NCBI GenBank assembly: GCA_964556455.1
Contig: CAZKWI010000003.1
Location: 1 to 47,189 of the forward strand
Origin: an uncultured Planctomycetia bacterium
GTDB taxonomy: Bacteria > Omnitrophota > Gorgyraeia > JABMRJ01
Length of the DNA: 47,189 nt
Direction: 5' to 3'
The notes under the pieces are model-generated. The model was not told where the DNA came from. It saw nothing but the letters and a program-made list of their open reading frames with translations, and ran no database searches. Below, one piece after another: positions 1-47,189 of the stretch; positions within the stretch are counted from its first letter, which is position 1; each line of letters begins with the position of its first letter. The position numbers were made by a program, and so were the translations under genes.

Positions 1-36
1 ATACAATAGTATGATAGCGGGAGAGGGCAGGATAAT

Positions 37-501
37 ATGAAAATTATGGATTTTTTGAACACAAAGGCAGTGACCGTGGGCATAAAGTCTAAGGACAAGA
101 AAGGCGTCATCAAGGAGCTGGTAGACCTCCTGGTTGAAAGCGGCGACATAAAGAAGCCCGATGAATTGGTAAAAGTGCTGATGGCGAGAGAGACGCTCGG
201 ATCCACCGGCATAGGCCAGGGCATAGGCATACCTCACGGCAAATCCGCGAACGTCAAGAAACTGATCGCATCTTTCGGCCTCTCGAAGGAAGGCGTGAAT
301 TTCGACTCCCTGGACGGAGAGCCCACTCACATATTCTTCCTTCTCGTGGCCCCGGAGGAATCGGCCGGGCCGCACCTTAAAGCGCTGGCGAGGATATCGC
401 GCCTTCTGAAAGATAAATACTTCCGCGACATCCTCCTTAAGGCAGGCAGTCCGGAAGAGATACTGAATATCATAAAGAGCGAGGATACAAAGAAGAGTTG
501 A
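37..501 (+). CDS. PTS EIIA component, fructose/mannitol/nitrogen (PtsN-like) family
   Basis: 154 aa with RETLGSTGIGQGIGIPHGK phospho-His motif and HLKALARISR, typical of the EIIA-2 domain. Confidence 0.9.
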   Translation: MKIMDFLNTKAVTVGIKSKDKKGVIKELVDLLVESGDIKKPDELVKVLMARETLGSTGIGQGIGIPHGKSANVKKLIASFGLSKEGVNFDSLDGEPTHIFFLLVAPEESAGPHLKALARISRLLKDKYFRDILLKAGSPEEILNIIKSEDTKKS

Positions 502-1775
502 AGATGCAGCCTTTGAAGTGGCTATTCCCGGGAATGCTTGTAAAGAGATGGGTCTTTCTCGGTATCATTGGCATCATAATGATATCTATGGGTTTTGCCA
601 TAATCATATCAGAACAGATACCTGCCAGCAAGACCGGGGCGAGCGGTATAATAGTTTTTGGTATAATAATAGTCATCACCAGCGTAAAGAGGATGATCAA
701 ATCACTCCTTACCGTATTCCCTCAGCAGGGCCGGCAAAAGGACCTGGTGGACCTGGTTTATAAGAAGAGACAACTTGCCAGGAGTTTTAGTATAGTCGCT
801 CTTGGAGGAGGGACGGGGCTTTCAACGCTGCTCCACGGCCTTAAAGAGTACACAGGCAACATAACGGCGATAGTGACCGTGGCGGACGACGGCGGTTCCT
901 CAGGAAGACTGCGCGAAGAGTTCGGCATGCTGCCCCCGGGTGATATAAGAAACTGTCTGGTCGCACTGGCGGACGCCGAGCCTCTCATGGGAAAGCTCTT
1001 CCAGTTCCGCTTCAAGCAGGGCGAGGGTCTGAAGGACCACAATTTCGGCAATCTCTTCATAACGGCCATGCTTAAGGTCACGGGAGATTTTGAAAAGGCC
1101 GTGAAAGAGTCCAGCAAGGTATTAGCGATCCGCGGGAGCGTAATACCGTCAACTTTATCCAAAGTGACACTGGAGGCGGAATACAAGGACGGAAGGCGCA
1201 CTATCGGCGAGAGCAATATACCTCAGCCATCAGCACCTATAAAGCGGCTTTATATAAAACCGGCCGAATGCCCCGCCACCCGCGATGCTGTTGATGCCAT
1301 AAAGAAGGCAGACATAATATTGCTGGGCCCGGGAAGTCTCTATACCAGCATAATGCCCAATATTCTCATCTCAGATATACACAGGGAGCTCGCCGCTTCG
1401 AACGCCATGAAGGTATATATATGCAATGTCATGACCCAGCACGGGGAGACGGATGGCTTCAAGGCCAGCGATCATCTTAAGGCCATAATCGCGCATACCA
1501 GCCCTGGAGTGGTTACGCATTGCATAGTGAACGACGGTAAGGTGCCGGTCAAGCTGCTCGGCAAATACAAGGCGGAAGACGCTTACCCTGTGGAGGCGGA
1601 CACCGATATGATAAAGAGGATGGGGTACAAAGTTATATCGGGCGGCGTCGTAAGCATGGAAAACTATATCAGGCATGATCCCACGAAACTGGCAAAGATA
1701 ATAAACGACCTAGCCGGCGGCAGGAAGAGGCATAACGGGAGAACCAATGGTAGTAAAGAAGAAAATAACCATTAA
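498..1775 (+). CDS. yvcK: YvcK/CofD-like (UPF0052) gluconeogenesis factor with N-terminal membrane segments
   Basis: ALGGGTGLSTLLHGLK, TAIVTVADDGGSSGRLR, PPGDIRNCL, GPGSLYTSI motifs; two hydrophobic helices at the N-terminus; start could be ATG 504. Confidence 0.88.
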   Translation: MKMQPLKWLFPGMLVKRWVFLGIIGIIMISMGFAIIISEQIPASKTGASGIIVFGIIIVITSVKRMIKSLLTVFPQQGRQKDLVDLVYKKRQLARSFSIVALGGGTGLSTLLHGLKEYTGNITAIVTVADDGGSSGRLREEFGMLPPGDIRNCLVALADAEPLMGKLFQFRFKQGEGLKDHNFGNLFITAMLKVTGDFEKAVKESSKVLAIRGSVIPSTLSKVTLEAEYKDGRRTIGESNIPQPSAPIKRLYIKPAECPATRDAVDAIKKADIILLGPGSLYTSIMPNILISDIHRELAASNAMKVYICNVMTQHGETDGFKASDHLKAIIAHTSPGVVTHCIVNDGKVPVKLLGKYKAEDAYPVEADTDMIKRMGYKVISGGVVSMENYIRHDPTKLAKIINDLAGGRKRHNGRTNGSKEENNH

Positions 1776-2028
1776 GAACAAGCTGGGCCTCCACGCTAGG
1801 CCGGCCGCTTTGTTTGTTCAGACGGCGAATAAATACGACTGCGATATCACCGTAAAAAAAGACGCCGAAGAGGTGAACGGTAAGTCCATAATGGGCATAA
1901 TGATGCTGGCAGCAGGCAAGGGCGACGTTATCCGTATAAAGGCGGACGGCGATGACGCTGACAAGGCATTGGACGAGCTTGTGAAGCTGCTTTCCGGGAG
2001 CCTTGACAAGAAGGGTAACATTCTATAG
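1747..2028 (+). CDS. ptsH: Phosphocarrier protein HPr
   Basis: GLHARPAALFV (His15) and NGKSIMGIM (Ser46) motifs, 93 aa. Confidence 0.95.
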   Translation: MVVKKKITIKNKLGLHARPAALFVQTANKYDCDITVKKDAEEVNGKSIMGIMMLAAGKGDVIRIKADGDDADKALDELVKLLSGSLDKKGNIL

Positions 2029-2041
2029 AAGAGGGGCGACA

Positions 2042-3832
2042 TTGATAAAGAGAAAGAACAAGATGTTGATGTTGAAAGGTATACCGGCTGCCCCGGGGAT
2101 CACCATAGGCAGGGCATATCTTCTTGACTCAGAAGAGATAAGTGTAGTAAAGCGGAGAATAAGGGTAGAGGATATCCCCGCGGAAGTCATACGCTTCAGG
2201 AACGCCCTGTCTAAAACAAAAAGAGAGATCCTCGCCATTAAAGAGAAGATATCCAAAGAGATGGGCGTCGAGCACGGGGAGATATTCAGCGCCCACATAC
2301 TGGTCCTGGAGGATGTCGTCCTCATAGACGAAGTCCTCGCTAGGCTTAAAAAGGAAAAGGTCTGCGTAGAGGCCGTATTCCTGGAAGTCATAAAAAAGTA
2401 TATAAACGCCTTCCTTAAGATGGATGACGAGTATCTCAGGGAAAGGATAAGCGATATAACGGATGTAGGCAAGAGGATCCTTAAGAATATAGTGGGCGTG
2501 CAGACGAACGTATTGAGCGAGCTCAAAAAACCCGCCGTAGTCATAGCCTACGACCTTTCCCCCTCAGATACGGCCACCATGCATAAGAAGAATGTAATAG
2601 GCTTTGCTACTGACATAGGCGGACGGACATCGCACACCGCCATCATGGCCAAGTCGCTCGAGATACCGGCCGTCGTAGGCCTTGAAGGGGTAACGAAGAA
2701 AGTAAAGAACGGAGACCTTATTATAGTCGACGGCATAAACGGCGCCGTTATAATAAAACCCGACAGGAACACGGTCAGGAGATACGAGGCGGAAAAGAGG
2801 GCCTTTGCGACCTTCGAGAAGACGCTCGCTGCGCTGAGGAACCTTCCCGCGAAGACCAAAGACGGCCACAAGGTGATCCTATCGGCAAATATAGAGCTGC
2901 CGGAAGAGATACCTTCCCTTAAGTACCACGGGGCCGAAGGCATCGGTTTATACAGAACAGAATATTTTTACATGAACAAACCGGGTTTTCCCACGGAAGA
3001 GGAGCAGTACAATTCTTACAAAGAAGTGGCTGAGAAGATGTCTCCCGATTCCACCATCATCAGGACACTGGATCTCGGCGGCGATAAATTCCTGTCACAG
3101 CTTGATGTGCCCAAGGAGATGAACCCGTATCTCGGATGGAGGGCGATAAGGTTCTGCCTGGCGAAACCGGATATTTTTAAGATACAGCTGCGCGCTATAC
3201 TGAGGGCTTCGGTGTATGGAAAGCTCAGGATAATGTACCCTATGATCTCGGGACTGGAGGAGCTTAGGAAGGCTAATAAGATACTCGAAGAGGTGAAGAA
3301 CGAGCTCAAGAGGCGCAGAATAGCCTTTGACAAGGATATCGAGGTAGGGGCCATGATCGAGGTGCCTTCGGCAGCGATCACTTCGGATATCCTGGCGGAC
3401 GAGGTCGATTTCTTCAGCATAGGCACGAATGACCTTATACAGTATGCACTGGCAGTCGACAGGGTGAACGAGAAGATAGCCTATCTGTACGAGCCCGCGC
3501 ACCCGGCTGTATTGAGGCTTGTAAAGAATATCATAGACAACGGACATTCCAAAGGCATATGGGTAGGGATGTGCGGAGAGATGGCCGCGGTCCCTTCACT
3601 CGCGTTAGTGCTGCTCGGAATGGGCCTTGACGAATTCAGCATCTCTCCTATAGTGCTGCCGGAGATAAAGAAGGTCATAAGGTCCGTAACGTTCAATGAG
3701 GCAAAAAGAATAGCACATAAGGCGCTGACGCTCTCTACGGGCTCTGAAGTTGAGAGTTATGTGACCTCAAAACTGAAAGAACTTATGCCTGGTTTCAAGT
3801 CAAAGATGAAGATTAGCTCAGGGAGGCAATAA
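2042..3832 (+). CDS. ptsI: PEP-protein phosphotransferase, PTS enzyme I
   Basis: GGRTSHTAIMA, GIGLYRTE, RTLDLGGDK, EMNPYLGWRAIR, DFFSIGTNDLIQY, GMCGEMA motifs; start TTG 2042 after GAGGGG, or ATG 2063. Confidence 0.95.
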   Translation: MIKRKNKMLMLKGIPAAPGITIGRAYLLDSEEISVVKRRIRVEDIPAEVIRFRNALSKTKREILAIKEKISKEMGVEHGEIFSAHILVLEDVVLIDEVLARLKKEKVCVEAVFLEVIKKYINAFLKMDDEYLRERISDITDVGKRILKNIVGVQTNVLSELKKPAVVIAYDLSPSDTATMHKKNVIGFATDIGGRTSHTAIMAKSLEIPAVVGLEGVTKKVKNGDLIIVDGINGAVIIKPDRNTVRRYEAEKRAFATFEKTLAALRNLPAKTKDGHKVILSANIELPEEIPSLKYHGAEGIGLYRTEYFYMNKPGFPTEEEQYNSYKEVAEKMSPDSTIIRTLDLGGDKFLSQLDVPKEMNPYLGWRAIRFCLAKPDIFKIQLRAILRASVYGKLRIMYPMISGLEELRKANKILEEVKNELKRRRIAFDKDIEVGAMIEVPSAAITSDILADEVDFFSIGTNDLIQYALAVDRVNEKIAYLYEPAHPAVLRLVKNIIDNGHSKGIWVGMCGEMAAVPSLALVLLGMGLDEFSISPIVLPEIKKVIRSVTFNEAKRIAHKALTLSTGSEVESYVTSKLKELMPGFKSKMKISSGRQ

Positions 3833-3836
3833 TCTG

Positions 3837-4895
3837 ATGGGACTCAATACTGACCAGATAGCGAAGCTCGACAGATCAAACATGCTCGACCTTTTGCTGA
3901 ATTTCCCGAAACAGCTTAAGGACGCCAAAGAGATAGGTAACGGCATAAAGCTTACGGGAAAGATGGAATTCTCAAAAGTAGTATTTACCGGACTCGGCGG
4001 TTCAGCCATCGGGGCGGACCTCATAAGGTCGTTCGTTTCCGGGGAATGCAAGGTCCCTATCTTTGTGAACAGGGACTACACCCTGCCGGAATTCGTGGAT
4101 AAGGATACGCTCCTTATAGTATCGAGTTATTCCGGGAATACCGAAGAGACGCTGAGCGCGTATAAAGAGGGGCTTGAGAGAAAAGCTAAGATCGTAGCGA
4201 TAAGTACGAACGGCAAGTTAAAAGAGATGGCGCAAAAAGACGGATTTCCCTTTATATCGATACCCGCGGGACTGCCGCCGCGCTGCGCGCTGGGATATTC
4301 CTCCATACCGATAATAGTACTCTTGTCGAAACTCGGAGTTATTTCCGACAAATCCGCCGACATAAACGCGGCCTCTGCGCTCATGGCAAGCCTCAGGGAC
4401 GAGGTCCTTTCTCCGGGTGTGGACGAGGGCAAAAATATCGCCAAAAAGATCGCAAAGTCACTTTTGAATAAGTACGCTATTCTTTACGGCGCGAACCAGC
4501 ATATAGATGTGGTGCTGACCCGCTGGAGAGGGCAGCTGGCGGAAAATTCCAAGGCCCTGTCCGCTACGCATGTATTCCCGGAGATGAATCACAACGAGAT
4601 AGTGGGCTGGCGCAACCCTGCTAATCTTATGAAGGACCTTGTGGTCATAATGATAAGGGATTCCGGGGACCATCCGCGCACCGCGAAGAGAATGGATATA
4701 TCGAAGTCCATAATACAGAAGACCGGGGCGGAGATAATAGAGGTCAATTCAAAAGGCGAGGGGCTGCTTGAGCGGATATTTCTTCTGATATACATGGGCG
4801 ACTTTGTAAGCCTCTACCTGGCTATACTCAACGGCGTCGATCCGACGCCGGTAGACAGCGTAACATACCTGAAGAACGAGTTAGCGAAAGTTTAG
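3837..4895 (+). CDS. Bifunctional phosphoglucose/phosphomannose isomerase (SIS domain)
   Basis: GLGGSAIGAD, SSYSGNTEETL, PRCALGY, QLAENSK, PEMNHNEIVGW motifs. Confidence 0.9.
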   Translation: MGLNTDQIAKLDRSNMLDLLLNFPKQLKDAKEIGNGIKLTGKMEFSKVVFTGLGGSAIGADLIRSFVSGECKVPIFVNRDYTLPEFVDKDTLLIVSSYSGNTEETLSAYKEGLERKAKIVAISTNGKLKEMAQKDGFPFISIPAGLPPRCALGYSSIPIIVLLSKLGVISDKSADINAASALMASLRDEVLSPGVDEGKNIAKKIAKSLLNKYAILYGANQHIDVVLTRWRGQLAENSKALSATHVFPEMNHNEIVGWRNPANLMKDLVVIMIRDSGDHPRTAKRMDISKSIIQKTGAEIIEVNSKGEGLLERIFLLIYMGDFVSLYLAILNGVDPTPVDSVTYLKNELAKV

Positions 4896-4904
4896 GACAC
4901 TTAA

Positions 4905-5648
4905 ATGAAGGCACTGATATTAGCGGCGGGTTACGCCACGAGGCTCTATCCGCTTACACTGGATAAGCCGAAACCGCTCCTTAAGGTAGGCCAAAAGACA
5001 ATAACCGACCGCCTGATGGAAAAGATAGACGGGATCGGCGAGATAGACAAGGTGTATATAGTAACGAACGAAAAGTTCGCGCCTAATTTTGAGGCCTGGG
5101 CGAAAGAGAGTTCCTACAGCAAGCCTATTAAGGTAGTGAATGACCGTACGCTCACGAACGAGACCCGTCTAGGGGCCATAGGCGACATAGAACTGGTAAT
5201 AACCGAAGGCGGTATCACCGATGACCTGCTCATCCTGGGCGGGGATAACCTCTTTGATTTCGCGCTGGAAGACTTTATACAATTCGCCCGCCGAAAGAAA
5301 GGCGCCGCTGTAGCACTGAGAGATGTCGGCGACCTTAAAGAAGCGAAGAAGTACGGCGTGGTCAGCATAAATGAGAATAAGAAAGTGCAGGAATTCGCCG
5401 AAAAACCAGAGAAGCCAAAGTCGACACTGGCCGCGATGTGCCTGTATCTCTTTCCGGCCGCGACGCTGCCTTTGGTCAAGGATTATCTCGGTACAGGCAG
5501 GAACAAAGACGCACCCGGATATTACCTGAGCTGGCTGGCGGATAATACGGATCTTTACGGTTATGTTTTTAAAGGTGAGTGGTTTGATATAGGGGATAAG
5601 AAGCTGTTGAAGCTGGCGGATGAGATTTACAAAAAGAGGGAGGGGTAG
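4905..5648 (+). CDS. Sugar-phosphate nucleotidyltransferase family protein
   Basis: [36 protein letters not shown] motifs. Confidence 0.88.
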
Positions 5649-5653
5649 GAAGA

Positions 5654-6823
5654 ATGGGAAAAGTAAAAGTAACGAAGGCGCCGGATTATTACTTTACCTC
5701 AGAGAGCGTCACGGAGGGGCATCCGGACAAGGTCTGCGACCAGATATCGGACTCAATACTGGACGCTATATACGAGCATGATCCCCAGGGCAGAGTTGCA
5801 TGCGAGGCCATGGTGACGACAGGACTTGCTTTCGTAGCGGGCGAAGTAACGACTTCCTGCTATGTTGACATACCGAAGATAGTAAGAAAGACCATAAAAG
5901 ATATCGGCTATACTCACGCCGTGTACGGATTTGATTATCTTACTTGCGGCGTCGTGACCTCTATCCAGGGGCAGTCTCCCGATATCGCGATGGGCGTGGA
6001 TACGGGTGGCGCGGGCGACCAGGGAATGATGTTCGGGTACGCCACTGACGAGACCCAGGAGCTTATGCCGTTGCCCATAATGATGGCGCATAAGCTTACA
6101 AAGCGTCTTACTCAAGTGAGAAAAGAGAGGATCCTGAAATACCTGAGGCCTGACGGAAAGAGCCAGGTTACCGTGGATTATCGCGGCGGGAGACCCAGGC
6201 GCATAGAGGCCGTGGTCATAAGCGCGCACCATGATCATAAGATAGAGATGAAACAGATGACCGCTGATATAAAGTCCTATGTGATAAAGCACATCATACC
6301 CAAGCACCTGATGGATAAAAATACCAAGATATTCGTGAACCCCACCGGCAGGTTCGAAGTGGGCGGGCCGCAGGGCGATTCGGGCGTTACAGGGAGAAAG
6401 ATAATCGTCGACACGTACGGCGGCGTAGGCTCCCACGGCGGGGGTGCCTTTTCCGGCAAGGACCCGACAAAAGTGGACAGGTCCGCTTCTTACATGGCCA
6501 GATATGTCGCCAAGAATATAGTGGCGGCAAAGCTGGCGAAGCGCTGCGAGATCCAGATAGCGTACGCCATAGGCGTGCCTGAGCCTGTTTCGGTCATGGT
6601 CAATTCACACAGGACCGGCAAGATATCCGACGATAAACTAAGGAAAGCCGTATTAAGGACCTTTAACCTTACACCGTACGGGATATTGGAACACCTGAAG
6701 CTGAGGCGGCCTATATACAAACAAACGGCCGCGTATGGCCATTTCGGCAGGGAAGAGGAAGGTTTCACATGGGAAGAGATAGACATGATAAATGAGTTAA
6801 AACGCGAAGCAAAAAGAGCATAA
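5654..6823 (+). CDS. metK: S-adenosylmethionine synthetase
   Basis: [41 protein letters not shown] motifs. Confidence 0.97.
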
Positions 6824-6834
6824 GGGGAGAGAGA

Positions 6835-8091
6835 ATGAAATATCATGTTAAGAGCCTGGGCCTGGCGAAAAAAGGCGCGTTAAGGATAGAATGGGCGAAC
6901 GAGTATATGCCCGTGCTGTCTCTTATAAGGAAGAGATTCCGGAAGGAAAAACCCCTGAAAGGGACTAAAGTGGCGGCGTGCCTGCACGTTACCACCGAAA
7001 CCGCGAATCTCATGGTAACATTAAAGGCGGGCGGAGCGGACACCGTATTGTGCGCGTCGAACCCGTTATCCACTCAGGATGATGTTGCCGCCAGCCTCGT
7101 AAAGCATCACAAGATACCTGTCTTCGCGATAAAGGGAGAGAACAACAAGACATACTACGACCACATAAACAAGACCCTTGACTTAGATCCTCATGTAACG
7201 ATGGACGACGGGGCGGACCTTGTTTCCACCATACATAAACAGAGGAGAGACCTTATAGACAAGCTTATAGGCGGTACAGAAGAGACTACCACAGGCGTCA
7301 TAAGGCTGAGGGCCCTCGAAGAGAAAGGCGAATTAATGTTCCCGCTTATTGCCGTCAACGACGCCGATACAAAGCATCTTTTCGATAACAGGTACGGCAC
7401 GGGGCAGTCCACGGTAGACGGAATAATACGCGCCACCAATATCCTCATGGCAGGGTCGGTAATTGTCGTATGCGGATATGGATGGTGCGGCAGGGGAGTC
7501 GCTACCCGCGCGCGCGGTATGGGCGCCAATGTTATAATATGCGAGACAGACCCGTTGAAAGGCCTGGAGGCCAAGATGGACGGTTTTGATGTAATGCCCC
7601 TTAAGAACGCCTCACGCAAGGGGGATGTATTCGTGACATTGACCGGGGATATCAGCGTACTGCGCAAGGAGCACTTTGTGCTTATGAAAGACGGTGCTAT
7701 CATATGTAATTCCGGGCATTTCAATGTCGAGATAGATCTTATTGAGCTTAAGAAGATGTCGCGCAAGGTAAGGACCGTCAGAGAATTTGTCCAGGAGTAT
7801 ACTACCAAAAGCGGCAAGAGGATAAACGTCCTCGGCGAGGGAAGGCTGATAAATCTCGCGGCTGCCGAAGGGCACCCGGCAAGCGTAATGGACATGAGTT
7901 TCGCGAACCAGGCGCTCTCATGCGAGTATTTAAAGAAGAATGGCAGCACACTGGATAATTCCGTGTACAAAGTGCCGGAGCATATAGATAAGGAGATCTC
8001 CAGGCTCAAGCTGAAGTCGCTGGGTGTAAAGATCGATGACCTGACCGACAAACAGAAAGAGTATCTCTCGAGCTGGGAGATGGGGACATAA
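6835..8091 (+). CDS. ahcY: Adenosylhomocysteinase
   Basis: [55 protein letters not shown] motifs. Confidence 0.97.
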
Positions 8092-9063
8092 GTGAAAAAG
8101 ATCGCGATACTGACGAGCGGGGGCGATGCCCCCGGCATGAACGCGGCGATACGCAGCGGCATCCGCAACGCTATATATAGGAAATTGATCCCTTACGGCG
8201 TGATGCGCGGATATGAAGGGCTCATCGATGGCGAGATCAACCAGATGAACGCCCGCAGCGTCAGTAATATACTTACAAAAGGCGGAACAGTGCTGAAGAC
8301 GTCCCGCTCGAAGAGGTTTCTCGAAAGATCTTTCAGGAAAAAGGCTGCGGATAATCTGAAGAGAAAAGGTATAGAGGGATTGGTGGTGATAGGCGGCAAC
8401 GGCTCTTTTAAGGGTGCGGCCCTTTTGGGGGATGAGACGGGAATGCGTATTGTAGGCATACCCGGGACGATAGACAACGATATCTGCGGCAGTGATTATA
8501 CCATAGGGGCCCACACAGCGGTAGATACGGCCCTCGATGCCATTGACAAGATAAGAGATACCGTTACAAGCATGGAACGTATTTATGTCGTGGAAGTAAT
8601 GGGCCGCAAAGAGGCATTTATAGCTATAAGGGTGGGCCTTGCCGGCGGCGCGGAGGAAGTTATCTATCCGGGAATAGAATATGATATTAAGAATGTCTGC
8701 AGAGATATAAGATTCGGCAGGGATAAGGGAAAGTTAAACTGGATAATCGTCGTCTCCGAGGGCGCTGCTAAGGCCGACGACATAACCGTCGCGATAGAGA
8801 AGAATACAGGTTTTGAGGTAAGGCCTGTCATACTGGGCCACGTGCAGAGGGGCGGTTCTCCTTCGGCCTTTGACAGGGTGCTGGCCTCCAGGCTCGGCGC
8901 AGCGGCAGTGGACGCTTTGATAGAAGGCAGGTCGGGCGGTATGGTGGGTATAGTCTCCGATAAATTGAACTTTGTCAATTTCAAGACCGCCTGCATGACC
9001 GATGAAACGAAGGCAAGATTAGATCGAGAGATGTACGCATTAACCAAGGTACTGGCAATATAA
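8092..9063 (+). CDS. pfkA: ATP-dependent 6-phosphofructokinase
   Basis: LTSGGDAPGMNAAIR, GGNGS, PGTIDND, VEVMGR, LGHVQRGG; Gly at both donor-specificity positions indicates ATP type; GTG start. Confidence 0.94.
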   Translation: MKKIAILTSGGDAPGMNAAIRSGIRNAIYRKLIPYGVMRGYEGLIDGEINQMNARSVSNILTKGGTVLKTSRSKRFLERSFRKKAADNLKRKGIEGLVVIGGNGSFKGAALLGDETGMRIVGIPGTIDNDICGSDYTIGAHTAVDTALDAIDKIRDTVTSMERIYVVEVMGRKEAFIAIRVGLAGGAEEVIYPGIEYDIKNVCRDIRFGRDKGKLNWIIVVSEGAAKADDITVAIEKNTGFEVRPVILGHVQRGGSPSAFDRVLASRLGAAAVDALIEGRSGGMVGIVSDKLNFVNFKTACMTDETKARLDREMYALTKVLAI

Positions 9064-9067
9064 ATGA

Positions 9068-9108
9068 GCACATGAGTTACGGAGCGAAGCGACGTAACTC
9101 ATAAGTGC
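9068..9108. repeat. Intergenic hairpin with GAGCGAAGCGA loop
   Basis: GCAC-ATGAGTTACG (9072-9081) / CGTAACTCAT (9093-9102)-AA-GTGC; 10-bp perfect stem. Confidence 0.7.
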
Positions 9109-9113
9109 GAATT

Positions 9114-9169
9114 TATCCCCGCGTAAGCGGAGATCCAAAGCGTAGATTCCCGCTTGCGCGGGAATGACA
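9114..9169. repeat. Double-hairpin palindromic repeat, family A, copy 1 (partly degenerate)
   Basis: ATCCCCGC-GTAA-GCGGAGAT ... GATTCCCGC-TTGC-GCGGGAATGACA; similar to 30103-30161 and 37335-37388. Confidence 0.85.
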
Positions 9170-9188
9170 AAAAAGGAGGGTAATACAC

Positions 9189-10499
9189 GTGAAGAATGTC
9201 GATCAGCTGGCAATGGACCTGGCACTGGCAAAGGAACAGGAAGAAAAAGAACGGATATTCGGCGAGATCCTCGAGGCCGCTTATGAAAACGGGATCTACC
9301 CCGCGAGCATAGACATCTTTTACCGCGCGAGGGCCAAGGACGGCTTCGGCGGTTTCACGGTCCCCGCGATAAACCTGCGCACGATGACGTATGACCTGGC
9401 GAGGGCTATCTTCAGGACCGCGAACAGGATAAACGCAGGCGCTTTTATATTTGAGATAGCCAAATCCGAAATGGGCTATACCGACCAGGTCCCCGCAGAA
9501 TTCTCCGGCATGTGCCTGGCCGCCGCTATAAAAGAAGGGTACAAAGGGCCTGTATTCATACAGGGCGACCACTTCCAGATGAATATGAAGAAATACAAGG
9601 CTGACCCGGCGAAAGAAGTGGCAGGAATGAAGGCATTCATAGAGCACGCGGTAGATGCGGGTTTCTATAACATAGACATAGATTCGTCCACGCTGGTAGA
9701 TCTTTCCAAGCCGACGGTAGAGGCCCAGCAGGAGCTGAACAGCAAGGTATGCGCCGAACTGACCAACTTTATCCGCGGTATTCAGCCGGAGGGTGTGGAG
9801 ATATCTGTGGGTGGAGAAATAGGGGAAGTGGGCAGCGAGAACTCTACACCGGAAGAGCTCCGTGCGTTCATGAAGGGTTTTCATGCCGACCTTAAGAAAG
9901 GTAACGGCGGTATAAGCAAGGTGAGCATCCAGACAGGTACCTCCCACGGCGGGGTGGTGCTCCCTGACGGAACAGTCGCTAAAGTGAAGCTGGATTTCGA
10001 TACGTTAAAGAATCTGTCGAAGATAGCAAGAGATGAATTCAGCATGTCAGGCGCGGTCCAGCACGGCGCTTCAACCCTGCCTGAAGACGCATTTGGGAAA
10101 TTCCCAGAAGCGGAGGCCGCCGAAGTGCATCTGGCTACACAGTTCCAGAATATAATCTATGACAGCAAGCTCTTTCCGGGTGATCTGAGAGACAGGATAT
10201 ACGGCTGGATAAATAAGAACCTGACCGCGGAGAAAAAAGAAGGGCAGACCGAAGAGCAGTTCGTATACAAAACGAGAAAGAAGGCACTGGGCCCGTTCAA
10301 GAAGGATATACTCAGCATCCCCGCGGGGACCAGGGACCAAATAGCCGCCGAGGTGGAAGAGAAATTCGCAATGCTTTTCGAAAAGCTCAATATAAAAGAC
10401 ACGAAAGAGCTTGTCGTTAAGTATGTCCCGTTCAAGAAGATATCCGTCGGAAAGAAGGCGTCGGTTAAGGTAGAGATGGACGGGGAGGGCGACGACTGA
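9189..10499 (+). CDS. Class II fructose-bisphosphate aldolase family protein
   Basis: VPAINLR, QGDHFQ, IDIDSS, GGEIGEVG, GTSHGG, VQHGASTLP metal-binding motifs; AGGAGG RBS then GTG start. Confidence 0.87.
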   Translation: MKNVDQLAMDLALAKEQEEKERIFGEILEAAYENGIYPASIDIFYRARAKDGFGGFTVPAINLRTMTYDLARAIFRTANRINAGAFIFEIAKSEMGYTDQVPAEFSGMCLAAAIKEGYKGPVFIQGDHFQMNMKKYKADPAKEVAGMKAFIEHAVDAGFYNIDIDSSTLVDLSKPTVEAQQELNSKVCAELTNFIRGIQPEGVEISVGGEIGEVGSENSTPEELRAFMKGFHADLKKGNGGISKVSIQTGTSHGGVVLPDGTVAKVKLDFDTLKNLSKIARDEFSMSGAVQHGASTLPEDAFGKFPEAEAAEVHLATQFQNIIYDSKLFPGDLRDRIYGWINKNLTAEKKEGQTEEQFVYKTRKKALGPFKKDILSIPAGTRDQIAAEVEEKFAMLFEKLNIKDTKELVVKYVPFKKISVGKKASVKVEMDGEGDD

Positions 10500-10502
10500 T
10501 CT

Positions 10503-11588
10503 TTACCGGCATCTCTTCATAAGGAAGTACCCTGCTATTAAGAAGAGGATATTGGCAGCCCATGCCGATACGAGCGGGGGCAATATGCCGGCCTTTCCCA
10601 TCGCCAGGATAAATGCTTCCACACTGAAGAATGCAAGTCCTATGAGCATGCTTATGCCTATGCCTATCATCAACCCGCCCTTATGTATCATGAACGCCAC
10701 CGGGGCTGCCACGAATATCACGACCAGGCATATAAAAGGCAGTGAAGTCTTCCTGTAAAGATCAACGAGGAGTTTTGTCTTGGTCGCTGAGGCGGTAGCC
10801 GAGAAGCGGTCAATATAGTCCCTGAGCTGCCCGTAGCTCATAAATTCGAGCCGCCTGTTCTTGCGCAGGAAGTCCTTGGGCGTCTCCTTTAGGTCCATCA
10901 CTTTCCTGCTAAAAGGCTGTGGTGATCCTATAATACGGCCCAGTTCATCCAGCCTGTAGGATGTGCCGCTGGTGAATACCCAGTTGCCGTCTATCCATTT
11001 ACCTTTTTCAGCCGAGAGCGTTCTTACAAGACTTTGGTTCTCGTTGTTCGTATGTACTATTACATTGCTCAGCTCGTTCGTCTCAATGTTGAACTGGCGG
11101 GCGTATATTATACGGTTATCCTCGCCGAAGACGGCGATGTTATTGAGTATTATCCTGCGCTCGCTTCCGATCTCCCTTATCTTCTCATTCCTTATCTCTG
11201 ATGACAGCGGCATGAACTCCGGTATGAGTTTTTCGTTTACAAAGAATACCGCTATGCTCAATATCGCGCTGGTGAAGACGATGGGTTTTATTATCTTCCA
11301 GAGGCTTATACCGCTTACCCTCATAGCCGTAAGCTCGTTGTTCTTCCTAAAATTGCTCAGTGTGTATATAGTCGCCAGAAGGACCGCCCACGGGGCTGTC
11401 TGTACAAATATGGTCGGCGCGAAAGTTGCGTAATATATCAGGGCCAGCTTTACCGTGATACTGTTGCGGATCATCTCGTCAATATAGTTGAAGAGATCAC
11501 CGAGTATATAGAGGAATATAAAAGCGATTATGCAGTAGAGGAGCGAAAAGACGAACTCTTTTAATATATACCTCTCGACTATTCTCAT
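10503..11588 (-). CDS. lptG: LPS export ABC transporter permease, LptG-like
   Basis: RIVERYILKEF start, NNELTAMRVSGISL motif, 3+3 TM helices around a periplasmic domain, LPPLVSAWAANILF; ATG 11588 lies just after the lptF stop. Confidence 0.85.
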   Translation of the reverse strand: MRIVERYILKEFVFSLLYCIIAFIFLYILGDLFNYIDEMIRNSITVKLALIYYATFAPTIFVQTAPWAVLLATIYTLSNFRKNNELTAMRVSGISLWKIIKPIVFTSAILSIAVFFVNEKLIPEFMPLSSEIRNEKIREIGSERRIILNNIAVFGEDNRIIYARQFNIETNELSNVIVHTNNENQSLVRTLSAEKGKWIDGNWVFTSGTSYRLDELGRIIGSPQPFSRKVMDLKETPKDFLRKNRRLEFMSYGQLRDYIDRFSATASATKTKLLVDLYRKTSLPFICLVVIFVAAPVAFMIHKGGLMIGIGISMLIGLAFFSVEAFILAMGKAGILPPLVSAWAANILFLIAGYFLMKRCR

Positions 11589-11592
11589 GAGG

Positions 11593-12696
11593 TCACCTTT
11601 CGGCAGTCCTGTAGAATATAAGGGCCCCGCCTGATACAAAGACTATGTTCCCGAGCCACATGGCAAGCCACGGAGGGAAGATCTTGTTTATGGCGCATAT
11701 ATTGCCTATAGCCAGGATGACGAACCAGTAGACCATGGATATTGCGAGGCTCACGCCAAAACCGATGGACTTTTCGCTGCGGTGTGTGCGCACCGCGAGA
11801 GGCAGCCCTATCAGAATGAAAGCAAAGCTGGAAAAGGAGACCGCGATCTTCTTGTGTATGCGGATCAGAAGCGGAGTGACGTCGATTATGCCCTCAGACC
11901 TGACCTTCTCTATCTCCTGATTGAGCTCGTTGAATGTCATGTCCTTGGTCTTCTTCCTTATGTTCTTGCTGGTTTTTTTGGGCTCCTCCAGGTTCAGCGT
12001 CATGTAGTATGTCCTGAAGTCCAGCTTGTAAAAGTTCGTAGGGTCCGTGGGAATGGGCTCTTCGGTCGTCCCGTCTATCAGCTTGAGCTTGACTATCCGC
12101 TTCTCCGGTATGGGGATAAATTCACCCTTTCTTGCCACTATGGTGCGGGTAGGCTGATCCTCCTGCGGCTGGTATATACGGATATTGCTGAGATTATTGC
12201 CGTTTATCTCGTATATGAATATTATATATTCCTCGAAATCTCTTATGAAAGTGCCCGCTTCAATATACGCCGAAGGGCTCTTAAGGCCTATGTCCCTCAT
12301 GGTCTTGCGCGTTTCGAGATGCGCCCAGGGCACGAGGCGGTCATTCAGATAGAGCGAGCATACGCTTAATACTACGCCGACCATCAAGATCGGCGCGGCT
12401 ATCTTGTAGAGGCTCAGACCACTGGCCTTCATCGCGATGATCTCGTTGTCGACAGAGAGTTTGCCGAATACAAGCAGGGTGGCGCACAGGGCGGCTGTGG
12501 ATATGCTGTAGCTCAGAAGATACGGCACGAGAAAGAAAAGGAGTTTGACCACGTACAGTATCTCGACGCCTTTATTTACGATCATGTCAACGATCTTTAT
12601 AAGGTTTCCCGCCAGAAGGACAAATGTAAATACGGCAAGCGATATCACGAATGCCTTCAGGAATTCAGAGAGTATGTAATTCCGCAGTATCTTCAT
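11593..12696 (-). CDS. lptF: LPS export ABC transporter permease, LptF-like
   Basis: KILRNYILSE, GKLSVDNEIIAMKASGLSL, IGLPLAV, PPWLAMWLGN motifs; tandem paralog pair with the adjacent gene. Confidence 0.85.
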   Translation of the reverse strand: MKILRNYILSEFLKAFVISLAVFTFVLLAGNLIKIVDMIVNKGVEILYVVKLLFFLVPYLLSYSISTAALCATLLVFGKLSVDNEIIAMKASGLSLYKIAAPILMVGVVLSVCSLYLNDRLVPWAHLETRKTMRDIGLKSPSAYIEAGTFIRDFEEYIIFIYEINGNNLSNIRIYQPQEDQPTRTIVARKGEFIPIPEKRIVKLKLIDGTTEEPIPTDPTNFYKLDFRTYYMTLNLEEPKKTSKNIRKKTKDMTFNELNQEIEKVRSEGIIDVTPLLIRIHKKIAVSFSSFAFILIGLPLAVRTHRSEKSIGFGVSLAISMVYWFVILAIGNICAINKIFPPWLAMWLGNIVFVSGGALIFYRTAER

Positions 12697-12697
12697 T

Positions 12698-13330
12698 CTA
12701 AATGCCCCTTGCGAGCGTCAGCGGCCTGATCCGGGAGACTCCCGCCGCTCTCAACGCATCCGAGGCGCTTTTTATGGTTGCTCCCGTAGTATAGACATCA
12801 TCAAGAAGGAGAACGCTCTTTCCTTTTAGCGGTACGTTCTTCTTCACTCGAAAAGCGTTCACCGGATTTCGTAGCCTGCTGGTCCTGTCAAGACCGGACT
12901 GAGGAGGAGTATGTCTGACTTTTTTTAAAACCGATGTCAAAAGAGGTATGCCGTATCTTTTTGAGATCGGGACAGCAAGAAGTTGCGACTGGTTGAAGCC
13001 CCTCTGCCTAAATTTCACAGGATGAAGCGGCATAGGAATGAGAACATCGAATTTTTCCATATCGAGATTTCTCTCTATGAATTCTATAAGAAAACGCGAA
13101 AACGTGGAGACCAAAGCAAGCCCGTTTTTATATTTGAAGACCTGTAACGCTTTTTTCAAGACACCGTCATACTTGCATGCCGCCACGCCGGACAGATTTT
13201 TCTCAACCTTGGAAGCACAGGAATCACAGAGCCTAGTATTCTCAACCATCCGTTCCCCACATACGCAGCACATTACGGGATATACTAAGTTCAGGAACGC
13301 TTTTCCCAGGCAAGCCATTTTTTTAAGCAT
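12698..13330 (-). CDS. comF: ComF family amidophosphoribosyltransferase-like protein
   Basis: N-terminal CxxC...CxxC, PMPLHPVKFRQRGFNQS, LLLDDVYTTGATI PRTase motif; likely start ATG 13330. Confidence 0.88.
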   Translation of the reverse strand: MLKKMACLGKAFLNLVYPVMCCVCGERMVENTRLCDSCASKVEKNLSGVAACKYDGVLKKALQVFKYKNGLALVSTFSRFLIEFIERNLDMEKFDVLIPMPLHPVKFRQRGFNQSQLLAVPISKRYGIPLLTSVLKKVRHTPPQSGLDRTSRLRNPVNAFRVKKNVPLKGKSVLLLDDVYTTGATIKSASDALRAAGVSRIRPLTLARGI

Positions 13331-13337
13331 ATTGGAT

Positions 13338-13366
13338 ATAATAACATTATATACGCGCTTTGTCAA
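13338..13366 (-). promoter_or_regulatory. Putative sigma70 promoter of comF-lptFG
   Basis: Minus strand TTGACA-17 nt-TATTAT with TG extended -10; ATG follows 7 nt after the -10 hexamer. Confidence 0.65.
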
Positions 13367-13389
13367 TTTCGAGCTTAGCTTTGGGGTAA

Positions 13390-13570
13390 GGCATTTCCCT
13401 GCGGTGTGTAAGCGAAACAATTCGTTTTTTAGCCATTTCGTTCGGATGTTGTGTACTTTTAGGACTTAAGTTGAGCAAAATGTTTCGTAACCTCCTGACC
13501 ATTTTGCGATGCTTAAGTCCAAAAGTACTGGCGTAAAAAACGTGTTTCGCGTACACCGCAGGGAAATGCC
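13390..13570. mobile_element. 181-bp fold-back element, MITE-like
   Basis: 18-bp perfect terminal inverted repeats GGCATTTCCCTGCGGTGT / ACACCGCAGGGAAATGCC, TAA on both flanks (13387-89, 13571-73), nested internal stems; no transposase in window. Confidence 0.65.
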
Positions 13571-13590
13571 TAAAGGAAAGAAAATGCGGC

Positions 13591-13620
13591 TTGCACGACA
13601 GGGAAGGAGTGTGTTAGAAT
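13591..13620 (+). promoter_or_regulatory. Putative sigma70 promoter of the ArnT-like/glgC cluster
   Basis: TTGCAC-18 nt-TAGAAT with TG extended -10, 9 nt before ATG 13630. Confidence 0.5.
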
Positions 13621-13629
13621 AGCGGGTAT

Positions 13630-15177
13630 ATGAGGCATTTTGTTATAATAACGCTTCTCTTCGTAATAAGCCTCACCATCTTCACGTTTCGTTCCGAGGT
13701 CATAGGGTTCGAATTCAAGGGTGATGAGAATTTTTACTTCCAGGCGTCGAGGCAGATGGTCGAAACAGGCGACTGGGTGACGCCTTACTACTTTCACGCG
13801 CCCCGTTTCCAGAAGCCCCCGCTCTATTACTGGATCGTAGGCAGCCTCTTTAAGATATCCTCCATGAAATGGAGCATAGCGAGGTTCCCTGCGGCCGTCT
13901 CGACAGCCCTTATCGTGGTCCTGACATATCTTTTCGGTATAAGGTTCTTCAACGAAAAGACAGCTGTGTTATCCGCGATCGTGGTCATGACCTCCCTGGC
14001 GGTCTTCAGATATTCCAGGCTTGCGCTGCCGGAGGCCTTTGCGACCTTTCTTTTATGCGCTTCGTTATACCTGATGCTTGGGCGCTATTACATACTGTCA
14101 TATATCCTGATGGCGCTGGCCATGCTTACGAAGGGGCCGGTCGGAGTAATACTCCCGCTTCTTATAATGGCCGGGTACAGTTACGGGATGGGCGAGAGGT
14201 CGTTCTTTAAAAGGGTAAGGCTTATACCGGGTATCCTTATAGTGCTCCTCATAAGCCTGCCGTGGTTCGTTATGATGGCGCGCATCCACGGGAGGCCTTA
14301 TATAGACCATATCCTGTTCAGGGAGACGCTCCAGAGGATCAGCGGCCTCGGATCCGGGGCGCGCCTGTCTCTGAAAGCCATCCTGAATTACCTCGAGGCC
14401 CTGGTCTATTTTATCCCGGTGGTCTTTTTGTTTTACCTGCCATGGTCGCTTCTTTTCGTCAATTCCGTAAAAAGCATATCATCCCACATAAAGAAGGGAG
14501 ACCCCTTCTGCAAGGGGGCGGTATTCTCTTTCGTCTGGTTCTTCGCTATTTTTATATTCTTCACTTTTCTGGGCGAGAAGCACAGGCATTATATGCTCAC
14601 TCTCTCTGTGCCGTTCGGGCTCATGACCGGCAGCTACCTGCACAGGTCCGTTTTTACCGCAAAGAACTTTAAGGGTGCTTTCGTATTCGCAATGCTTATC
14701 GCAGCGTTCTTTTCGTTTGAATCGGCGAAGCTCGTCATGAACAGGGCTATAGGGGGGATCGGCGCGATCTTCGAAGGCAGGTCGTATAATATAACCGCCG
14801 AAGACAATGTCGCGATAGGGTCGCATTCGATGATCCCGCAGGCGCTCGAGGTATTCGTGAACCACCCTGTAGAGCAGGCCGCTTACAAGTGGCCTGACAG
14901 GCAGGCCTCAGACAAGGCGACCGCGGATGACCTGAACGACGTATTCCTCAACGTGAACAACTCCTTTCTTCTTATGAAGGAAAAAGACTTCAACAGGCTC
15001 ATAAGGCCTGAGACAAAAAAGAGATTGACATTTCTGGGAAGTGGTTATATATATAATAAGAACGTAGAGATCTCTGGTGTGCTCGATGCGGCGCGGAAGG
15101 CGGACTGGGGAGGGTTGTTCGGGCTTTTCAGGGAAAAGGTCTATTTTGTAACGACAAAGAAGGACGGGCATTTGTGA
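13630..15177 (+). CDS. ArnT/PMT-like GT-C membrane glycosyltransferase
   Basis: GDENFYFQASRQMVETGDWVTP, FQKPPLYYW, ARFPAA, LTKGPVG, LPWF motifs; polytopic membrane protein. Confidence 0.88.
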   Translation: MRHFVIITLLFVISLTIFTFRSEVIGFEFKGDENFYFQASRQMVETGDWVTPYYFHAPRFQKPPLYYWIVGSLFKISSMKWSIARFPAAVSTALIVVLTYLFGIRFFNEKTAVLSAIVVMTSLAVFRYSRLALPEAFATFLLCASLYLMLGRYYILSYILMALAMLTKGPVGVILPLLIMAGYSYGMGERSFFKRVRLIPGILIVLLISLPWFVMMARIHGRPYIDHILFRETLQRISGLGSGARLSLKAILNYLEALVYFIPVVFLFYLPWSLLFVNSVKSISSHIKKGDPFCKGAVFSFVWFFAIFIFFTFLGEKHRHYMLTLSVPFGLMTGSYLHRSVFTAKNFKGAFVFAMLIAAFFSFESAKLVMNRAIGGIGAIFEGRSYNITAEDNVAIGSHSMIPQALEVFVNHPVEQAAYKWPDRQASDKATADDLNDVFLNVNNSFLLMKEKDFNRLIRPETKKRLTFLGSGYIYNKNVEISGVLDAARKADWGGLFGLFREKVYFVTTKKDGHL

Positions 15178-16427
15178 AGAATTTATTATGCGTTATACTC
15201 GGAGGCGGCAGAGGCACGAGGCTCTTTCCTCTCACGAAACTCAGATCTAAGCCGGCAGTGCCTTTAGCCGGCAAATACAGACTTATAGACGTGCCGGTGA
15301 GCAACTGTCTCAATTCAGGCTTCGATAAGATATATATACTCACACAATTCAATTCCGAGAGTCTCAATAAACATATAACAAGGACATATAAGCTCGATTT
15401 TTTCTCAAAAGGCTTCATAGAGATAATGGCCGCGGAGCAGTCGATGCATAACGCGGACTGGTTCCAGGGCACGGCCGACGCGGTGAGGCGCTGCTTGAAA
15501 CACTTCAACGACCCCCACCTTGAATACGTCCTTGTCCTCTCCGGCGACCAGTTATACAAGATGGACCTCAGGCAGCTGCTCGATTTTCACATAGAGAAAG
15601 GCTCAGAAATAACGGTCGCCTGCAACCCGGTGGAGCCCGAACATATCTCGCACTACGGTATAATCGGCGTAGATAAGAAAGAAAAGATAAAGGCCTTTAT
15701 AGAGAAACCGAAAGACGTTGCGGGCGTAAAAGACCTTACGGTCAACGTGAGCGGAAAGACATCATTCCTCGCTTCCATGGGCATATATCTTTTCAATAAA
15801 GAGACCCTCATAGACGTCCTGACCAATACAAAAAAGGTCGATTTCGGAAAAGAGATCATGCCGGATAATTTTAAGACTAAAAGATCTTTCGCCTACATAT
15901 TCGAGGGATACTGGCAGGATATCGGGACGATAAAGAATTATTACGATGCGAGCCTCCTCTTTACCGGTATCATACCGCCTTTCGATATCTACGACGAGGC
16001 ATGGCAGGTCTTTACCAGACCGAGGTACCTGCCTCCTTCCAAGATAAGGGATTCCAGGATCAATAATTCGATAATATGCGAAGGGGTCATCGTGGAAGGT
16101 GCCGGGATAGAGCATTCGATCGTGGGCCTGAGAAGCCGGGTAGGAAAAGGGACCAGGATAGAGGACTCTATAATAATGGGGAGCGATTTTTATGAGACGA
16201 TAGAGGACCTTGAGGGGAACAAGGTCATAAAGATACCGCACATAGGCATCGGCGCCAACTGCCATATTAAGAACGCCATAATCGACAAGAACGCCAGGAT
16301 AGGCGCCAATGTCAGGATAGTGAACGAAAAAAAGGAACTTAATACGAAAGGAGCGAATTATCACATTAAGGACGGTATAGTCGTAATAGAAAAAGATGCT
16401 GTTATTAAACCGGACACAGTTATATGA
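15174..16427 (+). CDS. glgC: Glucose-1-phosphate adenylyltransferase
   Basis: ILGGGRGTRLFPLTKLRSKPAVPLAGKYRLID, LTQFNSESLN, WFQGTADAVR, ASMGIY, YWQDIGTI, C-terminal beta-helix. Confidence 0.96.
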   Translation: MKNLLCVILGGGRGTRLFPLTKLRSKPAVPLAGKYRLIDVPVSNCLNSGFDKIYILTQFNSESLNKHITRTYKLDFFSKGFIEIMAAEQSMHNADWFQGTADAVRRCLKHFNDPHLEYVLVLSGDQLYKMDLRQLLDFHIEKGSEITVACNPVEPEHISHYGIIGVDKKEKIKAFIEKPKDVAGVKDLTVNVSGKTSFLASMGIYLFNKETLIDVLTNTKKVDFGKEIMPDNFKTKRSFAYIFEGYWQDIGTIKNYYDASLLFTGIIPPFDIYDEAWQVFTRPRYLPPSKIRDSRINNSIICEGVIVEGAGIEHSIVGLRSRVGKGTRIEDSIIMGSDFYETIEDLEGNKVIKIPHIGIGANCHIKNAIIDKNARIGANVRIVNEKKELNTKGANYHIKDGIVVIEKDAVIKPDTVI

Positions 16428-16440
16428 ATAGGGGGTAGGT

Positions 16441-17436
16441 ATGGCAGATTTCAGGACGCCGGAAGATATTTTGAATTTCGGAAAGAAGAAAATGGATAAT
16501 TTTGGCCCGATGGCACCTCTTTTGGTCCTGGGGATAGTGTTCCTCATAGGAGTGTTGGGCTCTATCTACTCAATAGGTGCGGACGAAGCGGGTGTTGTGC
16601 AGCGCTTCGGCAAATACACGCGCCTGAGCGAGCCGGGGCTGCATATAAGGCTCCCTTTTGGCATAGAGAAGGTGACCCCGATAAAGGTCAAGAGGATACT
16701 GAAGGAAGAGTTCGGGATGAGGACGCTCAGGCCTGGTGTTAAAACCAGGTATTCGTCAAAACAGTACCTTGAGGAATCCCTTATGCTTACAGGCGACCTC
16801 AATATACTGGACGTGAAATGGATCACCCAGTTCAAGATCAAGGACCCGGTGAAGCTGCTCTTTAATACGAGAAGCCCCCTGGATAATGTGCGCGATATGT
16901 CAGAGGTGATAATGCGGCGGCTTGTGGGCAACTACAGGGTAGACGAGGTCCTTACCACAAAAAGAGAAGAGATAAACGACCTTGCAAAGCTCGGTATGCA
17001 GGAGATACTGGACAACTACGGGACAGGTATACAGGTAGTCACGGTAAAGCTGCTCGACGTAAATCCTCCAGATGCCGTGAAACCCGCTTTTAACGAGGTA
17101 AACGAAGCAAAACAGGAGAAAGAGCGCCTGATCAACCAGGCATGGGAGGCGTACAACAAAGTGGTGCCCTTGGCGAAAGGCGAGGCTGAGAGGACGATCC
17201 GCGAGGCCGAAGGTTACAGCCTGGATAAGATAAATACTGCAAAAGGTGACGCCGAAAGATTCAATTTCACATGGCTTGAATACAAGAACGCGCCGAATGT
17301 CACAAGAAAGAGGCTTTATCTTGAGACAATGCAGAATGTGCTGCCGGGAGTCAAAGATAAATATATAGTCGATCCGAGCCAACCATCGATCTTACCGCTG
17401 CTGAATATCGGCAGGAAAGGGGGCGGGGTAGAATGA
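16441..17436 (+). CDS. hflK: FtsH protease modulator HflK
   Basis: Single TM helix, GVVQRFGK, PGLH, MLTGDLNI, NPPDAVKPAFNEV, VTRKRLYLETM. Confidence 0.92.
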   Translation: MADFRTPEDILNFGKKKMDNFGPMAPLLVLGIVFLIGVLGSIYSIGADEAGVVQRFGKYTRLSEPGLHIRLPFGIEKVTPIKVKRILKEEFGMRTLRPGVKTRYSSKQYLEESLMLTGDLNILDVKWITQFKIKDPVKLLFNTRSPLDNVRDMSEVIMRRLVGNYRVDEVLTTKREEINDLAKLGMQEILDNYGTGIQVVTVKLLDVNPPDAVKPAFNEVNEAKQEKERLINQAWEAYNKVVPLAKGEAERTIREAEGYSLDKINTAKGDAERFNFTWLEYKNAPNVTRKRLYLETMQNVLPGVKDKYIVDPSQPSILPLLNIGRKGGGVE

Positions 17437-18377
17437 GAACTCTATCAGGAATAATAATAGGCGTAGCTGTCATAGTGGTGCTGGCATTTATGACTGGCGT
17501 CATATACATAGTGGACGAGACCCAGCAGGTCGTGATAACCCAGTTCGGGAAACCCGTGGGAAAGCCGGTCACAACAGCAGGACTTCATCTGAAGACCCCT
17601 ATCATTCAGCTGGCCAACTATTTTGATAAGAGGATCCTTGAATGGGACGGCGACCCCAACCAGATACCCACAAAGGACAAGAAGTATATCTGGGTGGACG
17701 TTACGGCCCGCTGGAAGATAAGCGACCCGCTGAAATTCCTCCAATCCGTCAATAATGAGATAAGCGCGCAGGGGCGGCTGGACGATATCATAAATTCCGC
17801 TACGCGTGATGTCGTGACTTCCCACCTTCTTGTCGAGACGGTGAGAGACACGAACCGCCTGCTGGAGTCTACGGAGGATTTCGGCGAGGATGTAATAGCC
17901 GGTGAAGAGACCATAGAGCGCATAGAGATAGGCCGCATGGAGCTGGAAAGGGATATACTGGCATCGGCGGGAAGGCTCGCCCCACAGTACGGTATTGGGT
18001 TGGTGGATGTCCGCATTAAGAGGGTCAATTACATCGAGGCCGTGGGCAGGAAGGTCTATGAGCGCATGATAGCCGAGAGAAAACGCGCGGCTGAAAAATA
18101 CCGCTCGGAAGGACAGGGCAAGCGCGCGGAGATAGACGGTCAGAGAGAAAAAGAGCTTAAGCGGATAAGGTCAGAGGCATACAAGACCGCACAGGGCATA
18201 AAGGGAAAGGCGGACGCCGAGGCCATAAAGATATACGCGACCGCGTATAAACAGGACGAGGAGTTCTATACGTTCCTGAAGACCCTGGATACATACGAGA
18301 AGACCATAGATGAGAACTCGACCATACTTTTGACAACGGACAGCGATTATTATAAGTTTATTAAGAGGTTGAGGTAA
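17433..18377 (+). CDS. hflC: FtsH protease modulator HflC
   Basis: VITQFGKP, FDKRILEWD, TKDKK, VDVRIKR, VYERMIAER, AEKYRSEG; ATGA overlap with hflK. Confidence 0.92.
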   Translation: MRTLSGIIIGVAVIVVLAFMTGVIYIVDETQQVVITQFGKPVGKPVTTAGLHLKTPIIQLANYFDKRILEWDGDPNQIPTKDKKYIWVDVTARWKISDPLKFLQSVNNEISAQGRLDDIINSATRDVVTSHLLVETVRDTNRLLESTEDFGEDVIAGEETIERIEIGRMELERDILASAGRLAPQYGIGLVDVRIKRVNYIEAVGRKVYERMIAERKRAAEKYRSEGQGKRAEIDGQREKELKRIRSEAYKTAQGIKGKADAEAIKIYATAYKQDEEFYTFLKTLDTYEKTIDENSTILLTTDSDYYKFIKRLR

Positions 18378-18386
18378 TGGGTTACC

Positions 18387-18446
18387 ATGGTGGGGACAGG
18401 TCCCTCCAGTTGTTAACAATAGCCTGGGACCTGTCCCCATAAGTGC
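18387..18446. repeat. Palindromic repeat, family B, copy 1
   Basis: TGGGGACAGGTCCC ... GGGACCTGTCCCCA 14-bp inverted arms around TTGTTAACAA; 57/60 nt identical to 40595-40654. Confidence 0.9.
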
Positions 18447-18456
18447 GAGGATAATA

Positions 18457-19539
18457 ATGAATACATTAAAGCAATTGTATGAGCTCGGGCAGAGCCCCTG
18501 GTATGACAATATCGACAGGCGCCTTATAACCAACGGCAGGCTGAAGGGCTTTATCGATAACGGGATAACGGGACTTACATCCAACCCGAGTATCTTCGAG
18601 AAGGCGGTAGCGGCTTCGGATATATATAGCACGCAGATCGAGAAACTTTCCGGCGAAGGAAAGAGTCCCAGGGAGATCTACGATGAGATAACAGTATCCG
18701 ACGTACGCGATGCGGCGGACCTGCTTAGAGACGTATTTCTGCGGACCGGACGGACCGACGGGTATGTGAGCATAGAAGTCTACCCGGAATATGCCCACGA
18801 TCCCCAGCGCACAATATCATACGCCAGGGAAGTATTCAAAAAGATAGACAGAGAGAATATAATGATAAAGGTTCCCGGCACGGAGATAGGTTATGCCGCC
18901 GTAAGGACGCTCATAGGTGACGGGATCAATGTTAATGTAACACTGCTATTTTCGGTTGAACATTACGAAAGAGCGGCCAAGGCCTACATACACGGCCTGA
19001 AAGACAGGCTGGAGCGCGGGAACCCGATAGACAACGTCGTTTCCGTGGCGAGCGTCTTTATAAGCAGGATAGACAGCTGGATGGACAAAAGGCTGGATGG
19101 CGTGCAGGACGACAGCCTCAGGGGCATGGCCGCGGTAGCTAACACCAAGATGATCTATAGGAGCTTTAAGGAGATGTTCAGCGATGAGAATTTCGGCAGA
19201 CTTAAGGCCGCGGGTGGACGTATACAGAGACCGTTATGGGCCAGCACGAGCACCAAAGACCCCTTATACAGTGACGTAAAATATGTCGAGGAGCTTATAG
19301 GGCCTGATACCGTAAATACACTGCCGCAAGCCACAATGGAGGCCTTTCTTGATCATGGCAGGGCGGTTGCGTCCGTTGATAAAAACGTTGATGCGGCAGT
19401 CCGGCACATCGAAACCTTAAGGACGAAAGGTGTCGATGTAGATAAGATATGCCAGGAGATACAGGATGAGGGCTTGGTGCTTTTTCAGAAGTCATTCGAT
19501 AAGCTTATAGAGGGATTGCAGATCGTGAGGGTAGCTTGA
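18457..19539 (+). CDS. tal: Transaldolase
   Basis: GQSPWYDNI, GLTSNPSIF, GYVSIEV, NIMIKVPGT, NVNVTLLFS, SVASVFISRID, RPLWASTSTK. Confidence 0.95.
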   Translation: MNTLKQLYELGQSPWYDNIDRRLITNGRLKGFIDNGITGLTSNPSIFEKAVAASDIYSTQIEKLSGEGKSPREIYDEITVSDVRDAADLLRDVFLRTGRTDGYVSIEVYPEYAHDPQRTISYAREVFKKIDRENIMIKVPGTEIGYAAVRTLIGDGINVNVTLLFSVEHYERAAKAYIHGLKDRLERGNPIDNVVSVASVFISRIDSWMDKRLDGVQDDSLRGMAAVANTKMIYRSFKEMFSDENFGRLKAAGGRIQRPLWASTSTKDPLYSDVKYVEELIGPDTVNTLPQATMEAFLDHGRAVASVDKNVDAAVRHIETLRTKGVDVDKICQEIQDEGLVLFQKSFDKLIEGLQIVRVA

Positions 19540-20984
19540 AAGTACTTTTCATATCGTCGGAGGTCTCGCCTTTCGCCAAGACAGGCGGATTGGGGGATGT
19601 CGCTGAGGCGCTTCCTCTAGCACTTAATGAGATAAAAGTTGACTGCAGCGTTATAATGCCGTTCTATAAGCTTGTCTGGGATAACGGCTTTTTCCCCAGC
19701 CTGTTCCGTTCCGGCATACCGCTCAAGATGGGAGCGAACGTCTCGACCTTCGATATCTATTTCATCAAATACAAGAACACCAAATTCTATTTTATAAAGA
19801 GCGACGATCTCTATAACAGGGACGGCCTATACGGCACGCCAAAGGGGGACCACGGCGACAACGCCCTTCGCTTCGGATTCTTCTCCAGAGCGGTACTGGA
19901 GTCTCTGCCTTTCATAGGGGAGCCGGATATACTCCATTGCAACGACTGGCAGTCCGGCCTCATACCGTTCTATCTGAAGCACTCTTATGAGAAAAGGCTC
20001 GATCCCAAAAAGATCAAAGTGCTCTTTACCATACATAATATGGCTTACCAGGGGCTTTTTAAACCGGATGTCATGGACGAGCTGGACCTCCCGAAAGAGT
20101 TTTTTACAATGGAAGGGTATGAGTTTTACGGGAAGCTCAGTTTAATAAAATCCGGCATAGTCTATTCAGACGCGATAAGCACTGTAAGCGAAGGTTACGC
20201 GAAAGAGATAGTTACCGAGGAATTCGGCTGCGGGCTGGACGGCATATTGAGAACAAGACAAAATGACCTTTATGGCATAGTCAACGGCGCGGACTACTCC
20301 ACATGGGACCCGAAAACCGACAGATTTATAACGAAAAATTACACTAAAGAGACCATCGGCTTAAAACTCGAATGCAAAAAAGACCTGGCTAAGGAATTTG
20401 ATATAGAATTTGACGAGTCGAAGCCGGTCATAGGCATGATAACGAGGCTTGCTGAGCAGAAAGGCGTGGACCTGGTCGTCAGCGGCATGGAGAGGCTGCT
20501 CAGTATGGGAGTCAATTTTGTTATCCTGGGTACCGGCGACGAAAGATACAACAGTCTCTTCAAGGACTTTTCCGGTAAATATAAAGGCAGGGCCGGGGCA
20601 ATGGTGGCGTTCAATAACCCCATAGCGCACAAGATAGAGGCCGGCTGCGACATGTTCCTTATGCCCTCCAGGTATGAGCCGTGCGGCCTGAACCAGATGT
20701 ACAGCCTCAAGTACGGGACTATACCCGTGGTAAGGGATACAGGCGGGCTCAGGGATACTATAGAGGATTATGATGCCGCGGCGAAGAAGGGCAACGGTTT
20801 TAAATTCAGCAGCCCGAATACCGAAGAGATGCTGAAGGCGGTCAAGCGCGCTGTCGATATCTTTAAGGACAAACCCGCCTGGAAGGCCCTGCAGTTGAAC
20901 GCCCTGAAGTACGATTTTTCATGGAATCGCTCGGCAAAGAAGTACGCGGAACTCTACAAGGCCATAAAGAGTAAGAGTAAATGA
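19536..20984 (+). CDS. glgA: Glycogen synthase
   Basis: SEVSPFAKTGGLGDV, HCNDWQ, FTIHNMAYQG, RLAEQKG, MPSRYEPCGLNQMYSLKYGT; TTG start. Confidence 0.96.
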   Translation: MKVLFISSEVSPFAKTGGLGDVAEALPLALNEIKVDCSVIMPFYKLVWDNGFFPSLFRSGIPLKMGANVSTFDIYFIKYKNTKFYFIKSDDLYNRDGLYGTPKGDHGDNALRFGFFSRAVLESLPFIGEPDILHCNDWQSGLIPFYLKHSYEKRLDPKKIKVLFTIHNMAYQGLFKPDVMDELDLPKEFFTMEGYEFYGKLSLIKSGIVYSDAISTVSEGYAKEIVTEEFGCGLDGILRTRQNDLYGIVNGADYSTWDPKTDRFITKNYTKETIGLKLECKKDLAKEFDIEFDESKPVIGMITRLAEQKGVDLVVSGMERLLSMGVNFVILGTGDERYNSLFKDFSGKYKGRAGAMVAFNNPIAHKIEAGCDMFLMPSRYEPCGLNQMYSLKYGTIPVVRDTGGLRDTIEDYDAAAKKGNGFKFSSPNTEEMLKAVKRAVDIFKDKPAWKALQLNALKYDFSWNRSAKKYAELYKAIKSKSK

Positions 20985-22942
20985 GAAGAGTGGATCTTGC
21001 CATAGCCCTGCATTTTCACCAGCCTGTAGGGAATTTCACCGAAATTTTCGAAAGGGCCTACGAGCGCTGCTACAGGCCTTTCCTAAAACACCTTTCTTAT
21101 TATCCGGACATACAGATGACCCTGCATATATCCGGCAGCCTTCTTGAATTTTTCCAGAAGTCGCACCCTGAGATCCTCAAGACCATAAAGGATATGCTAT
21201 CGAGAGGGCAGATAGAGATCATGGGCGGCCCCTTTTATGAGCCCATACTCCCCGCCATACCTCCGAGGGATATCAGGGGGCAGATGGCCCTGATGCGCAG
21301 GAATTTAAAGGATGAGTTCTCTATCGCCCCTAAAGGGGCGTGGATACCCGAACGTGTCTGGAGACCTTCCATAATAAAGGATCTCCACAGGCAAGGGGCG
21401 CGCTACTGCATACTTGATGATACGCATCTTATAAAGGCGGGAAAGAAAAAGTCCGATACATACGGCTTTTTCACGACAGGAGGCCTTTTTCGAAGGATAG
21501 CCGTTTTTGCCAGCGATAAACGCCTGCGCTATACCATACCGTTCAAAGAGCCGCAGGAGACCATAGATTATTTCAGGAGCGCTTCATCGAGCACTGAGAG
21601 GCCGCTTTTTGTGTACGCCGATGACGTCGAGAAGTTCGGTGAGTGGCCCGGCACATATGGCTGGGTATATAAGGATGGCTGGATAAGGAGATTCTTTGAC
21701 GCTATAAACAGGAACAGGGAGTGGATAAATACGGTAAAGTTCTCGGATTACACCGGATCGCACAGGCCGTTATCAAAGGTGAAGATACCGGAGGCCTCGT
21801 ATGAAGAGATGGAAGAATGGGCGGGAGGCTCGTGGCTCAATTTTTTAAAGAAGTACCCGGAAGCGGACCATATATATAGGAAGATGCGCTATGTCAGCGA
21901 TAAGGTGCGATGGCTGTGGATGTGTTTTACGAAAAAGCAGAGGCAAAGGCGGCACTGGGCTAAAGTGGAGCTCTACAGAGGGCAGTGCAACTGCGGGTGG
22001 TGGCACGGTGTTTTCGGGGGGCTCTATATGTATCATCTAAGGAGCGCTGTTTACAACCACCTTATAGCCGCCGCTAATATAGCTGACGGCGCAGGTCCGG
22101 GGAAGAAGGCGCCGCTCAAGATAAAAGAGCTCGATTATGACGGTGACGGCAGGAACGAGTTTATCGCGGAGAACAATCTCCTGTCATTGTATTTTGACCC
22201 TGAAGACGGCGGCAGCCTGAAAGAGCTTGACTACAGGCCTATCTGTGCGAATATCATAAACGGTATATCACGAAAGACAGAGCCCTATCACAAGGAAGTC
22301 GGAAAAAAAGAGCCTTCCCTGGCAAAGAAGCTCCTGTATGATAAGTACGAGCGGAGCTGCCTGAGAGATTATTTTCTGCCGGCCGGGCTGTCCATGAAAG
22401 ACTTTGTCTCCGGTAAATTCGATGCCTATAGCAGGTTCGAGAACGGCCCTTATGCCGCCGCAAGGATCCCCGGAGGCCTTGTGCTGGAGCTTAATTCCAG
22501 GGTAAAAGGTCTGGAACTCAAGCTGTCTAAAGAAGTTACGGTCAGTGATAATATAGTGAAAATACAGTATATCATAAAGAAACTTGCCGGCAGCGAAGGT
22601 GATATCCTTTTTGGGACAGAGTTCAACCTTACGATGCCGTATCTCAATTCAGAGAGGTATCGTTATTTTTCGAACGGCAGGATGCTGGGAACGCTCAATA
22701 CTGCCGGCAGCACAGCGGACACAGCCTCTTTTGAGATACGAGACTCAGGCATAGAGACGGACCTGGAGTTCAAATTCTCCAGGAAGCCGCAGGAGATATG
22801 GTATTTTCCGGTTGAGACCGTCTCTAAATCGCAGGTTTCATATACAGCGAACTTCCAGTGCTCCTGTGTGTTTCCCCTGTGGAAGCCGGTATTTAACAAA
22901 GAGGGCCTCTGGCAGGCAAAAATAGCCTGGAAGGTGGGCTAG
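20981..22942 (+). CDS. GH57 family alpha-amylase/4-alpha-glucanotransferase
   Basis: HFHQP, GGPFYEPIL, GAWIPERVW (nucleophile Glu), DDVEKFGEWP (acid/base Asp), QCNCGWWHGVFGGLY; next to glgA. Confidence 0.9.
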   Translation: MRRVDLAIALHFHQPVGNFTEIFERAYERCYRPFLKHLSYYPDIQMTLHISGSLLEFFQKSHPEILKTIKDMLSRGQIEIMGGPFYEPILPAIPPRDIRGQMALMRRNLKDEFSIAPKGAWIPERVWRPSIIKDLHRQGARYCILDDTHLIKAGKKKSDTYGFFTTGGLFRRIAVFASDKRLRYTIPFKEPQETIDYFRSASSSTERPLFVYADDVEKFGEWPGTYGWVYKDGWIRRFFDAINRNREWINTVKFSDYTGSHRPLSKVKIPEASYEEMEEWAGGSWLNFLKKYPEADHIYRKMRYVSDKVRWLWMCFTKKQRQRRHWAKVELYRGQCNCGWWHGVFGGLYMYHLRSAVYNHLIAAANIADGAGPGKKAPLKIKELDYDGDGRNEFIAENNLLSLYFDPEDGGSLKELDYRPICANIINGISRKTEPYHKEVGKKEPSLAKKLLYDKYERSCLRDYFLPAGLSMKDFVSGKFDAYSRFENGPYAAARIPGGLVLELNSRVKGLELKLSKEVTVSDNIVKIQYIIKKLAGSEGDILFGTEFNLTMPYLNSERYRYFSNGRMLGTLNTAGSTADTASFEIRDSGIETDLEFKFSRKPQEIWYFPVETVSKSQVSYTANFQCSCVFPLWKPVFNKEGLWQAKIAWKVG

Positions 22943-22964
22943 GACAAAAAAAATTTATTCAGGC

Positions 22965-22993
22965 TTGCAAAACTACCTTTTTACAGGTATACT
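22965..22993 (+). promoter_or_regulatory. Putative sigma70 promoter
   Basis: TTGCAA-17 nt-TATACT in an AT-rich intergenic region. Confidence 0.55.
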
Positions 22994-23078
22994 TAATAAA
23001 GCAATCTTACTTTTGCGTAAGAATTATATATTATTGAAAATAAAACGTATTGAAAATATTCTAAAAGGGGGTGAATTT

Positions 23079-23306
23079 ATGAGTAAGAAGTCAGCAGTAT
23101 TGATATTTGCTCTTTTCTTGGCTATGGTATTAGCTGTTAATACCTCTTTAGTCTTCGCCGAAGGCGACACTGAATTATTAAAAGAAAAGACCGCAAAGCT
23201 GGCCAGAATGAAGAAGATGCTGGACTCTATGAAGAAGGCGCAGGCGGCTATAAGCGACACAAAAGACCAGGATACTATGAAGACAAGGGCCGGCGTAGAC
23301 CAATAG
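23079..23306 (+). CDS. Small exported hypothetical protein (75 aa)
   Basis: GGGGGTG RBS, ATG 23079, signal peptide ending VFA-E, charged helical mature region. Confidence 0.6.
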   Translation: MSKKSAVLIFALFLAMVLAVNTSLVFAEGDTELLKEKTAKLARMKKMLDSMKKAQAAISDTKDQDTMKTRAGVDQ

Positions 23307-23335
23307 AAATATTATTATAAGAAGAAGGAGGTAAT

Positions 23336-24349
23336 GTGATGAAACAGAAGGGGATAGCGATACTGTGTCTCTTCTTATTCATTGGGCTGGCCCTATCTTC
23401 CACCAGGGCGTCGGCTTTTGAATATGATGAGCATATAAACCTCGAACCGGGAGAGCTCAGAATAGCGGATGTGGACGTGGATGTGACCGCGTCGTCTTCC
23501 GCGGGATACAATTCGAACCCGAACCTTAACAAATATGATGAGGACTCAAGTCTCTTTTGGCAGAGCACCCTGGGCATAAACGGGACATTTGAATTCCTAA
23601 ACGCCTTCACATTGACAGGCGCGTATGATCTTACAAATATAAAGTATTTCGCGTTCTCCCATCCGAATTATGTGAATAATGCCTTGAGCATAAACCTGGA
23701 TGGAAAGATCATGGATACGACTTTTGTAGCTTTTGTAGGGTATACGAAGGATTTCGCAAGATTCACGCACGATGAGCTCAGCAATCACAACGTCGGCACG
23801 CTTGAAACAGGCATAAGGCATACCTGGAATGACTGGCTCTTCAACAAGATAAGCTATAGGCTCGCGAAAACAGACTATACCAAGATAAGGACGAGGAACC
23901 AATGGGGCTTTGTCAGAGGCGATCAGAGAAAAGACGATAATAATGCCGTTGTGCATACTATCGACGCCTATATCGGCGACAGGACCATGGTATCGGCGAC
24001 CAGCGAGCTCGCGCATAACGATTCGAACGAGCTCTTCCTGGACTACTACGACTATTTCACCTACGGGACAGGCGTAGAAGTCAGCCATCTCGTTCTGGAT
24101 AACCTCATAGTCTCCGCGAATGCCGGTTACCAGCGCACCGCGTATGAGAGGCGCAGCGTTTCAGACACTATCGGAGAGGCTATTGACCAGCATGATGACC
24201 TCTATACCTGCGGCGCCTCAGCTTTTTACGATGTAACCCCTAATGTATCGTTGGGCACGACCTTCGATTTCAGCGACAATAATTCCAACGAACTGATGGA
24301 TGAATACGAAAGTGTAGTCGTGACCGGAGGGGTGTACTGCTCGTTCTAA
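23336..24349 (+). CDS. Outer-membrane beta-barrel protein of unknown function
   Basis: AAGGAGG RBS, signal peptide (ASA-F), alternating amphipathic strands rich in Y/F/D/N, C-terminal GGVYCSF beta-signal. Confidence 0.75.
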   Translation: MMKQKGIAILCLFLFIGLALSSTRASAFEYDEHINLEPGELRIADVDVDVTASSSAGYNSNPNLNKYDEDSSLFWQSTLGINGTFEFLNAFTLTGAYDLTNIKYFAFSHPNYVNNALSINLDGKIMDTTFVAFVGYTKDFARFTHDELSNHNVGTLETGIRHTWNDWLFNKISYRLAKTDYTKIRTRNQWGFVRGDQRKDDNNAVVHTIDAYIGDRTMVSATSELAHNDSNELFLDYYDYFTYGTGVEVSHLVLDNLIVSANAGYQRTAYERRSVSDTIGEAIDQHDDLYTCGASAFYDVTPNVSLGTTFDFSDNNSNELMDEYESVVVTGGVYCSF

Positions 24350-24365
24350 GGACTTTTTACGACCG

Positions 24366-24403
24366 AAAAAATAAGCCGGGTTTAAACCCGGCTTATTTTT
24401 TTT
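24366..24403. terminator. Intrinsic terminator (symmetrical)
   Basis: AAAAAATAAGCCGGGTTT/AAACCCGGCTTATTTTTT perfect palindrome followed by a T-tract, just downstream of the OMP gene. Confidence 0.85.
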
Positions 24404-24478
24404 AGTTTTTTCCTCCCTCGAATGTAATGCTCCCTTTGGTCGCATTCTCGGGATAAAATTTATTTTAATAAATTTCAC

Positions 24479-24507
24479 TTGACAAACCCGACTCCCTGTG
24501 ATATATT
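24479..24507 (+). promoter_or_regulatory. Putative sigma70 promoter of the nitrogen-assimilation operon
   Basis: TTGACA (24479-84)-17 nt-TATATT (24502-07) with TG extended -10 and AT-rich upstream element. Confidence 0.75.
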
Positions 24508-24526
24508 ATTTATGTTGTTGAAGTAA

Positions 24527-24583
24527 GCACAAAGATTGTGCAAATAGTGCAATGAGGCGTTCATGATGAACGCCATTTTTTTT
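24527..24583 (+). promoter_or_regulatory. Leader attenuator 1: ANTAR-type hairpin(s) overlapping an intrinsic terminator
   Basis: GCAC-AAAGATT-GTGC then GTGC-AATGAG-GCGT (A1/G4 loop), whose 3' arm overlaps terminator GGCGTTCA-TGA-TGAACGCC-ATTTTTTTT. Confidence 0.65.
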
Positions 24584-24627
24584 GACCAGGATTTGAATTT
24601 ACGTAACTTACTTAGTAGTAAGGAGTT

Positions 24628-24679
24628 AGGGTAACGAAGCCCTTTTCAGCAAAGTCGTTTGCTGAACCGGGCTTTTTTT
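24628..24679 (+). promoter_or_regulatory. Leader attenuator 2: dual-hexaloop ANTAR target overlapping an intrinsic terminator
   Basis: AGGGT-AACGAA-GCCCT and AGC-AAAGTC-GTT (both loops A1/G4), mutually exclusive with terminator AAGCCC-TT-TTCAGCAAA-GTCG-TTTGCTGAA-CC-GGGCTT-TTTTT. Confidence 0.75.
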
Positions 24680-24717
24680 ATTTTCAACGATCTGTTAAGC
24701 AAAAACAGGAGTTAACA

Positions 24718-25458
24718 ATGAGACTCTTAACCCTAACTTTTTTGTTAAGCATTTTAGCTATGCCCGCGGCTTTTGCGGGTGAGATCCTGAAAGATATCGA
24801 CATAGGAGGCAGTATGCCGTTCTACACCTCATATATATGGAGGGCTCAGAATCTGGTAGATGACCCGGTATTCCAGCCGGCCGCCTATGTTTCTTACAAG
24901 GGTTTTTCCTTCAATTTCTGGAGTAACTGGGATGTCATAGAAGGAGATGAATTTACCGAAATAGACTACACATGGGACTACTCGACTGACCTCAGTTTTA
25001 TCGATCAGGAAGAAAGCAGTTTCCTTAATATGGTGAATGTTACCGGCGGTTACACTTTCTACACGTTCCCGAACCTTGATAGTGACGATACCAGCCACGA
25101 GGCATTCGCCGGAATTTCGCTTGATACCATGCTTAATCCGACCTATACGGCTTACTGGGATTTTGATGAAGGCGACGGCTGGTACCATGAATGGGGCATA
25201 GGGCACACGTTTGACCTTGATCCTGTATCTATAGATACAGGATTTTCCATGGGGCTCAATGTTGAACAATGGGGCTTTGATACAAGTCTTACGGCGCTCA
25301 ATTTTTCAGGGAGCATCTCCGTGCCGCTTGATAGGCTCTTTAATCTCGCAGCCTTCAAATATGTGACACTGAGGCCGGATATAACCTACTCCCTGCCGCT
25401 CGATGACCAGTACGAACATGAGCTGTATGGCGGGGTATATATAGGAATAGATCTGTAA
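24718..25458 (+). CDS. Putative outer-membrane porin, TorF/MipA-like
   Basis: Signal peptide (AFA-G), SYIWRAQ..DDPVFQP, FTEIDYT, GGYTFYTFP motifs, amphipathic beta strands; directly upstream of amt. Confidence 0.7.
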   Translation: MRLLTLTFLLSILAMPAAFAGEILKDIDIGGSMPFYTSYIWRAQNLVDDPVFQPAAYVSYKGFSFNFWSNWDVIEGDEFTEIDYTWDYSTDLSFIDQEESSFLNMVNVTGGYTFYTFPNLDSDDTSHEAFAGISLDTMLNPTYTAYWDFDEGDGWYHEWGIGHTFDLDPVSIDTGFSMGLNVEQWGFDTSLTALNFSGSISVPLDRLFNLAAFKYVTLRPDITYSLPLDDQYEHELYGGVYIGIDL

Positions 25459-25488
25459 AACACAAATTAAGACAAGAAGGAGTCAGCT

Positions 25489-26766
25489 ATGTCTATTGAA
25501 ACTAATGCAGTCGCGATCGATACGATTTGGACGTTGATCGCCGCCTTTCTGGTATTTTTTATGCAGGCGGGATTTGCGATGGTTGAGACCGGTTTCACCA
25601 GAGCCAAGAATGCCTGTAACATCTTAATGAAGAATCTTATGGATTTCAGCCTTGGCTCAATAGCATTCTGGTTGGTCGGTTTTGGGATCATGTTTGGCAC
25701 GAGTGGATCTGGGCTCATCGGGACCGATGGTTTTTTCTTGAGCACTGCTAACCCTACAACACCTGAGGGGCTATGGCAATTTGCCTTTTGGATGTTCCAG
25801 GCGGTCTTTGCCGCTACCGCGGCAACGATCGTTTCAGGTGCGATGGCGGAAAGGACGAAATTCCCGGCGTACCTTATATATTCATTCTTTATATGCGCGT
25901 TCATCTATCCTGTAGTAGGACATTGGATCTGGGGAGGTGGATGGCTGAGTAATAAAGGGATGATAGATTTTGCCGGCTCTACTGTGGTGCATTCCGTGGG
26001 CGGTTGGGCAGCATTGGCCGGAGCTTTAGTACTCGGCCCGAGGCTGGGTAAGTATAAAAAAGACGGTTCTTCTAATGCTATACCGGGTCACAGCATTCCA
26101 TTAGCCGCGCTGGGTGTTTTTATACTCTGGTTCGGATGGTTTGGATTTAACGCAGGAAGCACAACTGCGGGGACGAATTTGAGCATAGCCACTATAGCGG
26201 TGACCACCAATTTAGCCGCAGCGGCCGGAGCGGTCCTGGCTATGTTTACTACATGGATAAGGTTCAAAAAGCCGGATACCAGTATGGCCTTAAACGGCGC
26301 TTTAGCAGGATTGGTGGCCATAACAGCGCCTTGTGCCAGCGTATCTGCGTTGAGCGCTATTATCATCGGAGCGATAGGCGGTGTGTTAGTGGTCTTCAGC
26401 ATAGAGCTTATTGACAAGGTGTTGCGTATAGACGACCCTGTCGGCGCAATATCAGTTCACGGAGTCTGCGGTGCATGGGGCACCCTTGCCGTAGGCCTCT
26501 TTGCCGAAGCCGCTTATGGCCAGGCAAGCGGTGTAGGGGCTGTTAACGGACTCTTTTTCGGAGGAGGAATGGCCCAGCTTATTACACAGTTGACAGGCGT
26601 TGCCTCTGTTTTTGCATGGGTCTTCGGGGTAGGACTTGTTCTTTTCTGTGTCATCAAGAGTACTATAGGATTAAGGGTTTCTGATGAAGAGCAGCTGAAA
26701 GGGCTGGATATAGGCGAACACGGAATGGAATCATACGCAGGATTCCAGATATTTACTACACAATAA
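25489..26766 (+). CDS. amtB: Ammonium transporter
   Basis: FMQAGFAMVETG, FQAVFAATAATIVSGAMAER, DFAGSTVVHSVGG, LWFGWFGFNAGS, IDDPVGAISVHG. Confidence 0.97.
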   Translation: MSIETNAVAIDTIWTLIAAFLVFFMQAGFAMVETGFTRAKNACNILMKNLMDFSLGSIAFWLVGFGIMFGTSGSGLIGTDGFFLSTANPTTPEGLWQFAFWMFQAVFAATAATIVSGAMAERTKFPAYLIYSFFICAFIYPVVGHWIWGGGWLSNKGMIDFAGSTVVHSVGGWAALAGALVLGPRLGKYKKDGSSNAIPGHSIPLAALGVFILWFGWFGFNAGSTTAGTNLSIATIAVTTNLAAAAGAVLAMFTTWIRFKKPDTSMALNGALAGLVAITAPCASVSALSAIIIGAIGGVLVVFSIELIDKVLRIDDPVGAISVHGVCGAWGTLAVGLFAEAAYGQASGVGAVNGLFFGGGMAQLITQLTGVASVFAWVFGVGLVLFCVIKSTIGLRVSDEEQLKGLDIGEHGMESYAGFQIFTTQ

Positions 26767-26802
26767 CTTAATGGGGACAAAAAAAGAGAGGGAGGTGTCA
26801 AA

Positions 26803-27144
26803 ATGAAACTTATAATCGCGATGATACAGCCTCATAAATTACCCGATGTTAAACAGGCGCTCTATGATGCGGATGTTTTTAAGATGACCGTAACCAATGC
26901 CCTGGGATGTGGTCAGCAGAAGGGTTTTACCGAAACCTACAGGGGTGTTGTCCATGAGATCAATCTCCTGAAGAAGATCAGGCTCGAGATAGCGGTGAAT
27001 GATGATTTTGTAAAGCCTACGGTCAATGCTGTAATAAGAGGCGCAAAGACCGGCAAGATAGGGGACGGCAAGATATTTGTAATGGACCTGCCGGAATGTA
27101 TAAGGATAAGGACAGGTGCCCGTGGCAGCAGTGCAGTAGGCTAA
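26803..27144 (+). CDS. glnK: PII nitrogen regulatory protein (GlnK by its linkage to amt)
   Basis: 113 aa with GCGQQKG..E.YRG and [17 protein letters not shown] motifs. Confidence 0.92.
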
Positions 27145-27162
27145 AACAAGGAGGAGGAAGAG

Positions 27163-28494
27163 ATGGGAAAGTTAACGAAGAAGGATGTGTTGAAGATCGC
27201 GAAAGAGAAGGATGTGAAGTTCATAAGGCTCTGGTTCACCGATATATTCGGTCAGGTGAAGAGTTTCTCTATCACCGATAATGAGCTGGAGAATGCACTG
27301 GAGAACGGGATGGGCTTTGACGGCTCGTCTATCACAGGTTATCAGGATATAGAGGAGTCGGATATGATAGCGATGCCTGACCCCTCTACATTTGCGCTCC
27401 TGCCGTGGAGGCCCAAGGAGAAGGCGGTCGGACGCATGATATGCGATATACTTCAGCCTTCGAAAGAGCCGTATGAAGGCGACCCGCGTTATATCCTGAA
27501 GAAGGCGCTGGAGAGGGCGAAGAATATGGGTTTCGACCATTTCTATTTAGGCCCGGAGCTCGAATACTTCTATTTTAAGAACGATAGCTCCACGGAGATA
27601 CTGGATAAAGGCGGGTATTTCGATCTTACCACACTGGATGTGGCGAGTGACTTAAGGAGAGACACCATATTCTCGCTCGAGAGTATGGGCATACAGATAG
27701 AGTATTCGCATCACGAAGTGGCGCCGTCACAGCATGAGATCGATATGCGCTATGCGGACGCCCTGAAGATGGCGGACGACGTGATAAGCTACCGCGTGGC
27801 CGTAAAGGAGATCGCGAGAAAATACGGGGTGTACGCTACCTTTATGCCGAAGCCGATATTCGGACAGAACGGAAGCGGTATGCATACGCACCAATCACTC
27901 TTTAAGGGCAGTGAAAATGCGTTCTTTGACGCGAACGATAAGCATAATCTCTCGGATACGGCGAAGAAATATATAGCCGGACTCCTTACTCATGGCAAAG
28001 AGATCTGCTCTATATTCGCCCAGTGGACAAACTCTTATAAGAGGCTTGTCCCCGGATACGAGGCCCCTGTGTATCTCGGGTGGAGCCAGCGTAACAGGAG
28101 CGCTCTTATAAGGGTGCCTTGTTACCACCCCGGAAAAGAAAAGGCGACAAGGGCGGAATTTCGTTCACCGGACCCGTCATGCAACCCGTACCTTACTTTC
28201 GCGGCTATGCTCCATGCGGGGCTTGAGGGTATAGAGAAAGGGTATAAGCTGGCGGATCCGATAGATAAGAATCTCTATCACTTGAGTGACAGCCAGAGGA
28301 AATCGATGGGTATAGAGGCCTTGCCGGACAGCCTGGGAAGCGCCATAGCGGTAACCGAGCAGAGCGAACTTGTGAAAAAGGCGTTAGGCGACCATATCTT
28401 CCCACGTTATATTGAACTTAAGAAAAAGGAATGGGAAGATTACAGGATACAGGTGACGAAGTACGAGCTGGACAGGCTGCTGCCTATACTATAA
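27163..28494 (+). CDS. glnA: Glutamine synthetase type I (GSI-alpha length, 443 aa)
   Basis: FDGSSITG, GPELEYF, HHEVAPSQHEI, TFMPKPIFGQNGSGMHTHQSL, NSYKRLVPGYEAP, NRSALIRVP, EFRSPDPSCNPYL. Confidence 0.96.
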   Translation: MGKLTKKDVLKIAKEKDVKFIRLWFTDIFGQVKSFSITDNELENALENGMGFDGSSITGYQDIEESDMIAMPDPSTFALLPWRPKEKAVGRMICDILQPSKEPYEGDPRYILKKALERAKNMGFDHFYLGPELEYFYFKNDSSTEILDKGGYFDLTTLDVASDLRRDTIFSLESMGIQIEYSHHEVAPSQHEIDMRYADALKMADDVISYRVAVKEIARKYGVYATFMPKPIFGQNGSGMHTHQSLFKGSENAFFDANDKHNLSDTAKKYIAGLLTHGKEICSIFAQWTNSYKRLVPGYEAPVYLGWSQRNRSALIRVPCYHPGKEKATRAEFRSPDPSCNPYLTFAAMLHAGLEGIEKGYKLADPIDKNLYHLSDSQRKSMGIEALPDSLGSAIAVTEQSELVKKALGDHIFPRYIELKKKEWEDYRIQVTKYELDRLLPIL

Positions 28495-28508
28495 GAGTGA
28501 GGCGTCCC

Positions 28509-28733
28509 TTGTGGATAGACGAGAGTAATATTGATGAGTGTTTCCTGAGGCTGGGGCACGGGGAGGTTTACGACGTGGTCGTAGGCAATCTCGAGAAGGT
28601 GCTTATAGAGAAGGCCCTGGAGCGGACAGGCGGGAATCAGCTGACCGCCGCGAAGATATTGGGCTTGAATCGCAATACCATACGCGCTAAGATAAAGAAG
28701 TTCAGGATAAACGTGGACGGTTATAAAAGATGA
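28509..28733 (+). CDS. Stand-alone Fis/NtrC-type helix-turn-helix protein (~74 aa)
   Basis: LEKVLIEKALERTGGNQLTAAKILGLNRNTIRAKIKK HTH_8 signature; TTG 28509 after GAGG (alternative GTG 28497); ATGA overlap with gltB. Confidence 0.82.
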   Translation: MWIDESNIDECFLRLGHGEVYDVVVGNLEKVLIEKALERTGGNQLTAAKILGLNRNTIRAKIKKFRINVDGYKR

Positions 28734-31700
28734 GGATAAGAGGCGTTCCAAAAAAACAGGGCCTGTATGATCCGCAGTTCGAGCATGACAGCTGCGGCGT
28801 GGGCTTCGTCTGCAATATCAAAGGCATTACCTCCAATGATATTGTAAAAAAAGGCATAGAGGTCCTGGACCGCCTCAGTCACCGCGGGGCCGTGGGCGCA
28901 GACCCTGAAACAGGTGACGGGGCCGGTATACTCATCCAGATCCCGCACGATTTTTTTAAAAAAGAGTGCACAAAAATTGGGCTGGACTTGCCTGAAAAAG
29001 GGGAATACGGCACAGGGCTCGTTTTTCTGCCGACGTCAAAAAGAGATCGAACCTCATGCGAGGATATATTCGCGAAGGTCATAAAAAGCGAGCGGCAGGG
29101 GCTTATAGGCTGGCGTGATGTGCCGGTAGATGGAACGCGCATAGGCATAAGCGCCAGGAAGACACAGCCTGTGATGCGCCAGGTCTTTATTAAGAAACAA
29201 AAGGGCCTGGAAGATCAGATCAGTTTTGAAAGGAAGTTATATATAATAAGGAAGCGGGTTGAGAGCAAGGTCCGGTCGCTGAAGATCAAACAGAAATCCT
29301 TTTTCTATATAACAAACCTCTCGTCCAGGACATTCAGTTATAAGGGGCTCTTGATGCCTCATCAGTTGGAGGAGTTCTTTTTGGACCTTAAAGACAGGGA
29401 TATCCGGAGCGCCCTTTGTATGGTCCATTCCCGATACAGCACGAATACATTCCCTACGTGGGACCTGGCGCAGCCTTTCAGGTTCCTCGCCCATAACGGC
29501 GAGATAAATACCCTGCGCGGGAATATAAACTGGATGCGGGCAAAAGAGAGCCAGCTTGAAAGCGAGCTATTCGGCAAAGATATAAAGAAGATCAAGCCCG
29601 TGATCGTGCCGGGCGGGAGTGATTCCGCGACCATAGACAACGTATTTGAGCTGCTGGTCCTGTCAGGCAGGTCCCTTGCCCACGCTATGATGATGCTTAT
29701 CCCGGCGGCATGGGAAAATAATAGCGAAATGCCCAAAAACCTGAAGGACTTCCATGAATTCCACAGCTGTTTCATGGAGCCGTGGGACGGCCCCGCCGCT
29801 ATGGCCTTTACCGATGGTACGCGCATAGGCGCACTTCTTGACCGCAACGGTCTGAGACCGGCGCGGTATATAGTGACGAAGGACAATATGGTCGTTATGG
29901 CTTCCGAGGTCGGGGTGCTCGATATAGACCCGGCCGATATACGCCTCTCCGGCAGGCTTGAGCCCGGGAAGATCCTCTTTATAAATACAGCGAGACAAAT
30001 GATCATAAGTGACAAAGATGTAAAAGATATAGTCTCCGCCAAGAAGCCGTACGCCAAGTGGCTTAAAGAGGAAATGGTAGATCTATCGTCTCTGCCGGCA
30101 CCTGTCGTCCCCGCGAAAGCGGGGACCCACACCATAGATTCCCGCTTTCGCGGGAATGACAATGAGTTGGTAACACTCCAGAAGGCCTTCGGGTACACGA
30201 GAGAGGACCTGAAGATGCTGATGAAGCCCATGGCAGAGACCGGAAAAGAACCTATAGGATCGATGGGCAATGATACACCGCACGCCGTCCTTTCTAAGAA
30301 GCCGCAGCTGTTGTATAACTACTTCAAACAGCTCTTTGCGCAGGTCACGAACCCTGCTATCGATTTCATAAGAGAAGAGATAGTTATGAGCCTTGAGAGC
30401 TTTATAGGGCCACAGCGCAATACCTTAAGCGAAAGCTCAAAGCACGCGCATAAACTGCGCATAGAAAGGCCTGTACTTACAGATGGAGAGCTTGAAAAGC
30501 TGCGTGGCATAACCGTTAACGGTTTCAGGACAAAGACCATACCCGTCCTTTTTACCGTCGGAAAAAAACGTTCTCTTAAGAGATCGCTTGAGAGGCTGTG
30601 CAGGGATGCCGTATCGGCCATAAAAGAGGGATATAGCTTTATTATATTGAGCGACAGGGGCCTCAGCAGGACACGCGCGGCCATGCCGATGCTCCTGGCC
30701 CTGGGTGCGGTGCACCATTGTTTGATAGACAGGTCGCTGCGCACCCAGATAGGGATCATAATCGAAAGCGGAGAACCGAGAGAGGTCCATCACTTTGCGC
30801 TCCTTTTTGGTTACGGCGCGGATTGCGTAAACCCCTATCTTGCCTATGAGACGCTAAAGGGCATGGTTAAAGAGAAAGAACTTTCCGTGAGCTTAAAAGA
30901 AGCGTTAAGCAATTACAGGATAGCCGTAGATAAAGGTATATTGAAGATACTCTCGAAGATGGGCATATCCACGCTGCAGAGTTACAGGGCGGCACAGATA
31001 TTCGAGGCCCTGGGTTTAAATGAAAGCGTGATCAAAAAGGCCTTTTCAGGCACGGTCTCGCGCATAGGCGGCGTCGGCCTGGACGAGATCGAAAGAGAGG
31101 TCTTGCTCAGGCATGACCTTGCATATCCGCGGAAAGAGAATGCCCTTTCAGGTCTTGAGACAGGGGGCGTATATCAGTGGAAGAGGAACGGTGAGTTCCA
31201 TCTGTGGAATCCTGAGACTATCAGCACGCTGCAGGATGCCTGCCGCAGCAACGACTATGCCAAATATAAAGTCTTCTCCGGGCTTATAGACGACCAGTCG
31301 GATAATCCCACAACACTGCGCAGCCTGTTAAGGTTCAAGAAGACCAGGGGTATTCCGATAGAAGACCTCGAGCCTGCAGAAGAGATCTTAAGGAGATTCG
31401 CCACCGGCGCGATGAGCTTCGGATCCATATCGAAAGAGGCGCATGAGACACTGGCGCTCGCGATGAACAGGATCGGAGGCAGGTCCAATACAGGCGAAGG
31501 AGGGGAAGATCCCGCGAGATTTATCCCTCTGCCGGATGGCGATTCAAGGAGAAGCTCGATAAAACAGGTGGCCTCCGGAAGGTTCGGCGTTACGACAAAC
31601 TATCTTATAAACGCTGATGAAATCCAGATAAAGATAGCACAGGGGGCAAAACCCGGTGAAGGAGGCCAGCTGCCGGGACATAAAGTAAGTGAAATAATCG

Positions 31701-33298
31701 CACGCACAAGATACACGACCCCTGGTGTGACATTGATATCGCCGCCTCCGCATCACGATATATATTCTATAGAGGACCTGGCGCAACTGATATTCGACCT
31801 CAAGAACGCTAACCCGAACGCGCGGATAAGCGTGAAGCTTGTTTCAGAAATGGGTGTCGGAACGATCGCTGCCGGCGTTGCCAAAGGGCATGCGGATATG
31901 ATACTCATATCGGGCGGCGACGGCGGGACAGGGGCGTCCCCGAGGAGCTCGATAAGGCACGCGGGACTCCCATGGGAACTGGGCCTGGCTGAGACGCACC
32001 AGACTCTTTGTTTGAATGGTCTCAGGACAAGGACGCGCCTCCAGACAGACGGCCAGATGCGCACCGGCCGCGACGTGGCTATAGCGGCTATGCTCGGCGC
32101 CGAGGAATACGGTTTCTGTACGGCCGCACTTATAGTCATGGGCTGCGTCATGCTAAGGAACTGCCATCTCAATAGCTGCTCTCTTGGCGTAGCTACCCAG
32201 GATGCCGTACTGGAAAGGCGTTTCCGCGGAAAAGTCGAAGAGGTGGTCAATTACTTCAATTTTGTAGCGCGTGAATTGCGGGAGATCATGGCGTCACTCG
32301 GCGTAAAGAGTATTAATGAACTGGTGGGAAGGACGGATCTCCTTAAGCTTAACAAAGGCATTGTTCCATGGAAGGCGAAAAAAATAGACTATTCGAGGAT
32401 ACTCTACAGGACTGAAACCCGAAAAGAGGAATGCGTTTATAAGACCATTCCCCAGGATCACGGCGTATATAACATACTCGACCTGAAGCTGATCGAGCTT
32501 TCGAAAAAGGCCCTTAAGAAAGAAACTGAACCAGTGAATATAGAACTCAATATCAGGAACAACAACAGGACGACGGGCGCTATGTTGAGCGGTGTTGTAT
32601 GCAAAGCCCGCGGGGAGAGCGCTCTGCCTGAAGATACGATCCGCTGTAGATTTAGAGGCGTCGCGGGCCAGAGTTTCGGAGCGTTCCTTGCAAAAGGAGT
32701 GACTTTTGAGCTGGAAGGATTGGCAAACGACTATGTCGGTAAGGGTATTTCAGGAGGCAAAATAATAGTTTACCCCGACAAGAGCTCTGATTATGACCCG
32801 AAAGAGAATATAATCATAGGTAATACCACATTTTACGGCGCGATAACCGGAGAAGCTTATATAAGGGGCGTGGCAGGCGAGCGTTTCTGCATAAGGAACT
32901 CAGGTCTCCACGCTGTTGTCGAAGGTGTGGGCGACCACGGCTGCGAGTACATGACAGGCGGCATAGTAGTCGTTCTGGGCAGGACCGGCAGGAACTTCGC
33001 GGCAGGCATGTCAGGCGGCATAGCCTATGTATATGACGAAGACGACACCTTCAAGAGCAACTGCAATATGTCCATGGTCGAGTTGGATAAAATAGATACC
33101 CATGACAAAGAAGTTATACATAAGCTGCTGCATGAACATCACAGATTTACGGGAAGTGATATCGCAAGGGACGTTCTGGATGATCCTAAAATGATAGGCG
33201 AAAGATTTGTAAAGGTCATGCCGCTGGAGTATAAGACGATACTCAGGGGCGCGAAGCCGGCGGAAACATACGGCTTAGCGGATCCGTCCGATGGATGA
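28730..33298 (+). CDS. gltB: Glutamate synthase large subunit
   Basis: EHDSCGVGF Ntn Cys, HSRYSTNT, HNGEINT, MEPWDGPA, QLFAQVTNP, GAMSFGS, QGAKPGEGGQLPG, C-X5-C-X4-C 3Fe-4S motif, GXGXG domain. Confidence 0.97.
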   Translation: MRIRGVPKKQGLYDPQFEHDSCGVGFVCNIKGITSNDIVKKGIEVLDRLSHRGAVGADPETGDGAGILIQIPHDFFKKECTKIGLDLPEKGEYGTGLVFLPTSKRDRTSCEDIFAKVIKSERQGLIGWRDVPVDGTRIGISARKTQPVMRQVFIKKQKGLEDQISFERKLYIIRKRVESKVRSLKIKQKSFFYITNLSSRTFSYKGLLMPHQLEEFFLDLKDRDIRSALCMVHSRYSTNTFPTWDLAQPFRFLAHNGEINTLRGNINWMRAKESQLESELFGKDIKKIKPVIVPGGSDSATIDNVFELLVLSGRSLAHAMMMLIPAAWENNSEMPKNLKDFHEFHSCFMEPWDGPAAMAFTDGTRIGALLDRNGLRPARYIVTKDNMVVMASEVGVLDIDPADIRLSGRLEPGKILFINTARQMIISDKDVKDIVSAKKPYAKWLKEEMVDLSSLPAPVVPAKAGTHTIDSRFRGNDNELVTLQKAFGYTREDLKMLMKPMAETGKEPIGSMGNDTPHAVLSKKPQLLYNYFKQLFAQVTNPAIDFIREEIVMSLESFIGPQRNTLSESSKHAHKLRIERPVLTDGELEKLRGITVNGFRTKTIPVLFTVGKKRSLKRSLERLCRDAVSAIKEGYSFIILSDRGLSRTRAAMPMLLALGAVHHCLIDRSLRTQIGIIIESGEPREVHHFALLFGYGADCVNPYLAYETLKGMVKEKELSVSLKEALSNYRIAVDKGILKILSKMGISTLQSYRAAQIFEALGLNESVIKKAFSGTVSRIGGVGLDEIEREVLLRHDLAYPRKENALSGLETGGVYQWKRNGEFHLWNPETISTLQDACRSNDYAKYKVFSGLIDDQSDNPTTLRSLLRFKKTRGIPIEDLEPAEEILRRFATGAMSFGSISKEAHETLALAMNRIGGRSNTGEGGEDPARFIPLPDGDSRRSSIKQVASGRFGVTTNYLINADEIQIKIAQGAKPGEGGQLPGHKVSEIIARTRYTTPGVTLISPPPHHDIYSIEDLAQLIFDLKNANPNARISVKLVSEMGVGTIAAGVAKGHADMILISGGDGGTGASPRSSIRHAGLPWELGLAETHQTLCLNGLRTRTRLQTDGQMRTGRDVAIAAMLGAEEYGFCTAALIVMGCVMLRNCHLNSCSLGVATQDAVLERRFRGKVEEVVNYFNFVARELREIMASLGVKSINELVGRTDLLKLNKGIVPWKAKKIDYSRILYRTETRKEECVYKTIPQDHGVYNILDLKLIELSKKALKKETEPVNIELNIRNNNRTTGAMLSGVVCKARGESALPEDTIRCRFRGVAGQSFGAFLAKGVTFELEGLANDYVGKGISGGKIIVYPDKSSDYDPKENIIIGNTTFYGAITGEAYIRGVAGERFCIRNSGLHAVVEGVGDHGCEYMTGGIVVVLGRTGRNFAAGMSGGIAYVYDEDDTFKSNCNMSMVELDKIDTHDKEVIHKLLHEHHRFTGSDIARDVLDDPKMIGERFVKVMPLEYKTILRGAKPAETYGLADPSDG
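30103..30161. repeat. Double-hairpin palindromic repeat, family A, copy 2 (inside gltB, frame preserved)
   Basis: TGTC-GTCCCCGC-GAAA-GCGGGGAC ... GATTCCCGC-TTTC-GCGGGAAT-GACA; encodes [19 protein letters not shown]. Confidence 0.9.
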
Positions 33299-33329
33299 GG
33301 ATGAGTAAGACTAAAGCGGGAGTTTTTAG

Positions 33330-34751
33330 ATGGGCGACGAAAAAGGTTTCCTTAAGGTGAAAAGGCGGAAACCGGGATACAGGCCTGTGTGCGAGCGCGT
33401 AAAGGATTTCCGCGAGGTGGCTGAATCGCACGGGGATGCCGACACCAGTGAGCAGGCATCGCGCTGCATGGACTGCGGGACTCCGTTCTGCCACTGGGGC
33501 TGTCCTGTGGGGAATAATATCCCCGAATGGAACGACTATGTATTTGCTGGCAACTGGAAAAAGGCCTATGAGCTTCTCGCAGAGACGAATAACCTACCTG
33601 AGATCACAGGCAGGGTATGCCCGGCGCCCTGCGAATACGCCTGCGTCCTTGGGATCAATGACGACCCTGTGACCATACGGGAGAACGAACTTACTATTAT
33701 CGAACATGCCTTCAGGAAGGGCTGGGTAAAACCCATATCGCCAAAAAAAAGAACCGGCAAAAAGGTAGCGATAATAGGTTCCGGCCCATCGGGGATATCG
33801 GCCGCAGCAGAGCTTAACAAGGCCGGCCATAAGGTGACAGTGTTCGAGCGCGATGACAGAATAGGGGGTATATTAAGGTATGGCATACCGGATTTCAAGC
33901 TCGGGAAGGATGTGCTCGACAGGCGGATAGATATACTGAAGAAAGAAGGCATAGTTTTCAGAACGAACGTAAATGTCGGCGTGAACTATACAGTCTCAAA
34001 GTTAACAAAAGAGTATGACGCGATCGTCCTGGCCGGAGGCTCGCGCAAACCTAGAGACCTGAATATAGAAGGCCGTGAGTTTAAAGGCATACACTTTGCC
34101 ATGGATTATCTTGTCCTGTCCAACAAAAAGCTCTGCGGGTCGTTGCAGGATGAGTGTATAGACACTAATGGAAAAAAGGTAGTAGTGATAGGCGGCGGCG
34201 ATACAGGGTCTGACTGTGTCGGGACCGCTCACAGACAAGGTGCAGCCTGTGTTACTCAGATAGAGCTGCTCGAAAGGCCTCCCGAATGCAGGAGCGAGGA
34301 CCAGCCGTGGCCGAACTATCCAATGCTCCTTAAGGTCTCAACGAGCCATGAAGAGGGCGGCGAGAGGCACTGGTCTGTCCTGACCAAGAGTTTTACTGGT
34401 GAAGGCGGCCATGTAAAGAAACTGCGGTGTGTAAAGGTAGATTTTTCCGAAAAGGACAAAAATAGCTGCCCTATAATGAGAGAAATGCCGGGCAGTGAAT
34501 TTGAGATAGATGCAGACCTTGTGATACTGGCTGTGGGATTTGTCCATCCGCAGCACGAAGGCCTCCTTTCTGATCTTAAAATAGAATTTGATAAACGCGG
34601 TAATGTCAGGACCGATGACGGCTATATGACGTCAAAAAAAGGCATATTTTCCGCAGGGGACATGAGAAGAGGGCAGTCTCTAATAGTCTGGGCCATATCT
34701 GAAGGGCGCAAGGCCGCGCAGTCCGTAGATAGGTTTTTACTCGTGAAATAA
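33330..34751 (+). CDS. gltD: Glutamate synthase small subunit
   Basis: QASRCMDCGTPFCH..CP, TGRVCPAPCE..C, IGSGPSG, LRYGIPDFK, IGGGDTGSDC, GDMRRGQSLIVWAI.EGR. Confidence 0.97.
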   Translation: MGDEKGFLKVKRRKPGYRPVCERVKDFREVAESHGDADTSEQASRCMDCGTPFCHWGCPVGNNIPEWNDYVFAGNWKKAYELLAETNNLPEITGRVCPAPCEYACVLGINDDPVTIRENELTIIEHAFRKGWVKPISPKKRTGKKVAIIGSGPSGISAAAELNKAGHKVTVFERDDRIGGILRYGIPDFKLGKDVLDRRIDILKKEGIVFRTNVNVGVNYTVSKLTKEYDAIVLAGGSRKPRDLNIEGREFKGIHFAMDYLVLSNKKLCGSLQDECIDTNGKKVVVIGGGDTGSDCVGTAHRQGAACVTQIELLERPPECRSEDQPWPNYPMLLKVSTSHEEGGERHWSVLTKSFTGEGGHVKKLRCVKVDFSEKDKNSCPIMREMPGSEFEIDADLVILAVGFVHPQHEGLLSDLKIEFDKRGNVRTDDGYMTSKKGIFSAGDMRRGQSLIVWAISEGRKAAQSVDRFLLVK

Positions 34752-34809
34752 TAACATAACATAATACGGCATATAGAGTTACGAGATGTTAGTTATTTTA
34801 GAAAATTCC

Positions 34810-34838
34810 TTGATTATCAAACCGTTATTTTATATAAT
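34810..34838 (+). promoter_or_regulatory. Putative sigma70 promoter
   Basis: TTGATT-17 nt-TATAAT upstream of GAGGTG RBS and ATG 34861. Confidence 0.6.
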
Positions 34839-34860
34839 ATATAAGATAATGAGGTGCTAT

Positions 34861-35460
34861 ATGAGACACTACATATTAGTATTTGCAGTCCTGGCGGTTT
34901 TGCTGGTACCGGGAGCCATTTATGCCGAGGGCCCATCTCTGAAAAGCGCAAAGGCTACAGAAGAGACGGTAACTGCAGAGGCAATAGAGAAGCTTGTGAT
35001 AGACAGGCGTTTTGTCCCCAGCGGCTGGATGGGTGATTACGGGGATATCAGGCTGGACAAGGAATGTTCTGGTGATGATAAAGGTGATGTGCTCTGCCAG
35101 AAATGGACATATACTGCAAGAGGAGAACAGAATGCCGGCTGGTCAGGCGTGGCATGGCAGTACCCCGAGAATAACTGGGGAGAATCAAAAGGGCTCGACC
35201 TGACAGGTTATAGAAAGCTTACCTTCCGCGCAAAAGGAGAAAGAGGGGGCGAGGTCCTGGAAGTCCACGTGGGCGGATTTGACTCAAGCGTTGAGCTGAC
35301 TTACGGCCCCGTATACCTGAAGAAGAACTGGAAAGAGTACGAGATAGACCTCTCGAGAAGCGACCTTTCGAACGTCACCTGCGCTTTTGCCTGGATGGTC
35401 AAAGGCAAATACAACTGGAGCGGATGCTCGTTCTACCTTGACGATATAATCTATGAGTAA
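34861..35460 (+). CDS. Exported protein with galactose-binding-like/carbohydrate-binding-module-like domain
   Basis: Signal peptide (IYA-E); FVPSGWMGD, GWSGVAWQYPENNWG, DLTGYRKLTFRAKG, WKEYEIDL, FYLDDIIYE pattern typical of CBM-like beta-sandwiches. Confidence 0.65.
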   Translation: MRHYILVFAVLAVLLVPGAIYAEGPSLKSAKATEETVTAEAIEKLVIDRRFVPSGWMGDYGDIRLDKECSGDDKGDVLCQKWTYTARGEQNAGWSGVAWQYPENNWGESKGLDLTGYRKLTFRAKGERGGEVLEVHVGGFDSSVELTYGPVYLKKNWKEYEIDLSRSDLSNVTCAFAWMVKGKYNWSGCSFYLDDIIYE

Positions 35461-36190
35461 AAAGAAAAAAGGACCTAAGATCGCAAGCAGGTCTTCGCAG
35501 GAAGACCATATAAAGGCCATATCGAAGATAAGCAAGGCCATAGCCTCAGATCTCTACCTCGAAGATATCCTTAAGCTCATAGTGGCGGTGACCGCCCAGG
35601 CGATGGATTCCAATATATGCTCTCTTATGCTCATTAATGAGAAGCGCCGTGAGCTCGTGATCCGCGCGACACAGAGCGTAAGCGAGGATTACAATAAGAA
35701 ACCCCCGCTTAAGATAGGCGAGGGCATCGCCGGGAAGGTGGTACAGGAGAACAGTCCTACTGTAGTAAAGGACATCACCAAGGCCACAGAGTATAAGTAC
35801 CATGATATTGCCAAGAAAGAAGGCCTGCGCTCGTTACTGTGCGTGCCCTTAAGTGTAAAGAAGAAGGTCATAGGTGTTATAAACTGCTATACTCCGAAGA
35901 CCCACGAATTTACCGAAACAGAGATAGATATGCTTACCGCTGTCGCCAACCAGGCTGCCGTAGCCATAGAGAATACCGAGCTTTTGGTGAAGAGCAGGGT
36001 GATCCAGGAAGAGCTTGAATCGAGAAAGAAGACCGAGCGCGCCAAGGGCATCCTCATGAAGGAAGAGAATTTGAGCGAAGAAGAGGCATATCTTAAGATA
36101 CAGAAGTACGCAATGGATACTCGTAAGACCATGAAGGAGGTGGCAGAGGCAATTATCCTTGCTTCTGACTTAAAACGACCGAAACAATAA
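35453..36190 (+). CDS. GAF-ANTAR RNA-binding antitermination regulator
   Basis: GAF domain (CSLML, IGEGIAGKV, SLLCVPL, VIGVINCY, LTAVANQAAVAIEN) followed by ANTAR (LESRKKTERAKGILM...EEEAYLKIQKYAM...MKEVAEAII). Confidence 0.92.
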   Translation: MSKKKKGPKIASRSSQEDHIKAISKISKAIASDLYLEDILKLIVAVTAQAMDSNICSLMLINEKRRELVIRATQSVSEDYNKKPPLKIGEGIAGKVVQENSPTVVKDITKATEYKYHDIAKKEGLRSLLCVPLSVKKKVIGVINCYTPKTHEFTETEIDMLTAVANQAAVAIENTELLVKSRVIQEELESRKKTERAKGILMKEENLSEEEAYLKIQKYAMDTRKTMKEVAEAIILASDLKRPKQ

Positions 36191-36193
36191 AGC

Positions 36194-37318
36194 ATGCCAC
36201 AAAGAAGAGCAAAGATCGTCCTGGAAGACGGAAGAGTATTTAAAGGTTTTTCATTCGGCAAAGACGGCGAAAGAAGCGGAGAGATAGTCTTCAATACAAG
36301 CCTTGCTGGCTACCAGGAGATCCTCACAGACCCCTCATATAAAGGCCAGATCGTAACGATGACCTACCCCCTCATAGGCAATTACGGCATAAACCCCGAA
36401 GATATTGAATCAGACAGGATATCCGTAGAAGGCTTTGTAGTAAAAGAGAAGAGCCCCGTAGCCAGCAACTGGCGCTCCAGCCAGTCCCTCGAAGAGTACC
36501 TTAGATCGAACGGCATTATGGGAATAGAAGGCGTAGATACGCGCGCCATCACGAGGCATATAAGGCTTCAGGGCGCCATGAAGGCAGTGATATCCACCGA
36601 AGATATGGATGATAAGAGCCTTATTAAAAAAGCCAAGGCTTCGCCCGGGCTTGTCGGCAGGGATCTTGTTAAAGAGGTTACCTGCGATGAATTATTCCGA
36701 TGGACGCAGAGCGATGGGAAAGAGGCAGCGCAGAGCACACAGAAAAAAGTAAAGCCTTATAAAGTGGTTGCTATAGACTGCGGTATAAAATACAACATGC
36801 TTAGGATATTGGACGATCTGGGATGTGAAGTGGTCGTCGTGCCGGCAAAGACGGCATCAAAGGATATACTCTTCATGAAGCCGGACGGCGTATTGCTCTC
36901 TAACGGGCCGGGAGACCCGGCTGCCGTTACATACGTAGCGAAAAATATAAAAGGGCTGTTTGGAAGAGTGCCGATATTCGGCATATGCCTGGGTAACCAG
37001 CTGCTCGGCATGGCGTTGGGCGGCAAGACCTACAAGCTTAAGTTCGGCCACCATGGCGGCAATCATCCGGTTAAGGACATAAAGACCGGTAAGATATCGA
37101 TAACCGTACAGAACCACGGTTTCTGCGTGGATATGGATTCGCTTAAAAAAAGCGAAATCGAGATAACCCACGTAAACCTGAACGATAATACGCTTGAGGG
37201 TATGAGGCACAAGAATGTCCCGGCGTTCTCGGTCCAGTTCCATCCGGAATGTTCCCCGGGGCCGCATGACGCGATGTACCTGTTTAATGAATTCGTAGAG
37301 ATGATGAAAAATGCCTAA
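36194..37318 (+). CDS. carA: Carbamoyl-phosphate synthase small subunit
   Basis: GEIVFNT..GYQEILTDPSY, LSNGPGDP, GICLG (catalytic Cys), SVQFHPE. Confidence 0.97.
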   Translation: MPQRRAKIVLEDGRVFKGFSFGKDGERSGEIVFNTSLAGYQEILTDPSYKGQIVTMTYPLIGNYGINPEDIESDRISVEGFVVKEKSPVASNWRSSQSLEEYLRSNGIMGIEGVDTRAITRHIRLQGAMKAVISTEDMDDKSLIKKAKASPGLVGRDLVKEVTCDELFRWTQSDGKEAAQSTQKKVKPYKVVAIDCGIKYNMLRILDDLGCEVVVVPAKTASKDILFMKPDGVLLSNGPGDPAAVTYVAKNIKGLFGRVPIFGICLGNQLLGMALGGKTYKLKFGHHGGNHPVKDIKTGKISITVQNHGFCVDMDSLKKSEIEITHVNLNDNTLEGMRHKNVPAFSVQFHPECSPGPHDAMYLFNEFVEMMKNA

Positions 37319-37334
37319 ACGAACAATACATTTT

Positions 37335-37388
37335 TGTCATGTCCGCGAAAGCGGACATCCATGGATTCCCGCTTTCGCGGGAATGACA
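37335..37388. repeat. Double-hairpin palindromic repeat, family A, copy 3 (carA-carB junction)
   Basis: TGTC-ATGTCCGC-GAAA-GCGGACAT-CCATGG-ATTCCCGC-TTTC-GCGGGAAT-GACA. Confidence 0.9.
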
Positions 37389-37399
37389 GCGAGTTAAAA

Positions 37400-40300
37400 A
37401 TGCCGAAACGCACTGACATAAAAAAGATCCTGATAATAGGCTCCGGGCCTATCGTTATAAGCCAGGCGTGCGAGTTCGACTATTCCGGCACCCAGGCCTG
37501 TAAGGCACTGAGGGAAGAAGGCTTTGAAGTGGTCCTAGTGAATTCGAATCCGGCCACTATAATGACGGATCCCGAAATGGCGGATGTCACTTACATCGAG
37601 CCTATAACGCCCGATGTACTGGAGAAGATCATCGCCAAAGAGAGGCCTGACGCGCTCCTGCCGACACTTGGCGGCCAGACAGGCCTGAACAACGCCATGA
37701 AGATCACCGAGAACGGCGTGCTCGATAAATATAATGTCAAGATGATAGGCGCCGACTACGAGGCCATAAAAAAGGCCGAAGACAGAGACGATTTCAAGAA
37801 GGCTATGAAGAAGATAGGCCTCGATCTTCCAAAAAGCGGCCTGGCGTATAATACCGAAGAGGCCAAAAAGGTCCTTGAAGAAATAGGCCTTCCGGTTATC
37901 ATAAGACCCAGCTTTACCCTCGGAGGAACGGGCGGAGGGATCGCTAGTACAAAGAAAGAGTTTGATGCGATAGTGGATCTTGGATTAAAGAACAGCATGA
38001 TAAGCGAGATCCTGATAGAGGAGTCCATAGTCGGCTGGAAAGAATATGAACTTGAGGTGATGAGGGACAAGAACGACAATGTCGTTATAATCTGCTCCAT
38101 AGAGAACCTGGACCCCATGGGCATACATACGGGAGATTCGATAACCGTCGCACCCGCCCAGACGCTGACCGATAAAGAGTACCAGAAGATGAGGGACGCG
38201 TCTCTGGCCATAATAAGAGAGATAGGGGTCGAGACCGGCGGGTCCAATATACAATTTGCCGTGGATCCAAAAGACGGCAGGATGGTGGTCATAGAGATGA
38301 ACCCGAGGGTCTCGAGAAGTTCAGCCCTGGCAAGTAAGGCTACGGGTTTTCCTATTGCTAAATTCGCCGCCAAACTCGCCGTAGGATATACACTCGATGA
38401 GATACAGAACGATATAACAAAAGAGACGCCTGCCTCATTTGAGCCCACGATCGATTACTGCGTCGTGAAGATACCGAGGTTCACCTTCGAGAAGTTCCCC
38501 GAGGCAAAAGACATATTGGGCATTTCCATGAAGTCTGTAGGAGAGACCATGGCTATCGGCAGGACCTTTAAGGAGGCTCTTCAGAAGGGCCTGCGCGGCC
38601 TGGAGATAGGACATACAGGCCTTGATAACAAGAAATCTTTTAAGGATATCCCCGAAGAGAAGATGGAGCTGAGGCTGAAAGAGCCTAACGCCTCGAGGGT
38701 ATTCTACGTAAAATACGCATTGCAGCAAGGTTATTCCTCCGAAAAGATATTCGAGCTTACAAAGATAGACCCGTGGTTCATCGAGAATATCCGCCAGATC
38801 GCGGAACTCGAAAAAGAGCTGAAGGGGTCTAAAAAGAAGCTGTCCACCGAATTACTGCTTAAGGCAAAGCAGTACGGTTTCAGTGACAAACAGATAGCAG
38901 GTTTTACAGGTTCGGATGAATTGTCGGTCAGGAAACTCAGGGCCTCGAAATGCGTGGACGTCACTTACAAGCTGGTCGATACATGTGCCGCTGAATTCGA
39001 GGCGTACACGCCTTACTACTATTCGACCTATGAAACGGAGTGCGAAGCCAGGCCTACGGAAAAGAAGAAGATCATGATACTGGGCGGAGGTCCAAACAGG
39101 ATAGGGCAGGGTATAGAGTTCGATTACTGCTGCTGCCATGCCTCTTTCGCGCTCAAAGAGCTGGGGTATGAGACCATCATGGTCAATTCCAACCCAGAGA
39201 CGGTATCTACCGATTACGACACATCCGATAAGCTCTATTTCGAGCCGCTCACATTTGAAGATGTTATGAATATCGTCGATAAAGAAAAGCCGCACGGTAT
39301 CATAGTGCAATTCGGCGGACAGACGCCGCTCAACCTCGCGAGATGGCTCAGCAGGGCAGGCGCCCCCATAATAGGCACCAGTGTAGATTCCATAGACATG
39401 GCCGAAGACAGGGATAAGTTCGCGAAGATGGTGAAGAAGCTTAATATAAACCAGCCGGAGAACGGCTCGGCCAAGAGCAGAAATGAGGCGGAAGAGATCG
39501 CCAAAAGAATAGGCTATCCAGTGCTTATGAGGCCTTCATACGTACTGGGCGGCAGGGCGATGAAGATAGTATACAGCGATAAGCAGCTGAACTTTTTTTT
39601 GAAAGAGGCGATAGATGTATCTGAAGAGCACCCCATACTCATAGATAAATTCCTGGAAGGCGCTATCGAAGTGGATGTCGATGCGATCTCAGACGGCGAG
39701 AGGACCATCATAGGCGGTATAATGGAGCATATAGAGAGCGCCGGGATCCATTCGGGCGACTCAGCCTGTGTGCTTCCTCCGCATACGTTAAACGACGATG
39801 TGATAGAGACGATCAAGTCACACACATACGCACTCTCAAAAGAATTGATGGTCAAGGGGCTCCTGAATATACAGTTCGCTGTAAAGGGGGACGATGTCTA
39901 TGTGCTGGAGGTGAATCCCAGGGCGTCCAGGACCGTACCTTTCGTAAGCAAAGCAACAGGTATCCCGCTTGCCAAGATAGCAGCGAAGGTCATGGCCGGA
40001 AAGACCCTCCAGGAGCTGGGTTTCACGGAACAAAGACAAGTAGAACATTTTTCGGTGAAAGAATCCGTGCTCCCGTTCTCCAGGTTCTCCGGGGTGGACA
40101 TAATACTTGGCCCCGAGATGAAATCGACCGGTGAAGTGATGGGCGTGGACAGGTCATTCGGGGTCGCTTATTATAAGTCACAGATAGCCGCGGGGCAGAT
40201 GCTGCCCGACGAAGGCATGGTCTTTATAAGCGTCAAGAACAGTGATAAGCGCGAGATAGTCTTTATCGCCAAGAAACTCTGCGATATGGGATTTAAGATA

Positions 40301-40594
40301 TGTGCCACCAAGGGGACCGACAAGGTCCTCAGGTCGAACGGCATCGACTCGGAACTCGTAGGCAAGATAGGCGAAGGGCGGAAAGAGATATCGAACCTCA
40401 TAAAAAAAGGCCAGGTGCATCTTATCATAAATACACCTTCAGGCCCCAGAGGGCAGAAGGACGCGAACCCCATAAGGAGCATGGCTGTCCTTCAGGGGAT
40501 ACCGTGTATTACTACGATCCAGGGTGCCCAGGCCGCGGTGAACGGGATAGAGAGCATAAGGAAGAAAGACTTCGAGGTATGGTCAATACAGCAA

Positions 40595-40624
<30 letters not shown>
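37400..40624 (+). CDS. carB: Carbamoyl-phosphate synthase large subunit, copy 1
   Basis: [30 protein letters not shown] start at ATG 37400; two ATP-grasp halves and MGS domain. Confidence 0.97.
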
Positions 40625-42262
<1,638 letters not shown>

Positions 42263-42378
42263 AAATAAAAGTTCTTTAATAAAAGACTATTATGTTGTAT
42301 AATGCCTGAAAATCAGGCAGACCCAAAGTAAGTCCTGCAAGCCTGCATTACAATTGACCAACAGAAAGGTGGAATAAC

Positions 42379-45300
42379 ATGCCAAGAAGAAATGATATCC
42401 ATAAGGTTTTGATCATCGGTTCGGGCCCTATTATAATCGGACAGGCCTGCGAATTTGATTATTCGGGTACACAGGCATGCAAGGCACTTAAAGAGGAAGG
42501 CTATGAGGTCGTCCTCGTAAATTCCAACCCTGCAACGATCATGACCGATCCGGGTATGGCGGACAAGACCTACCTCGAGCCGCTTACCCTGGAGAGCGTT
42601 ACGAAGATAATCGAAAGAGAGAGGCCAGACGCACTCCTTCCGAATTTAGGCGGCCAGACAGGCTTGAATCTTGCCTCCAGCCTTCATAAATCCGGCATAC
42701 TTAAGAAATACGACGTAGATATCATAGGCGTTAAAGCCGATGCGATCGAGCGCGGAGAGGACCGTATCGCTTTTAAAGAGACCATGAAGAAGCTCGATAT
42801 CCCCATGCCGAAGTCAGCGCCATGCCACTCTGTAGAAGAGGCCGAAAAGATAGTGGAGCTTATCGGATATCCTGTAGTGTTGAGGCCTGCATATACCATG
42901 GGCGGCACAGGCGGAGGAATAGCCTATAATATAGATGAACTGAGGACCATTGTAAGTAGGGGGCTTTCAGTCAGCATAGTCCACCAGGTCCTGGTGGAAG
43001 AGGCGGTTATTGGATGGGAGGAATTAGAGCTTGAGGTAGTAAGAGATGAAAAGAACCAGAAGATAACGGTCTGCTTTATAGAGAATATAGACGCTATGGG
43101 GGTCCATACGGGCGACAGTTTCTGCTCAGCACCCATGCTTACGGTCCCTGAAGCGCTGCAGAAGCGGATGCAGGAGATGTGCTACAGGATCGTTGACGCC
43201 ATAGGCGTAGTAGGCGGGACTAATATCCAGTTCGCGCATAACCTGAAGGATGACAGACTTGTCGTTATAGAAATAAACCCGCGAACTTCACGTTCATCGG
43301 CGTTGGCTTCCAAAGCAACAGGATTCCCGATAGCGCGCATTTCAACAAAACTCGCTGCGGGGATAACGATGGACGAGATGCCTTACTGGAGAAAGGGCAC
43401 GCTGGATAAGTACGAGCCGTGGGGCGATTATGTAGTCATTAAATTCGCCAGGTGGGCGTTTGAGAAGTTCCCGGGCGCAAAAGATGTCCTTGGAACGCAG
43501 ATGAGGGCCGTAGGAGAGGTTATGAGCATAGGAAAGACCTTTAAAGAGGCCTTCCAGAAAGCCCTGCGTTCCCTTGAGATAAAGAGATACGGTCCCGGCA
43601 ACGCTAAGAATTTCAGAGACCTTTCTGTCGATGAGCTCAAGAAAAGGCTCTCCATGCCTTCCAGCGAACGCATCTTTTTGATGTACGAGAGCTTACGGAA
43701 GAGGATGACGACAGAAGAGCTTTACAACCTCACCTATATCGGCCGTTATTTTATAAACCAGATGAAGGAGCTCGTAGAATACGAAGAAGAGCTTCTCAGG
43801 TCCGCATGGCCGGATCTTGCGAACGATAAGCTGGCCAAGGCCAAAGAATGGGGTTTTTCAGACCGCTATCTCGCAGATCTTTTCAAGGTGGAAGAGAAGG
43901 ACGTGCGTGAAAGGCGTATCGCTATAGGAAAACACGGCAGGTTCGAGGCCGTGCCTGTAAGCGGTGTCGAGAATGCGGCGTATTATTACTCCACTTATAT
44001 AGCCGAAGATTCAGTCCCCGTATCACCGAATAAAAAGATCATGATACTGGGCGGAGGACCTAACAGAATAGGACAGGGGATCGAATTCGATTATACCTGC
44101 GTCCACGCGGCGTTCGCATTGAGGGACGAGGGCTTTGAATCTATCATGGTCAACTGCAACCCTGAGACGGTATCCACGGATTATGACACCTCGAATAAGC
44201 TCTATTTCGAGCCTCTTACGATCGAAGATGTGCTTACGATCCATGAAAAAGAAAAGCCGGAAGGCGCTATAGTCCAGTTCGGAGGCCAGACGCCACTCAA
44301 TTTAGCGAAAGAACTGAAGGAAAACGGCATTAAGATATTGGGAACCAGCCCTGAAAGCATACACCTGGCCGAAGACAGGGAGCGTTTCCGCGAAAAGATG
44401 ATAAACCTGGGGGTTCCGCAGGCGGAGAGCGGCACCGCGCGCTCTCTTGAGGAGGCCATTAAGATAGCCGAAAACATAGGGTATCCTCTTATGGTGCGAC
44501 CGTCATATGTGCTAGGCGGCCGCGGCATGGAGGTCATTTATGATACAGAGATGCTCTTGAGATATGGCAGAGAGGCTATCGATGTAAGCCCAGAGCACCC
44601 TATGCTTATAGACAGGTTCCTCGAGCATGCAACAGAGCTTGAGGTTGACGCGCTCTCGGACGGACAGGATACATTTGTTGCTTCCGTCATGGAGCATATA
44701 GAGCTTGCGGGGGTGCATTCCGGTGATTCGGCATGCGCGATACCTACGATGACCGTCAAAAAAGAACACCTTGAGCTGATCGAGGAATACACAGCCAAGA
44801 TAGCAAAAGAACTCAAGGTTATAGGGCTTATGAATATACAGTATGCGATATGCGACAATAAGGTATATATCCTCGAGGCCAACCCAAGGGCATCACGAAC
44901 AGTGCCGCTCGTTTCCAAAATAACAGGGGTACCTATAGCCCGCATAGCTACGCAGCTGATGCTGGGCAAGAAGGTAAAGGACTTCCCGGAACTGAAGAAG
45001 TACGACCTGCCTTATGTCGGTGTTAAAGAAGCGGTCTTTCCCTTTAACATGTTCCCCGAGGTCGACCCGCTCTTAGGCCCGGAGATGAGGGCAACGGGCG
45101 AGGTTATGGGCATAGCCAATACATTCGACCTGGCGTTCTACAAAGCCCAGGAGGCGGCGGGGACAAAGCTGCCTTTAAGCGGGAGTGTTCTTCTTACGGT
45201 AGCGGATAAAGACAAGCCGGAACTCCTCCCAATAGCGAAGGAGATCAGTGATCTGGGATTGAAGATATACGCGACGGCAAACACCGCGCGGCACCTGAAG

Positions 45301-45621
45301 AATCACGGTGTCGAAAGCCAGCTGATAAATAAGCTGCATGAAGGCAGGCCCAATATAGCCGACGCGATAAAGAATAACGAGATAAATCTCATTATTAACA
45401 CTCCTGTCGGACGCTACAGCAAGTTCGACGACAGCTATATCAGGATGAAGGCTATACAGCACAAGATCCCATATATCACGTCTATGGCAGCGGCAGGCGC
45501 CAGCGTGAAAGGGATAAAGGCTATGAAGGCATCCACTGTTTCGCCGAAACCTTTACAGGAGTATTACAGCGACAGACAACAGCCGCCATCAGAGAGGTTG
45601 AATGCAGAAAATAGGATTTGA
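42379..45621 (+). CDS. carB: Carbamoyl-phosphate synthase large subunit, copy 2 (divergent paralog)
   Basis: [60 protein letters not shown] domain; GAAAGGTGG RBS. Confidence 0.96.
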
Positions 45622-47116
45622 CAACGAGAAGTATCTGAAAGAGCAGTCCGAGGCGATACTCGAGAGGGTAGGGAAGTTTGAGAATAAGCTATACCTTGAG
45701 TTTGGCGGAAAGATGATATTCGATTACCATGCATCGCGTGTCCTGCCGGGGTTTGATCCTAACGTAAAGATGAGGCTCCTGCAGAGGCTGAAGGATGATG
45801 CCGATATCATACTCTGTATATACGCCGGGGACATAGAGCGCAGGAAGATCAGGGCGGACTTCGGCATCACCTACGATGTTGACGCGATGAAGCTCATCGA
45901 CGACCTCCGCGGATGGGGCCTGTATGTGAAGGCGGTGGTGATCACAAGGTATGCGGAGCAGCCTGCTGCCTCTATCTTCAAGAATAAGCTCGAGCGCCGC
46001 GGCATAAAGGTGTATACGCACAAATTCACAAAAGGCTATCCGACGAACGTCGATGTTATAGTGAGCGATGAAGGATACGGCGCGAATGAATACATAGAGA
46101 CCAAAAAGAAACTCATCGTGGTTACAGCACCCGGCCCGGGCAGCGGCAAGCTAGCGACATGCCTGTCACAACTCTATCATGATTATAAAAAGGGGCAGAA
46201 ATCCGGCTACGCGAAATTCGAGACATTCCCTATATGGAGCATCCCGCTCAAACACCCGGTGAATGTGGCTTATGAGGCTGCGACAGCGGATCTCAGGGAC
46301 TTTAACCTAGTGGACCCCTTCCATCTTGAGGCGTACAGTAAAGAGTCCATCAATTACAACCGCGACGTCGAGGTCTTCCCGGTCTTAAAAAGAATATTGG
46401 AGAAGATCACTGGCACCGAGTCTATGTACAGATCACCCACGGATATGGGCGTTAACAGAGCCGGCTTCGGTATAGTGGACAATGAAGTGGTCAGGGAGGC
46501 CGGAAAACAGGAGATAATAAGAAGGTACTTCAGGGCGGCATGTGAATATACCCTCGGGTTTGTCGATAAGGGGACGGTGGAGAGGGTGGAGCTCCTTTTG
46601 GAAGAGCTCGCCATAAAAAAAGTGGACAGGTCCGTAGTCATTCCGGCAAGAAAAGCCGCGGAAGAAGCCGAGACGAAGAAGAAAGGCAACGAGGGTGTCT
46701 ATTGCGGAAGCGCTTTAGAGCTTAAAGACGGTTCTATAATTACCGGCAAGAACTCTCCGCTCATGCATGCGGCGCCAAGCCTGATCTTGAACGCCATTAA
46801 AGAGCTAGCTAGTATACCCGACAATATACATCTTCTGGCGCCTAATATAATAGAGTCTATCGCCGGCCTCAAAGAGAACGTCCTTAAGCGCAAGACCGTA
46901 AGCCTCGACCTGGAAGAGGCACTGATAGCCCTCAGTATAAGCGCGGCTACCAACCCGACAGCCAAGGTAGCCATGGAGAAGCTTAAAGACCTCAAAGGCT
47001 GTGATGTCCACATCACACACATGCCCCCTCCTGGCGATGAAGCGGGCTTAAGAAGGCTGGGCGTGAACCTTACGAGCGACCCACATTTCGTCACCAAGAG
47101 CCTGTTTGAACTCTAG
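45602..47116 (+). CDS. DUF1846 / UPF0371 family protein
   Basis: [81 protein letters not shown]; overlaps the carB2 stop. Confidence 0.9.
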
Positions 47117-47189
47117 GGGACACCTCTGAGATTGATTCTGGGACAGGTGTAAATGCTCATTAATTCGGTAACTCTTTTGGTGTATAATA

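Follow-up and report, generated by a model that had tools for sequence, protein, structure and literature searches.

We identified a tandem RNA leader upstream of ammonium-assimilation genes in a Candidatus Omnitrophota genome, which is likely to consist of two ANTAR-type attenuators that are switched by a GAF-ANTAR protein and gate the GS-GOGAT genes. Judged from sequence, this would be a further instance of an established type of nitrogen switch, in a lineage new for it and with a sensor that has been little studied. It extends earlier work rather than coming as a surprise, because the control of nitrogen-assimilation genes by ANTAR attenuation was published in 2010-2012. The host genome measures 1.97 Mb, and its assembly is 96% complete. 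The window, by which we mean the whole stretch of DNA analysed, comprises 47,189 nucleotides, and all the features described below lie on its forward (+) strand. The locus is contained in 8 listed DNA sequencing runs from 2 studies, and no RNA runs containing it are listed.

The leader is preceded by a near-consensus sigma70-type promoter (24479..24507), in which TTGACA (24479-24484) and TATATT (24502-24507) are separated by a 17-nt spacer, with 11 of 12 positions fitting and a TG preceding the -10 element. Transcription would start at approximately 24512-24515. The gene 5' of the leader ends in its own terminator (24365-24402), indicating that the leader forms a separate transcription unit. 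Promoter-like sites were not in excess across the whole region (3 found, compared to 4.1 expected). For positions 24479-24717, the initial annotation had proposed two intrinsic terminators with overlapping small hairpins, and every feature that it claimed is present in the sequence where it was placed. All four hairpin loops contain A at position 1 and G at position 4 (A1/G4). Three of the four loops are 6 nt long, and that of the first hairpin is 7 nt, a lineage variant of the hexaloop rule.

In the first attenuator, hairpin P1 (24527..24541; GCAC-AAAGAUU-GUGC), with its 7-nt A1/G4 loop, is followed by hairpin P2 (24546..24561; AGUGC-AAUGAG-GCGUU), with an A1/G4 hexaloop, across a linker of 5 nt, or 4 nt if an A-U pair is counted. 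Terminator 1 (24556..24583) consists of an 8-pair stem (24556-24574), followed by A and U8 (24576-24583). The 61-nt segment assessed for this terminator has a folding energy of -18.6 kcal/mol (z -3.25), and only 1 of 200 shuffles was as stable. The 5' arm of terminator 1 (24556-24563) contains the 3' arm of P2 (24557-24561), so that the two folds are mutually exclusive. We identified a GCAC...GUGC hairpin with A1/G4, and with different letters at the other loop positions, in the orthologous leaders of two relatives (G005 and G013), which also have in common a P2 of the form GC-AA[AU]GAG-GC. Only these two close orthologues of the attenuator 1 variant exist.

In the second attenuator, hairpin P1' (24628..24643; AGGGU-AACGAA-GCCCU) and hairpin P2' (24648..24659; AGC-AAAGUC-GUU) are separated by a 4-nt linker. 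P1' has a hexaloop with A1 and G4, and P2', in the apex region of terminator 2, is weak, with 3 pairs only, one of which is G-U. Terminator 2 (24636..24679) contains a two-part stem (24636-24675) and U7 at 24673-24679, and its core is formed by GCCC (24639-24642) paired with GGGC (24669-24672). Its fold is highly stable (-23.0 kcal/mol, z -4.47; 0 of 200 shuffles as stable), and was missed by a simple terminator scan on account of its internal loops. The 3' arm of P1' (24639-24643) is itself the 5' arm of terminator 2, rendering these folds mutually exclusive as well. P1' is homologous to hairpins of the type GGAU-AA[AC]GAC-GUCC in 15 elements of other genomes, in which AU forms pair 8:17 nine times and GC six times. 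The counterpart of P2' in the relatives is a terminator apex of 4-5 pairs, often with a 7-nt loop that starts with A (or G) and has G at position 4. This apex helix is 88.3% paired, with compensatory changes in three of its four pairs.

Taken loosely, the letter pattern of the small hairpins occurs at chance level within the host genome. A loose descriptor of dual A1/G4 hairpins was matched at 22 of 992 terminator-like hairpins, compared to 14-41 for ten other letter pairs, while single A1/G4 hairpins were found at 93 of the 992 (63-131 for other letter pairs). The count of 22 excludes both elements of the window, due to the A before the T-run in terminator 1 and to the position of the second hairpin inside the terminator in attenuator 2. 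Apart from the window leader, simple motif scans of the genome returned nothing but chance sites. Taken by itself the pattern thus does not exceed chance, and its significance comes from its conservation in other genomes. Within the fetched loci, 36 of the 102 terminator-like hairpins 5' of nitrogen genes had dual A1/G4 hairpins over the 5' arm, whereas eleven other letter requirements gave 0-9 and a shifted register 22. The leaders of G005, G013, G009, G024 and G031 follow the same plan, with different stem letters and A1/G4 kept.

We built two covariance models, R1 from 15 elements with the host genome excluded, and R2 from 15 elements that all come from other genomes, and searched the host genome with each, as the initial annotation had suggested. 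Attenuator 2 was the best R2 match of the 150 candidates scored (24625-24679; 37.9 bits, E 3.1e-7). The best R1 match was found elsewhere, at C40:1526-1570 (40.9 bits, E 2.6e-6), and constitutes a second canonical element. In contrast, the P1 and P2 stretch of attenuator 1 (24526-24562) reached no more than 13.4 bits with R1 (E 8.7) and ranked fifth in the genome, because the register of its P2 departs from the majority type. The case for attenuator 1 would thus come from its conservation across three orthologous leaders rather than from a significant model match. The R1 matches in C57, C17 and C11, and an R2 match in C10, lie inside open reading frames without terminators and were set aside as chance.

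The related elements were also aligned, and the stems were found to covary around near-invariant loop letters. In an alignment of 44 elements (A5), 95.8% of cells were paired and seven of nine pairs showed compensatory changes; as A5 was fitted to the model, pairing is favoured in it. Its score was reached by none of 500 shuffles, and slid controls were 19-60% paired. In a MAFFT alignment without model fitting (A6), 86.7% were paired, with five of eight pairs compensatory and a covariation score again reached by none of 500 shuffles. In A5, A1 is present in 42 of 44 P1 loops and in 40 of 44 P2 loops, and G4 in 42 and in all 44, respectively. The initial annotation had considered the 7-nt loop of the first hairpin atypical; in this lineage it is the prevalent form (29 of 44 P1 loops), and 7 of the 44 P2 loops are 8 nt long. 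The linker between the hairpins varies from 1 to about 25 nt in the relatives. The overlap of hairpin and terminator is kept across lineages while the sequences change. The genomes compared are related to one another, so that none of these counts are independent.

Among 41 relatives, R1 or R2 matched at E <= 0.01 in 22 of the 30 with an ANTAR domain and in 4 of the 11 without; six of the training sequences for R1, and four of those for R2, are among these matches. Outside the training sets, 19 matches were usable, of which 15 precede genes for glutamine synthetase (GS), GOGAT-type enzymes, glutamate dehydrogenase (GDH), carA, an amidotransferase or CTP synthase, and two precede a GerE-type regulator. 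Two further R2 matches, one within a transketolase ORF (G008:C6) and one without a downstream ORF (G012:C95), were rejected, and L169, too short and a duplicate of L168, was left out. The second canonical element of the host genome, in C40, is accompanied by a promoter and a terminator, and is followed by an operon with NuoE, NuoF, Fe-S and Glu_synthase domains. In one relative (G008; 94% complete, 20 contigs), three such attenuators stand before a porin-amt operon, and no ANTAR domain was found in that genome, even at E <= 10. In another (G004; 76% complete), the element is present and no ANTAR gene was detected.

The leader is followed by a compact cluster of nitrogen genes. These comprise a gene for a porin-like secreted protein (24718-25458), followed by amt (25489-26766), a P-II gene (26803-27144), glnA (27163-28494), a small Fis-type HTH protein (within 28431-28733), gltB (28730-33298) and gltD (33330-34751), all but the first identified by Pfam. 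The intergenic gaps within 24718..34751 are 0-36 nt, and terminator-like sites on the + strand of this interval did not exceed the shuffled expectation. The porin-like protein was matched by neither Pfam nor NCBIfam; among its nearest Atlas clusters is one labelled "TorF family putative porin", which we note as a lead only. Further downstream are the regulator gene (35453..36190), carA (36194-37318), which begins 3 nt past it, and carB (37334-40624), located 3' of carA. The carAB genes are probably co-transcribed with the regulator gene, and in other genomes, too, carA and carAB are located downstream of the regulator gene or of an attenuator.

The proposal that one leader gates the whole cluster is made less certain by a promoter-like site (34810..34838; TTGATT, 17 nt, TATAAT; 10 of 12 matches) from which the regulator gene may be transcribed separately. 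This site may be an internal promoter for basal expression of the regulator; the call is weak, because the region has no excess of such sites. It lies just 5' of ATG 34861, the probable true start of a secreted-protein gene that overlaps the regulator gene and that, from this start, encodes a signal-peptide-like N-terminus. For the 224-aa ORF 5' of the regulator, Pfam and NCBIfam gave no match, and tblastn detected no counterpart among the fetched loci.

The regulator is a one-component GAF-ANTAR protein of 245 aa, with the Pfam domains GAF_2, GAF and ANTAR above their cut-offs. GAF_2 covers residues 36-173 (84.5 bits), and ANTAR (PF03861) residues 184-235 (69 bits, compared to a cut-off of 27.3). 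Pfam found no Response_reg domain, confirming that the protein has no receiver, as had been proposed. In a genome-wide PF03861 search, it was the sole ANTAR protein (72.8 bits). Its ANTAR part resembles those of Rv1626, a response regulator (6wsh) and NasR (4akk, E 1.5e-5). Its GAF part resembles PtsP and NtrC-like GAF structures, and its best partial family matches are to the GAF domains of PtsP (EI-Ntr) and NifA. These matches fall far below the cut-offs of the full-length models (74.6 compared to 583 bits for PtsP, and 59 compared to 529 for NifA), and so say nothing firm about the ligand. Modelling a complex between the P-II trimer and the GAF domain gave no answer (score 0.02), which speaks neither for nor against binding of P-II.

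Orthologues of this protein were found in at least 526 confirmed stretches from several phyla. Of the 80 orthologue loci, 58 are flanked by amt, P-II, glnA, gltB/D or carA/B. The regulator gene is itself often preceded by an element, with 31 of the 102 leader terminators located upstream of it. Of the 44 aligned matches, all except the one in C40 come from loci that hold the gene, and each of these 43 lies on its strand.

We found neither a sigma54 DNA-binding domain nor a strong sigma54-activator domain in the 96%-complete assembly of the host genome. This is consistent with the earlier suggestion that the control operates in place of NtrBC and sigma54. However, sigma54 is present in three of five relatives of the same family, and we identified no anticorrelation between sigma54 and ANTAR among the 41 relatives.

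The structures, their conservation and covariation, the regulon and the synteny were computed; we infer that the protein binds and dimerises, in which direction the signal acts and what the ligand is. In the mechanism that we propose, RNA polymerase would start at the strong sigma70-type promoter and by default stop at terminator 1 (at about 24583) or terminator 2 (at about 24679), because the small alternative hairpins are much less stable than either terminator fold. An active GAF-ANTAR dimer would grip the A1/G4 loops of two adjacent hairpins in the nascent RNA, and so prevent P2 (attenuator 1) and P1' (attenuator 2) from opening. As both hairpins consume the 5' arm of their terminator, polymerase would read through into the genes from that of the porin-like protein to amt, P-II, glnA, gltB and gltD, and probably further into the regulator gene and carAB. 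With two attenuators in series, the tightness of the off-state would be multiplied and the response made sharper. Where read-through extends into the regulator gene, it would provide positive feedback, with the internal promoter-like site perhaps supplying a basal level. The same regulator would control at least one other unit, the operon in C40 with NuoE/NuoF-like and glutamate-synthase-domain genes. The signal is probably glutamine or 2-oxoglutarate: the GAF domain would most likely respond to nitrogen status directly and adopt its active form when glutamine is low and/or 2-oxoglutarate is high.

We weighed this mechanism against four other explanations. The attenuators may be real and nitrogen-responsive, and be read by another trans-acting factor, either an RNA-binding protein or a P-II-dependent factor, with the GAF-ANTAR protein doing something else or providing one of several inputs. 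This would fit the three attenuators of G008, in which no ANTAR domain was detected, and also the eight of 30 ANTAR-positive relatives without a match to either model. Nevertheless, the ANTAR gene of G008 may be unassembled, as that genome is 94% complete, dual hairpins with A1/G4 are the experimentally defined recognition element of ANTAR proteins, as described in PMC3369931, and the regulator gene is both syntenic with the targets and often preceded by the element, so that we consider a different reader unlikely. It is rather less probable still that the GAF-ANTAR protein acts post-transcriptionally, on RNA stability or translation, and that both terminators are constitutive partial stops. 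ANTAR proteins that repress translation have been reported from actinobacteria (bioRxiv 10.1101/660928). In our leader, however, the hairpins lie over the terminator arms and the ribosome-binding site is about 30 nt further downstream, and it is the overlap with the terminators that is conserved across lineages despite sequence change.

The leader might instead be a metabolite-binding riboswitch or a leader-peptide attenuator, in which the A1/G4 loops are incidental. Glutamine-sensing RNAs occur 5' of nitrogen genes in other phyla, and tandem arrangements are common among riboswitches. However, the window contained no Rfam match at the gathering score and the leader gave only noise at E <= 10, inspection of the leader by eye revealed no plausible ORF with a ribosome-binding site, and its conserved parts are two tiny hairpins without a larger fold, all of which make this explanation very improbable. 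We assign an equally low probability to the hairpins being a chance occurrence beside ordinary terminators, which would perhaps insulate the genes from the one upstream, with no regulated switch. The chance level of the loose descriptor genome-wide would favour it, as would the unexceptional thermodynamics of the small hairpins, for which 20 of 200 and 11 of 200 shuffles fold equally well. Against this, the upstream gene has a terminator of its own, and the promoter sits between that terminator and terminators 1 and 2; models from other genomes match attenuator 2 at E 3e-7; the stems covary; and the regulon is coherent. The comparative data thus already suggest that chance is unlikely, and we retain switching by the GAF-ANTAR protein as the preferred explanation.

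If correct, this gives the uncultivated Omnitrophota a concrete and testable model of nitrogen control, in which ammonium uptake, GS, GOGAT and enzymes that use glutamine appear to be controlled by one small protein and an RNA motif of roughly 40 nt. The protein would be well suited as the first GAF-ANTAR regulator to be characterised, as the characterised one-component ANTAR proteins described in our literature search are of the NIT and PAS/LOV types only. As its orthologues occur in at least 526 stretches from several phyla, a result obtained for one protein would transfer widely. More tentatively, and as something that we hold to be possible rather than probable, GAF-ANTAR proteins may be the master nitrogen regulators of Omnitrophota and of several other, mostly anaerobic lineages (Nitrospirota, Syntrophales, Geothermincolia-type Actinomycetota and Aerophobetes), sensing glutamine and/or 2-oxoglutarate directly through a PtsP/NifA-like GAF domain, with serial RNA attenuators alone setting the expression of the whole glutamine-glutamate node. 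The node so governed would include Amt, P-II, GS of types I and III, forms of GOGAT, GDH, CPSase, CTP synthase and amidotransferases, and the GAF-ANTAR protein would functionally replace NtrBC, GlnR or NrpR while acting after initiation.

The sensor domain has counterparts with other outputs. The GAF domain of NifA binds 2-oxoglutarate. That of EI-Ntr (PtsP) is described as binding glutamine (PMC4848567). Their output domains differ from that of our protein, being a phosphotransferase in PtsP and a sigma54 activator in NifA, and the likeness is one of family and structure scores. The one-component architecture is known from NasR of Klebsiella oxytoca (NIT-ANTAR) and from PAL (PAS-LOV-ANTAR), in which the sensor gates RNA binding (PMC7496416). 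According to the same source, no one-component ANTAR proteins other than these two had been characterised by 2020. These differ from the GAF-ANTAR protein in their sensor domains and in their signals, which are nitrate for NasR and light for PAL.

For the RNA element, the A1/G4 dual-hairpin rule and the overlap with a terminator are reported as experimentally established for EutV, NasR and AmiR (PMC3369931). The closest resemblance is to the eut leaders of Enterococcus faecalis, which, as presented in that source, likewise have two A1/G4 hairpins with a short linker (5-12 nt) and a terminator overlap, several elements per gene cluster, and an ANTAR protein, EutV, as the reader. In contrast to EutV, the Omnitrophota protein has a GAF sensor in place of the phospho-receiver and no kinase partner, and its targets are genes of ammonium assimilation rather than of ethanolamine use. 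Its elements differ too, as the P1 loop is usually 7 nt, and in attenuator 2 the first hairpin takes the 5' arm of the terminator while the second is the terminator's own apex.

Control of nitrogen genes through ANTAR elements has precedents, one tested and others predicted. In GnfK/GnfR of Geobacter sulfurreducens, the system that was tested, the ANTAR regulator relieves premature termination in the nifH, glnK and amtB leaders (PMC2995071); a conserved CAGGCAANGGCGCC overlaps the terminator, and has the hairpin form GC-AANGGC-GC of P2 in our leader. GnfR is, however, a two-component response regulator under a sigma54/GnfLM cascade, with targets at RpoN promoters (PMC2995071), whereas we propose a one-component GAF protein acting at sigma70-type promoters. 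Moreover, ANTAR motifs were predicted in 2012 for nitrogen regulons of Desulfotomaculum acetoxidans, D. reducens and Pelobacter carbinolicus, 5' of genes for P-II, the ammonium transporter, glutamine synthetase, glutamate synthase and arginine, with several motifs per unit and, in one case, 13 elements across six transcription units (as summarised in PMC3369931). The idea is the same as ours in other phyla and is a prediction only, and the part of PMC3369931 that treats these cases does not name the cognate regulators or their sensor domains. Of the double RNA switch proposed for our leader, the ANTAR-type elements and the synteny with the GAF-ANTAR gene are upheld by the comparative data, and the novelty is diminished by the predictions of 2012.

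In the assembly G000 (1.97 Mb in 157 contigs, 96% complete, with the window as its contig C3), we identified a near-consensus sigma70-type promoter on the plus strand at 24479-24507 (TTGACA, 17 nt, TATATT; 11/12 matches, with a TG extension). The preceding gene has its own terminator upstream of this site, at 24365-24402, indicating that a new transcription unit begins at the promoter. The leader that follows, of about 200 nt, folds at -61.4 kcal/mol (z -4.39), a value equalled by 0/200 shuffles, and contains two plus-strand intrinsic terminators: T1 (stem 24556-24574 followed by A and U8) and T2 (stem 24636-24675, U7 run 24673-24679; -23.0 kcal/mol, z -4.47). Thus, scanning and folding confirmed the sigma70-like promoter, leader and two terminators of the initial annotation. 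All four of the small hairpins it described, with A at loop position 1 and G at loop position 4 (A1/G4), were likewise found on the plus strand: P1 (24527-24541, loop AAAGAUU), P2 (24546-24561, loop AAUGAG), P1' (24628-24643, loop AACGAA) and P2' (24648-24659, loop AAAGUC). Of these, P2 consumes the 5' arm of T1, and P1' that of T2. The small hairpins are weak in isolation, with 20/200 and 11/200 shuffles folding equally well, suggesting that termination is the default state.

The best reading of this leader is the established mechanism (PMC3369931, in its available text), in which an ANTAR protein, as a dimer, recognises neighbouring hairpins of the growing transcript through their A1/G4 loops; the bound hairpins then block the overlapping terminator from forming and allow read-through. 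In the window, this would occur twice in series, at attenuator 1 (P1, P2 and T1) and attenuator 2 (P1', P2' and T2).

The A1/G4 hairpin pattern by itself is not more frequent than chance: under a loose descriptor, dual A1/G4 hairpins occur at 22 of the 992 terminator-like hairpins of G000, compared with 14-41 for ten other letter pairs, and single A1/G4 hairpins at G000 terminators are likewise unremarkable. The case rests instead on conservation. In five relatives (G005, G013, G009, G024 and G031), the porin-amt leaders follow the same plan, with a GCAC...GUGC hairpin that keeps A1/G4 while the other loop letters differ, and next to it a second A..G.. hairpin whose 3' arm opens a terminator with a stem sequence that differs between genomes. 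P2 of attenuator 1 is a GC-AAUGAG-GC variant also present in G005 and G013. Nitrogen genes in the fetched loci are preceded by 102 terminator-like hairpins, and dual A1/G4 hairpins overlap 36 of these, against 0-9 for eleven other letter requirements and 22 for a register shifted by one base. Two or more terminators were present in 23 of 65 such leaders, indicating that the tandem layout is usual in this system.

We built covariance models of the two attenuator types, each from 15 elements of other genomes. The top match of the first model, R1, in G000 was not in the window (where attenuator 1 ranked fifth in the genome, with only 13.4 bits and E 8.7) and lay at C40:1526-1570 (40.9 bits, E 2.6e-6). 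Here, a promoter, the hairpins GGCAC-AAUGUCA-GUGCC and GGAAC-AAAGGC-GUUCC, and a terminator (C40:1480-1600) are flanked on one side by a second glnA (145-1467) and on the other by an operon for NuoE-like, NuoF-like, Fe-S and glutamate-synthase-domain proteins extending to about 6350 (locus L155). To judge from this sequence, G000 has here another ANTAR-type attenuator, of canonical form. The second model, R2, describes elements with a hairpin whose 3' arm begins a long terminator, the apex of this terminator being in turn an A/G...G loop. Among 150 scored G000 candidates, its top match was attenuator 2 (24625-24679; 37.9 bits, E 3.1e-7); the next (E 0.005) was discarded, as it lies inside an asparagine-synthase-like ORF.

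Alignment revealed compensatory changes in both element types. In the 44 elements aligned to R1, a fit that leans towards pairing, 95.8% of cells pair (slid controls, 19-60%) and 7 of 9 pairs show compensatory changes, with a score reached by 0/500 shuffles. The MAFFT alignment of the second type, which is not model-fitted, is 86.7% paired, with compensatory changes in 5/8 pairs and a covariation score again found in 0/500 shuffles. The A1 and G4 letters are retained in 42/44 and 42/44 P1 loops, and in 40/44 and 44/44 P2 loops, while loop position 3 is free to vary. The initial annotation had called the 7-nt first loop atypical; this length is found in 29 of the 44 elements and is the norm in this lineage. 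The conservation of loops and covariation of leaders that it proposed as checks are both observed, and its antitermination mechanism appears well supported by this comparative evidence.

The candidate antiterminator, the GAF-ANTAR protein encoded at 35453-36190, contains the one ANTAR domain of G000. The domain (PF03861) is present in 30 of 41 relatives including G000, mostly once per genome. We found at least 526 tblastn-confirmed relatives of the regulator in a species-representative genome collection, the best 80 of which share 53-76% identity with it and have amt, P-II, glnA, gltB/D or carA/B in the fetched flanks of 58 loci. Among the matches listed, nearly all of the closest public loci bear titles naming Candidatus Omnitrophota MAGs, with others in Nitrospirota, Syntrophales, Actinomycetota and Aerophobetes MAGs. 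In eight non-Omnitrophota loci (L130, L135-L139, L148, L149), a second ORF of about 145 aa matching the regulator query lies directly upstream of the GAF-ANTAR gene.

Of the 102 leader terminators, 31 precede the regulator gene itself. The regulator gene is present in the locus of 43 of the 44 R1 matches, and in these 43 the match is on its strand. At E <= 0.01, R1 matched 14/30 ANTAR-positive versus 1/11 ANTAR-negative genomes, R2 17/30 versus 3/11, and either model 22/30 versus 4/11, counts that include some training sequences and are not independent, the genomes being related. The four ANTAR-negative genomes with matches are G004 (76% complete), G012, G034 and G008, of which the G012 match and the weak G034 match are doubtful. 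By contrast, G008, at 94% completeness, is a genuine exception to the pairing: three tandem ANTAR-type attenuators stand before porin-amt (L039/L041, G008:C9), and a search relaxed to E <= 10 detected no ANTAR domain. The ANTAR-negative genome G020, which has sigma54, carries a sigma54-type TGGCAC-N5-TTGCA element before its porin-amt operon (L035/L047), with no attenuator in the leader. In the G000 assembly, we found neither a sigma54 DNA-binding domain nor a strong sigma54-activator domain; sigma54 is present in 3/5 same-family relatives, so G000 may still encode it.

Behind the leader lie genes for a secreted porin-like protein (without a family match), amt, P-II, glnA, a small Fis-type HTH protein, gltB and gltD, then a secreted protein of unknown family, the GAF-ANTAR protein, carA and carB. 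Intergenic gaps are 0-36 nt, and plus-strand terminators within the cluster are not above expectation. After carB come pyrG and a second carB; the two full-length carbamoyl-phosphate synthase large-subunit genes thus flank CTP synthase (37334-40624, 40667-42262, 42379-45621), grouping these glutamine-using enzymes behind the regulator gene. The Fis-type protein (HTH_8, 53.7 bits; plus strand, within 28431-28733, between glnA and gltB) has homologues immediately 5' of gltB in at least ten other loci (e.g. L073, L081, L099, L101, L103, L104, L112, L127) and may regulate the cluster as well, at the DNA level. The ORF as listed shares 64 nt with glnA, so that its true start probably lies further downstream. 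The plus-strand ORF before the regulator gene (34786-35460), which overlaps it by 8 nt, matches no family, and none of the fetched loci has a homologue. Its start is probably ATG 34861, at the beginning of a signal peptide. A promoter-like plus-strand site at 34810-34838 (10/12 matches) could drive some independent expression of the regulator.

Outside the training sets, we examined 20 model matches, 19 of them usable, and 15 of the 19 lie ahead of genes for nitrogen assimilation or glutamine use, encoding a glutamate-synthase-domain protein (6), glutamate dehydrogenase (2), glutamine synthetase types I and III, carA, class-II amidotransferase, a GltD-like pair, gltB and CTP synthase. Two precede a GerE-type 173-aa regulator, and two of the 19 are probably false. 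In many leaders (L081, L109, L112, L127, L130, L137, L149, L164, and those of G009, G024 and G031), a conserved TACTTGTA-like word precedes the first hairpin by about 10-15 nt, at the place where the window has its sigma70 -10. Several genomes with this word have a 173-aa GerE/LuxR-type gene, behind an attenuator (L165, L168) or just 5' of the porin leader (G009, G031); word and protein together may point to ANTAR control of an alternative sigma-like factor or an activator. The same attenuator-bearing sequence occurs on two contigs of G007 (L168 on G007:C4; L169 at the end of G007:C13), as a repeat or assembly duplicate. At a contig end of G000, C98:47-140 has an ATGTG-AATGAG-CACAT hairpin and then a long perfect palindrome without a T-run, and may be a repeat element.

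The GAF domain is the sensor of the regulator, with its best partial matches to the GAF domains of PtsP (EI-Ntr) and NifA. The EI-Ntr GAF domain binds glutamine, according to the available text of PMC4848567, and with this likeness glutamine and/or 2-oxoglutarate is the most likely candidate input. From the target genes, we infer that the regulator is active under nitrogen limitation.

We found no characterised GAF-ANTAR nitrogen regulator in the literature, mostly outside subscription journals. In the portions available, none was characterised as of 2012 (PMC3369931), NasR and PAL are the only one-component ANTAR proteins that a paper of 2020 names (PMC7496416), and a 2025 review presents GAF-ANTAR only as an architecture (PMC12591593). 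The window leader extends known ANTAR nitrogen control and is not a new principle. Ramesh et al. 2012, in the same available text, report covariance matches upstream of P-II, ammonium transporter, glutamine/glutamate synthase and arginine genes, with 13 ANTAR elements in six transcription units of one Desulfotomaculum genome, and conclude that nitrogen metabolism is widely under ANTAR regulons (PMC3369931); their predicted regulons, like ours, place elements before P-II, amt, GS and GOGAT genes. Similarly, nitrogen genes of Geobacter are controlled by GnfR-dependent, ANTAR-type antitermination with a motif of the GC-AANGGC-GC type, as the accessible part of that study describes (Ueki and Lovley 2010, PMC2995071).
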